Assembly (NCBI GenBank): GCA_963666975.2
Contig: CAXVYR010000004.1
Coordinates: 2,350,850-2,414,849 of the forward strand
Length of the DNA stretch: 64,000 nt
Reading direction: 5' to 3'
From: Terriglobia bacterium
Lineage (GTDB): Bacteria > Acidobacteriota > Terriglobia > 2-12-FULL-54-10
Position 1 is the first letter of the stretch. Each line of letters opens with the position of its first letter. The notes beneath the pieces are model-generated. The model did not search any database. It was not told the origin of the DNA and saw only the letters and a list, made by a program, of their open reading frames with translations. Position numbers and translations under genes: made by a program. Below are positions 1 to 64,000 of this stretch, one piece after another.

Positions 1-245
1 ACCGCAAAAGCGCGGGGAACCAGTTTGGCCGGGGTGAGCGCGGGCATCGCACGGGAGGCTGCGAGCACCACGACAATGGAGAAAAAAGATGCCCCGATCA
101 GCATCAGGGGCAGGGAGGTCACGTCAAAATTGGAAAGGAAAAGAGCGTCGCGGGTCGCCTTCCCTCCTACCTGGTGGGCGATCATGGCGGCAGCGCTCAG
201 CATGGCGGCGGAGGCAGCCGCATCGGTTTCCGAGCGCCTGGACAT
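1..245 (-). CDS. N-terminus of an Npt1/Npt2 (TLC)-like MFS membrane transporter, runs off the left edge
   Basis: ATG at 245 reads MSRRSETD...MIAHQVGGKATRDALFLSNFDVTSLPLMLIGASFFSIVVVL; the K-x-x-RDALFL motif and hydrophobic helices are typical of this family. Confidence 0.6.
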   Translation of the reverse strand, partial: MSRRSETDAAASAAMLSAAAMIAHQVGGKATRDALFLSNFDVTSLPLMLIGASFFSIVVVLAASRAMPALTPAKLVPRAFA

Positions 246-253
246 CACTCTGG

Positions 254-1958
254 CTACGTCTCCCTTTCCGTGACCAGATCAGCCTGTGGACGAGCTTCCG
301 GAGACGGCATGTGGGTGCGCCACCAGCGCTCGGCGCGCTCCGGGCTCCAAGTTTCGGCTATCTCGCAAGCAGCCAGCCGCCGGGAGAGTTCCAGCGCGCT
401 TTGCGGCCGCTTGTCAGGCTCCTTTTCCAGGCAGGAGAGGATGACTTGTTCCAGGGACGCGGGAATGTCGACCTCAGTACGTTCCGACGGCGGGATGGGA
501 GGGGTTTGGAGGTGTGCCAGCAGCATGGCCATAGGAGTGCTTCCTTCGAACACTAGCTGTCCTGTCAACAGCCAGTAGCCGACGCATCCCAGGGCGTAGA
601 TGTCCCAGGCGGCATGTAGGCCGGCGTGCCCGTTGTGGTTCCCTCCACGGTGAGCCGGGTTTGAGCTTCTTCCGATTGCAGTCCGCGCATCGATCCCCAA
701 GGCCATTTCAGGCGGCATGTAGGCCGGCGTGCCCGTTGTGGTTCCCTCCACGGTGAGCCGGGTTTGAGCTTCTTCCGATTGCATGTCATCCTTCACAAAA
801 TCAAGCACCTTGATGAAATCATAATCCAGGCCCAAGCGGCACGCGAAAATGTTCTTGGGGTTGATGTCGCGATGAATCAAGCCGTTGCTGTGTGCCTCGG
901 CCAACGAGTCGCAGGCTTGCTGGAGAAAGTAGATGACCCGCTCGGGCGGCAGAGGACCGAAACGCTCCACCAGCGCATCCAGATCGAGTCCGTCCAAAAG
1001 CTCCATCACGTAGTAGAAGCATCCGTCATCGGCGGTGCCAAAATCGTACACCGCAACCGTATGGGGAGAATGGAGCGCGGCGGTAGCCTGCACCTCCCGC
1101 TCGAAACGGCGCGCCACAGTGCCCGCCCGTTTATCCTTCATCATACAGATATCGGATCGAATCATTTTGAGAGCTGACGTGCGCGCCAGCATGCGATGCT
1201 GCGCCCGCCAGACCTCTCCCATGCCGCCGCTCCCGAGCGGGTCGAGCAGTTATGTAACTCCCCATCTCCCGCGCCTTGCTGACGTCGCACCCCAGCCGGT
1301 AGATGAAGCGAGACAACAGCATCGCCCCCGCGGCAAACCAGAAGTTCGGGAAGAAAAGACCCAGCCACACGCCGGGCTCCGGAACAGGGCTTTGGTGGAA
1401 CAAAATCGACACCCACAACCCGACAGGACCCATTGCGGCGGAGCTCAGGGCCGCCAGATGTGTCTTTCCAAACGTGCCGGGCACGACCAGGACGAAGAAC
1501 GCGATCCAAACAACAACCGAGGAGATGCCTCGCGCCGGCAGGTCCGGAGAAAACGGCATTGAGAATTCGACCAAAGCGATCCAGAAAGCACCGACGACTT
1601 CAAAGAGGAGGCCGATGTCCAGCATCAAACGGTCCGGCAGCTTCCGGCTCCACGCCAGCGCGCAGACAACCGAACCAGTAACAATGGCGCCAATCAGGCC
1701 GATGTCGGCAAGAGGAAAAAGCGCCGGAAACAGGTAGTGCTCGGGAATGCCTTCGGGATGGCCGCTGTAATGGCCAACAAGGCGAAGAGCGATATGGGAC
1801 GCCACGTAAACAAGCGCGAGCCACCCCAATCGGTTGACCGCCTTTTCCACCATATCGGGCGGCAGATCATAGCAATGGATCGTGCTCCGGTTTGACCCGG
1901 TTGGCTGCGGGGTTTCCGCCCGTGTGACCTGCGCGGGTTGGTTTTCTGGCTGCTGCAT
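254..1958 (-). pseudogene. Membrane-anchored Ser/Thr protein kinase, frameshifted and degenerate
   Basis: TM region (1131-1958) shifts frame near 1240 into the kinase domain (GSGGMGEVW, ALK, HRDINPKN, GTPAYMPPE, DIYALG). DFG is reduced to DF and a 75-bp duplicated segment is inserted. Confidence 0.8.
606..783. repeat. 75-bp perfect direct repeat (606-680 and 709-783) inside the kinase gene
   Basis: caggcggcatgtaggccggcgtgcc...cttccgattgca occurs twice, 28 bp apart. Confidence 0.9.
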
Positions 1959-2270
1959 CGGAACCTGTTGTAGCGGGACCTGTCGTATCGGAACCTAATA
2001 TTAAGCCATGAACAGCGTCATGTAAATGCAAGTTGCCGCTGCTCGGCAGATAGAGACAAAAACTCATGATATTAGATTCCGCTCTGCCGGGATCGGTTCA
2101 TCTTTCTGCCCATCTTCTCTGTGGCAGGCCGCCGCGCCGTGCGATAATTGCTGCCGTTCCAAATAAGCGGCGCGCTGGAAACCGGCGCGCGCAAATGGAC
2201 CTTTCCGCTGGCCGGGAGTTCCCCATTCCCGGCTGCTGCGGGCGATGGAAGGAACGGAAGGAAAACCAGG

Positions 2271-4577
2271 ATGCTATTGGCGGTTGCAGTCCTTTCCGGT
2301 TTTGTGATGGCGCTCGCTGCGCCGTGGCTGCACCGGATCGCGCGGAAGACTTCCGGGTGGGTGCTCGCGCTGTTTCCTTTGGCTCTGACGGTCTATTTCG
2401 CCGGCCAGATCAGCGGGGTGGCGGCGGGCGAGGTTTTAGCGGTCAGCGCCGATTGGGTTCCCAGCCTCGGCATTGCTCTCTCGTTCAGCCTGGACGGACT
2501 GAGCCTGCTGTTCGCGCTGCTGATCAGCGGCATTGGCGCGCTGGTGGTGGTCTACGCCGGCGGGTATCTGGCAGGGCACGCTCACCTGGGCCGCTTCTAC
2601 GCCTTCCTGTTGATGTTCCTGGCCTCCATGCTGGGGCTGGTTCTCGCAAATAACGTGATCACGCTGTTCGTATTTTGGGAGCTGACCAGCGTAAGTTCCT
2701 ATCTGTTGATCGGCTTTGAACACGAGCGGGAGGCGGCGCGGCATGCGGCTCTGCAGGCGCTGCTGGTGACGGGGCTCGGCGGGCTGGCGCTGCTGGCCGG
2801 GCTGCTTTTGCTGGGGCAAGCCGGAGGGAGCCTGGAACTCTCCGAGTTACTGACCCGCGGCGAAGCAATCCGGGCGCATCCCTTTTACGCGCCGATTCTG
2901 CTGCTGATCCTGGCCGGCGCTTTCACCAAGTCGGCCCAGTTTCCGTTCCACTTCTGGCTGCCGAGCGCGATGGAAGCGCCCACGCCGGTCAGCGCCTACC
3001 TGCATTCGGCGACCATGGTCAAGGCCGGAGTTTACTTGCTGGCGCGGCTCAGCCCGGCGCTGGGGGGGACAGAGCTTTGGTTTTATATCGTCACCGCCGC
3101 CGGAGCCGCCACGATGCTGACGGGTGCATACCTGGCCTTTCAGCAAAGTGACATGAAGCGAATCCTGGCCTATTCCACAATGAGCGCGCTGGGAATGATG
3201 GTGCTGCTGCTGGGGATCGGCACGGAGCGGGCCGTGAAGGCGGCTATCGTTTCGATACTGGTTCACGCGTTGTACAAGGGCGCGCTGTTTCTGGTTGCTG
3301 GAGCGGTGGATCACGAGACCGGCACGAGAGATGTAGGCCGGCTCGGCGGACTGCGGCACGCCATGCCTATCACGGCGGCGGCGGCGGCCCTGGCCGCGCT
3401 CTCCATGGCTGGGCTTCCGCCTCTGTTTGGCTTCATCGGCAAGGAGATGGTCTATGAGGCGGTATACGAATCGCCAATCACTGCTGCTCTTTTGACCGGC
3501 GTGGTTGTCTTGTCGAGCATGTTCCTTCTGGCCGTGGCCGGCGTCGCAGGATTGCGGCCCTTTTTCGGAAAACAGACCTCCACGCCTAAACACCCTCACG
3601 AAGCGCCGCTAAGTTTATGGCTCGGGCCATCCTTGCTGGCGGGACTGGGTTTGCTCAGCGGGCTGTTTCCAGGCGCCGCCGGATGGCTTGTTTCGCCCGC
3701 TGTCGCAGCCTCCTGGGGGAAATCCGCCGGCGTCGAGTTGGCGCTGTTTCATGGATGGAGTCCCGTTTTGCTTCTCAGCGCGGTTACCGTTGCCGGAGGG
3801 CTCGGCCTCTTTGCCGTCCGGGGTGCATGCCGGCGGGTTGCGTCCCATCTCGCTGGTGTTTCTCGGTGGGGGGCCACGCGTGGGTATGAACTGGCGCTCG
3901 ATGGCGTCAACGGGCTGGCTCGGGCGCAGACCCGCTTCCTGCAGAGTGGCTACCTGCGGTACTACTTGCTGACGATCATCGCGACGACGCTGGGGCTGGC
4001 CGCCTACACGTTGCTGAGCCGGGCCGGGCTGCCCGTTCCGCAGGGCAGCTTGCAGGTTCCCTTATACCAAGCGGTCCTGGCGGGGTTGATCCTGCTGGCA
4101 GCCCTGGCGGCGGTGCTCTCGCAGTCGCGTTTGGGCGCGGTGGCTGCGCTGGGCGTCGTCGGGTACAGCGTCGCTTTAATCTTTGTCTTGTTCGGCGCGC
4201 CGGACCTGGCGATGACGCAATTCCTGGTGGAGACGCTGACCGTCATTCTGCTGGTGCTGGTGCTGTATCACCTGCCGCGTTTCGCTACTCTTTCGACCAG
4301 GCGCGAGCGGATTCGGGACGCGGCGGTGGCGCTGCTGGCCGGAGGGTTGATGACGGCGCTCGTATTGGCTGCTACCGCGATCCAACCCCAGCACGAAGTC
4401 TCCGCCTATATGGCCGGCAACAGCGCGGTACTGGCGCACGGGCGCAACGTGGTCAATGTCATCCTGGTGGATTTTCGCGGGCTCGACACGTTGGGCGAGA
4501 TCACGGTGCTGGCCGTGGCCGGCATCGGAGTGTACTCGCTGCTCAAGCTGCGAATCCGGAAAGGAGAACGGCCGTGA
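2271..4577 (+). CDS. mrpA: Mrp Na+/H+ antiporter subunit A
   Basis: [43 protein letters not shown] and [18 protein letters not shown] motifs; ATG at 2271 after a purine-rich RBS. Confidence 0.95.
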
Positions 4578-4987
4578 GTTCCTTGATCCTGCGCACGGCC
4601 ACGCGTCTCCTGAAGCCGTTGATGCTGTTTTTTTCTGTTTTCGTGCTGCTGCGCGGCCATAACGAGCCCGGCGGCGGTTTCGCAGGCGGGCTGATGGCGG
4701 CGGCGGCCTTTGCTCTCTATACCATCACCTTTGACGTGTCCTCGGCGCGCTCTGCGCTGCGGATTGACCCGCACAACCTTGTCGGAGCGGGACTGCTGCT
4801 GGCTGCCATCAGCGGCGGCATTTCCCTCCTGCAAGGACAGCCCTTTCTGACCGGGCAATGGATTGCCTTGCCTGTGCCCGGCGTCGGGGAGGTGGCTCTG
4901 GGCACGGCCTTGCTATTCGATACCGGCGTCTACATGGTGGTGCTGGGCGTAACCTTGCTGATTATCTGGTCGCTCGCGGAGGAGTGA
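4574..4987 (+). CDS. mrpB: Mrp antiporter subunit B
   Basis: [16 protein letters not shown] and LFDTGVY motifs; overlaps the mrpA stop. Confidence 0.95.
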
Positions 4988-4988
4988 C

Positions 4989-5336
4989 ATGAACACCTGG
5001 ATGGCATTCGTCATCGGCGGCCTCTATGCCGCCGGTTTGTACATGATGATGCGGCGCAGCATCGTGAAACTTATTATCGGCCTGTCGCTGCTGAGCCATG
5101 CGGCGAACCTGCTGATCTTCACGGTTGGCGGGCTCACGCGCGGGCGGCCTCCTCTGATCGCGGCCGGGGAAACCAGCTTGCAGGTTCCTTTCGCAGATCC
5201 GATTCCCCAGGCGCTGGTTTTGACGGCAATCGTCATCAGCTTTGGAGTCCTGGCGTTCGCGCTGGTCCTGGTGCATCGCACCCACCAGACGGCCGGCACG
5301 GACGACCTCGACAAATTGAAGGCAACCGACACATGA
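4989..5336 (+). CDS. mrpC: Mrp antiporter subunit C
   Basis: [18 protein letters not shown] motif. Confidence 0.95.
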
Positions 5337-6856
5337 ACGTGTTGTTGGTGCTCCCCATTTTAATTCCCTTGGTGACGGCAGCCGTCTCGTTGCTGGCCTG
5401 GAGGCACCCGCGCTGGCAACGCCGGCTGGGCGTTTGCGGAGCGGCTGCGTTGCTGGCGGCCGGCTTGGTGCTGCTGGAAAGTGTCCGGAACGGCGGTATC
5501 CAGACAGCCCAGATGGGAGACTGGCCTGCTCCTTTCGGCATCACTCTGGTTGCCGACCTGTTTTCCGCGATCATGGTCGTGATGGCCGGGTTGGTGGGTT
5601 TCGCGGTGGTCGTGTACTCTACCGCCACCGTGGATCACCGGCGGGAATCGTTCGGGTACTACCCGCTGCTGCACATCCTGCTGATGGGCGTCTGCGGCGC
5701 CTTCCTGACCGGCGACATTTTCAACCTCTATGTATGGTTTGAAGTCATGCTGATCGCCTCCTTTGTGCTGCTGGCGCTGGGCGGGGAGCAGGAACAGTTG
5801 GAAGGCGCCTTCAAGTACGTCACGCTCAACCTGATGTCGTCGGCGTTGTTTCTGGCGGCGGTGGGAATCCTCTACGGCGTGGCGGGCACGCTGAACATGG
5901 CCGACCTCGCCCGGAAGCTGCCCCAGGTGGAGCAATCCGGCTTGGTGACGACGCTGGCGATGCTGTTCCTGGTGGCGTTCGGCATCAAGGCGGCTGCCTT
6001 CCCCCTGTTTTTTTGGCTTCCGGCTTCCTATCATACTCCGCCGGTTGCGGTATCGGCCCTCTTCGCGGGCCTTCTGACCAAAGTCGGCGTGTACGCGCTG
6101 ATTCGCGTCTTCACGCTGCTGTTTACACAGGAGGTATCCTATACGCACACGCTGATCCTGGCCGTGGCCGGCCTGACGATGGTGACGGGTGTTTTGGGGG
6201 CGATGGCGCAAAATGAATTCCGGCGTATTTTGTCGTTCCACATCGTCAGCCAGATCGGATATATGTTGATGGGTTTGGGACTGTTCACGGTAGCGGGCCT
6301 GGCTGGCTCGATCTTCTACATCATGCATCACATCATTGTAAAAACGAATTTGTTCCTGATTAGCGGTGTGGCGAATCATTTCAGGGGCACGTACCAGTTG
6401 AAGGATCTGGGAGGACTTTACCGTGCCTACCCCGGCCTGGCTATATTGTTCCTGATCCCGGCGCTGTCGCTGGCCGGTGTCCCGCCGCTGTCTGGATTTT
6501 TTGCGAAGCTGTCGCTGCTCCAGGCCGGATTGGCGACCGGACAGTACGCCATTGTTGCCACGGCGTTAGGCGTCAGCTTGCTCACTTTGTTTTCCATGAC
6601 CAAGATCTGGGCGGAAGTCTTTTGGAAACCTGCGGCCGGAACGGGAACGCCGCAGGATCCGTCCGAGCCTCATCCGCCCAAACATGAATCGCCCAAATGG
6701 AGCTTCTCTTTGTTCGTGCCCGTGGTCGTATTAGCGGTTTTGACGCTGACCATCGGGCTGGCCGCCGAGCCGTTCGTCGGCCTTGCGATCCAAGCTGCCC
6801 ATCAATTGATGAATCCGGCCGGCTACATCGAGGCTGTTCTGGGAGGCCGACCGTGA
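5333..6856 (+). CDS. mrpD: Mrp antiporter subunit D
   Basis: [30 protein letters not shown] and [11 protein letters not shown] motifs. Confidence 0.95.
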
Positions 6857-7326
6857 GCGCGTTTCTGTGGAACCTCCTGCTGGCGATTATCTGGGTTGCC
6901 TTGACGGAGCAATTCACTCCGGGGAACCTGATAGTTGGTTTTGGATTAGGTTACCTGATTTTAACTTTTACCCAGCCTATCTTAGGGAAGTCGAACTATT
7001 TCCCCAAGGTGCGCCAGGTTCTCGGATTTGCGCTCTATTTCCTGTGGGAACTTGTTTTGGCGAACCTCCGGGTGGCTTACGATGTGGTGACGCCGACTCA
7101 CCATATGCAGCCGGGGGTGATTGCGGTCCCGCTCGACGCAAAAACCGACGCAGAGATCACCACGCTGGCCAATTTCATCACGCTCACGCCCGGCACTCTC
7201 AGCCTGGACGTATCGGAGGATCGCAAGGTGCTGTATATCCACGCCATGTACATTCATGACCGCGAAGCGCTCCGGCGCGAAATTAAAAGCGGGTTGGAGC
7301 GGCGGGTTTTAGAGGTGATGCGATGA
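6853..7326 (+). CDS. mrpE: Mrp antiporter subunit E
   Basis: GTG start overlapping the mrpD stop; [15 protein letters not shown] motif. Confidence 0.93.
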
Positions 7327-7610
7327 CCCCCAGCGAGATGGGACCGCTTTCGTCCGCGATTCGTGTGGCGTGGGTCATGCTGAGCGCGGGACTCGTGCTG
7401 GCTTTTTTTCGCCTGGTACGGGGCCCCAGTCTGCCGGACCGCGTCGTCGCACTGGACCTGACAGCGACCCTGGTGGTGGGAATGATTGCCGTGGATGCCA
7501 TTGCCAGCCGCCAGCCGGTGATCCTGGACGCTGCCATCGTCGTTTCCTTGGTCGCCTTTGTAGGCACGGTGGCCTTTGCCCATTACGTGGAAAAGAGAGG
7601 ATCGGAATGA
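7323..7610 (+). CDS. mrpF: Mrp antiporter subunit F
   Basis: [16 protein letters not shown] motif. Confidence 0.93.
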
Positions 7611-8047
7611 AGGAATGGATTTCAGCCGGCCTGCTGATCATCGGCGTAACCTTTATGCTGCTGGCCGCCATTGGCATCGTTCGCATGCCGGACCTGTTTA
7701 CACGAATGCAGACGGCCACCAAGGGAGGCAGCCTGGGCATTGTCTGCACATTCCTTTCTGTGGCGGTTTACTTTGGAGAGTTTGCCATCACCGCGCGGTC
7801 TCTCCTGATTATTGCTTTTTTTTTCTTGACTGCGCCGGTGGCGGCCCACATGATTGCGCGGGCGGCGTATTTCGTGGGCTACCAGCTTTGGGAGGAGACA
7901 GTGACCGACGAGTTGCGCGGCCACTACGATCTGCACACTCACGCTTTGGACAGCGGCACCTATGAGGTCGTTGTGCGGAAGCCGAAGACCGGGTTGCCGG
8001 ACTCCGGCGCAGCGAGCGGTGAAAAAGCGAGTGCTGAAAAAGAGTAA
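7607..8047 (+). CDS. mrpG: Mrp antiporter subunit G
   Basis: [14 protein letters not shown] and [12 protein letters not shown] motifs; ATG overlaps the mrpF stop. Confidence 0.93.
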
Positions 8048-8684
8048 AGAGTATGGAGCGCGCGTATTGAGCATAAGTGCGGAGCGAAACGCGCGAAATG
8101 ACTGACGTTCGAGCCATGAGCAAGCTCTTCGGGAATGGGCCGCGGCTTTCCGGGAAGCTGCTGGGAATTCTGGCAATCGCTCTTATCCTTCTTATCCTTA
8201 ATCCTTGCCGCCCAGGGCGGCGGGCTTGCAGGAAACTCGCGTTGGCCGAGTCCAGACAGCCCTCATTCCTGCGCTGGAGTTTTCCCGCATCGCTATCGCT
8301 CGCGGTTTCTCCAAGCAGGAGGAATTCTTTTTCTTGGACAACTTCACCAGTGGGCCATGTCACTTCCTGGCCAGCGAGGACGACTACGACTTTCTGCGGG
8401 ATCAGCTTCCGGTAGCGAGCCTTCGGTCATCGCAAGTCCACCTTGTTGCAGAAAATGACCGGTTTTCTCAATGACAATGACTTATGATCAGGGGCGTTAT
8501 CCCAATTACTGGGCGCTGGTCACCACGCACTACATTGGCGGCAACGGGCCCTGAACATCAGACTGCGGCTGCGGGCAAAACCCGGGCAGTGATGGGCATC
8601 TCCGAGTGAATGGAACACAAGTAACATTAAACATTGAACATTGGTTTTTGAAAGCCTATCTGTACTATGCTGAAAGCAAGAGAC

Positions 8685-8723
8685 GGGCGGTTAGCTCAGT
8701 TGGTTAGAGCACCTGCCTTACAA
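8685..8723 (+). tRNA. 5' half of tRNA-Val(TAC), truncated at the end of the anticodon loop
   Basis: GGGCGGTTAGCTCAGTTGGTTAGAGCACCTGCCTTACAA gives acceptor 5' strand, D-arm, anticodon 5' stem CCTGC and loop CTTACAA. The expected GCAGG, T-arm and CCA do not follow. Confidence 0.85.
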
Positions 8724-8835
8724 ATTGGTGTTCCCATCCCACACTGTTGATTTTATTGAGCATTCATTAGCTTCTACGCACGTTTTCACCCCCACTATCC
8801 TGCGTATTGAACGGTATTCTGAACGGAAAAATTTA

Positions 8836-8924
8836 TCCGAGGTGAGCGTGCAGGCGTAAGCTTCCACCCTGCCTGAGAGCTTCTTCCAGGTTCCCGCTGG
8901 GGGATAGGGCTGCTGCAATTTGGG
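8836..8924 (+). ncRNA. Candidate structured RNA 3' of the DUF3800 gene
   Basis: Hand-folded outer stem 8836-8847/8912-8924 enclosing three hairpins; G-U pairs favour the + strand. Confidence 0.45.
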
Positions 8925-8949
8925 AGTGTCCTAATTGTGTGTTGCTGGG

Positions 8950-9672
8950 TTATGTGTCCCGAATTATCCCGAGTTTTCTTGGGTCGGCGCTAAAACACTG
9001 GGGGGTACAGATATTTTCTAGTAGCAAAAAGGCCGAGTCGAGGCCGTAGCGGGTGCGGGCGGGTAGCGGTTTCTCGCTGCGGAACAAAGCATACGCGCAG
9101 AAATCTGCGAGTTGGATGAATTGTGAGGTTGCCGAATCCCTGAAAACGGGGTCCTCGATGATCCTATCAAGGGGGATATTTCGCGTCGTGCCCCCTTCTG
9201 GCCATGCACCGAAGCGACTGGGTATCGGATTGTACACCCCCATTCTGCGAATCAGTGAGGTATAGTCCTTTCCTTCATCGGAAATCAGGATCGTTTGGCT
9301 ACTCCAAGATTTCATCGTGATATTGATCCGGTTCATCATTCGCTCGAACACACGAGCCTCGTTGGCTTTTGAGGCTGCAACAGCATTGAAAAGGCTCGCT
9401 CCGGGAAGCTCGGCGACAAATGATAGGGTTTCTTTGAAGATTCTACATCGGGTGCCCTTAAAAACTGGTTTGGGTGCGATTCTCCCTCGACCGGCAACAA
9501 AATCCGTAGCGTGAAATTCCACGGTAACAAATATGACCTCTTTCGCCTTTAAGGCCCGCCGAAAAGTCTTAATCGCCTCAAGTGCGCTTTTCCACTCCGT
9601 AGCCGGGATCGCCAGGACGGAGTAAATCCGAATGTCCTCGTCCCCAGAATCGTCAATGTAACATATATGCAT
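8950..9672 (-). CDS. DUF3800 domain protein (RNase H-like fold)
   Basis: N-terminal YIDDSG, EFHATD, ISDEG and C-terminal DSxxSxFIQLADFCAY motifs. Confidence 0.85.
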   Translation of the reverse strand: MHICYIDDSGDEDIRIYSVLAIPATEWKSALEAIKTFRRALKAKEVIFVTVEFHATDFVAGRGRIAPKPVFKGTRCRIFKETLSFVAELPGASLFNAVAASKANEARVFERMMNRINITMKSWSSQTILISDEGKDYTSLIRRMGVYNPIPSRFGAWPEGGTTRNIPLDRIIEDPVFRDSATSQFIQLADFCAYALFRSEKPLPARTRYGLDSAFLLLENICTPQCFSADPRKLGIIRDT

Positions 9673-9700
9673 TGACTTCCCCTGCCGACAGGTTTAATCT
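9672..9700 (+). promoter_or_regulatory. sigma70-like promoter divergent from the DUF3800 gene
   Basis: TTGACT (9672-9677), 17 bp, TAATCT (9695-9700). Confidence 0.5.
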
Positions 9701-9806
9701 GAAGGTGCTTGGCTGGCCCTTTCCTATTAAGGGGATCGGAATCCGGCCTTGCTCCACCGGTTTGCCCAGGGGCGCTCCTGGGTTCTTAGAACACAAGGCA
9801 CTCTTC
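9701..9806 (+). ncRNA. Candidate structured RNA 5' of the DUF3800 gene
   Basis: Outer stem 9701-9710/9795-9806 enclosing hairpins at 9721-9735, 9743-9760 and 9764-9783; directly follows the predicted promoter. Confidence 0.5.
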
Positions 9807-9984
9807 AATAGACCATACATGATCGGTGATTCCTGCTTCCATTGCTGGAGTCAATCGAATTGATTTGTGCACCCGGCAGAAATTGTACCACGCAAAATAT
9901 AGGGCTAAGGCCGCCTTCAGGCTCCCCGGATAGTCCCCTCAGATCACCCCCACCGCAATCAGGAACACCACCACCTGGAAGCTA

Positions 9985-10128
9985 GACCCCCCCTGGACAA
10001 TTAATTGCCAAGCCCTCCGCTCCAGAACAGAGCCAGCCCACCGCGTCCTGTACCCGGGAATCAGTTTCACACCCCTAGGCTCTGATGTAGACTCTCACTG
10101 TTACTGGTACAAAAAATCGGTCTGGTCA
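9985..10128. repeat. Diverged ~150-bp repeat, copy A (copy B at 16713-16861)
   Basis: Shared blocks GCCCTCCGCTCCAGA, CCCACCGCrTCCTGTACCCsGGAATCAGTTTCA, TGGTACAA and ATCGGTCTGGTCA. Confidence 0.8.
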
Positions 10129-11515
10129 CTGTCGCCGCGGGAGCGATACTCAGCACCTTCAGCCGGTACAGAAGCGCCTTATAGCTGATATTGAGCAGCT
10201 TGGCTGCCTCCTTGCGATTCCAGTTGGTTTGATTCAACGCTCGGTGTATGGCCTCGGCCTCGGCCTTCCTCTTCAAGTCGTTGACTTTTTCCGTAAAGGA
10301 AATCTCCGAATCGGACGATTGCCCTGCAATGGCCCGGCTCATGTTCTTCTGAAACCGGCTCTGGGTGGCATTTTCCAGCTCTTCGGCCACTAAATCGCAC
10401 CCATCGAGAACCAGATAGCGGCGGATCAGATTTTCCAGCTCACGGATGTTTCCCGGCCAATCATACTGGCACATGGCGGACAGCAGCCGCGGAGAAGGCA
10501 TCATATCCGGACGGCCGTATTTGGCGCCGTACTTCTCGACGAAGTGGGAGATCAATACCTGCAGTTCGTCCATGCGCTCCCGCAGCGGCAGCACGCGGAT
10601 GTTCACCACATTAAGACGGTAGTACAGGTCTTCCCGGAAAGAGCCCGACGCCAGAACCTCTCCCAGATTGGCGTTGGTCGCCGCCAGCACGCGCACGTTC
10701 ACATTCACCGTCGATTTGCCGCCCAAACGGCTGTACTGGTTGTCTTGCAGGACCTGGAGCAACTTTGCTTGCAGGGCCGGCGACATCTCCGAGATTTCAT
10801 CCAGGAAGATGGTCCCATTGTCGGCCATCTCAAATTTCCCGGGCTTGGAAGTGAAGGCCCCCGTGAAGGCCCCTCGCTCATAGCCGAACATCTCACTCTC
10901 CAGCAAATCTGTAGGCAGAGCCGCGCAGTTGATTTTCACGAACGGCTTGCCCCGGCGGTCCGAGGACTCATGGATGGCCCGTGCGACCACCTCTTTCCCC
11001 ACTCCGCTCTCTCCGTGGATGAGGACCGGCACGTCCGTGTGCGCGATCTGAGAAATGGTCTGCTGAATCTTCAGCATCTGCGGATTCAGCGCGATAAACT
11101 GCGGCTGATTCTGCAAATTTTTTGGGGCGGCGTGTGGAGCATCGTTGGCCACCAAACGGCTTACATAACTTTGGAGCTTGCCCTCCTCGAACGGTTTCAC
11201 CAGGTAGTCGGAGGCTCCGCTCTGCATGGCTTCCACGACCACTTCCGGCGAGCTGAGACAACTGAGAACCAGCACCGGCACCTTCTCGTGCGACTGCCGC
11301 AGCCGGCGCAGAGTTTCCATGCCGCCGAGGCCCGGCATCAGCAGGTCCAAGATCACCAGCGAGGGACAGGGCTTTTCGCTCAGCCTGCGGAGCACCTTCT
11401 CGCCGTTGTCCACCGTCTCCACGCCATGACCTTCCATCTTCAGAGAAATGTCGATCAGGTGTCGAATTTCCGCGTCATCATCTGCTACGAGTATTTGTGT
11501 GTTTATCGCGTTCAT
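10067..11515 (-). CDS. sigma54-dependent response regulator (NtrC/AtoC family: REC-AAA-HTH)
   Basis: ILVADDD receiver, GESGVGKE Walker A, GAFTGA, FLDEI, WPGNIRELEN and Fis-type HTH. Confidence 0.93.
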   Translation of the reverse strand: MNAINTQILVADDDAEIRHLIDISLKMEGHGVETVDNGEKVLRRLSEKPCPSLVILDLLMPGLGGMETLRRLRQSHEKVPVLVLSCLSSPEVVVEAMQSGASDYLVKPFEEGKLQSYVSRLVANDAPHAAPKNLQNQPQFIALNPQMLKIQQTISQIAHTDVPVLIHGESGVGKEVVARAIHESSDRRGKPFVKINCAALPTDLLESEMFGYERGAFTGAFTSKPGKFEMADNGTIFLDEISEMSPALQAKLLQVLQDNQYSRLGGKSTVNVNVRVLAATNANLGEVLASGSFREDLYYRLNVVNIRVLPLRERMDELQVLISHFVEKYGAKYGRPDMMPSPRLLSAMCQYDWPGNIRELENLIRRYLVLDGCDLVAEELENATQSRFQKNMSRAIAGQSSDSEISFTEKVNDLKRKAEAEAIHRALNQTNWNRKEAAKLLNISYKALLYRLKVLSIAPAATVTRPIFCTSNSESLHQSLGV

Positions 11516-11967
11516 GAAATTTTGTCCTGTCTTTAGAGGGAAGTAGGAATTAAAACCGTAAATGCGCTGCCTTGGCCCTGTCTGTTTTCCGCCCAAATAT
11601 TTCTTTCGTGCGCCATCACAGCCTTGCGGGCTACGGCGAGACCTAAAGCAAAACCTTTGCGATTGAAATTCACCAAACAAGATGTACTATGCGGTCCAAT
11701 CGATTTTGGGACAATGAAGGGAAGGACACAATTTCACTGGGACCTTCTTCTCAGTGCAGAAATCAAGCTGCGGGCCGAGCACCTTATCTTTGTCACAAAA
11801 CGGAAATACTCTTCCGCTTCCCACTATTGGGTCCCGAAGGACTTGCAGTGTTTTCAACGTCCTAGCACCCCGGTTGTTTTGGTCCTGCAACTGCTGCGAA
11901 TATTGGAGAGAGCGGAACCCTGTTCGACAGCTAAGGCCCCCATGAAGCTACGGAGAGGAACTTTTTT

Positions 11968-13416
11968 GAGGGTGTCCCATACATAGTTGAAGGTTGAACG
12001 GCGGTTCGGCCCGAATCGAATAGAATCGGGCCAAGCCTAAATCCTATAGAAGGAGAACCGCCGAATGAAGGGAAAATATCACGTTTTGGAACTGGGTTCC
12101 AAGGGAGCCGAAGAAACCATCCAGAAGTTTTGCCAAACCAACGGACAGATGCTGTTGCCGGTGGTGGATCTGATCACGGAGGCGCGTCTGGCGGTGGATG
12201 AGGTGATTGATCGGGCCGGGCGAGGTTTGATTGAAACGATTCTGAGCATGAGCGCAGAGCAAATCGCGGGGCCAAAGAGTCCCGGGAAGGCGAGCGGAGA
12301 GGTGCGCTGGCATGGCCGGCAATTGGGGAGGGTGAAACTGGCCGATCGCCAGCTGCGGGTGGAGCGGCCCCGGCTGCGCCGGAAGGGCGGAGGGGAAGAA
12401 GCGGTGCCGGCCTACGAAGCGCTGCGGAAAAGCGAGAAGACGGGCGAGGAGATGTTCGAGGCACTGTTGAAAGGGGTTTCGACGCGGAACTACCGCGAGG
12501 TGATCCCGGAGATGGCCAACAGCGCTGGGGTGTCGAAGTCTCAGGTGAGCCGGGAAGCGGCCGAGCAAGGAGCGCGGCGGCTGGAAGAACTGTTGGCGCG
12601 GCGCTGGGAGGAGGTCGAGATTCTGGTGATTTACCTGGACGGAATGCGGTTCGGCTCCCACCACGTCATCAGCGCCGTGGGCGTGGACATCGAGGGCCGC
12701 AAGCATGTGCTGGGGATTCAACTGGGCGCGACCGAAAACGCCGCTGCGGTGAAAGACCTTCTCACCCGCCTGCGCCAGCAAGGTTTGCGCACGGATCAGC
12801 GCTATCTGTTTGTGATCGACGGCGCCAAAGCGCTCCGCGCGGGGATCGAGGAAGTATTCGGCAGCAATCAGCTGGTGCAGCGTTGCCGTACTCATAAGCT
12901 GCGCAACGTGGCTGAGCGGTTACCAAAGGGCGACAAAATGCTGGCGAATCAGGTGCGGTCGCTGATGCGCGCCGCCTGGCGATTGCCCCAAGCCGAGGAA
13001 GGCATCGTGCGCATAAAAAAGCTCGCTGGGATGATCGAGTGCGATCATCCGGCAGCAGCCGCCAGCTTGCGCGAAGGGTTGGAGGAGACCTTTACGATCA
13101 ATCGAGCCGACGTTCCTCCCAGCCTCCACCGCTGCCTGGCAACCACGAACCTCATCGAGAGCCCGCAGTCGGGCGTGCGGAAAAAGACTGGCAATGTTTG
13201 CCGCTGGCGCGACGGCGAGATGACGTTGCGCTGGGTGGCAGGAGCGTTTCTGCTGACCGAGAAGAATTTCCGGAAGATCATGGGTTATCACGATCTCTGG
13301 GCTTTGGCATCGATTCTCGGCCGAAGTCCAAACGCTGCTTCCTCTCACAAGGAGGAAGTGGCGTAATATGAACTCAACCCGCCGTCCCAACCTGCAACTG
13401 AGTTTGGGACACCTTC
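11968..13416 (+). mobile_element. IS256-family element copy 1 (1449 bp; transposase 12065-13366)
   Basis: IRs GAGGGTGTCCC.../GGGACACCTTC; 8-bp target duplication ACTTTTTT; YLDG, VIDGAKAL, QRCRTHK and TTNLIES motifs. Confidence 0.95.
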
Positions 13417-13529
13417 ACTTTTTTCACTACCACTGCACTGCTGTTCCATCCTTGGGATTGGCTTTCTCGGGCTCCACAAAACGGTGAAGGAAGTTTATGG
13501 CCATCGTATCCATTGCGATTAGGTTGTAT

Positions 13530-13545
13530 TGGACATGCGCTTGCT
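13530..13545 (+). promoter_or_regulatory. Putative sigma54 (-24/-12) promoter upstream of the PEP-CTERM gene
   Basis: TGGACATGCGCTTGCT has GG-N10-GC spacing with TTGCT. Confidence 0.55.
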
Positions 13546-13638
13546 TGTAGGAAATACAAATTGACGGGCTCAGGTTGAAAAACTGGAGTTACGAGCTTTG
13601 TGACTCTTACAAAATTGAACAATATAGGAGATGTGAGT

Positions 13639-14315
13639 ATGTTCCACCGAATGAGAAATGTAGTTTTGGCATGTCTGCTGGCTTTCGGACTGTGCTCTGT
13701 TACAGAAGCGGTGGCCGATCCCATCCTATCAGTGGATGATGCCGTATTCGGTATCGATTCCATTACCCGAGACCCGAACTCTGGACTTGACTGGCTCGAT
13801 CTAACTTTCACTGCTGGCAGGTCATTCAATGATATCAATTCTCAGTTAGGTCTAGGTGGCGAATTTGAGGGATTTCACCACGCATCAGGTGCCGACGTGT
13901 TCACTTTGTTCACAAATGCAGGTATTTCTGACATCAACAGTGTAATTTGAATTCTGCCAATTCGGCCCCAGTTTTGGGGTTACTGGATTTATGGGGAACT
14001 CTTCAGGATACAACTAACATTAAAAAATCGCAAATGATGGTTGCAGACCACTCGGGAGATTCGGGAACTGGACGATTCGTAGGGTCATTACTATGGATTG
14101 ACGACCCTTCGGGTGGGGGCGCATTGGCACGAATCAAAGGCCCTACAGGGAGCTCGACGAGCGTGGATGAATTCCATCCCCATATTGCCCACGCGTTGAT
14201 ACGTGGTGATGGTGTTCCACCGCCAATCCCAGAACCAGCCACTCTCCTCCTTCTCGGCTCCGGCCTGGCAGGACTGGCGGGGTTTGGAAGGAAGAGGTTT
14301 TCCAGAAAGACGTGA
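13639..14315 (+). pseudogene. PEP-CTERM sorting-domain exported protein, frameshifted near 13945
   Basis: Signal peptide, then DPNSGLDWLDL; the second frame ends IPEPATLLLLGSGLAGLAGFGRKRF. Confidence 0.85.
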
Positions 14316-14517
14316 AGCCTCTTGTGGATTCGGCATCAACCGCCCAATCTTCTCCAGAAACCACGCCTTTACACCCCTCCAGATTTCACGGAGAGGCCCC
14401 TACTTCTAGGTTTTTTGCCATTCTCTCGGACATCCTATACCTGAGTACCCCCGGAACCAAAGAGGGCCTGAAATCTAGGAGTGTGAAAAAAATATGGGGA
14501 GGGGGTGGAATTGCGAA

Positions 14518-16390
14518 TCAGCCTAACCTGACTATAGTATTCTTCACAGCCTTCATTAAACGATTCCGAATTGCTTGTACATGATTCCCCTCAGCTCTCT
14601 TTCTTGATTTCAGGGAAATGCTTCTCGATCTTCGCGAGAAGGATGAGATTTGGTGAGATGCATTTGGGTATGGTGAGATGCATTTGGGTATCTTGAATGT
14701 TCGGCCGTCCTTGGAGCTCAACTCGATGAACGTATCGAATTGGTCGGCTTTCTTTGTGTGGACAGAAGCGAGATCAGTCCATTTCAGTTCTGCTCCTGAG
14801 ATAGTGATGCCTTCATCGGACAGTTCCACAGAGAACGCAAACCACCGAAAAAGTGGAATGAACTTCCAAACAGCCCATCCTGCCAAACCGAGGAGAATGA
14901 GCGGCCCCCACTCACTTACCTCGAAGGGGAAGGGTATATAGGGGGACACTGCTGTCCGGTTAAAACTCGAACAGAATCAACTGGTTGGGATTTCTGACTA
15001 AATCGTCTGGGGAGCCCGATGCTTCCAAGGCCTGTAAAATGGGCACTTTCTCGAAAAGAGTAACACTGAGAATCTGTAAAATTTGGTAAAGGCTGGCTTC
15101 CAAAGCGAGACGCTTCCGGACAATGGCCACGAGTACATAGATCGAAACGGCGATCCAGATTTGAGTCTTCACTGCGTTTTGGCTGGTGCCATAGAATGCC
15201 TTGATTCGCAGGTGCTGCTTGATCCATTTGAAGAACAGTTCCACCTGCCAGCGGCACTTGTAGATTTGAGCGATAGTGAGTGCGGGTAGCACGAAATTGT
15301 TGGTAAGAAACTTCAGGCGCTTGTTTGTTTCTGCATCGAAGTACGTAACGCGCCGTAGCGGATCGGGGTATGCCCTGGCCGAGGCGTTCCCGGTCAGGAT
15401 CACGGTATGATCGGATCGCAAGCCGCTGGTTCTGTCTGCTGGATGAGAATAGCGGCGTTGGAGCAAGACGTTCTCTTTCGTCCGCACGACGAAAAATGCG
15501 GAGCAGAGTGTGAAGACAAAGAGTCGCTCGAAGTCGATGTAGCCGCGATCCATCACGTAGAACGCGCCCGCTTCCGGAACGATCTCGTCGAGGATGTTGA
15601 CATCGTGCACGGCACCGGCCGTGACGCGGAGAAACGTGGGGATGTTGCCCTGCAGGTCCAGCAGCGTATGCAGTTTGACGGCAGCCTTGTGTTGGCGGAA
15701 TCGTGCCCACGGAAACAGCGAGAGGCAGAGGTCGATGGTGGTGGAGTCCAGCGCGTACAGGCTCTGATCCAGATCGACGCCGATCGGATCGCGCGCATAC
15801 AAAGGCCGTGCGATGCCGATCAACACCTGGGCGAAGTCCGCGTAGATGCGCCAGTCGTGCGACTCGTTGGCATCGGCCAGTGTCGAGCGCGCCACGTTGC
15901 CGCGCAATCCGATGTGGTAGAGTTTGCTGGTCATGGAACGCAGACACGCCTCGATGTCGCGGAGACTCTCGCGGTAAGTCAACTGAGCGAACGCCATCGC
16001 CAGAAACTGGTCCCAGCAAGAAAAGCTTCGCAGGTGATCGTCGCCACGGTAGCGCGTGACGCATTTGTGAAACTCGTACGAGGGCACGTGATCCATAAGC
16101 TGAGCGAAAACGGTGCGACCGATGTTCATGCACTCTTCTGTCGCCTACCCCAGTCTTTACGTTCAAAGCCATTTTTCGCCCTCGCGGATTTCAAATCGAA
16201 AAATGCTCCAATGCCCGTAACCTTTTGCTCTCATGAGACTTGTTGGCTGTTCTGAAATTTTAGCCGGACAGCAGTGATAGGGGGAATATAGTGCCCACAC
16301 TCCGATGCCGAAAAAGGCTAGCGGAGCTAAGACCCGTAACACGAGCAACAAGCGAAAGAATGGGTGGATTTGGAACTTGTCTACGGCCAT
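14518..16390 (-). pseudogene. Small membrane protein interrupted by IS4 and carrying a 20-bp tandem duplication (14651-14690)
   Basis: ...GVWALYSPY joins IPFPFEVSEWG... across the IS target duplication. Confidence 0.65.
14947..16276 (-). mobile_element. IS4-family element (DUF4372 + DDE transposase 14960-16129)
   Basis: IRs CACTGCTGTCCGG/CCGGACAGCAGTG; 9-bp target duplication ATAGGGGGA; LDSTTI, MDRGY and YKCRWQVELFFKWIKQ motifs. Confidence 0.95.
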
Positions 16391-16712
16391 TTGCGAAAAC
16401 CTTGTATGCGCAGAATCATACACCCGGAATCTGGGGGTGTGAAAAAAAATCGGGGTCGTGGATTTTGGGATTGAGAAAAAAGAAACTATCCAGGAAGACG
16501 TAACAACCCGAAGGAGACCGTCGAGCTTAACAATCAGCCGTCTACAATCGCGCCCTCAATCATCTGTTTGTAGTGACTGTAGTGGGTATATAGGGAGAGT
16601 ATATGAGGAGGACTCCGGCCAACTCCTCTCCGCCTTTTCCTCTCATACCCCCTCACAAGTCACTACACCCACTACAGGGTCTGCGGAGACGGCCATTCCC
16701 GCCAGACCGGCT

Positions 16713-16861
16713 GACCCCCTTGGACAATTGCTACGCCCTCCGCTCCAGAGCAGACCATCCCACCGCATCCTGTACCCCGGAATCAGTTTCATACCGGCTG
16801 ACCCAATTGCAGGCCGTGATGTACATTCGCACACTGGTGGTACAAGATATCGGTCTGGTCA
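16713..16861. repeat. Diverged ~150-bp repeat, copy B
   Basis: Aligns by eye with 9985-10128 in the same orientation. Confidence 0.8.
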
Positions 16862-16889
16862 GTCACCGAGTCATGCGACAATACTCCGC

Positions 16890-17216
16890 ATGATTATCCG
16901 TAATGCCGCTTCCACGGCTGTGTTCAGTCGCGAAAAAATGGGTAAGGCCACTCTGGCCTCAACCGATCTCCTGTTTGCAGGCCTCAATGCGTTCGAGCCA
17001 GGGCACGAGCACCGGCTGCACACACACAAAGGGCAGGATAAGTTCTATCTCGTGCTCGAAGGAGAGGGTGAGGTGACAGTAGGGACCCAACGGTCACGCA
17101 TTAAACCTGGCGATTTTGTGTTAGCGCGTTCCGGGGAAGAACACGGTTTGCGCAATCCCGGACCAGGCCGATTGATTGTACTTGTGGCAATGGCGCCCCC
17201 ACCGACAGCGGCATAG
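16890..17216 (+). CDS. Cupin domain protein
   Basis: HRLHTHKGQDKFYLVLEGEG...PGD...GEEHGLRN cupin motifs. Confidence 0.85.
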   Translation: MIIRNAASTAVFSREKMGKATLASTDLLFAGLNAFEPGHEHRLHTHKGQDKFYLVLEGEGEVTVGTQRSRIKPGDFVLARSGEEHGLRNPGPGRLIVLVAMAPPPTAA

Positions 17217-17572
17217 AGTTCCGCGGCGACGATTTGGCAATTACAACCCAGAGATCGTCAACAGAAAGATTCGGGCTTGTCGGTCGGAGGCGCCTAAGGG
17301 GAGATTCTCAAATGCATCCGATTCAACAATTGGCCAATCCCACTTCAGGCCCGGCATGTGCTCAACTTTCATATTGCGCAGATCGGCTCCCCCCAGCACA
17401 ACGGTCTACACCGGGGACCGTCGCGCCTCACGGTCCAGAAACGGCGTTATGGGAAGTTTCATGCTAATTTCCCATAAGAAGATCTATGAAAGGGGATGTC
17501 AATGGATTCGACCTGTCCGGGACGCCCGTTATCCAGACACTGGCACGCTTACGTCGTGAACATTGTATGGGC

Positions 17573-18247
17573 TTAACGTCCCTTTAATTGAAGCGCCGTC
17601 GCCCGCTGAGACGCTATGAGAGCCGTCCAAACTGGTGTCTGAACACCGGCGAATCGCTGTTCTGTCCGAGCTATGAGCCTGGACCACAGCGAGGCTGGGT
17701 CGGAATCGAAGACCAGACCGGCACTACCATCAAAGATGTACCACGCTCCCAGCTTCACTTCGTTTTCTAATTGCCCGGCACCCCAGCCGCTGTACCCCAG
17801 GTAAACATGCAACTCTGCGGCCATCGGTCCCTCAGCCAGTATCTTTTCGAGATGCGGCTTGCTGGAGACAAAGTAAATCTCACCGAGGACGGACTTCATT
17901 TCGTCCTTCTCGGCTTGTGACCAGAGGAGCGCGAGCACTCCCGCTATCTCCACCGGACCGCCCACATAGACCGGCTCTGACCAGTCATTAGCACCCTTAA
18001 GTTGTCGGAGCGCCCGTGAAATCGGCACCTTCGTCTTGCGATTAATCACGAGGCCAACTGCGCCCTGCTCGTCGTGCTGGACTAGCAGAATCACAGTTTC
18101 GGCGAACTTCGGGTCGGGAAAATCACGATGGGCCACCAGCAATTTGCCGATGCCGAGGTCGTTAACTCGCACGGATTGGGCTGGAAGAGCGGTCGCTGCG
18201 CACAACAACGCCGCCGTGATCCGAAGGGGATGCCAGAACTTAAACAT
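17573..18247 (-). CDS. YqgE/AlgH (UPF0301) family protein with N-terminal signal-like segment
   Basis: GAVGLVINR, VYVGGPV and GYSGWGAGQLENE motifs. Confidence 0.88.
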   Translation of the reverse strand: MFKFWHPLRITAALLCAATALPAQSVRVNDLGIGKLLVAHRDFPDPKFAETVILLVQHDEQGAVGLVINRKTKVPISRALRQLKGANDWSEPVYVGGPVEIAGVLALLWSQAEKDEMKSVLGEIYFVSSKPHLEKILAEGPMAAELHVYLGYSGWGAGQLENEVKLGAWYIFDGSAGLVFDSDPASLWSRLIARTEQRFAGVQTPVWTALIASQRATALQLKGR

Positions 18248-18605
18248 TAGCTAGTATGTCCGTTTTTGAATTTCTGACAGCCCAAAGTGTACCAGGCAAT
18301 GCCTCGTTCTGGAGCGATTGGTTTAGGGTTCCATCCAACTGGCTCCCCAAAGGTCTCCGGAACGGCTCAAGGTGTTCGAGGAAACGTTAGGCAGATGTCC
18401 CCGAACCAGACTTATGGGGAGTAATCTGGGACATCCTTAGGCGAGTTTGCCCTGGCAACAGCGCAAGAAGTCACCACAGGGTTGCTATTGCCACCTGACC
18501 GTGGCCTTGACGATTTGAGATTGAGTTAGTAGGGCAGCGGGCGTATGCTTTCGCGAGAAGGGGAAGCTCAATATCGGAAATTCCAGCTAAGATTTGGGGG
18601 TTTTT

Positions 18606-18968
18606 ATGGCACGAATGCTTATTGTTGCAACGCATGGATCCGAAGATCCGACTCGAGCGGGTCTCTCGTTCTTCACTGCCAAGGGAGCGGTGGAGGCTGG
18701 CCACAAGCCCGAGATCGTTCTGGCCGGCGATGGCGCGGTACTTGCGCACCGAACCGTGGCGGATTCCGTGTTCCCTGTCGGGATCCCACCGCTGAAAGAG
18801 TTAATTCAGTTCGTGGTCGATAACAAGGTCCCGGTTTACACCTGAGGGGCCTGCGGCCGCGCCCGTGGGGTGACCGAAGAAGATCTCAAGTGGTTGAACT
18901 CCCGTTGGTTTACGCCTAAGGATATGGCCCAACTCGCCGTCGAAGTGGACCGGGTATTTACGTTCTAG
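18606..18968 (+). CDS. DsrE-family sulfur-relay protein, probable selenoprotein (in-frame TGA 18843-18845, UxxC)
   Basis: THGSEDPTRA...LAGDG...VPVYT-TGA-GACGRARGV...VDRVFTF*; the frame stays DsrE-like for 40 codons past the TGA, with a hairpin just downstream. Confidence 0.8.
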
Positions 18969-19552
18969 GATGGGTAGTCAACTTTATCCGGAATTGGTTT
19001 TTTGGGCCCTCCGGCGTTGCGAGTATATACTCATTTCCCTCCAACCGAGCCCTTCCAGCGCAGGTTTGCTCTCCGGGGGTTCCATCCTTTTTGGGGGAAA
19101 TCAAACTGCGATCCGAGAGAAGGGCTGGGGTGCTGCTTGCTGATTGGGAAAAGAACAAGGGGGCAGCAACGCCATTGCATCGTGCAAGGACGTTACCACG
19201 ATTGAAGGATATTGGAATCTCAAAGTTGCAATCCCACCAAGGAATAGGGCGAGACGAGCGGCCAGGGATGCCGCCTTGCTCTGTCGCTATTGCGTAGCCC
19301 AATCCCGCTAGAAGCCTGTTGAGGCCCCGAATCGCGCCATTCCATCACAAAATATATCCTGACGATAACCAAAATAGTCATAGTGGACAGGTATCTTGGC
19401 GATTGCGGCGCAAACACGCCAGATCGGTTCCTCCATGCTCGACCTTACCCCTTTGCTGGCCGCTTCCTTGACTGGGTTTCCGGAGACTCTAGCTGGATTC
19501 CGAGTCTTTCAATGGCAGCCGAAAAATAAATGGAATGAAAGGAGTCCCTACA

Positions 19553-19867
19553 ATGGGTCAATACACAAAGGTGGCCAGCACAAATGAGTTCGACTCGGCC
19601 AAACAACGTTTGGTTGAGGTTGGAGGGCTGAAGATTGCTCTCTTCTCGGTCGGAGACAAGTATTATGCGATCGGAGATACTTGCACGCATCGAGGAGGGC
19701 CACTCTCGGACGGGATGTTGGCTGAGGATAAGGTAACCTGCCCCTTGCATGGTGCCCGTTTTGATATAAAAACAGGCAAAGTTCTTGGTCCCCCAGCTGC
19801 TCAGGGAGTGCCTTCCTACAACGTCCGTGTGTCAGGAAACGATATCGAGGTGGAAATCCCTTCTTGA
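19553..19867 (+). CDS. Rieske [2Fe-2S] ferredoxin
   Basis: CTH...CPLHGARF motifs; RBS AAGGAG. Confidence 0.92.
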   Translation: MGQYTKVASTNEFDSAKQRLVEVGGLKIALFSVGDKYYAIGDTCTHRGGPLSDGMLAEDKVTCPLHGARFDIKTGKVLGPPAAQGVPSYNVRVSGNDIEVEIPS

Positions 19868-20259
19868 AGGCCGATGCTATGGTCGCGGTAGGGTCTTCTG
19901 TCCAGCAGGTAATCTAATGAGCGGTGATCGACCAGAAAAGACACCAGCACAAAAGTTTTCCGTGGGTGAGGTCGTAGGGCATAACGTTATAGCCCATACG
20001 GTCGAGATAGTGGAAGCGCGTTTTGCGCGTGCAACCACACCACCTTACATTTGGGACTGGCATTATTTTGGGAAATTGGAAGGTTTGAATTCCCAACTTT
20101 GGTTTCGTGAGACCACATTGGAAAAGTTAAATTAAATATTTTTCTTTCGGCAAACTTTCAATAGCCAAATCGATCTAAACTTTTCTGCCGTCGCCACAAT
20201 CGCAAAGTAATTTGGTTGGAGTTGCAATAATCCATTCCTCAGTTTGAAGGAAAGCGGAG

Positions 20260-20700
20260 GTGGTGGTGGGTTTCATCGGGTATTTGCTCCAGCACGAGGG
20301 CAAGGCCGACGAGGTGGTACGCATCTTTTTAGAGTGCCGGGAGGACTTCCTTCCGTGTGATCCAGCCAATGATCCTCCCGGAGAGCCACCGCTTGACATC
20401 TGCTACACCTATGCGGTGGATGTGGTTTTTCCGGGCGGAAAACCCCCTTGCCGTCTGCGGGGGGTGGACGGAATCCGCGTGCTGAAAAAATTTTACAAGC
20501 TGGTCAACAGCCTGGAAGAAAGAGCCCGGGAACATGGGAATGATCGGCAAAAAGTACTGGGGTCGGTTGAGGGCCTGTTGGAACATCTCACCTACACTCG
20601 CAATGCGCGAGACTTTACCGGTATCGGAGAGCCCAAGCCGTCCCCACCGGTAACGCAGACCCTGGCTCCGGACTGCGGCCTCCCGTCCCCGGAGGTGTGA
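20260..20700 (+). CDS. Hypothetical protein
   Basis: 146-aa ORF with GGAG RBS; no recognised motif. Confidence 0.35.
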   Translation: MVVGFIGYLLQHEGKADEVVRIFLECREDFLPCDPANDPPGEPPLDICYTYAVDVVFPGGKPPCRLRGVDGIRVLKKFYKLVNSLEERAREHGNDRQKVLGSVEGLLEHLTYTRNARDFTGIGEPKPSPPVTQTLAPDCGLPSPEV

Positions 20701-21004
20701 ACCGTGCGCGGTCGGTTCCGTCTCCATTCCAGTGAATGATCTCGACTTGCCCCGGGCGAATACTGAAGGACTCCGCTTAATGCTGCGGCGGGCAAAGGGT
20801 AACCAACCACAGGCCCGCAGACGTATGCTTTTGGGCGAGAGGAAAAGTCAAATCAGAAATTCTGTGTTAAACGGTTTTTATTCTTTTAAGGCGGATATTC
20901 GATTTCAGTGAACGGAACATTCCACAAATCGTGCTGCTCGCGTCGGTGCTCATCTGCCAGAACGGGCTCCCGATCAGTCTGAATCGTGGTCTCGACGGTA
21001 AACT

Positions 21005-21430
21005 TCATTCGGTTGAGATAAACCTGTCTTTCCAATTGGGATCGGGAAGTAGGCACAGTTGGTGGCGACCAAATAGCGAATAGCGATTTCGAGCGATCAC
21101 GCGATAAAAGAAATCGAGAATGAAGGTAGGAAGCAGACCTAAAAGGGTCGGGATCTTCCAAGCTCCGCCGATTGTTCTAAGGACGTAAAGCGCGGCCCGT
21201 GATCGGACGAGAAGTCGCTCGTGCGGTGTGTCCTTGCCCAAAGCGACGTAGAATGTGTCTAGATCTTCGGGGTTAGCTCCGTGGGGCTTTAGCAATGCGC
21301 TGGCGAACTCAGACTGCAAAGTGGCGAATCGGAAGATACCTCTCTTGTCTCGTCGCAGTGTAAACAGATTGAACCTGTTGCAGAGCCCACAGGCGCCGTC
21401 ATACAAGATGATCGGATTCGGCTCCACCAT
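21005..21430 (-). CDS. DCC1-like thiol-disulfide oxidoreductase (YuxK family)
   Basis: YDGACGLC, FATLQS and YRVIARNRYSLFG motifs. Confidence 0.9.
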   Translation of the reverse strand: MVEPNPIILYDGACGLCNRFNLFTLRRDKRGIFRFATLQSEFASALLKPHGANPEDLDTFYVALGKDTPHERLLVRSRAALYVLRTIGGAWKIPTLLGLLPTFILDFFYRVIARNRYSLFGRHQLCLLPDPNWKDRFISTE

Positions 21431-21669
21431 GCCATTGTCCACAGGGTGATACTATTACCTCTTGAGAATTATTTCACTTTCATTATTAGCGGCTTCCGTT
21501 GGTGTCGAGGCACCTGAGAACTCTTGATGTTTCCGTCATTGGGTGTTGCTGGAATGTGCTTATTGCTTCATGACGCAAGATCTTACAGCCGATATTAGCG
21601 TCACCAATTCTAGTTTGCGCCAAGGCCACTTGCCGCTACTGATGTGGAAGGACCGACTGGCGTTGGCAG

Positions 21670-21967
21670 GGGGTCACCTGACCCGGCGGCTGTTTGCCAG
21701 CATGCTGGGGCGGATCGATGGATTGCCACTTCCGTCGGGATAGCCTAGCCTGCGGCACCCAAGAAAATGATTCCGAAATCCCCCAGGAATGGAGAGTTGT
21801 CTGCAAGAGCCGATGGGAAGGCCCGTGGTCAGCAGTTTAGGGACTCGCTTTAGGGCAGACAGGACCCTGTCCCGATCCCCTGGACCCAGCCAAATAAAAA
21901 ATCGTGCGCTGGAACCCCGCGATGGGTGTATCGTGCGGGTCGTTGGAGCTAAAAAGGAAATTCCGGT
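21670..21967 (+). mobile_element. IS1380-family 3' remnant
   Basis: HLTRRLFASMLGRIDGLPLPSG* nearly matches the C-terminus of the 39945-41321 transposase; ends GGAAATTCCGG. Confidence 0.75.
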
Positions 21968-22165
21968 TTAACCGTGCCGATCGCGCGGTGCCGAAGAGCG
22001 GCTTTAGCCGCTGAGGGGCTGCCGCCGGCAAATTTAACGCATCTGTAGGTTGGAAAACTTCGCTGAGAGCCTCAAGACGGGAAACTCTCGGCGAGAGCCC
22101 TCAGGGGCTAAAGCCCTTCTGGAGACGGCCACCTAACGGCACGGTTAAAACCGTGCCCTGACAAA
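21968..22165. repeat. REP-like palindrome pair (REPIN-like)
   Basis: TTTAACCGTGCCG...CGGCTTTAGCCGCTGAGGG is inverted to CCCTCAGGGGCTAAAGCC...CGGCACGGTTAAAACCGTGCC. Confidence 0.7.
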
Positions 22166-22263
22166 TCGTGTGACGCTGTGCCTAACGGAAACTGACCTAC
22201 TACCGCAGTTTCATGCGCGGAGGCGGAAGGCCGCGCCTGCCGCGCAAACAAAGGAGAGGACCG

Positions 22264-22575
22264 TTGGATAATAACCGGTTTGAGATTTTGACGCAGATGC
22301 TGGAAAAAAATCCGAAAGATTCCTTTGCGCGCTACGGCTTGGCGATGGAGTACGCCAAGCAGGATGAGCACGCTAAGGCAATGGAGCAATTCCGGAAGCT
22401 CTGGAAGTTGCATCCGGACTATTCGGCGGCCTATTTTCAGGGCGCGCAGGTGCTCGCCAAGACCGGGGAGACGGAAGAAGCCCGGCAGGTGCTCACAAAA
22501 GGGATCGAAGTCGCCGGCCGCGGCGGCGATCTCCATATCAAGAGCGAAATGGAGGCGGCTCTGGAGGAGCTGTGA
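22264..22575 (+). CDS. Small tetratricopeptide-repeat protein
   Basis: PKDSFARYGLAMEY...PDYSAAYFQGAQVL TPR pattern; TTG start after GGAGAGGA. Confidence 0.85.
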   Translation: MDNNRFEILTQMLEKNPKDSFARYGLAMEYAKQDEHAKAMEQFRKLWKLHPDYSAAYFQGAQVLAKTGETEEARQVLTKGIEVAGRGGDLHIKSEMEAALEEL

Positions 22576-22718
22576 GGGCTTGATTGGTTATTACTTCGGT
22601 TTCCGCTGGGTTTTCAATGCTACAGCTTTGCTATGGAAGGCTCTTGCCGCCGATTGATTTACTCCCTCGGCTCGTGTAATCTCTCTCCATCAATATCCAA
22701 GCAGGCGGGAGTAAAAAC

Positions 22719-23109
22719 GTGTCGCTTTCCCCCGGCAAACAGTTGGGCTCTTACGAGGTCCTCAGCCACCTGGGCTCAGGAGGCATGGGCGCGGTGTATC
22801 GCGCCCGCGACACCAAGCTCGGACGTGAAGTCGCCATCAAGGTCCTGCCCGATGCATTTGCAAAGGACCCGGAACGCTTGGCCCGCTTTCAGCGCGGGCT
22901 CTCGCAGGTTGCTCTTCGAGGGACGGTACGCGGGGAGCCGGGGTCGTAGAGAATACGACGTTTCTCCCGACGGACAGCGGTTTCTGATGATTAAGAAAGA
23001 TGGGCAGCAACAGGAATCTTCCACGCAAATCAATGTGGTGATGAACTGGTTTGAAGAGCTACGGGCAGTGATGGGTGGCAAGAATTCGAGCCGCGACCGT
23101 GAGGGGTAG
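22719..23109 (+). pseudogene. Ser/Thr kinase-beta-propeller gene remnant with large internal deletion
   Basis: Kinase N-lobe ([27 protein letters not shown]) is fused to the C-terminal YDVSPDGQRFLMIK...INVVMNWFEEL. Confidence 0.8.
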
Positions 23110-23312
23110 GGGTAGCCACGACGAGTGCTTTTTCTGGTCGTGGGCCTTTCCTGAATTTACAAACCCACGGCAAATTGGAAATGCCAACTTAGGGTTGCGG
23201 CAGGCCAAGGAGATGGGGAAAATGCCAGTTTTCCCGTTCTTCGTTGCCATCCCCCCTGCGGAGAGAGGCGTTCCATCAACCGGAAATTCGTGTGGTCCCG
23301 ATTGCAGGTGAC

Positions 23313-24824
23313 TGTGCCCCGTCAGGGCTTGTTGGACAGGTAGAGGGTAATAGTTAAGGTGATGTTTTTGGCTCATCGTAGAGACTGAAAGGAACGAAGA
23401 TGAGACAAAAACAAGACGACAGGGGGGCGGTCGAGAAGGCCGTCCGGGAGATCAAACGCAGGACGCGGCGCAGGTTCAGCCCGGAAGACAAAATCCGCAT
23501 TGTATTGCAGGGACTTCGCGGCGAGGACAGCATCGCGGAGCTGTGCCGCCGCGAGGGGCTGCACCAGAACCAGTATTACCGCTGGAGCAAGGAGTTTCTG
23601 GAGGCTGGCCGCAAGCGGCTGGCGGGCGACATAGACCGTGAGGCAACCAGTGGCGAAGTCAAGACTCTGCGGGAGCAGGCCGTACAGCTGAAAGAGGCCC
23701 TGGCCGAGGCTATGCTGGAAAATCGCCTGCTAAAAAAAAGCGTGATCGGGGATGGGGAGGAACATACATGAGATACCCTGCCTCGGAGAAGCTGGAGATC
23801 ATCTGCACGGTGGAGCAATCTGCCCTGGGGGTGCGCCGGACGCTGCAGCAGGTTGGCATTCCCAGATCGACGTTTTACAACTGGTACGACCGCTATGTGT
23901 CGGAAGGCTTTGATGGGCTGGAAGACAAAAAACCCGATCCTGGCCCTGTCTGGAACAAGGTGCCGGAGGAGATAACTCAGCAGTTGGTGACGTTAGCCCT
24001 GGCCGAGCCCGATCTGTCGTCACGCGAGCTGGCGGTGCGTTTTACCGAGGAAAGGCGGTATTACCTTTCTGAATCTACGGTTTACCGCGTCCTGAAAAGC
24101 CATGACCTGATTACCGCGCCAGCCTTTATTGTCCTGAAAGCGGCGGAACGGTTCGCCAACCCGACCACGGCGGTCAACCAGCTCTGGCAGACCGACTTCA
24201 CCTACCTGAAAGTCATCGGTTGGGGCTGGTTCTACCTGTCCACGGTGCTGGACGACTTCTCGCGCTATATCATCGCCTGGCGGCTGTGCAAAACCATGAG
24301 CGCAAGTGACGTCTCGGCCACGTTGCGGGATGCTTTGCAAGCCACCGGCCTCGACCGCGTGGGCGCCCGGCACAGACCTCGCCTCCTGAGCGACAACGGG
24401 CCGTGCTACGTCTCTTCCGAACTGCAATCATGGCTGGCAGAAAACAGCGTGCCGCATACTCGCGGCAAGCCCTATCACCCCATGACGCAGGGCAAGATCG
24501 AACGCTGGCACCGAACTCTGAAAGACCGCATCCTGCTCAACAACTATTACCTGCCAGAAGAGCTGGAGCGGCAGATCGATGCCTTCGTCAACCACTACAA
24601 CACCAACCGATACCATGAAAGCCTGAACAACCTGACACCGTATGACGTTTTTACAGGCCAAGGCAGTGCCATCCTGCAAAAACGGGATCGCATCAAAGAG
24701 AAAACTATGATCTTAAGAAAACGGTTGCACTTCAAAAGAAGGGCAGCCTAACATCAACCCAGAGGAGCCTGAACGCCACCTTATCTTTTTATGCTCTGTG
24801 TCCAACATTATCTGACGACGTACA
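23313..24824 (+). mobile_element. IS3-family element (orfA 23400-23771, orfB 23768-24751)
   Basis: TGT...ACA imperfect IRs; A8G slippery site at 23732-23740; WQTDFTY, SDNG and GKIERWH rve motifs; no target duplication seen. Confidence 0.9.
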
Positions 24825-25060
24825 AGGGCCCAGGCACAGGGGGGTGGGACAGATTTCCCTAGACTGCCCATCGATTCTGGTGGCGACAACGGCAAACAGC
24901 GGCTATTGAGAATTCGCCTTTTCCGGGAGCTGTGCGTTGTGGCTGGGGGCGGTGGCACTGCAAGCGCAAGTGCATGGAGTGATTGCCCAGCTGAACCTAA
25001 CCAACGTGAAAAACCAATCACTCTGAAACCTGTCAATGCCGAGGTAGGTGTTTCAATATC

Positions 25061-25724
25061 TTAGCGGTTCTGATTTCCCGATCTTTTGATATGGCTGGCC
25101 GAGCTAAAAGTACTTAATGCACCGCGAATCGTGCCCATCGAGGTGCCAAACTTGGATGCGAGCCTACGCAAGCTCGAATCTCCTTGTCGATAGGTACGAG
25201 CAATGGCTACGCGGCTTTCTGCGAGATAAATGTGTGCATGGCGGGCGTCCAATTCGCTTTCCTTTGGCGCGAGCATTGCGCATCCCGGCTTTTACCCGCT
25301 CCACTATGAGGCTGCGCTCGAGTTCGGCCACGGCGCCCAAGACCGTAAAGACCATCTTGCCAGTCGGCGTGCTGGTGTCCACTTGTTCTGAAAGCGAAAC
25401 GAACTCGATGCCCAGAGCCCGGAAGTTCTCCAGGGCTCTCAGTAGGTGCGACACTGACCTGGCGAAGCGGTCAAACCGCCAGACGACTACCGCGTCGAAA
25501 CGCCGCCTGTGCGCGTCAGCCAGGAGCCGATCAAGCTCCGGCCGACGCTCCTTGGCTCCAGAAATCCCAACGTCAATATACTCGCCGGTGACGGAGCCAC
25601 GGCGCTGGCAATATTCGCGTAGCTCCAGCAGCTGGACCTCTGGGTCTTGGCCGCTGTTGGCCGTCGAGACCCGCGCATAGAGAGCTGCCTTTACTGGTGG
25701 GTGGTTTAGAATTGGGATAGCCAT
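25061..25724 (-). pseudogene. Serine recombinase (resolvase/invertase), frameshifted before the C-terminal HTH
   Basis: YARVST, RPELDRL, DRFARS and ELERSLIVERVKAG motifs; HTH-like tail SLRRLASKFGTSMGT in another frame. Confidence 0.8.
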
Positions 25725-25750
25725 CGTTGCCTCCTGTAAGGTTGCGTTGG

Positions 25751-26504
25751 TTAGCCTCGTCCGTTGGGTGCTACCAGCGGGCGGGGCGCTTGGTTATTGT
25801 TTCCGACGGCGCGTACCGACGGCTTCTGACTTTTCTCGTGGCGGACCCTAACTTTCTCTGTGCCAGCTTTCGCCTTAGCTCGCTTCTCGTATTCAGCGTG
25901 GTAGTAATCTGGGTGATTCTCTAGGAAGCGTCCCCACCGCAACTTCCGAGAACAGGAAACGGAGCAGTATTTCTGTTGGCGCATGATGGCGCTTTACATT
26001 TTTCGTTGGAACACATTCGCACCTTCTGCCATATGTGCAAGCAATCAGCAGCAGTGGCCAGGAACACTTTGCGAAAGTTGTTCCCGAAATACCACTTCCT
26101 TAAACCTCCCGCTTCTGGTCGGAGTCTCCACTCGCCGGGGATCTCTGGAAGTGTCCATTCCCGATTATTCTTGAACGCATCAAAGGCAGCACCCAGGTCC
26201 GCTTGAATCTGGAGAATGGTTTTTTTCGATATGGTCAAAGCGGGCAGAAACCACGGAGAAGATCATCCGGTTCTGATCTGAGGTCGATTTCCACGTCCTC
26301 GGCTGCATATTGAGTAAATGTCTTAACCCCGGCAATCGGGCCGATTGGGAACGTTTGGATAATATCGTGGAGGTCTATCAGTTCACCGCGCCGAAGGCTT
26401 CCCAGGTCGATACGAGCGAATGAAAGCAGCCACCTGCCCTTATCATTGATCGAAACAGGCCCACTCTTCATTTCAATGACCCGATCTTTTTTCTTGGACG
26501 CCAT
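25751..26504 (-). pseudogene. Hypothetical regulator with C-terminal Cys zinc-finger (CGNR-like), split over three ORFs
   Basis: Overlapping ORFs 26235-26504, 25921-26238 and 25751-25984; CSNEKC...QKYCSVSC. Confidence 0.45.
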
Positions 26505-26660
26505 TTTTACCCTTCAGCCATAAACGGTAGCACAGGACATAAGGCCAATTAAGCCGTTTGTGAATTAACATACTACACAGCGACAGATAAGTTAATTGTC
26601 GATTGACTTAGATATGAACGTAAGTTAAGATAACAATCGTTACGTGCTGGAGGATTCGAC

Positions 26661-26851
26661 ATGCTGTCAATTCGCAAGAAGCGCATAGAAAAAGGCTGGA
26701 GCCTAACCCGCGTCTCCGGATTGACAGGATCGCAGCATCTGATCTCTCGCAAATGGAGCGGGAGCTCAAACCCGCTTTTCCGGGTTCGAAGCGAAGGCTG
26801 GCGCGAGCTTTCGGGGTGCCGGCCGGGAAGCTATTCAGGGAGCCAAAATGA
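26661..26851 (+). pseudogene. Cro/XRE-type HTH protein, one frameshift
   Basis: IRKKRIEKGWSLTRVSGLTG continues in another frame as IAASDLSQMER...RLARAFGV. Confidence 0.7.
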
Positions 26852-27001
26852 GCACTTTCCAAACCCCTGAGCGGCCCGTGAGGGCCGAGATCAACCGGCC
26901 TGGAGCTGGTGCGCATCGTAACGTGGGTCTTCCGAGGGAAGCGAAATGATGCTCGAGTGCGCGGACGTAGCCCAAGCCGCACTGAAAGGACGGCTCAGGT
27001 G

Positions 27002-29051
27002 GTGAGCACAGCTGCTAGCGGAGACTGCATTCCTGGCGAATTGAAACGTCGGCAGCAGTGGGTGCTGTGGCTAAACGAAACCCGCGCTGGCCGCAACGGC
27101 AACGCTCGCCAGACAAAAGTGCCTTGCCAGACGGATGGGGCGGCGAGCCAGCAGTACGGACCCCAAAACTTGGTGCTCCTTCGAGCTCGCAACGTCAGAG
27201 CTGGCTGAGAATCCCGAACAATTCGCTGGCGTCGGCTTTGTTTTCGCTAATGACGATCCGTACTGCGGGATTGATCTCGACAACTCTTTCAACCATGACG
27301 GCAGTCTGAAAGCTTGGGCTGAGGAAATCGTCGACAATTTCGCAGGCGGGTACATGGAGGTATCACCGTCCGGCTGCGGGATCAAGGTATGGGTGATGGG
27401 GAAGCTGCCTGGACCTGGAAAGCAATTTCGGATCAGCAAAGATGAACTTATCGAGATGTACGACTTTGGCCGCTTCTTCGCAGTTACGGGACAACCCTAC
27501 GGAAGCCCGATCGAAGTAATCAACGATCATCAAGCCGCGATCGACTCGCTCTACGGTCGGATGATGCGGAATCGAGCGCGGGGCGCAGGCGATCGTGACC
27601 ATCGTCCTAAAACTTACTCGGAAGGTGATCGACACGAAGCCTTGCTTCGGGAAGCGGGTCGCCAGGCCCATCGGTTCGGCGGCAATACGCCAAAGACGTT
27701 CGAGGCGGTAAGGCAGTTCAATTCGGAGCGGTGCCGCCCGCCCAAAGATGAGGGGGAAGTCCAATCCATAGTCGTGTGGGCGTGTCAGCAGGAGCATGCG
27801 AGGGCACCAGGCACGCCCGTGGCGAACTGGCACGACCAACTGATCGTGAATCAAAACGGCGATCCGAAACCGATTCTCGCCAACGCCATAACGGCCCTGC
27901 GTTACGCGCCCGAATGGTGCGGCGTGCTGGTGTTCAATGAATTCGCGCTTGAAACCGTAGTGCTGAAAGATCCCCCGTGGGACAAGACTGTAACCGGTGC
28001 GAAATGGACCGATCACGAGGATCGGCTTACCGCGAACTGGCTTCAGCACGCGGGTATCTTCGTGCCAGTTGAAATCGCGGGGCAGGCCGTCCAGTCCGTC
28101 GCCAAGGATCGGCGGTTCCATCCCGTTCTGGAATATCTGGAGTCGCTTAAGTGGGACAGAACCAACCGGGTTGACAACTGGCTGAGTAATTACCTGGGGG
28201 CGGAGAGGAACGACTACACGGTGGCTGTTGGCGCGCGTTGGCTGATCTCTGCCGTGGTGCGCATTTACAAGCCCGGAGCGAAGGCCGATTGCTGTTTCAT
28301 TCTCGAAGGCCCGCAAGGTCTGCTGAAATCCACGGCGCTGAAAACCATCGCTGGTGACTGGTTCACGGATGAAATCGCGGAGCTGGGCAGTAAGGATGCC
28401 GCGCTCCAGACGCGCGGAGTTTGGATTATCGAAATCGCCGAATTGGATTCTATGACGCGCGCCGAGGTTGGCAAGATCAAATCTTTCATGAGCCGTTCAA
28501 CGGACAGGTTCCGTCCGCCTTACGGCAAGCGCCTCATTGAATCCCCGCGCCAATGTGTATTCGCTGGCTCGGTGAATCACTCGAATTACCTACGGGATGA
28601 GACGGGCGGACGGCGCTTCTGGCCAGTTGCCTGTACTCGAATCCTGATTGATGACCTGGCACGGGACCGAGACCAGCTCTGGGCTGAGGCCGTTGTCCGG
28701 TATCGAAGCGGCGCAGTTTGGTGGCTCGACTCTCCTGAACTGAACCGCGTTGCTGAGCAGGAGCAGGCCGCGCGTTACGACGGCGATCCTTTGGGAGACC
28801 TGATCGCGGCGTGGCTGGAACATCCGACGGCGCGGTATGACTGCGGCAGTCCCATCACGCCGTTCACTTCCACGGATGAATCAGTCTCGGTCCCTAACGT
28901 TTTACTGCATTGCATCGGCAAGCCGCAGGAGCAGTGGACCCAGACTGATCAGAACCGCGTGGCGCGGTGTCTGCGGTCGTTGGGGTGGGAGCGTTACCGC
29001 AAGCGCATAGAAAACGAGTCTCTCTGGCACTACCGGAGGAAGGAATTATGA
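27002..29051 (+). CDS. Phage/satellite primase-polymerase + PriCT + VirE (VapE) ATPase; frameshift near 27138, start uncertain
   Basis: IPGELKRRQQWVLW, ASSTDPKTW, CGIDLD, EVSPSGCG, EMYDFGRFFAVTG; Walker A GPQGLLKST; RDETGGRRFWPV. Confidence 0.85.
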
Positions 29052-29250
29052 TGTTCCTAGTTTGTTCCCAGTCTTGTTCCCACTTGTGTTCCCACTCTAA
29101 GCCCTTTCTGTTCATACATGTTCCCAGTGTTCCCAGTACGTCGCGCGCGCGTACATATGAGGACCCGTGCGTTTTTGGCGCTCAGGGTAAATATAGAAAG
29201 CAACCGGGAACACTGGGAACTGGGAACAACTCGCGCAAAGGGAACTGGAA
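29052..29250. repeat. Iteron cluster, probable replication origin
   Basis: TGTTCC(CA) x6 at 29052-29136 facing inverted GGGAAC x4 at 29206-29247, directly after the primase stop. Confidence 0.7.
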
Positions 29251-29559
29251 AAGGTGATAGGCCAATGAGCAAGCGAAAGGAGAAAAGAATGTGCTACAGA
29301 TACGATTTTGGTGACATGGTCCAATGCGCGTCTTATGAGACGAAAAACTGTCCGATTGGCCAAGAGAGCGAAAGGCTCGACTGCTTCAAAGACCACGTCC
29401 GGGAAGCCAAGGCACGTGCCTGGACAGGCGATTTCCTTGTCGAGCTGGAAGCTCGAATTGAGGAAATGCGCGACCTGATTGCCCAGCGGAGCCAGCCGGA
29501 GTTCAAACGGCTGGTTCGTGAGTGCCGCAAATGGGGGCTGGTGTGCGTGCCAACCGGCG

Positions 29560-29898
29560 TTGCTGATCTACCCTGGGGACTTTGACCCATCCGGTGAGGA
29601 CATCGAGAGGGATTTCCTAGAACGTGCAGGCTGCTTTGATGAAGCAATTCGCGTGGCCCTGAATTCGGAGCAAGTGGAAAAGTATGACTTGCCGCCACAA
29701 ATGGGGAAGACAACCGACTCTCGCGCTGCTGCGTTTGTTGCACGCCATGGACGCCTGGTTCAGGTGGAACTGGACGCCCTATCACCGGATGTCCTTCGCG
29801 AACTTTACACCAAGACGATACGACGTTTTTGGGACAAGTCCATTTATGAAGATGTGCTAGATGCCGAACGGGCCGAGCGAGAGGATTTGCGGGCATGA
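29560..29898 (+). pseudogene. C-terminal Toprim-domain fragment (Topo VI-A/JetD-like)
   Basis: LIYPGDFDPSGEDI...RVALN...VELDAL; N-terminal part missing. Confidence 0.55.
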
Positions 29899-30122
29899 TT
29901 TCAGATTCCAACCACTATTGCAGAGGCTGCGGCCAACCGTTGCCATACAGAAGCAAGGCGCTCTTTCACCCAAAATGTCGTGCCCAAGACAAAATCGCAA
30001 AGATAGCCCAAAAGCGCAAACGGGAGCGCGAAAGAATGGAAAAATTCCTTGCTTTGCAGGTTTGCCCGCACTGTAGCCGAAAATTTGGGTCAGGCCGTCT
30101 CGTAAACACATCGTGTGACCCG
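29895..30122 (+). pseudogene. Small Zn-finger protein interrupted by IS256 copy 2
   Basis: CRGC, HPKC and CPHC motifs; the frame resumes after the target duplication at 31580. Confidence 0.5.
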
Positions 30123-31571
30123 GAGGGTGTCCCATACATAGTTGAAGGTTGAACGGCGGTTCGGCCCGAATCGAATAGAATCGGGCCAAGCCTAAATCCT
30201 ATAGAAGGAGAACCGCCGAATGAAGGGAAAATATCACGTTTTGGAACTGGGTTCCAAGGGAGCCGAAGAAACCATCCAGAAGTTTTGCCAAACCAACGGA
30301 CAGATGCTGTTGCCGGTGGTGGATCTGATCACGGAGGCGCGTCTGGCGTTGGATGAGGTGATTGATCGGGCCGGGCGAGGTTTGATTGAAACGATTCTGA
30401 GCATGAGCGCAGAGCAAATCGCGGGGCCAAAGAGTCCCGGGAAGGCGAGCGGAGAGGTGCGCTGGCATGGCCGGCAATTGGGGAGGGTGAAACTGGCCGA
30501 TCGCCAGCTGCGGGTGGAGCGGCCCCGGCTGCGCCGGAAGGGCGGAGGGGAAGAAGCGGTGCCGGCCTACGAAGCACTGCGGAAAAGCGAGAAGACGGGC
30601 GAGGAGATGTTCGAGGCACTGTTGAAAGGGGTTTCGACGCGGAACTACCGCGAGGTGATCCCGGAGATGGCCAACAGCGCTGGGGTGTCGAAGTCTCAGG
30701 TGAGCCGGGAAGCGGCCGAGCAAGGAGCGCGGCGGCTGGAAGAACTGTTGGCGCGGCGCTGGGAGGAGGTCGAGATTCTGGTGATTTACCTGGACGGAAT
30801 GCGGTTCGGCTCCCACCACGTCATCAGCGCCGTGGGCGTGGACATCGAGGGCCGCAAGCATGTGCTGGGGATTCAACTGGGCGCGACCGAAAACGCCGCT
30901 GCGGTGAAAGACCTTCTCACCCGCCTGCGCCAGCAAGGTTTGCGCACGGATCAGCGCTATCTGTTTGTGATCGACGGCGCCAAAGCGCTCCGCGCGGGGA
31001 TCGAGGAAGTATTCGGCAGCAATCAGCTGGTGCAGCGTTGCCGTACTCATAAGCTGCGCAACGTGGCTGAGCGGTTACCAAAGGGCGACAAAATGCTGGC
31101 GAATCAGGTGCGGTCGCTGATGCGCGCCGCCTGGCGATTGCCCCAAGCCGAGGAAGGCATCGTGCGCATAAAAAAGCTCGCTGGGATGATCGAGTGCGAT
31201 CATCCGGCAGCAGCCGCCAGCTTGCGCGAAGGGTTGGAGGAGACCTTTACGATCAATCGAGCCGACGTTCCTCCCAGCCTCCACCGCTGCCTGGCAACCA
31301 CGAACCTCATCGAGAGCCCGCAGTCGGGCGTGCGGAAAAAGACTGGCAATGTTTGCCGCTGGCGCGACGGCGAGATGACGTTGCGCTGGGTGGCAGGAGC
31401 GTTTCTGCTGACCGAGAAGAATTTCCGGAAGATCATGGGTTATCACGATCTCTGGGCTTTGGCATCGATTCTCGGCCGAAGTCCAAACGCTGCTTCCTCT
31501 CACAAGGAGGAAGTGGCGTAATATGAACTCAACCCGCCGTCCCAACCTGCAACTGAGTTTGGGACACCTTC
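30123..31571 (+). mobile_element. IS256-family element copy 2 (transposase 30220-31521)
   Basis: Near-identical to copy 1; 8-bp target duplication GTGACCCG. Confidence 0.95.
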
Positions 31572-31678
31572 GTGACCCGTCACGCAGCACCTCTATTCCA
31601 TCGGAGGCGGCAGGGACGCTATGATACCAGCAGGGCAGCACGCAAGACACCCTTAAAGCCCCAGAACCGCTTCTCACA

Positions 31679-31837
31679 GTGGATGAGGTGCAAGCGATTC
31701 TGCGGGTTTCCAAGAGTTTTCTGTACGACCACACTACAGGACCTGCTCGTCCACACCTCCGCTGTGTGAAGGTGGGTAGGCGAACGCTGGTCAAGGTGCA
31801 GGATTTGAACAATTTCATTGAAGAGTGGTGCCAGTGA
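31679..31837 (+). CDS. Excisionase-like HTH protein (start uncertain)
   Basis: (LLT)VDEVQAILRVSKSFLY...CVKVGRRTLVKVQDLNNFI lies immediately upstream of the integrase. Confidence 0.65.
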   Translation: MDEVQAILRVSKSFLYDHTTGPARPHLRCVKVGRRTLVKVQDLNNFIEEWCQ

Positions 31838-31887
31838 TCCAAAATATCCATCCCGTGCTAAAATCCCCCGTCGGTTTGGGGGTGCGT

Positions 31888-33013
31888 ATGCCAAGAACTC
31901 GACACCAGCGCGGACGAGTGGAAGAGGTAGGTAAGCGGATCAGGAAGTGGCGCGGGCACTATTACATCTATGCAGTCGGGACTGACGGCAAGGAGCGGCG
32001 CCGGCATAGAAACGTGCTTCTGGGCCTCAAGTCCAAGCTGAAAAAGTGGGAAGCACAGGAAAAGCTCCAGAGGATCATCGAGAAAGAATCTGCCGACGGC
32101 ACAGTGAGAGCTGATGCTGATATAACGTTTGGTTGGTTCTGGGAGAATCGTTATCTGCCGATGAGAGAGGCAAAGCTGAAAGGTTCAAGCATGGAAGGAC
32201 TGCGCTTCATTGGCACGCATCTGCTGCCGGAATTTGGCAGGAAGTCGCTCGTCAAGATCACCAGATTCGAGTGCGATGCCTATTTGAACCGGCTCGGCAA
32301 GGAAGGATACTCGTCGTCTTTGATCCACAAAGCCAAGACCTACCTGAAAGCAATGCTGGATGAGGCCGTTGAGCAGGATTTCATTGGCAAGAATCCCGCT
32401 CGGAAGCTGGAGACGCCGCGAGTGCATCAGGCGGTGAAGCGATATCTATCAGAACAAGATGTCCAAAAGCTCGTCCTGGGATTGAAAGGCCGGGACCATC
32501 TTATGCTCAGGATGTTGCTGCTGTGCGGGCTCAGGCCAGGTGAAATATTTGCGCTTCGCTGGAACGACTGGCAGGGTGATCGATTATTCATTGACGAATC
32601 AGTATGGGAGGGGGAAATAGACACGCCCAAGACCGCCACCAGTATTGCATTTGTTTCGGTTCCGGACTCCCTGCAAGGAGAGCTGGAAATGTGGAGGGTG
32701 CAGTGTGGGTCGGCCAGCCCGGATGATCTAATCTTTCCATCTGAGCGGGGTACACCCATTGCTCGAAGGAATTGGCTGAACCGTAACCTAAAACCGGCAG
32801 CGCAACGCGCCGGCATTCATGGAATGACGTATCAGGTATTGAGGCGGACGTTTGCGACGGTCATTCAGAAATGTGGTACGGTGAAGGACGCTCAGGCGCA
32901 GCTTCGGCACGCTTCGGCGGTACTGACGGTTGGGACATACATGCAGGCGATGCCGGATAGCCAGAAGGCGCCAGTGGAGGCATTGGACGAGTTGTTCTGG
33001 CCAAGACCAAAGG
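31888..33013 (+). CDS. Tyrosine integrase, extreme C-terminus clipped by IS256 copy 3
   Basis: KNPAR, GLRPGEIFALRW, TPKT, YQVLRRT and QLRHAS...TY motifs. Confidence 0.88.
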
Positions 33014-34462
33014 GAAGGTGTCCCAAACTCAGTTGCAGGTTGGGACGGCGGGTTGAGTTCATATTACGCCACTTTCTCCTTGTGAGAGGAAGCAGCGTTT
33101 GGACTTCGGCCGAGAATCGATGCCAAAGCCCAGAGATCGTGATAACCCATGATCTTCCGGAAATTCTTCTCGGTCAGCAGAAACGCTCCTGCCACCCAGC
33201 GCAACGTCATCTCGCCGTCGCGCCAGCGGCAAACATTGCCAGTCTTTTTCCGCACGCCCGACTGCGGGCTCTCGATGAGGTTCGTGGTTGCCAGGCAGCG
33301 GTGGAGGCTGGGAGGAACGTCGGCTCGATTGATCGTAAAGGTCTCCTCCAACCCTTCGCGCAAGCTGGCGGCTGCTGCCGGATGATCGCACTCGATCATC
33401 CCAGCGAGCTTTTTTATGCGCACGATGCCTTCCTCGGCTTGGGGCAATCGCCAGGCGGCGCGCATCAGCGACCGCACCTGATTCGCCAGCATTTTGTCGC
33501 CCTTTGGTAACCGCTCAGCCACGTTGCGCAGCTTATGAGTACGGCAACGCTGCACCAGCTGATTGCTGCCGAATACTTCCTCGATCCCCGCGCGGAGCGC
33601 TTTGGCGCCGTCGATCACAAACAGATAGCGCTGATCCGTGCGCAGACCTTGCTGGCGCAGGCGGGTGAGAAGGTCTTTCACCGCAGCGGCGTTTTCGGTC
33701 GCGCCCAGTTGAATCCCCAGCACATGCTTGCGGCCCTCGATGTCCACGCCCACGGCGCTGATGACGTGGTGGGAGCCGAACCGCATTCCGTCCAGGTAAA
33801 TCACCAGAATCTCGACCTCCTCCCAGCGCCGCGCCAACAGTTCTTCCAGCCGCCGCGCTCCTTGCTCGGCCGCTTCCCGGCTCACCTGAGACTTCGACAC
33901 CCCAGCGCTGTTGGCCATCTCCGGGATCACCTCGCGGTAGTTCCGCGTCGAAACCCCTTTCAACAGTGCCTCGAACATCTCCTCGCCCGTCTTCTCGCTT
34001 TTCCGCAGTGCTTCGTAGGCCGGCACCGCTTCTTCCCCTCCGCCCTTCCGGCGCAGCCGGGGCCGCTCCACCCGCAGCTGGCGATCGGCCAGTTTCACCC
34101 TCCCCAATTGCCGGCCATGCCAGCGCACCTCTCCGCTCGCCTTCCCGGGACTCTTTGGCCCCGCGATTTGCTCTGCGCTCATGCTCAGAATCGTTTCAAT
34201 CAAACCTCGCCCGGCCCGATCAATCACCTCATCCACCGCCAGACGCGCCTCCGTGATCAGATCCACCACCGGCAACAGCATCTGTCCGTTGGTTTGGCAA
34301 AACTTCTGGATGGTTTCTTCGGCTCCCTTGGAACCCAGTTCCAAAACGTGATATTTTCCCTTCATTCGGCGGTTCTCCTTCTATAGGATTTAGGCTTGGC
34401 CCGATTCTATTCGATTCGGGCCGAACCGCCGTTCAACCTTCAACTATGTATGGGACACCCTC
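33014..34462 (-). mobile_element. IS256-family element copy 3 (transposase 33064-34365), no target duplication
   Basis: Same IRs and 1449-bp length; flanks ACCAAAGG and GTAGAAGG do not match. Confidence 0.95.
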
Positions 34463-34773
34463 GTAGAAGGTCCGTGAGGGGCAACCGAGTGTTCTTTGCC
34501 CGAGTGTCCGTCAGGTGTTGTTCGATGAGTTTGCCGAATCCCAACCGTTCATCCAGCTCCCGCACCAGAATCAGACCTCCGTCGGAAGTGACCCGTGATC
34601 CGTGAAATGCGACCCGCAGAAAGCGGTTAAACGACAGTTGAAACGCCTGTTTTTGGTTCTCACCCATTGGGTGTACACCTCCGGAAGGCAATGTTGATAC
34701 TGGAACCAGCATTAATATTGATGTTGGAGGTTAGTCGAGAGTTGCTTCTACAATTTCAAACTGGAAATGCGGG
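34463..34773 (-). mobile_element. IS1380-family 5' remnant truncated by IS256
   Basis: End and N-terminus (FHGSRVTSDGGLILVRELDERLG) closely match 41065-41379. Confidence 0.85.
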
Positions 34774-34823
34774 TTAAAAGGATTTCACTTTTTATATGAT
34801 ACCGATCTTAACAGGGAAAATCC

Positions 34824-35291
34824 TTATCCGGCAATGCGAGATTCCTGAATCGCCACAAGCTTCCACTGTCCTTGCAGGCTGACCCACACATGGGTGAACC
34901 GGAAGTCGCCGCTAATGATTCTGCCCCTGGACCTCCCGTTCCTAATAGCGGTTCCTGTGACGATCGCAGTATCCCCTGTGATTCGAATGTCCATGTCCTC
35001 ATAATTCAGGAAGTCGAACGATGTTTCACCGCCTCCCATCGCCCCCAGAGTAAAGAACTTATCCCTGACTTGCCCATCAAAGGTTGTCAGGATGTAGTTG
35101 TCACCGAACAAATTTTCGAGGAAATCCGTATCGCCCCTCACCAGAGCTTCCACCCGTCTGTTTTCCAGCGCCATTACTTCCTGCTCTCGTGTTTGCCCCT
35201 GCGAGAATGCTGCAAAAAGTACCAGCAGCAGGAAAATGGTCATCGCCCGTTTCATAGAAGTTTCCAGCCGAGAAGTTATTTCATCACGCAT
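34824..35291 (-). CDS. Exported NTF2-like (DUF4440) protein
   Basis: Signal peptide; ALVRGD...GDTAIVTG...RFTHVWV...GQWKLVA. Confidence 0.8.
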   Translation of the reverse strand: MRDEITSRLETSMKRAMTIFLLLVLFAAFSQGQTREQEVMALENRRVEALVRGDTDFLENLFGDNYILTTFDGQVRDKFFTLGAMGGGETSFDFLNYEDMDIRITGDTAIVTGTAIRNGRSRGRIISGDFRFTHVWVSLQGQWKLVAIQESRIAG

Positions 35292-35381
35292 TTAGCGTTT
35301 TCCTCCTTGGGTTTAAAATTATCCGGGATTTCCATTTTGGTCCTCCAGCGGTTGAGAGAGTATACACCCAATTCTCCCAGC

Positions 35382-36178
35382 GGCACTGTCAAGTTAACGG
35401 AACCAAGCCGAGATTCACCCCAAAACGACAAGAGTCCACAATCTCTCAACAGACGCACGTCACCTCTCTCCAATCGGAAAAAGCCCGGTCCCGGAGGAGT
35501 CGATGATGAGCGGCCTTGAGATGATGACGACCGACTCGGAACAGGTTCTGGATAGGACCGTGAACTGAGAGAAAACGCTGAGTCTGTGCCATTGATTTGA
35601 ACCTTCGCATTTGCCGCTCTTGTTCACGAGTGTGCTGATGGGAGACTTCAGCCCGATTGTTTTCGTATTGGCCTGTTCGATGGATCACGGTAGGAAAGAT
35701 GTCCCTATGTGCAGCCGGATAACTCCGAAGCTTGTCGGTGATCAGTTGCCAGGGTGCTTTTCCCTGATGTTTCAAGGCCCTACGAAAGAAGCGTTTAGCG
35801 GCTCGACGATCTCTACGCTTGGTAACCAGTATATCGATCACGTCTCCATCCTGATCGACGGCCCGCCAAAGATAGAGGCGCTGACCTTGGATGGTGATGA
35901 AGAGTTCATCGACGTGCCAGATGTCACCGAGTCTTCCCCGTTTCCGACGCAGCGTTTGGGAGAAGGACGGTCCGAATTTCTGACACCAGTATCGGATCGC
36001 TTCGTAGGAGACAAGGATTCCTCGCTCTGCAAGCAAGTCTTCTGCGTCTCGAAAGCTCAGCGTGAACCGATGGTACAACCAAACGGCGTGACTGATGATT
36101 TCAGGTGGAAAGCGATGCCCTCGATAAAGTGATTCCATCCGTCCATTGTGTCTGACTCTGCCTTAACTTGACAAAGCC
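35382..36178 (-). mobile_element. IS6-family element (transposase 35446-36138)
   Basis: IRs GGCACTGTCAAGTT/AACTTGACAAAGCC; GHRFPPEII, WHVDE, YLWRAVD and NNRAEVSHQ motifs. Confidence 0.93.
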
Positions 36179-36902
36179 GTCGGCTAAGCAGATCACCTAT
36201 GCCCTCGACGACGTGATATTCCTGCGCGATATCTATCTCAAGCTCGAGGAGGATATGGACCGGAAAGGGCGCGAGACCTGGGTGGAACAGGAAATGAATA
36301 AGCTGACCGCTCCAAAAACCTATGAAAACCATCCCGAAGAGGCTTGGCAGCGAATCAGGACACGCACCGACAAGCCGAAAGTGCTGGCTGTTCTGCGCGA
36401 GTTAGCGGCCTGGCGTGAGAGCGAGGCGCAGCGCCGCGATATTCCCCGTAGCTGGGTGATCCGCGATGGAACCCTGGTCGATTTGGCCGTGCACGCACCG
36501 CTCAATAAGAAGGATCTGTGCCAGACCCGCAATATTTCACAGGACATGGCAAAAGGCCGCACTGGTGAGGCGCTGCTCGAAGCCGTGCAACGCGGCCTTG
36601 ATACGCCTAAGGATCTATGTCCCCGTGCGGAGCGGCGAGAACGTTTTCTACCAGAGCTGAAGCCAGTGCTGGAAATGCTCAAGATGCTGCTGCGCATACA
36701 GTCTGCCACGCATGGCGTGGCTACCAGGCTAATCGCCAGCAGCGATGACCTTGAAATGCTGGCCATGGACGGCGCGGCCGATATCCCCGCCATGAAAAGC
36801 TGGCGTTACGAGGTGTTCGGCAAGGAAGCCCGGGAGCTTATCGAGGGCCGCATCGGCCTGTCTCTGAAAAACGGAAAGATCGAGAAAATCCAGATCCGTT
36901 AG
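36179..36902 (+). pseudogene. rnd: Ribonuclease D C-terminal fragment (end of exonuclease domain + HRDC), 5'-truncated by IS6
   Basis: QITYALDDV, LAAWRESEAQRRDIPR, RLIASSDDL and WRYEVFG motifs. Confidence 0.8.
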
Positions 36903-36993
36903 GGGTGTTCCAAGATCAGGCGGCAGGGTATTGTCAAGTTAAGGGAAATTCCGGTAGTGTCTCAGTTTGAATCTATTTTCTCTTTTATGAGAG

Positions 36994-37206
36994 CTATGTG
37001 CCCCTGTAGTCGAGTCTTGATTTTTGTTCATCGTCATCATCTTCGATGTCGAACACTATTGGATCACGGCGGCCATGAATGCGTACGCTAAATCTCCATA
37101 TGTTGTCCAGGTTAGCTACCTGTTCGGGTTCTGAGAGTTTCGAATCTAGTCCGGCAGCGTCGAATTCAGCTCGCGCCAACTTATCAATGTTTTGTTTGCT
37201 CAACAT
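36994..37206 (-). CDS. Small hypothetical passenger protein
   Basis: 70-aa ORF between an IS1-like transposase tail and the IS end at 36953. Confidence 0.4.
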   Translation of the reverse strand: MLSKQNIDKLARAEFDAAGLDSKLSEPEQVANLDNIWRFSVRIHGRRDPIVFDIEDDDDEQKSRLDYRGT

Positions 37207-37209
37207 TTA

Positions 37210-37360
37210 TTACCTTGCTATTCCTGCGATTTCTTCTAAGTCCCAAACGTGATCGGAAATCCCTGCTGCCATAGCCGGGGTGATCCTTAAGCTCTTGTGA
37301 ATCCTCGCAAAATTGTAATGCATGAAGTGTATCGCAACCGCCGCCGCCCTTTTCTTCGGC
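37210..37360 (-). pseudogene. IS1-family-like transposase C-terminal fragment
   Basis: AVAIHFMHYNFARIHKSLRITPAMAAGISDHVW. Confidence 0.75.
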
Positions 37361-37376
37361 TCCAGTGTAATGCAGT

Positions 37377-37754
37377 TCAGTGTATCGTCGCACCACCGCA
37401 GCAGCGTTTGTATTTCTTCCCAGAGCCACACGGACACGGATCATTCCGCCCAATCTTGCCAGTACCGCCGGGTTCGGGTCTGTCGGTGCTTATATAGCTC
37501 AGTCGGTTTGCCTTGAAGTAACGGCATGCTCCCAAAATCCCAGCCGCCATTTGCAAGATGATTCCTTCTCGCTTTTCTGAACTAATCGGCTCAGGCCGCA
37601 TTCCAGGGTCTTCGTCGTGCTCGTGGTAGAGCATTAGGACAGGAACCATCCATCCGCCGTGTTCTTCGTCGGTAATAAGCTCGGCCCAACCCTCGCGACG
37701 CATTTCAGTACCGCGCATGAAGCCGCGAGCCCAATCGTTTCCGTGGCACAAACC
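37377..37754 (-). pseudogene. YecA/UPF0149-like protein C-terminal half with SEC-C motif, truncated by IS
   Basis: WARGFMRG...[21 protein letters not shown]. Confidence 0.8.
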
Positions 37755-39286
37755 TGTCGCTGGCGAATTACAAATTAGGCCCTCCAAGAGGGCCTTCTGG
37801 AGAAACGGAAGCGCGTCCTTGATCAGCCGGATCGCTGCTATTCATTCGGACCGCGATGCGCGGTGGCGTCCTTGTCCATTGCGGGACCTTTCGGGTGGGA
37901 CCGGGCTTGTAGCTGGAACAGGACAGAGGTGTAACAGCGTTTCCGTCCTGTCCATTGCGAAGTGATGTTGCGAGTGCGAGTGCACACTGGCGGAGTACCC
38001 TCGGTAGCAGCGAAACAATCAGATCAGACAACCGCTCCGCGTTGACAAGCTCAAACAGCGAATGGTTTCGTAGGAAGTGCCCGCCTGCCGATGTCCGCCG
38101 GTTACACAGGGAGCACCAGTCTTTGGAGAATCAGGCAGTCATTGGGGTGTGATAGAGGCCTCTGCAGTGGCGTTGCCATCCATAGGAATGGAGCCTGGCG
38201 ACTGGTCGTGGTATAGGCGTGACTGGATCAGGCGTTCTCCCTTCCAGTCCAGTGTGCGAGCGATACGCATTGAAATATGTCCTGAAATCGAGCAGCTTGT
38301 TCTCCAGGTCCGCCGTCGTCCAGAACAACGTGCGATCCAAATACTCGCGTCGAATCGTGCCGATCAACCGTTCCACAAAGGGATGGGACAGGGGAACATA
38401 GGGGACGGTTTTGATTTCGATTACCTCCAGGATCCGCAGATTGGCTTGCCACTGCCCAAACCGATACAGGGGATCATGGTCGGAGCTGAGGTAGTTGGGC
38501 ATACAGGGTTGCCATCGAATGGCGCGGTTGAACATGCGGCAAAGTGCCACGCCATTGACGGTTCCGGCGTGGACGCCGAACCCAATGATCCGGCGGGTGT
38601 ATTGATCCATGACGACCAAGACCCAGCGGGTCCGCAACGTGGCCGATTCGCACCGGAACAGATCTATACTCCAGAGGCTGTCCTTCATGTGGCCAATGAA
38701 GGTCAGCCAGGATGGCCCACCGGAGTCCTTTTTCGGCCGATAGTGGCTGGCGAGAATCCTTCGAACAACGTCTTTGTCGATGGGGATGTCGAAAGCCAAG
38801 GCAATCTGCTGAGCGATTCGCGGGCAGCCCCAGGTGGGATTGCGCTGCTTCATCTGGACAACAGCGTCGATGAGTTCTTTGTTGGGTCCGTTTGGTCCGG
38901 GCTTACGCCGGTGCTTGGATGAAAAGAGCAGGCAATATTTTCGGTTCCTCAGAGCCCGGTGGAGGCCCAAAAGAGTCGAAGGCTTCAGCACGATTGCTGA
39001 GCGGATCAGGCGGGCGGGGCGGATGAGGAGAGCACACAGGCCGGCGGCGAGGCGATCTGAAGTGCGTAGATTGGGAGATCGCTGTCGCGAACGATTGAGG
39101 ATCAGGAGTTGTTGCTTGACAAGAACGGACTCGGCGATCACAGAGCGAATGCCACCCGGACCCAAGAGCCGGGCAAGAGTAGCCATGACATGGACAACAA
39201 GGATAACGAGATTGCGCATCTCAGCATCTTAGCAAGAACCGCTAAACCCAGTAATTAGGCCGTAAACTAGCAATTCGCCAGGGACA
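37755..39286 (-). mobile_element. IS with rve integrase-core transposase (38131-39219; IS481/IS3-like)
   Basis: IRs TGTCGCTGGCGAATT/AATTCGCCAGGGACA; NPTWG, IDLF, SDHD and ERLIGTIRREYLD motifs; flanks do not match. Confidence 0.85.
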
Positions 39287-41609
39287 GGTCTACTATGCCG
39301 TCGACTCTTGTGAATTCCTGCGGATTCAAGATTGCGCGAATTCGAACCGCAGTCTGTGGGTCTTCTATGCCCTCTTTAATGCCAAGCAGCTTGAGCAAGT
39401 ACTCAACACTAATTAACCTGATGTCCCAAGCGTACCGAGAGCCACGGATCTGAGCTTCCAAATCTCCCGTATCCCGGCGTCCGACGACAAGCAGGATCGA
39501 AGATGTTTGAAGGTCGATTTCATCAACACTGGCAAGCTGTTTCTGGTAGCCCGCTATTGTGTTGAGGGCAACTCTATACGTATCCGTCGTCTTAACCTCT
39601 ACGATGAGCGATTGACCTTCTGGCGATCTCCACAGTCCGTCATAGCCGACTGCATCAACCGTGCCTCGATATAGGCCGTCCTTGACCTTGAATCCCAGCC
39701 GCGAACCGACCTGATTAATCCGGAATTAGTTTTTTGGCCCATCCGACTCGTGAGCATACATCCGTTGGCCTTCAATTGAGCCCTTCCAGACAAATATTTT
39801 CTCCGAGATACTGCCAGCGGCTTCCAGCCGCTCTTTCCGAGTCCCCAAAACCCATCGCCTCGGCTTCCAGAACCAGCTTTTGCAGACACCTCTCCATGCC
39901 TGGGGGATATCGGAATCATTTTCTTGGGTGCGCCGCAGGCTAGGCTATCCCGACGGAAGCGACAGCCCATCTATTCGCCCCAGCATGCTAGCAAATAAAC
40001 GTCTCGTCAGATGGCTCTCTGCCAGCAATAGCCAATAGTAGCGGGCATGCTTAATCAGGCGTCCTCCGGTTTTCACCAACCGCTGCTGCAAGCTCGTCAG
40101 GGACCAGTTCCCGATTCTCTGTGGCAGCACCAGCCGCCGCCAAAGATTTCCCAGATTATAGGCAATGATGGTCAGCCACAGCCGTACCTCGTTGGAGCGG
40201 AACCGATGGCAACTGAGCCGCGTCATCTTCACCGCCTGCTTGCCTTCCTTAATCCACTGCTCTGCTGTCCCTCGCTTATTATAGAAACGCACCACCGCCC
40301 GACTCGGAAGCGTCAGATTCGTCACAATGAACCCCACTCGCGGGAACAACTCCCCCGGATGATGTTCTACCTTGGCTACCACCCGTCGGGCCGTCTTCCA
40401 ACTCTCGGCTTGGTACAGAAACCCCTTGTACTCCACCAACGGCTTCTGGCCCGGCCTTCCTACCGGAAGTTTCAGCAACTCCTCGATGTCCCGCTGGAGG
40501 TTCTCGTTGGAAGGGATGCGGATGGCATACTTCACACCCCGCTCCTCCAACGCTTCGTAAACCTCCGGCTTGGCAAAGGCCGCGTCAGCCCGAAACACGA
40601 CTTCTTTCCCCATCAACTGCTGGCGTTCGATCTCCGGCAACAGAAGTTCTTCCCAGCCTTCGGCACTATGGACGTTGCCGGCACGGAGCTTGGCCGCTAG
40701 ACAATCGCCGCCTCCATTGAACAGAAGCACCGGATGATAACAGGTGGACTCGAAGTGCCCGTTGTAGGCGCTTTGCTCCTGCTCCCCGTAGACCGGGATC
40801 TCAGTCGAGTCCATGTCGAGCACTACCCGGTACGGCGAATCGATTGCTTCTGCCCTGCCGATCAGTTCCCGGTTCAGCCGTGCCAGCCCTGCGAAGTTTT
40901 CCTCCTCAGCCAGCAACTCCGTCTCGAAGGTTTGCAACCGGGATGGCAGTGCTGCCCCTCGATCCCAATTCTTCTCGGAACCGATCAGCCGGAAGGTCGG
41001 ATCTCGTGAGAGTTGCTCGGCATCGTTCACATCCTCGTATCCAGCCAAGCGACTGTACACCGACTGCCGTAGCAGGTCCGCGAGGGGCAACCGTGTGTTC
41101 TTCCCCCGAGGATCGGCTAGGTGCTGCTTGATGAGTTCACCGAATCCCAATCGTTCGTCCAACTCCCGCACCAGAATCAACCCTCCGTTGGAGGTGACCC
41201 TCGATCCGTGGAAAGCGACCTTCAACGAGGCATTAAAAGTGAGTTGAAATGGCTGATTTTGTCTCTCACCCATTCGGTGTATACCTCCGCACGCCAATGT
41301 TGATGCTGAAACCAGCATCAATATTGATGTTGGAGGCTAGTCGAAGGTTGCTTCTACAGTTTCAAACTGGAAATGCGGGTTAATAACGTCCTGAAGGGCA
41401 AGTCCTGATCCATCAAATTTTAGTTCAAGACATTCCTTGGCATACCGCGCCAAGTGTGCAGACGATACGGAAGCCAGAAAACTACGGAACTCCGACGAAG
41501 CGCTATTGCCGTCTTTCAGAATTCCCTCGCCGGCGAAGGCAATGAGCTGGTTTATTTGTTTATCGCGTATTTGTTCGGGCGAATTGCGCCAGATATCGAT
41601 TAACGGCAT
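39287..41609 (-). pseudogene. PD-(D/E)xK nuclease-like gene interrupted by IS1380 and truncated by the rve IS
   Basis: ...ALQDVIN joins QVGSRLGF...GYDGLWRSPEGQSLIVEVKTTD...DLEAQIRGSR across the TTAA target. Confidence 0.7.
39719..41379 (-). mobile_element. IS1380-family element (transposase 39945-41321)
   Basis: LDMDST, FRADAAF and YNKRGTAEQWIKEGK motifs; flanked by TTAA on both sides. Confidence 0.92.
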
Positions 41610-42146
41610 CTTTCGTCCTTGCGGTGGTCCTGTGCCGGTTCAGCCGGAACCGGAGAGCGGGCGCTCCGCGTTACTGTAGACCAGGATTTCCTTTTTGGCC
41701 GTCCTGGCACGAACAGGGTAGCCGATCCACGGGCCGCCATACAACGGTTTTCGCACTACTTCCCCGTTTGGACTCCTCTCGCTGCTGCTCCGGCCGTCGA
41801 ATGCTGCCCGATTGCGCCGTTTCAGCAAACGCAGAGGGCTTTTTGGCAAAACCCCATCCCGCGCCGACCCTCGGCAACCCGCGTACGCATCATGGGCGCA
41901 CGCTACCCCTACTACCTGCTGATCGACAGCCGCGAAGGGTACTGTCAAGTTAGCGTTCGTCGAGCGAGCCGGTACTCGGGATCGTGATTTCAGTTCGAGT
42001 CAGGCGGCGATCGTGACTGCATCCCAAATGAGAAAAGAGCGTCCTCGTAGCTCCCGATGATGCACCGCTCGCACCAGGTGACGGCCAACGCGGAAGAGGT
42101 TGCGGACGAGTCCATGCACGGACAAGAATCGTTGTGCCTGCCCGGG

Positions 42147-42277
42147 GATACTGTCAAGTTAAGCAGTTTGGCGGCATTCTCGCAGCTCGCCGCCACCGCT
42201 AAGTCATTTATTCTAAGTCTCTGATCCAGCGGAATCCTTCCGCAAAACGGGCAGATTCTGCTCAACTTGACAGTACC
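42147..42277. mobile_element. IS6-derived MITE (131 bp)
   Basis: GATACTGTCAAGTT...AACTTGACAGTACC termini match the IS6 IRs; no ORF inside. Confidence 0.7.
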
Positions 42278-42389
42278 ATTGAGAGCCTTATCCAAGGCAG
42301 AATGCGCAGCCGTGACCATGACATTGGCTGGTAGTTCTGGCAGCGGCCGCCAGCACTCCGTTCCATTGATACACCTAAAGCGATAGGAT

Positions 42390-42418
42390 TTGACGCGAAT
42401 AAAGCGTTAAGCTATATA
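42390..42418 (+). promoter_or_regulatory. sigma70 promoter of the TA operon
   Basis: TTGACG-17-TATATA. Confidence 0.55.
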
Positions 42419-42443
42419 TGATGTGGTCCAGAGCGTGGATGCC

Positions 42444-42719
42444 ATGTACCGGCTGACGATCCGGAAGCAAGCCATCAAAACCCTGCAAGGAATGCGAGCT
42501 CGGGATGCCCGCCGCGTGCGCGGTGAACTGGACAAACTGGCCCAGAATCCCGGCCGGCGGGACATTGACGTAACGCCGTTGCGGGGCCGCCCCGGCTTGC
42601 GGCTGCGGGTTGGCCCCTGGCGGGTCATTTTCGAGCGGGACGAAGAAGCTCGAAAAATCGACGTGCTGCGCATCGGCCCACGCGGCGACGTTTACAAAGA
42701 GTTAGGAGGGACACCATGA
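42444..42719 (+). CDS. RelE/ParE-family type II toxin
   Basis: LRLRVGPWRVIF...VLRIGPRGDVYK. Confidence 0.88.
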   Translation: MYRLTIRKQAIKTLQGMRARDARRVRGELDKLAQNPGRRDIDVTPLRGRPGLRLRVGPWRVIFERDEEARKIDVLRIGPRGDVYKELGGTP

Positions 42720-43087
42720 CTAAACCGCAAGTCATCCTCGACGATGGCGGGAAACCGGCATTCGCCGTGATCCCGTGGCGGGAGTACGCACGCTTGGCGA
42801 TGATGGATGCCGAGGCGGGGCTCAGCGACGAAGAGCTTTACGATCACGCCAAGTCCGTGGGTGGAGAGTCTTTTCCTATCGAGGTGGCGGATCGCCTTCT
42901 GGCGGGGGAGAAAGCCGTCAGGGTGTACCGTGAGCATCGTGGCATGACCCAGAAGCAACTGGCCAGTTCCGTTGGCATCAACGCGCTCTACCTGTCGCAG
43001 ATCGAGAGGGGCCGACGCACCGGCTCGGCCCGGACCTTGTCGGCCCTCGCCGAGGCGCTCGGCATCGATGTGGACGACCTGATCTGA
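42716..43087 (+). CDS. XRE-HTH antitoxin (toxin-first arrangement)
   Basis: GKPAFAVIPWREY...RGMTQKQLA...YLSQIERG; overlaps the toxin stop. Confidence 0.85.
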   Translation: MTKPQVILDDGGKPAFAVIPWREYARLAMMDAEAGLSDEELYDHAKSVGGESFPIEVADRLLAGEKAVRVYREHRGMTQKQLASSVGINALYLSQIERGRRTGSARTLSALAEALGIDVDDLI

Positions 43088-43244
43088 GAGGAGTAAGCAG
43101 CGAACCCTTGATGGAGAGGACCTATCTGGTGCCGTCCGATAAAGGCCAGCCAGGGCGCGCTCGTCGTCTCGCCCTCGCCGCCTCGCATCCCGCCGTCGCA
43201 GCTGCGACTTGTGGAATAGCCTCAATGCTCGACACACACGCGGC

Positions 43245-43393
43245 TGACCTGACCGGCACTTTTTGTACCAGGTGGAAAGAGAGAGAATCCACTTGAGGAG
43301 GGAGTGAGGTCATGCCAACCCGGAATTACAAACCAGAGCAGATCGTAACGATCCTACGGCAGATTGAGGTGCAGATGGCGAACGGGAAGACCA
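43245..43393 (+). mobile_element. IS3-family left end with truncated orfA
   Basis: TGACC start, then MPTRNYKPEQIVTILRQIEVQMANGKT. Confidence 0.65.
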
Positions 43394-43459
43394 GCAATCT
43401 ATCCCGGGACGTCCGCCGCCATCATCGGTGCGCTAAAGCGTGGCCGGCATTGCGACCAT

Positions 43460-43753
43460 TCATGGTTCGTCGTGTCTAACCTTTTGCCGCAGGAGTTGGT
43501 CCACGTCTACCACCTTCCCGCCCCGGCGAACCTCGGGCAACGACTCGCGCCCTTTTGCTTGTTCAAGATCCTCCATATCGAGCCGCTGAAGCTCGCGCTT
43601 GAGATGAAAGGTCTCACGCTCGGCCTTGATCGCCGTCTTCAGCGCAGGCGATTTCGGCGTCAGTTCCCGCCGTAACTTGAAGGCGACCTCGGACAGGCCG
43701 ACGTGAGCCTCGGCTACCGTTCTGAGCAGATACTGGCGTTCGTCTTCGGTCAT
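43460..43753 (-). CDS. Hypothetical protein next to an IS1-like end (43787)
   Basis: MTEDERQYLL... coiled-coil-like ORF. Confidence 0.45.
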   Translation of the reverse strand: MTEDERQYLLRTVAEAHVGLSEVAFKLRRELTPKSPALKTAIKAERETFHLKRELQRLDMEDLEQAKGRESLPEVRRGGKVVDVDQLLRQKVRHDEP

Positions 43754-43894
43754 GTTCGTCAGAATTGTACAAAACTGAGACACTACCACCAATTGACTTG
43801 CGGCGCATCGACATCCACCCTACTCTAATCTTTCGATCCGGGGCCAACTCCTGGCATGGAGGAGTGAATTGCATACTGAAAACTCCCCGTTCGA

Positions 43895-44356
43895 ATGGGA
43901 GGAACTATGAGGACCGCTCATTCCAGAGCTTCCGCTTCTTCTCGATGGCGTTACTGGAAGACGCCGGTGCTGTTCGGCATCGGATTCTGTGTCCTGCAAC
44001 TCCTGGTCGCCCTAGCCCGATTCGGCTCCATGGATTCTTGGAATCCAGCGGAATTGCTGTTTGCGATTCCGGCCATACTGTCCGGACTGATCCTGTTCTT
44101 TCTGGGCGGCTTGCTGATCGGGTTGCTGGCGCAACGCTTCTTGAGAGGAGTTGTCGGGTCCTGGCGCACAGGGTTATGGGTCGCCATCGCGGTGGCGACT
44201 CCGCTTGCCGTACTGTTCAGCCTTGTCGGCGGATTGCTCGGCCCCCATATGGTGGTTATAGGTGCTCTCGTTCCGTACCTGCTCCTGGTCGGAATCCCTC
44301 TGTTGATCCGGCAATTCGTGCAGCGTCTCCGCAGTCCGCCTAGACCGGAGGAGTGA
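43895..44356 (+). CDS. Hypothetical 4-TM membrane protein
   Basis: Four hydrophobic segments. Confidence 0.6.
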   Translation: MGGTMRTAHSRASASSRWRYWKTPVLFGIGFCVLQLLVALARFGSMDSWNPAELLFAIPAILSGLILFFLGGLLIGLLAQRFLRGVVGSWRTGLWVAIAVATPLAVLFSLVGGLLGPHMVVIGALVPYLLLVGIPLLIRQFVQRLRSPPRPEE

Positions 44357-44569
44357 TTAGCGCCCGTGCCCGGATTGACGGCTGCGTCCATCAGCGAAAA
44401 TCCGTTGCACAAAGGAACGATTACGCAACAATCCAGCGCCGGACGTGTTTTCAAGGGATTAGGCGTTGCGAAACGGGGCCACCTCACGAAACGGGAAAAT
44501 CGTACGCTAAGAGCCATCCGAATGGCCGCTCGTGGCTAACAACGACCCTTTTCCCCCGGCAATATCTTG

Positions 44570-44915
44570 CTCTGTCCAGTTGAGGCATACCCTAATCTAA
44601 CGTCAGGGACGGTGCGCTGAGGCGACAGTATAGGGTTGTAATCTGTATTGATGGACACATCCCGTTCAGGGTTAAAGAGTTCTTCCTGACAGACTGGATT
44701 CAGGAGAACGCCATGCACGGTCACCGCATCGGCTACGTCCGGGTGAGCAGCTTCGACCAGAACCCGGAACGCCAACTCGAGCATGTCCCGGCCGATCGGC
44801 TTTTTACCGACAAGGCCTCGGGTAAGGACAGGCAGCGTCCGGAACTGGAAAGGTTGCTGGCCTTCGCGCGCGAGGGCGACACAGTGGTGGTGCACAGCAT
44901 GGACCGGCTATCGCG
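44570..44915 (+). pseudogene. tnpR: Tn21/Tn501-type res site and 5' fragment of resolvase
   Basis: TTGAGGCATACCCTAA res motif; MHGHRIGYVRVSSFDQNPERQLE...GDTVVVHSMDRL then breaks. Confidence 0.8.
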
Positions 44916-45219
44916 CACCTCGAAAGGCCTTTTTCGCGCACACGCACCCCATTGTCTGATGTGCGCCTGCCGATCGATACAGAACCTCCTTTAACGACTT
45001 GACCAGACCGAGTCTCGCAGTAAGGACAAGCACCACCAGCGTAATCCCCACCGTCACAATGGCCATGATTTCTCCGCTCATGCTCCATCCAGCAGTTTGC
45101 TCATTCTCTCACGTGCCCAGCCTCGGGTCCCAGCAGGATTAAGAGTCTGGGATCTCAGAAGTCTAGCCTCCGGTGCCGGCTGCTCGGTAGGCCAGGGCTC
45201 TATAAGGGCGCTACGTTCG

Positions 45220-45282
45220 TGTTGACCTCCTCACCGGCCTTGAGCCGGTCCAGGTAGTTGGCCCATTCTTGCATCATCAACG
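45220..45282 (-). pseudogene. C-terminal scrap of a P4-type integrase
   Basis: LMMQEWANYLDRLKAG. Confidence 0.5.
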
Positions 45283-45401
45283 GGCCGAGGCTCTTCCCAC
45301 AAAGGACTAAGACGACGACATCACAAAGCGACTGGTCGGCGCGACTTCAACTCATCTACAGATTCCGAAGCCGATCCTGATTTGCCTTTAGCGATCGCTC
45401 G

Positions 45402-45762
45402 GGCGTTGTTGCGTAATTCGCGCTCGCGGCGAACCGGGCCGAGAAGCTCATCCGCCTCAGTACACGCGCTCCGATCGTGGCATTCCAAGCTCCGCCATCC
45501 GGTTCAGCACAGCGCACTTGATCGCGGCTTCGACTTTTTGGTTCTTGACCGTGCGGGCCGAGGGGCTTACCCCGAGTATCGCCTTGTACCGTGAGACCGC
45601 ATTCTCCGCCACGCTCTGGCGAGTGCAGCCACTCGACTTCCGCCACTCATAACGGCCCTGCGTCCTAATACGCCGGAGATGGGTATCACGCATCGCACGC
45701 CACGGAGGCGGATGAGAGTCTCGGCTGCATCGTGCATTGCGTCGCGGCAAGATCGTCACGAT
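45402..45762 (-). mobile_element. IS5-family (IS903 group) 3' remnant
   Basis: WRKSSG...SVAENAVSRYK...VLNRMAELGMP; end GGCGTTGTTG. Confidence 0.75.
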
Positions 45763-45881
45763 GGTATTGTCAAGTTGAGGCTGACGGGTGTTTCTGATGC
45801 CCAGCATGGCGCGTTCAAGACGGGCTGGAGCCCAGTATCTTGGGGGTCGATCGACTAGCTTTTCGTCAACTTGACAATGCC
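45763..45881. mobile_element. IS6-derived MITE (119 bp)
   Basis: GGTATTGTCAAGTT...AACTTGACAATGCC termini. Confidence 0.7.
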
Positions 45882-46334
45882 CCGGAAAGAGTACAAGCGC
45901 GTCAACGGCCCCTATACGCTCTACATGATCCACCGGCGAAACATCCAAGAACCGAGGATGTAGAGAACGACACCCACACCGAGCGCCTGATTGAATTCCC
46001 CGCCGGAGCGAACCCAAAGAAAAGCAGCGCCCGCCGATACGGAAGGCACAAGGACGGATCCCAAGAGGGAGACCCCGACCGCGCTCTGGAAGCTCCGCTC
46101 CCGGTGACGCATCCGATTGATGATCCAGAGCACCAGGAGGACCGTGGTCGCTGAGATAGCCACGCCTAAGATCGCGTCGTGCGTCCCTTTCGCGATCGTC
46201 GTTTCGCGGATGGTTCCGCGAAACGATGCCTGGCAAGGACCAGCTAAGGCAAAGCGAGTGACAGCCGCCGCTAGGCGAGGGATACGCGGTCTGGCGCGTG
46301 ATTTGGCCGAAGGCGGAAAGGGAAAACCCCGACC

Positions 46335-46890
46335 GTTAGCAGCGATCGGGTTTTTGTGCCGACCCGAAAAACGACCAAACATCCTCCGTAGATAAGATCG
46401 AACGTGCCAAGCCGAGTCGCGGGTGGCCAGTCCCGCCGGAAGGGCGGCGATGGGGACCCGCGAAGAGCCCCTGCGCCAACGGTTTTGCCGGGGTGTCGGC
46501 TGTGGCGCGGTGTTCTGGATCTGCCGTCATTGTGACCGGGGCCACCGATACTGCAGCGACCGATGCCGGCGGAAAGCACGGCGGCAACAACTGAGAGCCA
46601 CCAACCGGCGGCACCAGCAAAGCCGGGAGGGACGGCTCGATCACCGCGACCGGCAACGGGCCTACCGGGAACGCTGCCGCCGCCGCGTGACGGATCATAC
46701 TTCCCCCGCCAACTTCGATTCGGACAGTATCGTGGCAGCGGAGCCTTCCCGGTCCGAAAACGGATCGGGAAGCGTCTCCGGGGAGGTTCGATATGCCGAG
46801 AGCGCCGAATTTGAACCCGCCTGCATCATCTGCGGCCGCACCTGGGGGTCTGCGCCCCTCAAGCGGCCTTCACTTCTTGATGGGCGCTAG
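46335..46890 (+). mobile_element. Probable IS21-family left end with Cys-rich accessory ORF; istAB absent
   Basis: GTTAGCAGCGATCGGGTTTTTGTGCCGACCCGAAAAACGACCA end-like sequence; CRGVGC...CRHCDRGHRYCSDRC ORF. Confidence 0.45.
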
Positions 46891-46911
46891 CAACCAAGAG
46901 AGGGAGAAACC

Positions 46912-47106
46912 ATGATTCCAAAAAAGGACGAGAACGGCGAGAAGTACGCCACGGCCACGACGGAGGCTGAATTTCACGAGGCGCTGAATCGAGGGCTCGC
47001 GGTTGAACTGACGCGGGAACTGGCGGAGCGGATCGGAGTGCCTATGAACGAGGACGTGGGCGCCGTGGCCGAGATCGACCAGGCGCGACACGACCGCCAC
47101 GACTAG
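46912..47106 (+). CDS. Small hypothetical protein upstream of ardC
   Basis: 64-aa ORF with GGAG RBS. Confidence 0.5.
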   Translation: MIPKKDENGEKYATATTEAEFHEALNRGLAVELTRELAERIGVPMNEDVGAVAEIDQARHDRHD

Positions 47107-47121
47107 GAACGGAGGCGCACT

Positions 47122-47894
47122 ATGGCGAAGAAATCCTTTTGGCAGCGCGGGGAAGACTACGCCGAGAAAGTCAGCGAGGAACTCATCGAACAGATCAAGG
47201 CGGGTGTTGCACCCTGGCAGAAGCCGTGGAAGCCGGGGGAGCAGAGCAGCCCGGAGAACCTCTCGACCGGCAAACCCTACACGGGCGGCAACAGCCTCTA
47301 CCTGATGAGCAGGGGCATCCGCCAGGGCCACGGCGATAACCGTTGGGGCACCTACAACCAGATCAGAGAAGCGGGCGGGCAGGTTCGCAAAGGCGAGAAA
47401 GGGACGCAGGTCTTGTTTTTCACGGATCGGACGGCGCGAACCGCAAAGGACGAGCAGGGCAAGGTGCTCAAGGACAAGGACGGCAACACGATCTACGAAG
47501 AAGAGCAGCGGGGAAAGCCGATTTGTAAGCAGTACACGGTGTTCAACGTCGAGCAAGCCGATGGATTGGAGTTGAAGCCGCGACCGGCGCAAGCGCGGCC
47601 CGAATGGGACGCCCACCGCGATGCGGAGAAGGTGATTGAGGCCAGCGGGCCGAGGGTCGAGCACGTCCCCGGAGATCGGGCCTACTATCGGATCGCCGAG
47701 GATAAGGTGGTGCTCCCGGAGCCGAGGCAGTTCCCGACGCGCAACGGCTACTACCAGACGACGCTGCATGAATGCGGTCACTCGACCGGGCACCCGGAGC
47801 GCATGAACCGCGACACGCTCAAAGAAGGACTGGACAAGGGCTTTGGATCGCCGGAGTACGCCCGCGAGGAATTGCGAGCCGAGATCAGCGCCAT
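47122..47894 (+). pseudogene. ardC: ArdC anti-restriction protein, 5' part
   Basis: PWQKPW, YTGGN, WGTYNQ, VRKGEK, VFNVEQ, LHECGHSTGH and YAREELRAE motifs. Confidence 0.9.
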
Positions 47895-48008
47895 AACGGA
47901 CAAATAGAATCCACTGAAGTTTATATTCGTCCAGATAAGTCCATAACTAACTATATAATAAGTATATTATGGACGTTATGCGGAGGCTTGAGTGGCTCAC
48001 GACGTCCC

Positions 48009-48037
48009 TTGAAATCCACGGCTATCTCCTATATAAT
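48009..48037 (+). promoter_or_regulatory. sigma70 promoter of the island integrase
   Basis: TTGAAA-17-TATAAT, with ATG 7 nt downstream. Confidence 0.7.
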
Positions 48038-48043
48038 GAGGGG

Positions 48044-49276
48044 ATGCTTACTGTAAAGAACACACCCAAATTACCACGTAATACCAAGCCCCGAGGCCGC
48101 CATCCCGACAAGGCCCTGTCGGCTGCCTGCGTGCGTACGGTTGCGCCGGGACGGCACGCGGACGGAAATGGCTTGTACCTCTTCGTTCAGCCTAGCGGAA
48201 CCCGGAGCTGGATTCAGCGGCTCGTCGTTCGCAAACGCCGCCGCGAGCTCGGACTCGGCAGCGTCGCTCTGGTTTCGCTCGCCGAGGCCCGCGAAAAGGC
48301 TCTCTCCAACCGCAAGCTGGCCCGCGAGGGCGGCGACCCGCTCGCCGAGAAGCGCCGCGCCCAGGGCGTGCCCAGTTTCGCCGAAGCCGCCGCACGCGTG
48401 CTGGAACAGCAGCAGACCGGCTGGCGCGATCCGAATTACCCGAAGGTCTGGCTGAGCAACATGGAACGCTACGCCTTTCCGCGCATCGGGAAGATGCCGG
48501 TCTCGGAGGTGACCAGCGCCGATCTGTTGGATATCCTCACGCCCATCTGGCACGTGAAGGCGTCCACGGCTCGGTGCGTGCGCCAGCGCATCCGCGCGGT
48601 GTTGGAATGGGCCGTGGCGATGGAGTTCCGCATTGACAACCCCTGTGACCGGATTGTCCCCGTGCTCGGCGCACAACACGACGTCGTCGAACACATGCGG
48701 GCCTTACCCCATCGCGACGTGGCGGCGGCCATCGAGACGGTACGAGCGTCGGGGACGGAAACCGTGGCCAAGCTGGCATGCGAGTTCCTGGTGCTGACGG
48801 CGGCGCGGTGGAACGAGGTGCGCGAGGCCGTGTGGAGCGAAATCGATCGGACGGCCCGCGTATGGACGGTTCCCGCCACCAGGATGAAGGCGAAGCGTGA
48901 GCATCGGGTGCCGCTGTGTGGCCGCGCCATGGAGATTCTCGACGCGGCATGGGCGCTTGACGACGGAGCCAGTTCGTTCGTTTTCACCATCGGGGACGGG
49001 CAACCGCTTTTCGAAAAGCAGGTGCGCCGCCTGCTCCGTAAACTGGGTATCGGTGCCGTACCCCATGGATTTCGATCCAGCTTCCGGGACTGGGCAGCCG
49101 AGGAGACGGATCATCCCCGAGAAGTGATCGAGGCGGCCTTGGCGCACGTGGTCCGGAACAAGGTCGAGGCGGCCTACGCCCGCTCGGACCTCTTTGAGCG
49201 ACGGCGTATCCTAATGAACGACTGGGCGCGTTACCTGGCCCAAGGGACCACGAAGGATTCGGAGTCCTTAAGATAA
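48044..49276 (+). CDS. P4-like tyrosine integrase (arm-binding DUF4102 type)
   Basis: DGNGLYL, LGLGS...VSLAEAR, TAARWNE, RMKAKREH, HGFRSSFRDW and LAH...AAY motifs. Confidence 0.93.
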   Translation: MLTVKNTPKLPRNTKPRGRHPDKALSAACVRTVAPGRHADGNGLYLFVQPSGTRSWIQRLVVRKRRRELGLGSVALVSLAEAREKALSNRKLAREGGDPLAEKRRAQGVPSFAEAAARVLEQQQTGWRDPNYPKVWLSNMERYAFPRIGKMPVSEVTSADLLDILTPIWHVKASTARCVRQRIRAVLEWAVAMEFRIDNPCDRIVPVLGAQHDVVEHMRALPHRDVAAAIETVRASGTETVAKLACEFLVLTAARWNEVREAVWSEIDRTARVWTVPATRMKAKREHRVPLCGRAMEILDAAWALDDGASSFVFTIGDGQPLFEKQVRRLLRKLGIGAVPHGFRSSFRDWAAEETDHPREVIEAALAHVVRNKVEAAYARSDLFERRRILMNDWARYLAQGTTKDSESLR

Positions 49277-49443
49277 CATGGGCCGAAGCCATCCGGCGGG
49301 GAGACCCGAACAGAATGCGGCCAGCCCAGCGATGAATGTCCAGAGGCGTGCATCCCAGGAAGGAGAGATCATCCATCGTGATCCAGCCGCGCCGAAAGTT
49401 TCCTGACCGAGAACGATGTGCAGACGCCCGCTATCTACTCCAG

Positions 49444-49990
49444 TTAGCCAGTGTCGTTCTGCTGTCCGCAGTAGTGAAGCCGCAGAGCCTGAAGAGCTAC
49501 GATAGCTTCTTCAAGAAGTCGTCGGCCTGCTTCGGTCTTACTTGACGACTGAATCCCAAGTCTTGCGACGATCTTATCGTAGCCAGCGCCTTTCCGGTGG
49601 GCCGAACCAGTAGAGCGGAGAGTCTGGAGGTCTCTCAGAAACTGTACAACCAACTGACGTTCAAGAAACTGTGTCGCCTCCAGAAATCCCGCAAGTTTCC
49701 CGATGCCCTTGGTGCCCTTCTCCAGATCGTTTGCCTTGGCCGCCAATTCCCGTTCGTTCAACGAGTCTACAAGGAGCTTCGTCAGGTGACTAATCTGCTC
49801 GTCCAACTCAGCTTGGGAATTTGTAACCGGCACGCGAATCGTTTCCAGGAGGTGCTTATCCCCGGGCGCGGGCAGCAGAAATAGTGGCCATCCTTGTGCC
49901 CTCTCCCACTCAATCATGAGATCCGAGTATTAATGGCGAAACCTTAGATCGGGTGCTTTCGCGTCTACGGGCTGAGGAGCGTATTCGGAT
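49444..49990 (-). pseudogene. C-terminal fragment of a hypothetical protein
   Basis: ORF 49444-49917; 5' end lost at the IS630 scrap. Confidence 0.4.
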
Positions 49991-50100
49991 CTGGAAGAAG
50001 AAGACCGGGCCCGCCGTTAAAACAAGCCAGCCGGGAAGGCCTCATGATCGTCTTCGTCGACGAAAGCGGATTGAGCCAGCGGCCGCATCATTGCCGGACC
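49990..50100 (+). mobile_element. IS630-family internal fragment
   Basis: REGLMIVFVDESGLSQRPHHCRT. Confidence 0.6.
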
Positions 50101-50521
50101 CGATGGCGCCGAAAATTGCCACTCCGGTATAGAGGCTGCGCTCCGGGATAATGAGCCAGGAAGGGTTGCGCGATTCGACGGCTTTGACCGGGTGATGAAC
50201 CTCCCCAACAACGATCGACGGCCCGGCGTCTTTTGCGGGATTCGGAGGCCACGTTGGTAGCATTCCAATGTTCGGCATAGCGATGCCCCAAGACTCAAAC
50301 CAGACCCGCCAGACCGTGATGAGAAACAGTCCGCCGACGATGATGGCGGCGGCTGGCGCGATGTAGTACCACCAGACGATCCAGGTGTAGAAGTTGGGGG
50401 TGTGATAGAGCACCAGGTCGAGCATTGGATCGTCGCCGGGCAAGGGGAAAGGCCGGTAGATGAAACCCCAAGCGGAGCAGCCAAGCCCAGCGACTATCAG
50501 GATCGGATGGCGTATTTTCAT
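50095..50521 (-). pseudogene. Type IV coupling protein (TraD/VirD4-like) N-terminal fragment
   Basis: Two TM helices, then IPERSLYTGVAIFGAIGSG (Walker A start), broken at the IS630 scrap. Confidence 0.65.
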
Positions 50522-50590
50522 GGGGCTTGCCTGCGGCGCCTCAGCGCCCGCTTGGGGTTAGGGTTCGGAGCCTTCCCGCAGGGATAAATC

Positions 50591-50760
50591 AGACGAGAGC
50601 GACCCCCAAAAAAGGGGGGGCAGGGTATGCCACAAAGCCTGCCACAAACCCCTTTTCCTGTTTGCCGACCGGCAAAAAGGGGCCTCGGCTCAGGGCATAC
50701 CCCGATGCCGCTACTTCTGGCGCTGGATAGAGCGGCAAAAAAGGGGGGTCGCTCTCGTCT
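50591..50760. repeat. Nested inverted-repeat region (candidate oriT or ssDNA origin)
   Basis: 17-bp perfect IR 50591-50607/50744-50760 enclosing further IRs. Confidence 0.6.
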
Positions 50761-51185
50761 TTCTCCGTGCCCCTACTTCTGGCGCTGGATGGCCTGGTAG
50801 TAGCAGGCAAACACAAGCGAGGCAAAGATATAGACAAGATTGGTATGCCACATACTGAGCCACATACCATGCCACAAACACCCCCTTATATAAGTGGCAC
50901 AAAAGATCGGTACGGCCACCGTTCACGGCAGGCGTAAAAACCGTCTGTCTCGGTAACGATATCTGGAGTTCCATTGCTGCCGTTCACTAGACTGTTTCCT
51001 GCGCAAACTCAAGCGGTCAGAAACCCACGTCTCGAAGCCGTCAATGGTGGCTCCGGGGCCGCTCGACTTGGGTAGGTCTTTCAGTTCCATCAATCTGTCT
51101 GAGATTGCCTCGACCCCTCCGTACTTCGATATGATCCGCATGTCCACATTGATCAGCGCGTCCTCGATGTACTTGATTTCCGCCT

Positions 51186-51965
51186 TCACGTCAGGATCGT
51201 TCCGGCTCGGTCCATCTGCCCGCTGACTGGGAGGAACGTGCTCTGCTCACCCGCTCGGCTGCTCCACGTCTTTAGCGCCGCCTCGGCCCGGATTGTGGCT
51301 GTGTGGTCTGCGCCGATTACCACGACATGGACCTCGATGCATTTCAACCGCAAAGCCCGCCAAAGCCACTCATGCGCCGCACCCCAGGAACGCAGTTCGG
51401 TGTCGGTGTATTTGCCCGGATCGACGTAGATAAAAGTGGCGGTCCGGGAATCAGCCGCGATGGGCAGTTTCAGGGCAAAGTATCTGGTTTGTGACCCCAC
51501 GGCTCCCAGATAGACCCGGTGGGGCAAGCGCCTGCGGTCGATGCCAAGTAAATCGAAGAAAGCGACCTTTTCCTGCTCGGTGGGAAGCCAGGGAAGCTGC
51601 GGGTGTTCCAGAACGTAGTCGAGCGAGAGCAACCGCCGGAGCATGACGGAATAATCCGCATCCCGGCGGTGCCGGACGTTCTCAGTTCCTAGCGCCCGGT
51701 AAATCTCTTTGTTGGATATCCGGCACGCCTTTGCGCCGCCTCGCTTGTTAGGCAGAGCATCCTCTACGGCAAGCCCGTGCTTCACCATGTCGCGTACGAA
51801 TCGCAATGCTCGCTTTCGATCCGACACGGCATCGAAGAAGTAACAGAATTGAGCCCTCGTGAACACACCGCTATGCAGACAGACCAGGGCGATCCACTCC
51901 GCCTCGCGGCCCTTCCAGCCGAAAGGCTCTAACGACTTTTCTCGATCATGAAGATGCTCGATCAT
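51186..51965 (-). CDS. Conserved-looking ICE protein (wHTH-like N-terminus; possible relaxase/replication factor)
   Basis: EAEWIALVCLHSGVFTRAQF...RRLLSLDYVL...WLPTEQEKV; context next to a T4CP fragment. Confidence 0.55.
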   Translation of the reverse strand: MIEHLHDREKSLEPFGWKGREAEWIALVCLHSGVFTRAQFCYFFDAVSDRKRALRFVRDMVKHGLAVEDALPNKRGGAKACRISNKEIYRALGTENVRHRRDADYSVMLRRLLSLDYVLEHPQLPWLPTEQEKVAFFDLLGIDRRRLPHRVYLGAVGSQTRYFALKLPIAADSRTATFIYVDPGKYTDTELRSWGAAHEWLWRALRLKCIEVHVVVIGADHTATIRAEAALKTWSSRAGEQSTFLPVSGQMDRAGTILT

Positions 51966-52109
51966 TGCTACCCGCCGCCTACCGGATTTCGTCTGCCGTT
52001 CCAACATCTCCTTTTTTGTGGGTTGCCTTCCTAATCCTTAGCTATTTATCATACTGTCCAGCAGGTGCAACTAATAAGATTCGAGGCTGTGTCCACGGCT
52101 TCGGCGCTG

Positions 52110-52331
52110 AGGAGATCGCGCGGCGTGACCTTCGAACTGCCGACACGAAGTCTCGGCCGCAGCGATGTGAAGTTTCAGATCAAGCGCGATGGTGAGACGT
52201 TCGGAACCATGACGATATTGAATGGGTCCGTGGTTTGGTTTCCCAAGGGTGTTTCCTACGGCTGCCGCATGAAATGGAAACAGTTCAACGAATTGATGCA
52301 GAGGGAAGCCAAGCAATTTGAAAAGCGATGA
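52110..52331 (+). CDS. Small hypothetical protein (start uncertain or truncated)
   Basis: VTFELPTRSLGRSDVKFQIKRDGETFG... within ORF 52065-52331. Confidence 0.4.
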   Translation, partial: RRSRGVTFELPTRSLGRSDVKFQIKRDGETFGTMTILNGSVVWFPKGVSYGCRMKWKQFNELMQREAKQFEKR

Positions 52332-52439
52332 TCGCCGGGTGCCCAATCGTCGCCCCCATTTTCCACTACCAACTCTGGAGGAGAGAGGCTAGAGGAAACC
52401 GCCTCCGCCAGATCCCCCGCAAGCTCCTCTAGTTGCATT

Positions 52440-52620
52440 GCCTTCGACTCCTTCAACAACGGCTTGCCCGCATCCTTCAACTTCTTGTTCAGTGGTCTCT
52501 TTTTTCCTCCAACTTCACGGGCTGCACGCAGTAGAAGTCGAAGAGTTCCTCCAGAGTGTCTAGAAGTCTTATAGCCTCGTCAGGATCGGCTTCGATCACT
52601 TCGCCGGGGGGTGTGTTCTT
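52440..52620 (-). pseudogene. DUF4145-like C-terminal remnant
   Basis: EADPDEAIRLLDTLEELFDFYCVQP...NKKLKDAGKP. Confidence 0.4.
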
Positions 52621-52866
52621 GAGCTGCTTTCGTTCTCTCACCGAGGGCTTTACTATGCGGGTTGGTGGACCAGGAATCGAAACGGGCCAATCACAACTCG
52701 CCTCGAAAGGCGCGATGAAGCATGAACTAAAAGAGGGCGTCCAAGCGGCGAGGGGGGAACGCGGCACTAGCCCACGCTGAGGCATTATTGCGTGAGATCA
52801 CGGACGAGATCAAATTCCAATTCCTTCAATCTCCTCTTGGCTCGAAACTTCGCTAAGTTCACTACA

Positions 52867-55594
52867 TCAATCAGTCCTGGACCGTGCAGAGAGAACTTCC
52901 CCTTTGTATTCCCTGAAGCCTGCGAGCAATTGTTTGAACGAGGCAGGCTTGTATTTCTCAAAGCTCTCCTCGTCCACGTAAGCAAAGTCGTATTCCGCGT
53001 CCGCCTGTGCTCGGTTGATGTCTTCGCACCATTGCCGTAGCCGTTGCATCTTCAGTGGAACGTCAAGTTCTTCCCGGCCTTTGGTTTCCACAATGAAAAT
53101 CCGCTTGGCGGACAGCTTGACCAGAAAATCCGGGTAGTAGTTGGAGATGTCGCCGTCAGCATTCACATAATCCAGTTTGAAGCGTACCGCCAGATAATTC
53201 TTGGCGTAGGAAACCACGTCGCTGCAATCTTCCAGGAAGCTGGCAAACAGCAGTTCAAAATGGCTGTCCCCAATGATCTTGTTAAAGACGCTCTTTTTCG
53301 GAATAAGGTAGCCCTGATCTTTGGCTACGAAGGGCCGTGTCTGCCGCAGCTTGATGGTGTCCCGGATTTCGGCGTCGCCTTTGTCCTGCACGGTGAGCGC
53401 GTTGATCGCCTTCTTGAACGTTTCGATCAGGGTTTTGGTAGCGGCTAGTTCCGACAAGTTGCGCAGGGTGTTGGAGGTCTCCAGTTCCACAGGGACGGTC
53501 AAACAACTGCTCTTGCACAAACGCTTTGACCTTCCCGTACAGTACATCGTAACCGCTGACCAGCCGCAAATCCTTCATCAGGGTCTGCGCGAAAGTAGCC
53601 GATCACACTGCGGTAATCGGCAATGCCCGCCGTGTCGAGGATAGTGGTATGCGTCACCTCGCTGGTAGTGATGTCCTTGAAGACGATCTCCCTCTGTTCT
53701 TCCTCGCTGAAATGTTGGTAGGTCACGCGCTGATGCCCCAGGGCGCTCTCGTTCAGGTTGCTCAGGTTCTTGTATTCCCGATAGGCGCGCGGCGTAAGCA
53801 CGGGGATTTCAATGTCCAACGCCTCAATGTCTTTCTTGTCGTTTTCCTTGTCAATCTCCACTACCAACGGGGTCTTTGCCCCGGTGCCTTCGCCCATCGG
53901 CTTGCGTTCCAGCACCACGCCTTCTGCCTGAATGGATTCCACGAAAGTCCATGAAGGCATCCGTGCCGACCACGCTGACATATTCCTCCAGGCCGCCGGG
54001 ATACATTTTCCGCAGGCCGCGTCCCTAGGGTTTGTTCAGGCAGGATGTTGCTGGGGGCCGAATACGCTCGCAGCCCTACTATGGTGGTGACGTTCCGCAC
54101 GTCCCAGCCTTCTTTCAGCACCATCACCGAGATGATTGCCTTGTAGGGGCTGTCCAGCCCGTCAATCGAGTTGGCTTGATCGCGCAGTTTATCCAAATCT
54201 TCTTTGTTCTTGCCTGACGTTGATTCGGAAATCTCGCCATTATTCTTTGTGTGGATGACCAGCACGGCGTCTTTCAGATCGGGGTAGTGGCCTTCGAGGT
54301 ATTCGGCCACGTCGTCGCAGTTGCGAGTGTCATCGGTCATCACGAACAAGATGGCTTTCTTGCCCATCTTTTCGTGCTCGGCATACGCCTTGCGCCACTC
54401 GATTACGCCCAGGTGAATGTAATCGGCGTATTTCTCGGTGTACTTGGCGCTCTTCTGTTCCGTCAACTTGGCGCGGCTGGCGGCGTCGGGCAGCACCGGA
54501 TGCTTGACCACGTTTTGCGAGATGGCTTCCACCAGCGGGTAATCGGCGACGGTCTGCACGAAAATCGCGCCGTTGTTGTGCTTGGGCGTAGCGGTCACGT
54601 CCACTTGCAGGGAAAGGGCCGACCCTTTTTGCTTCAGGCGGTTGTGAATGTCTTCGATGGATTTGAACCATGCCATGCGCGGGTCGTGAATATGGTGGGC
54701 CTCGTCGTTCAATACCATCAGTTCATCGATGTCGCGCACGATCATGCCCAAATCCACTTTGGAATCGGTGGTCGCGCCAGTGGGCCGCTTGCCCAGAAAG
54801 TAATCCTTCGTGTCATCATCATCGGGCGATGTGGGAGTGTCGTCCCCGGCATAGACGCGGTGGATGTTGGTCAGGAATATGTTACCGGTGGGGCGGGTTA
54901 TGCGCACCTCGTCCTGCCGGTGCAGGGTCAGTTGAAAATCGTCGCGCCAGTTGCGCCCGTCCACGCCGTTGTCCGGCAGCACCGGGTCCGCAAAGAAGAT
55001 GCGCAGACCGTTGAAATCCTTGTAGATGCGGTCCAGCACGATAATGTTGGGCGCAATCACCAGGAAGTTGCGGGACAGCTCCGACTCCGGCTCATACAGC
55101 TTGTGGAAGAAACTCCAGGCCAGCACCAGGCTTAGCAGCTTGGTTTTGCCTGTGCCGGTCGCCATTTTCGCTACAAAGCGTCGCCAGGTCTCGTCAAACA
55201 TGCCCGTGGAAACCGCGCCGGCACTGTCGAAACGCATCAGGTCGTACTTGTCCTGCACGCCCACCACGTCGTACAGATAGACGATAGTCTCCAGCGCCTC
55301 GCGCTGGGCGAAGTAATACTGGAACTCGGCCAGCGTTTCCAGTGAAGCCCCGTCAGTTTGGGGGAGTAGGTGTGGCGTGTTGAACCACCAGTTGAGCAGG
55401 CTCTTGCTGGTGTCGCTCGCCCCCACGTAACCGCTTTCCCGCCATTCCTTCACTTTTTTGCGCAGTTGCGGCACCAGCGGCGGCATCAGCTTTTCAGAGA
55501 TGGAATCCCGCAGGCCTTCATCCGCCGGAAACCAACGGATAGACGGGTCGAGGATGGCATAGGGCGATTCGGGGAAGTTGGAATGGAGGGCCAT
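52867..55594 (-). pseudogene. res: Type III restriction enzyme Res subunit with about four +1 frameshifts
   Basis: KMATGTGKT, NDEAHH, TATP, LKEGWDV and EQTLG/RGLR helicase motifs; C-terminal YYPDF...IVETKG nuclease. Confidence 0.88.
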
Positions 55595-57750
55595 TATTTC
55601 CTCCCTCTCACATTGACTTCGACAATCGTCATGGTGTCATTGCCAAAGATGTCCACAACCTTTACCGCCAATTTGCTCCGCCCCGGTGCGCATTCGTGAA
55701 AGACGCTGGTCAGTTCCAGCGAACGGTCTTTCTTGGTGCGGAAGGACTGCCATTCGTTCTCGAAGATGTAATCCCCCGTCCAGACTTCCTCATATTCCGG
55801 TAGATCCAACTGTTCGGGCTGTTCCATCCCAGGAATCTGAACTTGTTTCATCTTGTCCCGCGGAATGCGGACGATCTCGCGCTTGCTCTCAAAGTTGAAA
55901 TCCACCGCCCAGTAGTCAATCCAGTCTGTCCATTTCTTGGTGAGCCGTTTGCGATTGACGATGCCCATCGCGTCCTTGCTCACCTTCACAATCTGCCCCT
56001 TTTCCGCCACGATCTTGCTGCCCTTGTTCTTGAGCGCAGCCTCCACGTTGGCGATGGAGTCCTGCGAATAGAAAACCGAAAAGTCGGTCAGTTCCACCGC
56101 CACGCTGTTTTTCTTGACGTGCGGCTTGACCTCAATCGCCGCCACATCGTGAAAGACCACTTGGTTCTTTTCCACCGCCCGCTTGTCGAACACCTCGGCG
56201 GGGATGTACTTGGGGGCGATGTCAATGCCCTTGGCGCGGGCTTCGTCCAGCACGTTAGGGAATAGCCCCATTTCAAACTCAAATCCCAGAATGTCCACGC
56301 GGGTGATGTGCTTCTTGCGGCATTCCAGGATCACCTCTTCCACAAACAGGCGCGTCACCGGCAGGTTGACCGGTCCCACCGCCACTAGCCGCCCAGCCTT
56401 CTTGCCGTGGAAGGTCTGGAAGCCGTCGGTCTTTTCGGCTCGATAGGCCCGCAGGATCAGGTCCACGAAGGCAGCTTCCTTTTCTTCCAGTTGCTCTTGC
56501 TGTTCCGCCTCGCGCAGGTTGGGATTCACACCGATGTAATGCTGGCGTTCGTACTTACCCAAGTTGAGGATTTCAAAGGCGCGGTAGTCTTTGCCTTCGG
56601 CTTTCAACTGCCGCTGCACGCCGATCATGCGCTTTCGCGTGGTATGGATGGCGAACTTTCCCAGATCGCCGACGATCCACTTGCGGCCCTCCTTCTCGGC
56701 CACTGCCGCCGTAGTGCCGCTCCCGCAGAAGAAGTCGGCCACTAGGTCGCCTTCGTTAGAGGAGGCTTGAATGATGCGTTCGATGAATTTTTCTGATTTT
56801 TGTGTTGGGTACCCAAGATGCTCTGTTGGATACCTTGACGCTGGATTAACATCGGCCCACCAGTCTTCTGGGATTTTTCCTGCATCATTTAATTTCACAT
56901 CGTTAAAAATGGTGCCCCCTTTTTTAATGACGTTTCGGTTTGCTCTACTTAGACTTTCATCTGCATAGGGAATTCGCACATCATTTAAATTCAGTGTCAG
57001 AGACTCACTTTTTGTAAACAGGAATATAGTGTCGTGCTTCCGAGGGAAATTACTGCGAACATTTGAGGGGGATGTATAACACCATATTAATTCATTACGC
57101 ATATTCCCCTTCCCAAAAACATCGTCTAAAACCATCCTGATATAACTATTCACGCGCCAGTCACAATGCACATAAATACTCCCATCCTCCGCCAGTAAAT
57201 CCCGCATCAGCGCCAGCCGCTCGTAGATCATGGCGATGAAGGAATCCGCACCCTTGCCCCAGGTGTCACGGTAGGCGATCTCTTCCAGGATGTTGGGTTT
57301 CTTGGTGAAGGTTTCGTCGCCGATCTCGATGTCCATTGAAAAATCCGCGCCCACGTCAAAGGGCGGGTCAATATAGATCAACTTGAGGCCGCCTTGTTTT
57401 TCGATCTCCTCGCGCAGCGGCCCGTTCTTTAGGGATGACAGGATCAGCTTGTTGTCGCCCCAGATGAGCTTGTTGGTCCAGCCCTTGAGCTGGCGGCCCC
57501 GCGAATCGGTTGCGAACAGGTCCGCTTGCAGCGCCGTCTCTTCCGGCTTCTCGGCGCGCGGCTCGTCCACCTGCTCGATCACCTGGAAAGGCAGAACGAT
57601 ATTGCAGACCTCGCTGGTTTTGCCGTTCCAGACCAGTTCCACCTCGCGCTTGTCCTCAAACAGCAGAAAGCGATACTTGTCCGGCAAGGGCTTATCAGCT
57701 TCGATAAAGCGGATGATCTCTTGTTGTTCCTGCTCAGTCAGTCGGGCCAT
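55594..57750 (-). CDS. mod: Type III R-M Mod subunit (beta-class amino-methyltransferase)
   Basis: LIYIDPPF motif IV, YPTQK, DFFCGSGTT motif I; coupled to res. Confidence 0.92.
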   Translation of the reverse strand: MARLTEQEQQEIIRFIEADKPLPDKYRFLLFEDKREVELVWNGKTSEVCNIVLPFQVIEQVDEPRAEKPEETALQADLFATDSRGRQLKGWTNKLIWGDNKLILSSLKNGPLREEIEKQGGLKLIYIDPPFDVGADFSMDIEIGDETFTKKPNILEEIAYRDTWGKGADSFIAMIYERLALMRDLLAEDGSIYVHCDWRVNSYIRMVLDDVFGKGNMRNELIWCYTSPSNVRSNFPRKHDTIFLFTKSESLTLNLNDVRIPYADESLSRANRNVIKKGGTIFNDVKLNDAGKIPEDWWADVNPASRYPTEHLGYPTQKSEKFIERIIQASSNEGDLVADFFCGSGTTAAVAEKEGRKWIVGDLGKFAIHTTRKRMIGVQRQLKAEGKDYRAFEILNLGKYERQHYIGVNPNLREAEQQEQLEEKEAAFVDLILRAYRAEKTDGFQTFHGKKAGRLVAVGPVNLPVTRLFVEEVILECRKKHITRVDILGFEFEMGLFPNVLDEARAKGIDIAPKYIPAEVFDKRAVEKNQVVFHDVAAIEVKPHVKKNSVAVELTDFSVFYSQDSIANVEAALKNKGSKIVAEKGQIVKVSKDAMGIVNRKRLTKKWTDWIDYWAVDFNFESKREIVRIPRDKMKQVQIPGMEQPEQLDLPEYEEVWTGDYIFENEWQSFRTKKDRSLELTSVFHECAPGRSKLAVKVVDIFGNDTMTIVEVNVRGRK

Positions 57751-58041
57751 ACAAGGGTCTCTCCTCCATTGGTAAAAATTGCACGTTAAGGCGCTAAGGG
57801 CGCTTGACGTAGCAAACGGATAACTGCGGTGCGACTGACCCCGAGGCGCTTGGCGATTTCCCGATTATTCAGCCGATCCTTGCTGACCAGAGTCGGGCCA
57901 TACAAGGGTCTCTCCTCCATTGGTAAAAATTGCACGTTAAGGCGCTAAGGGCGCTTGACGTAGCAAACGGATAACTGCGGTGCGACTGACCCCGAGGCGC
58001 TTGGCGATTTCCCGATTATTCAGCCGATCCTTGCTGACCAG
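57740..58041. repeat. 151-bp perfect tandem duplication covering the mod start and RBS
   Basis: 57740-57890 equals 57891-58041. Confidence 0.9.
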
Positions 58042-58367
58042 ACCGAGGTTTTGTACCAAGCGTTGTGAGAGAGTTTACATGACAGCCTGTGGTTGTGAAA
58101 CTAGTTTTGGGGGAGAGAATGGATTACAGGCCCTCGGCGCAGCACAACCCGTGATCTTCCATTCGCAGCATGTGCAGGTTGCCTACCTCACTCGACTGCC
58201 TCGGATGCAGGGGTTCGAGGGTTGATCGTTCGGGAAACCTGTCCGGGGACGTCTTCGAGGGTCCAATGGATTCCCCTTCAGAAAGAGGGGTCTGATGAGG
58301 GAATCATAGTGGACGTTTTGTCAACATATCTAGTGTTATCAATTACTTAAAGTCAATATAGCGTGGC

Positions 58368-58689
58368 CAGCGCCATGATGACGGGGGAGCGCGTGGGCGT
58401 GGGGCATGACCCGCAGCGCGGCGCGGCCTATGTCGAGAATTGGGTTGCGGTCCTGGAAAAAGACCCGCACGAGATTCATAGAGCGGCGCGGGACGCGCAG
58501 CGGATGACCAATTACCTGATGGACCGTGCGGTCGAGCACGAGCGCGAAGCGCCGGTCAAGGAGAAGACGGCGGCGGAGTTGAGCCACCAATATTCTCATG
58601 CTCGCGGGCCTCAGATCAGCCAGACGCCGAAGCAATCCACGGAACAACACGCGCAGAAGCTCCAACGCGAGGTTGGGTTGAGCCGGTAA
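58368..58689 (+). pseudogene. ardC: ArdC 3' part
   Basis: SAMMTGERVGVGHDP...AAYVENW...IHRAARDAQR continues the ArdC C-terminus. Confidence 0.85.
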
Positions 58690-58698
58690 GGAGCCGTC

Positions 58699-59595
58699 GT
58701 GTTCGATCCGCGAGACCTAGCTACCGATCCCCGCAGGACCGTAACGCGCCCCAGGCGCGACCACACCAAAGAGCGGGAACAGCGGGAGCGCAGCGGCCAC
58801 CGGCGCGAATACGATCCCCGCACCGAGCGCAAGAACTTTCAGGAGCGGGCGGATCGGGCGGTGGCCGACGTGGGGATGTATCGGAGTGTCGCCTACCGCG
58901 ACCTGGCCGATGCTCACTTCGATGGACACCCCTACGTGGCGCGTCGGGCCGTGGATCGCATGATTCGGGCCGGGCACGTCCGGGAGCACACTGCCGAGGG
59001 GCCGCAAGGCGGCGCCTACAAGGTGCTCACGCTCACCGAGCGCGGAGTAGAGCGGGCCGGGCGGGTAGCCCGCGAACAAGGACTCGACAAAGAGCAGAAA
59101 GCATGGAGCGGCCTCGTGAAGCCCGGAGAGCTTCAACATGACGTGGCCGTGTTTCGAGCCGCAAGGATTGAGCAAGTGCGGTTGCTCGAACAAGGAGCCG
59201 TCCTCAAGCGGGTCCGCATTGACGCCGAACTCAAGCGCGAGGTCGCCCGCGCCACGGAAAGCGCCAGAGCGCGAGGCGGAAAGGAAGCGGCGGACGCCGC
59301 ACGGTTTGAGGCGGCGGAGGCGCTGGGGCTCCCCGTCAAGGATGGACGGGTGGAATACCCGGACGCGCAGCTGGAGTACGACATCGAGGGCCGCAGCGGG
59401 CGCGTGAACGTCGAGATTGCGACCGAGCACTACAGCGCCAAGAGTATCGGCGCGAAAGCCGCCGCTGGATTCGCCGTGCATGGAAGCAATGGGCGGGCGG
59501 CGGCGCGAGTAGCGCGGGCGCTCGGCCAGGACCACAGCACCGGAGGCGGAGGGGGAAGCGGCGGCAGACGAGACAAGGGCTCCATCGAACTCTGA
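58699..59595 (+). CDS. Replication-relaxation (MOBC-like) relaxase candidate
   Basis: wHTH (LTLTERG), QHDVAV and PDAQLEY...VNVEIATEHY nuclease-like motif; located upstream of virB genes. Confidence 0.6.
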   Translation: MFDPRDLATDPRRTVTRPRRDHTKEREQRERSGHRREYDPRTERKNFQERADRAVADVGMYRSVAYRDLADAHFDGHPYVARRAVDRMIRAGHVREHTAEGPQGGAYKVLTLTERGVERAGRVAREQGLDKEQKAWSGLVKPGELQHDVAVFRAARIEQVRLLEQGAVLKRVRIDAELKREVARATESARARGGKEAADAARFEAAEALGLPVKDGRVEYPDAQLEYDIEGRSGRVNVEIATEHYSAKSIGAKAAAGFAVHGSNGRAAARVARALGQDHSTGGGGGSGGRRDKGSIEL

Positions 59596-59605
59596 GGGAG
59601 AAGCG

Positions 59606-59929
59606 ATGCAACCGTGGAAAATCAGTGTCGGACTGACGGCCATCCTCCTGGCCGTGGCCTTGATGCTCGCCGGCGAGAGCTTCGCTTATCTCAAGCCGTA
59701 CTTAGGAATCATCGCAACCGACTACTGGCTGCCCGTCGCGTGGCATGGCGGTCTGGCCGTGGTGACGCTGATGGTCATGATCTACTCCGCCGCTCGCGCC
59801 TTGGGGCTGGCCGACATGGGCCTCAAGGTCGATCTGATGGAGCGGTCCATCCGGCGCGGCGAGGGCGGGCAAATCGAGCTTGCCGAGAAACTGGAACAAG
59901 AGGACCGGGGGCAGTTTCCCGGAGCCTGA
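59606..59929 (+). CDS. Hypothetical 2-TM protein of the conjugation operon
   Basis: RBS and two hydrophobic segments. Confidence 0.6.
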   Translation: MQPWKISVGLTAILLAVALMLAGESFAYLKPYLGIIATDYWLPVAWHGGLAVVTLMVMIYSAARALGLADMGLKVDLMERSIRRGEGGQIELAEKLEQEDRGQFPGA

Positions 59930-59961
59930 CGCACAGCGACCCAACAGACACGGAGGGAAGC

Positions 59962-60255
59962 ATGAAGAACAACAACTCAATCATCTGGAAGCGGGGAGCG
60001 CTGCTGGCGAGCGTCCTTGCACTATCGGCGGGAGAACTCATGGCGCAGGGAACAAGCCCCTGGTTGCAAGCCATAGACGTGCTGCAACAGGCGTTCACCG
60101 GACCCATTGCGCGAGGACTGAGCTTGATTGCCATCGTGGTGGGCGGGCTCATGTTCGCCTTTGGTGAAGGCGGCAGCAAAAAGGCCCTGGCCGGGATCGT
60201 CTTCGGTCTTGGCATGGCCATGGGCGCGGCCAGCTTCCTCGCCTGGCTCTTCTGA
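59962..60255 (+). CDS. virB2: TrbC/VirB2 pilin
   Basis: Signal peptide; SPW...FTGPIARGLSLIAIVVGGLMFAFGEGG. Confidence 0.88.
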   Translation: MKNNNSIIWKRGALLASVLALSAGELMAQGTSPWLQAIDVLQQAFTGPIARGLSLIAIVVGGLMFAFGEGGSKKALAGIVFGLGMAMGAASFLAWLF

Positions 60256-60551
60256 TGGAGCGCGGCAAGACATGGCGCGGCTACCCGGCGCTTTCCAAAC
60301 CCCTCACGATCATGGGCGTGGAACGGCGCTGGTTCCTTCTGAGCGCCACGTTGGGCCTTGCCATGTGGAACGCCATCAACTCCATTGTGACCGGGGGAGT
60401 CATTTTCGGAGTGCTCTACGGCGTGGGATTCTGGGCCTGGAAACAAGACCCCAACATGCTTGAAATCCTACGGGCGTCGGCCAAGTTCCGCGTCCGCTAC
60501 GATCCCGGCAAATGGGCGGCGGCTCCCTGGACGATCCTGATTCGGAGATAG
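60255..60551 (+). CDS. virB3: VirB3/TrbD T4SS protein
   Basis: LSKPLTIMGVER...KQDP; between virB2 and virB4. Confidence 0.85.
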   Translation: MERGKTWRGYPALSKPLTIMGVERRWFLLSATLGLAMWNAINSIVTGGVIFGVLYGVGFWAWKQDPNMLEILRASAKFRVRYDPGKWAAAPWTILIRR

Positions 60552-60554
60552 CGC

Positions 60555-62978
60555 GTGAACGTGAACGACGAACTCATGGACTACGAAGCGGCGGGATCGC
60601 TGGCCGAGGAACTGCCCTGGTGGGGCTGGCTCGAAGATGGGCAAACGTGCCTGACGCGGGCGGGAGAACTTATGAGCATCGGGCGGATGACGCCCAGCGT
60701 TCTGGACGGCCAGACCCCCGAACAACTGGATCGGGTCATCGACCGCTGGCAGCGGATGTTGTCGGGGCTCGATTCCAGGACGCGGCTTTACTTCTATCTG
60801 TTGCGCCGCCCGATCCACTTTGCGGACGAGTTCGACGGCGCGGCATCGAGCGTGGCCGCGCTCGGACGGCGCAAGCGGCGGGCGTTCCTCGCGGATCGAG
60901 TGCAGGACGTGAGCGCCTACGTCGCATGGGTTCACGATCCGCACCTGTCCGCCGTCACCACCGGAAGGACGGGCGGGCCGTGGTGGATGGCCTATGCCAA
61001 GAACTGGATGGCCCGGCGGCGGAACCGGCATGAATCCGTTTACCTCCATTCCTCTATCGAATCCGCAGCAGCCAGCTTCCGGCAGCTGGTCGAGGCGAGC
61101 CGGGCGCTGGTCGACGACCTTACGCCGGTGCGGATGCTCGAAGCGCGGGATGCGTCTCTCGTTCTGAATGAACTCACGAACCGGCCCGGAACCTTTTGGG
61201 ACGGCGCGAGGGGCAGCGGCATGAATTGGCGGCTGGCCGTCTCAGAGCTCGAAGCGGAGCGGCGCAATCTGCGCCTGGACGGGGAACCCGTCATTCTCTA
61301 CTCGCTGCTTTCGCCTCCCGCTGCGGCTCGCGCCAATCTTCTGCAGGGTCTTTACCGGCTCGATGCGACGATGACGGTGACGCTCGAATGGCGACCGCAG
61401 CGCCTCGATGCCGCCCGGCGCAAAATCCGTGGAGCGCAGCGGCATTACTTCTCGAAGCGCTACTCGATGTCCGCGCACGTTCAGGAAACCGAGGGAACCG
61501 CGTCAGCGATGGTGGACACCGCAGCGGCGGCGGAATCCGACCGGCTGGGCGATGCCCTGGTCGAGTTGGAGACGGACGGTATCGCCTACGGCGACCTGGC
61601 CCTGACCGTGGCGATCCACGGCCCGTTATCGGAGACCGAGGGCCTGGACGGAGATATTCGGCGCATCTTTAACAGCCACGACGCCAAGGTGATCCGGGAG
61701 GGTTACGGGCAGCTTCCGGCCTGGTTCTCGCGGATGCCCGCGCAACCGCGACGGCGGCAGGTTCGATCCGTGTTTGTATCGGCGGGCGCGGTTGCTTCGA
61801 TGGCCCCGATCTTCGGGCCGCCGGTGGGGACACCCCGGAGCGGCCACTTGCGGAAGCCGGCGCTGGCGATCCTTGAGACCCAATGGCGGACTCCCTACCA
61901 CTACGATTTGTTTCAAGGCGACGTGGGGCACACGCTGGTTCTCGGCGCGACCGGCGCGGGTAAAAGCTTCTTGCTCAATTTCCTGCTGGTTCAGGCGCTC
62001 CAATACGATCCGCGTGTTCTCATCCTCGATCTAGGCGGCTCCTATCGCTGGCTCACGCAGTTTCTCGGCGGAGGCTATATGGAGCTATCCCCCGAAGGGG
62101 GCGCGGGCGCCGGTTTCCGGTTGCGCCCCTTCTCGCTCCCGGCGGGGGCGCGCACCTTCCAGTTCCTCACCGGCTGGATATCGCGTCTGTTGAGGATCGG
62201 CGGGTGGAAACTCAGCGGCGAAGACCCCAGCGAGATTCGCGCCCGCGTCGAAGACCTCTATGCCTTTGCACCCCAGCGGCGGACCCTTGGGGTGCTGGTC
62301 CGCTCCCTTCCCGCAAAGATGTGGCCCGCTTTGGGCCGTTGGCACGGAGCCGGAGCGTGGGCCAGGTACTTTGACAACCCGGCGGACGAAGACGATCTCA
62401 ACTTCCAGGACTGGCAGGTGATCGACATGGCGGGGGCGGCGGAGCACGAAGACTTGTGCGAAGCGGCGCTGTTCTACCTTCTCGAACGGTTGCGGCTGGC
62501 TTTGGAGAACCCGAATGAGACCGCAAGGGTAAAACTCATGGTGGTCGATGAAGCCTGGCGCTACCTGAAAGACCCGGCCATTCTCGGCTACCTGGCCGAA
62601 GCCGCTAAGACCTGGCGCAAGAAGAATGCGGCGCTCGTCGTCGCCACGCAGAGCGCCGTGGACGTAACCGGGACCGCAGGGGCGGAAGCGTTGCTCGAAT
62701 CCATGCCGACCAAGCTATTTCTCGCCAATCCCGATTTGCCGGAGAAAGCCGCCGAGACGTTCCGGCTGAACCCTTCGGAAATGAACACCATTCGCGGCTT
62801 GATTCCCAAACGGGAGCTTTACCTACGGCGCACCGACGCGGCGGGCATCTTGCGGCTCGAAGTCGATCCGGCCAGCTATTGGCTCTATACCTCGTCGCCG
62901 GTCGATGCTCAGAAGCGGGCGGAAGCCGTCAAACAGTATGGCCTCACCGAGGCCATTGAACACCTGTCCAGGAGGTAG
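60555..62978 (+). CDS. virB4: VirB4/TrbE conjugative ATPase
   Basis: GHTLVLGATGAGKS, ILDLGGSY, VVDEAW and RKKNA...ATQS motifs. Confidence 0.93.
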   Translation: MNVNDELMDYEAAGSLAEELPWWGWLEDGQTCLTRAGELMSIGRMTPSVLDGQTPEQLDRVIDRWQRMLSGLDSRTRLYFYLLRRPIHFADEFDGAASSVAALGRRKRRAFLADRVQDVSAYVAWVHDPHLSAVTTGRTGGPWWMAYAKNWMARRRNRHESVYLHSSIESAAASFRQLVEASRALVDDLTPVRMLEARDASLVLNELTNRPGTFWDGARGSGMNWRLAVSELEAERRNLRLDGEPVILYSLLSPPAAARANLLQGLYRLDATMTVTLEWRPQRLDAARRKIRGAQRHYFSKRYSMSAHVQETEGTASAMVDTAAAAESDRLGDALVELETDGIAYGDLALTVAIHGPLSETEGLDGDIRRIFNSHDAKVIREGYGQLPAWFSRMPAQPRRRQVRSVFVSAGAVASMAPIFGPPVGTPRSGHLRKPALAILETQWRTPYHYDLFQGDVGHTLVLGATGAGKSFLLNFLLVQALQYDPRVLILDLGGSYRWLTQFLGGGYMELSPEGGAGAGFRLRPFSLPAGARTFQFLTGWISRLLRIGGWKLSGEDPSEIRARVEDLYAFAPQRRTLGVLVRSLPAKMWPALGRWHGAGAWARYFDNPADEDDLNFQDWQVIDMAGAAEHEDLCEAALFYLLERLRLALENPNETARVKLMVVDEAWRYLKDPAILGYLAEAAKTWRKKNAALVVATQSAVDVTGTAGAEALLESMPTKLFLANPDLPEKAAETFRLNPSEMNTIRGLIPKRELYLRRTDAAGILRLEVDPASYWLYTSSPVDAQKRAEAVKQYGLTEAIEHLSRR

Positions 62979-62984
62979 CTGATT

Positions 62985-63827
62985 ATGTTGAAGATCATTC
63001 CACTCGTGACGGCGGCGCTGCTGGCCCTGTCGTTGCCGCTGATCGCTCAGGACGGCGGGCAGGTCCTGCGCGTCATCGAGGCCCAGGATCAAATCATCCA
63101 GATTCGGGCCAAGACCCGGCACACCACCGTCATCGTGCTTCCCGCGACGGAAAACGTGCTGGATTTTGTCGTGGGAGATTCCGAGTACTGGCACCTGACC
63201 GGGGCCGCTAATCTGGCCTTCCTCAAACCCATCGCCGAGGGCGTGACTACCAACGTCGCGCTGGTTTGCGCCTCCGGTCGCATCTACTCGTTCCTCGTCA
63301 CCGAGCGGAGCGCGGGAGATCCGCACCTGGTGGTTCGCATCGAGGCGCAGGGAGAAGCCGACCCGCGCATTTCACCGGCCGGGCACGAACCGGCCTTTGT
63401 CGCTCGCTCCCAGGTCGCGGCCTATCAGCAGATGGCGGAAACGGCCATCGAGACGGCCAAGGCCGTGCAGGTAGACGCGGATACCCGGATCGCGGAAACG
63501 GCGCTCGTGGAGGCACAGAAAACCGAGGCGTTCCGGGCGGAGTATCCCACGCGCCTCAAGTTCCCTTACCGATTGGAGGACAAGGCAAAGAAATGGCCGT
63601 TTCTAGTTGAAGGGATGTGGCACGACGGGCGGTTTACCTACCTTCGCGCCAACCCCCAGGAGTCGCCCGCGCTGTACGAAGAGAAGGACGGGAAACCGGC
63701 GCTGGTGGCCTACGATCTGGGCGAGGACGGGCTGTATATCGCCCGTCACGTTTTAGGTGACGGCTGGTTGCAGATCGGCAAACAAAAAGTCCGGTGGCGC
63801 TTCACCGCGCCGGAGATCGGGCCGTGA
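62985..63827 (+). CDS. virB9: VirB9/TrbG T4SS outer-membrane complex protein
   Basis: Signal peptide; TTVIVLP...GDSEYW, FLKP...TNV and WHDGRFTYL motifs. Confidence 0.85.
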   Translation: MLKIIPLVTAALLALSLPLIAQDGGQVLRVIEAQDQIIQIRAKTRHTTVIVLPATENVLDFVVGDSEYWHLTGAANLAFLKPIAEGVTTNVALVCASGRIYSFLVTERSAGDPHLVVRIEAQGEADPRISPAGHEPAFVARSQVAAYQQMAETAIETAKAVQVDADTRIAETALVEAQKTEAFRAEYPTRLKFPYRLEDKAKKWPFLVEGMWHDGRFTYLRANPQESPALYEEKDGKPALVAYDLGEDGLYIARHVLGDGWLQIGKQKVRWRFTAPEIGP

Positions 63828-64000
63828 TCGGCTGGCGGCGGCTGTACCCCAAACCGGCGGGATCGCTGCCCGGCGGCATCGTCACTCAATGGGGCGTCGG
63901 GATCATCACCATTCTGGTCCTCGTGTTTCTGACGTACTGGATTTATTTCGGAGGCGGTGAGGAAGCAGGGCTTGCGACCGAGACGGCCACAGAGCAGACC
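63824..64000 (+). CDS. Start of next T4SS gene (probably VirB10/TrbI), runs off the right edge
   Basis: GTG overlapping the virB9 stop; single TM helix; identity inferred from gene order only. Confidence 0.45.
   Translation, partial: MIGWRRLYPKPAGSLPGGIVTQWGVGIITILVLVFLTYWIYFGGGEEAGLATETATEQT

What the first reader, a model, noticed from the sequence alone, without database searches (positions are those of the whole stretch)
47122..58689. Type III R-M island integrated into, and inactivating, the ardC anti-restriction gene of a conjugative element
Seen: ardC breaks at EELRAEISA and resumes 10.5 kb later with MMTGERVG. A CAGCGCCAT direct repeat marks both junctions, and precise excision restores one open frame. 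The insert carries a P4-like integrase, mobilisation remnants and mod/res. Known: ArdC is an ssDNA-binding anti-restriction protein, and P4-type integrases usually target tRNA or housekeeping genes. Inference: a hitch-hiking defence island that targets a conserved anti-defence gene of ICEs, gaining transfer while disarming the host element. Excision could act as a switch that turns ArdC back on.
Basis: partly seen in the sequence, partly recalled or inferred. Interest (0 to 1): 0.75.

Follow-up and report, generated by a model that had tools for sequence, protein, structure and literature searches.

The report
Restriction-modification island inserted in ardC
A 10.5-kb mobile island carrying a restriction-modification system sits precisely inside the anti-restriction gene ardC of a conjugative element, and related islands occupy the very same codon of ardC in bacteria of another phylum, so ardC is a real, recurrent landing site rather than an accident.

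Summary
ardC (ArdcN plus zincin domain) stops at 47894 and resumes at 58368. A 9-bp direct repeat lies in the same codon phase at both junctions, and removing the insert gives a 361-codon frame colinear with an intact paralogue.

The 10,473-bp insert carries:
- an intact P4-type tyrosine integrase;
- a fragment of ICE transfer genes (a conserved 273-aa protein and a VirD4-like N-terminus);
- a Type III mod/res pair, with res broken by at least 4 frameshifts.

Islands with the same left end sit at the same ardC codon in three Longimicrobiales (Gemmatimonadota) genomes, with MbeA-like relaxase/MobC and Type I R-M cargo. A fourth island of that type sits at a look-alike sequence in another gene.

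The integrase family is large, multi-copy and spread across phyla, in MAGs whose record titles suggest sponge and coral symbionts. Most members sit elsewhere: only 5 of 115 places abut an ICE gene (ardC three times, virB4 once, T4CP once).

"Disarming" ArdC is not shown. The truncation keeps the ssDNA-binding domain and the metal ligands, and R388 ArdC works without protease activity. Excision could not be tested.

IMEs inserted in conserved ICE genes are known from Firmicutes. This is a new variant: a tyrosine integrase, new phyla and an anti-restriction target.

The parts
46423..47106 (+). Two small ICE genes upstream of ardC: a 155-aa Cys-rich protein and a 64-aa protein
   Evidence: Same order next to the intact ardC copy on contig C2; no Pfam family
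47122..47894 (+). ardC 5' part (258 native codons). The ORF runs on for 3 island codons to the stop at 47907
   Evidence: Pfam ArdcN 4.9e-36 and MPTase-PolyVal positions 2-87/126. Aligns to R388 ArdC 6i89_A residues 9-234 of 297
47886..47894 (.). Left copy of the direct repeat CAGCGCCAT (attL core)
   Evidence: same codon phase as the right copy
47895..58367 (.). The inserted island, 10,473 bp. Its left end GGACAAATAGAATCCA is shared with the Longimicrobiales ardC islands
   Evidence: GC 0.51-0.58 over 49-58 kb against 0.60-0.66 in the flanks
47969..49276 (+). P4-type tyrosine integrase, 435 aa, no stops
   Evidence: Pfam Arm-DNA-bind_3, Phage_int_M, Phage_integrase. R280, K307, H366, R369, H393 and Y403 lie in columns at least 97% conserved in 96 homologues
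49444..49917 (-). 157-aa ORF of unknown function
   Evidence: No family above threshold in Pfam, NCBIfam or PADLOC. No homologue in the other loci
50042..50521 (-). N-terminal fragment (159 aa) of a VirD4-like coupling protein, ending at the Walker A region
   Evidence: 59-68% identical to the N-terminus of the 563-aa protein of the C2 ICE copy. That protein matches NCBIfam VirD4-like CD1115 (5e-8) and Pfam TrwB_AAD_bind (0.0066), both below cut-off
50923..52007 (-). 88-aa ORF and conserved 273-aa protein ('w273'), in the same order as in the ICE (w273, small ORF, T4CP)
   Evidence: w273 homologues occur in 25 loci, often directly after a family integrase. One also lies between virB8 and the T4CP in ICE copies. 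No Pfam, NCBIfam, PADLOC or PDB match
52867..55594 (-). Type III res, in pieces (at least 4 frame changes near 54022, 53945, 53592 and about 53500)
   Evidence: Pfam ResIII and RE_endonuc; PADLOC REase_III. The 895-aa Aminobacter homologue aligns in 5 segments in changing frames. Contigs of 4 runs lack one base at 54022, 53947 and 53591
55594..57750 (-). Type III mod, 718 aa, intact
   Evidence: Pfam N6_N4_Mtase 1.5e-43; PADLOC MTase_III 1.8e-124. 75% identical over 723 aa to the Aminobacter plasmid Mod
58368..58376 (.). Right copy of the direct repeat (attR core)
58368..58689 (+). ardC 3' part (about 105 codons)
   Evidence: Pfam MPTase-PolyVal positions 85-125/126. Colinear with intact copies
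58699..63827 (+). Rest of the host conjugative element in the window: 298-aa protein, virB2/TrbC, virB3, virB4, virB9/CagX
   Evidence: Pfam TrbC, VirB3, P-loop_TraG, CagX. Same synteny in L095, L147 and the C2 copy

Best explanation
The insert is a site-specific genomic island of the integrative-mobilizable type. A P4-type tyrosine integrase recombined an attP core with a short, highly conserved stretch of ardC: the codons just after the metal-binding Glu of the zincin domain. This left a 9-bp (here) to 14-bp (relatives) direct repeat and split the gene.

Shown:
- the split, the repeat and the in-frame geometry;
- an intact integrase;
- the same junction in four genomes of two phyla;
- a second, empty copy of the target sequence in this genome;
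- R-M cargo.

Inferred: ardC is used because its DNA is conserved across copies of one widespread MPF_T-type conjugative element and is dispensable for mating. An island landing there rides with the element (cis-mobilisation), or is mobilised by it in relatives that carry an MbeA-like relaxase and MobC.

In this window the island looks partly decayed. It has no relaxase, a truncated coupling-protein gene and a frameshifted res, so it may now supply only the Mod methyltransferase. Whether the truncated ArdC is inactive is open.
For: Split, repeat and frame.

Integrase: intact, with conserved catalytic candidates.

Same junction elsewhere:
- L040 (G401), L042 (G402) and L217 (G571) have the ArdC N piece (54-55% identical) ending at the same residue. 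It is followed by the same island end, GGACACATAGAATCCA.
- attR with a 14-bp repeat was found for L040 and L042.

Probably separate integrations: the islands are 93-95% alike, while the flanking ardC copies are 85-89% alike and the further flanks 65-82%.

Sequence-specific recognition: G570 has the same island type at a look-alike core (CAGCGCGATGATG) in a non-ardC gene.

Empty attB: ATCAGCGCCATGATGAC is present in unoccupied ardC copies, including C2 of this genome. Uninterrupted ardC alleles appear as loose ends at 47894 and 58368 in contigs of 4 runs from 4 studies.

Host element: it carries virB2/3/4/9, and the full set is present in the C2 copy.

Mobilisation genes in relatives: relaxase (NCBIfam MbeA, 2e-26) and NikA/MobC.

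Other family members in ICE genes: L147 in the T4CP gene at about residue 284, and L060 next to virB4 residues 4-58.
Against: Rarity:
- Only four genomes, from two lineages, show the ardC junction.
- It was not found in 400 other genomes of the window's class, in 120 others of the order of G401, in the 80 best metagenome loci, or in viral contigs.

Phylogeny: the three full-length ardC integrases are not one clade in the tree. The AU test is borderline (p 0.0496). A single ardC-specific lineage is therefore not supported, and convergence or exchange must be invoked.

Mobility:
- No relaxase, oriT or excisionase was identified in the window island.
- No excised form was seen (contigs only).
- The host element copy in the window is flanked by IS copies on the left and cut by the contig end. 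No second virB10/virB6/virB8 set is found in the assembly, so transfer of this copy is doubtful.

Data quality: all data are MAG assemblies.
Confidence: 0.8

Rival explanations
1. Anti-defence sabotage. The island is selected to land in ardC because knocking out the element's anti-restriction protein benefits the R-M-carrying island, and excision works as a switch that restores ArdC.
For: The target is a known anti-restriction gene. Cargo is R-M in the window and in L040, with a remnant in L042. Precise excision would restore the frame. The truncation removes about 60 residues of the R388-equivalent zincin domain.
Against: The truncated product keeps ArdcN, HExxH and the Glu ligand. In R388, the protease-dead E229A still gives full anti-restriction, and ArdC acts in the recipient (passages of PMC7213743). 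No advantage to the island from losing ArdC is evident. Other family members sit in genes unrelated to defence. No excision data exist.
Confidence: 0.25
2. One-off secondary insertion: an integrase with another normal target landed in ardC by chance.
For: The 75-76% paralogues in the same genome sit in a TPR gene and a PHP-like gene. Most family members are elsewhere: 110 of 115 places do not abut an ICE gene. The 9-bp repeat alone is weak.
Against: The same codon is occupied in three further genomes of another phylum, with the same island end. The islands are more alike than their flanks.
Confidence: 0.05
3. Fossil: the insertion was site-specific once, but the island is now an immobile remnant. 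The only live functions are the Mod methyltransferase and perhaps the integrase.
For: res has at least 4 frame changes. The coupling-protein gene is a 159-aa stump, and there is no relaxase. The G571 copy has lost most of its integrase. Many family integrases in relatives carry in-frame stops.
Against: The integrase and both att cores are intact. The res frame changes coincide with single-base differences from related contigs in short homopolymers, and could be assembly errors.
Confidence: 0.35

Closest known systems
IMEs integrated in conserved genes of Tn5252-superfamily ICEs of Firmicutes (Maff2-like, SNF2-like, traG/VirD4 targets; review PMC5704250, passages of section 3.5 and Table 1 read)
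   Same: Small integrative elements insert site-specifically inside, and disrupt, conserved genes of a conjugative element, including the coupling-protein gene. They can travel with it or be mobilised by it.
   Different: The Firmicutes elements use serine recombinases. Here the enzyme is a P4-type tyrosine integrase, the hosts are Acidobacteriota and Gemmatimonadota MAGs, and the target is ardC. ardC was not found as an att site in four text searches. Cargo here is R-M.
IMEs integrated in the oriT of ICEs (PMC7563843; search listing and abstract only)
   Same: IMEs that choose a conserved site of their helper ICE.
   Different: The target there is non-coding oriT, with a Rep_trans relaxase, in Firmicutes.
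R388 ArdC (PDB 6I89/6SNA; PMC7213743, abstract and passages read)
   Same: The split gene has the same two-domain build. It aligns to chain residues 9-234 at E 7e-28.
   Different: Only distantly related (about 30% identity by eye). Its function in these phyla is untested.
P4/SXT-type integrases with an Arm-DNA-bind_3 (DUF4102) domain, which target tRNA genes or the ends of housekeeping genes (recalled knowledge)
   Same: Domain architecture; short core identity with the target.
   Different: The insertion is in the middle of a protein domain, and no replacement 3' end is supplied. The family has radiated into many targets and is multi-copy within genomes.

Membership tests
ArdC anti-restriction proteins | N-terminal ArdcN ssDNA-binding domain | tested here: met
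   Pfam PF08401, 4.9e-36, residues 12-141
ArdC anti-restriction proteins | C-terminal zincin metallopeptidase domain with HExxH and a downstream Glu | tested here: met
   PF18818 is split over the two pieces, positions 2-87 and 85-125. HECGH and the EEL segment align with R388 HEATH and E229
ArdC anti-restriction proteins | Protects transferred DNA from Type I restriction in the recipient | not testable with these tools
   Needs a mating assay
P4-type tyrosine integrases | Arm-binding, core-binding and catalytic domains | tested here: met
   PF13356, PF22022, PF00589
P4-type tyrosine integrases | Catalytic R-K-H-R-H-Y residues (the hexad is named from recall) | tested here: met
   R280, K307, H366, R369, H393 and Y403 lie in columns at least 97% conserved among 96 homologues. 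Their assignment to the catalytic roles is by position and motif only
Integrative and mobilizable element (IME) | Own integrase and att sites bounded by a direct repeat | tested here: met
Integrative and mobilizable element (IME) | Own relaxase and/or oriT | tested here: not met
   The window island has no relaxase by Pfam, NCBIfam or tblastn with the L040 relaxase. The feature is met in relatives L040, L042 and L218, which have an MbeA-like relaxase plus MobC. The window island is therefore filed as an IME-derived island, not as a proven IME
Integrative and mobilizable element (IME) | No mating-pore genes of its own | tested here: met
   Only a 159-aa T4CP stump lies inside the island
Integrative and mobilizable element (IME) | Excision and mobilisation observed | tested here: inconclusive
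   Only Logan contigs were available. No island-skipping joint is among the 15 listed, and 31 were not shown
Type III restriction-modification | Mod methyltransferase of the Type III class | tested here: met
   PADLOC MTase_III, 1.8e-124
Type III restriction-modification | Intact Res (helicase plus endonuclease) downstream of mod | tested here: not met
   The domains are present (ResIII, RE_endonuc, REase_III), but the reading frame is broken at least 4 times in this assembly
Conjugative element (host of ardC) | MPF genes | tested here: met
   The window has virB2, virB3, virB4 and virB9. The C2 copy also has virB10, virB6, virB8, virB11 and a VirD4-like gene
Conjugative element (host of ardC) | Relaxase, and ends of the element | tested here: inconclusive
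   No relaxase family was detected in either copy. The ends were not mapped, and the window copy is cut by the contig end

The most novel reading that the evidence does not exclude
A P4-type integrase family has radiated across at least three phyla of bacteria, in MAGs whose record titles suggest sponge and coral symbionts, into dozens of target specificities. Several lineages have become parasites of one conjugative-element family, landing in ardC, virB4 and the coupling-protein gene. ardC specificity either arose twice or was passed between integrase backbones. The islands ferry R-M systems between phyla on the back of the ICE, while reversibly truncating its anti-restriction protein.
Probability: 0.3. 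Interest if true: 0.8.

Novelty: new variant of a known kind. Interest (0 to 1): 0.6.

Why it matters
This would be the first case, as far as four text searches show, of an anti-restriction gene serving as a dedicated attachment site.

It also extends "IMEs that nest in conserved ICE genes" from Firmicutes serine-recombinase elements to tyrosine-integrase islands in Acidobacteriota and Gemmatimonadota.

It offers a concrete route by which R-M systems spread between phyla within the host-associated (apparently sponge and coral) communities suggested by the record titles and run labels.

Finally, it provides a natural series of closely related integrases (65-78% identical) with different, mappable core sites. 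That series is useful for studying how tyrosine integrases change targets.

Tried and rejected
Searches that found nothing useful:
- Plasmid megablast of the ICE flank: no match. The island matched only mod/res, at 76-78%, on two rhizobial plasmids.
- No tRNA gene lies in the window, so this is not a tRNA-targeted island.
- Metagenome scan with the integrase: 80 loci kept, best 74% identical, none with ardC abutting.
- Viral contigs scanned with the attL pattern: 0 hits.
- The G317 pattern hit (2 mismatches) has neither integrase nor ArdC, so it is chance.

Analyses that were weak or inconclusive:
- Automatic 'longest ORF at the junction' typing of 131 flanks was too noisy in this GC-rich DNA to name targets. 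I used only flanks confirmed by tblastn with named proteins.
- Sliding-window identity: L040 and L042 rank first only over residues 121-210 and 301-360, by 2-4 points. That is too weak to claim a swapped specificity module.
- For w273, PDB profile, NCBIfam, Pfam and PADLOC gave nothing.
- Sequencing runs: all 16 listed are Logan contigs with small word shares. Laying 4 of them gave no verdict on excision. Parts of the island without cover say nothing.
- The remainder of the L060 virB4 was not found beside the island, so that case is 'abuts a virB4 5' fragment', not a mapped insertion.

Paper supplements were not consulted (closed). They may hold att-site tables of Firmicutes IMEs.
Full report
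**1. The observation**

The ORF 58363..58689 (108 aa) carries the quoted continuation.

Pfam puts the two pieces on one zincin domain. The first piece has ArdcN and MPTase-PolyVal positions 2-87 of 126. The second has positions 85-125.

The 9-mer CAGCGCCAT stands at 47886-47894 and 58368-58376. By count alone this is weak: 3 copies in the window against 0.81 expected, and 3 of 100 shuffles reach 3. But both junction copies are in the same codon phase. Removing the insert and one copy gives a 361-codon frame that aligns to the intact 356-aa ardC paralogue on contig C2 with no gap at the junction (the paralogue was found).

The N piece aligns with R388 ArdC (6i89_A) residues 9-234 of 297 at E 7e-28.

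**2. Anatomy of the insert (47895-58367, 10,473 bp)**

From left to right:
- A 435-aa integrase with Arm-DNA-bind_3, Phage_int_M and Phage_integrase domains. Candidate catalytic residues are conserved in at least 97% of 96 homologues.
- A 157-aa orphan ORF.
- On the minus strand, a block of w273, an 88-aa ORF and a 159-aa N-terminal stump of a VirD4-like protein.
  - The order matches the intact element copy on C2 (virB8, w273, small ORF, 563-aa VirD4-like, virB11).
- Type III res and mod (PADLOC REase_III 4.9e-12, MTase_III 1.8e-124).

Mod is intact: 75% identical over 723 aa to an Aminobacter plasmid Mod.

Res is not intact. The 895-aa Aminobacter Res aligns in five segments whose frames change near 54022, 53945, 53592 and about 53500. 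At three of these places, contigs of all four laid runs lack one base relative to the window. The breaks are therefore either strain-specific decay or local assembly errors in short homopolymers.

No relaxase, MobC or excisionase was found in the island. GC is 0.51-0.58 across the cargo, against 0.60-0.66 in the flanks.

**3. The host element**

ardC is followed by a 298-aa protein, virB2/TrbC, virB3, virB4 and virB9/CagX. Two small genes precede it. The same order surrounds intact ardC copies on C2, in L095 and in L147.

The C2 copy adds TrbI/virB10, virB6, virB8, virB11 and a tyrosine integrase of another kind.

The window copy is flanked on the left by IS copies and gene fragments. On the right it runs into the contig end. 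No second virB10/virB6/virB8 set exists in the assembly. This copy may therefore be incomplete.

**4. The decisive test: do relatives sit in ardC?**

*The family is large and scattered.*
- The integrase has two 75-76% paralogues in the same genome. They sit in other genes.
  - One island of about 12.9 kb, bounded by a 10-bp repeat, lies inside a TPR gene.
- Among 201 related genomes, 28 have a match at E 1e-100 or better. These are often multi-copy and often carry in-frame stops. None exceeds 81% identity.
- A scan of one genome per species gave 261 relatives. The best 80 are 65-77% identical.
  - They come from records titled Terriglobia, Vicinamibacterales, Candidatus Versatilivorator, Longimicrobiales, Candidatus Palauibacter and one Gammaproteobacteria bin.

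*The ardC junction recurs.*
- tblastn with the two ArdC pieces against the 116 loci then held showed that the two integrases most identical to the window's carry an ArdC N piece (54% identical) ending at the same residue, about 95 bp before the integrase. These are L042 (77-78%) and L040 (76%), both Longimicrobiales.
- L040 has the ArdC C piece about 10.3 kb downstream.
- The junction DNA shows the same island end and a 14-bp repeat.
- attR of L042 was then found 13.5 kb from attL.
- A pattern scan of 101 genomes of that family found two more places:
  - G571 has ardC plus the same attL, with the integrase reduced to a remnant.
  - G570 has the same island type (integrase 74%, MbeA-like relaxase, MobC), but in a different gene whose sequence resembles the ardC core.

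*The integrations look separate.* The islands are more alike than their flanks. The first 140 nt are 93-95% identical, against 85-89% for the flanking ardC and 65-82% further out. This argues for separate integrations rather than one inherited event.

*The target sequence is conserved.* Unoccupied ardC copies in both phyla, including the C2 copy of this genome, carry the core ATCAGCGCCATGATGAC. G402 has about nine ardC copies, of which one is occupied.

*Negative scans.* The junction was not found in:
- 400 other genomes of the window's class; one chance hit was checked and dismissed;
- 120 other genomes of the order of G401;
- the 80 best metagenome loci;
- viral contigs.

**5. Cargo and mobilisation in the relatives**

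- L040 carries an MbeA-like relaxase (NCBIfam 2e-26), a MobC-like ORF, and a complete Type I R-M: HsdM, HsdS and HsdR.
- L042 carries the relaxase, NikA/MobC, an HSDR_N_2 protein, a large LRR/Big_2 protein, and a 51-aa HsdR tail identical to that of L040.

These relatives meet the usual definition of IMEs. The window island does not, because it lacks a relaxase.

**6. How specific is the family for ICE genes?**

Of 115 distinct family-integrase places with at least 400 nt of upstream sequence, 5 abut a gene of the ICE panel:
- ardC three times;
- virB3 plus virB4 residues 4-58 once (L060; the rest of that virB4 was not found nearby);
- the VirD4-like gene, cut at about residue 284, once (L147; full ICE synteny upstream).

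The other flanks show different recurrent motifs. The family therefore has many specificities, and ICE genes are a minority.

**7. One origin or two?**

In a FastTree of 96 integrases, the window integrase groups weakly with those of its own host lineage. L040 and L042 sit inside a Gemmatimonadota clade.

In a 40-row IQ-TREE, forcing the three together costs 27.4 log-likelihood units, with p-AU 0.0496.

The three share the first 16 bases of the island end. Further in, the window's arm resembles those of its own paralogues.

I read this as either convergence on ardC or exchange of the core-proximal part. The data do not decide.

**8. Function**

Passages of PMC7213743 state three things about R388 ArdC:
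- it counteracts HsdRMS;
- it is needed in the recipient;
- it keeps this activity when the metal-binding E229 is changed to Ala.

The insertion point lies about 7 residues after the equivalent Glu. The truncated protein therefore keeps ArdcN, HExxH and the Glu, and loses the last 60 residues (R388 numbering) to 105 residues (here). It may be unstable, but 'inactivated' is not shown.

Uninterrupted ardC alleles are present in contigs of four runs from four studies. They appear as loose ends at 47894 and 58368 that continue the gene. They differ from the window flank at 4 of 18 letters, so they are related copies, not excision products.

**9. Comparison with what is known**

The review PMC5704250 (passages of section 3.5 and Table 1) describes Firmicutes ICEs of the Tn5252 superfamily. 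These carry IMEs, with serine recombinases, inside conserved genes (Maff2-like, SNF2-like, traG/VirD4) which are thereby disrupted. The principle is therefore known.

The new points are the enzyme class, the phyla, the target and the link with R-M cargo. Four text searches found no report of ardC as an attachment site. The hits I opened mention ardC only as a gene of an island or plasmid.

**10. Verdict**

- Recurrent, sequence-specific use of ardC is supported.
- The hitch-hiking reading is plausible.
- Sabotage of anti-restriction and the switch idea remain untested.
- Classification: a new variant of a known kind.

Noticed in passing
window 12065-13366, 30220-31521, 33064-34365: Three copies of a 433-aa transposase-like ORF (an IS family). 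One pair lies in inverted orientation around a 561-aa tyrosine-recombinase ORF at 31825-33510. The left half of the window is an IS-rich mosaic.
   Followed up: no
window 27135-29051: A 638-aa VapE-like/PriCT_1 primase-type protein (Pfam 4.7e-80). This suggests another integrated element upstream of the ICE remnant.
   Followed up: partly
window 50316-50742: Very high summed contig depth (up to about 7,500) and many small joints and indels in all four laid runs. This points to a short, high-copy repeat inside the island between the T4CP stump and the 88-aa ORF.
   Followed up: no
G402:C5 (L119, L121, L123, L125, L127 and others): About nine ardC copies on one 1.7-Mb contig of a Longimicrobiales MAG, so the ardC-bearing element is itself highly multi-copy there. 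Only one copy is occupied by the island.
   Followed up: partly
L061, L062, L070, L107, L113, L114 (Vicinamibacterales): Pairs of family integrases lie head to head, with their 5' ends about 90 bp apart. 13 flanks in the clustering are themselves family integrase genes. They could be islands that target the integrase region of other islands, or tandem accretion.
   Followed up: no
L054, L057, L058, L080, L084, L089, L093 (Gemmatimonadota): Family islands recur next to sequence encoding a ...VTVTV... Ig-like repeat (Big_2-type proteins). This looks like another recurrent target class.
   Followed up: no
relatives G023, G047, G145 and others: Up to 8 scored copies (88-93 first-look candidates) of the integrase per genome in genus g10. 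Many have single in-frame TAG or TGA stops, which suggests massive expansion followed by decay.
   Followed up: no
G000:C3:36367-39586 and C3:85022-85428: Fragments of a third copy of the conjugative element: T4CP C-terminus, virB11 and an integrase, and separately a virB8 tail with a w273 head. The element family is being broken up in this genome.
   Followed up: partly
window 42423-43087: Two small overlapping ORFs (98 and 123 aa) arranged like a toxin-antitoxin pair. Not analysed.
   Followed up: no
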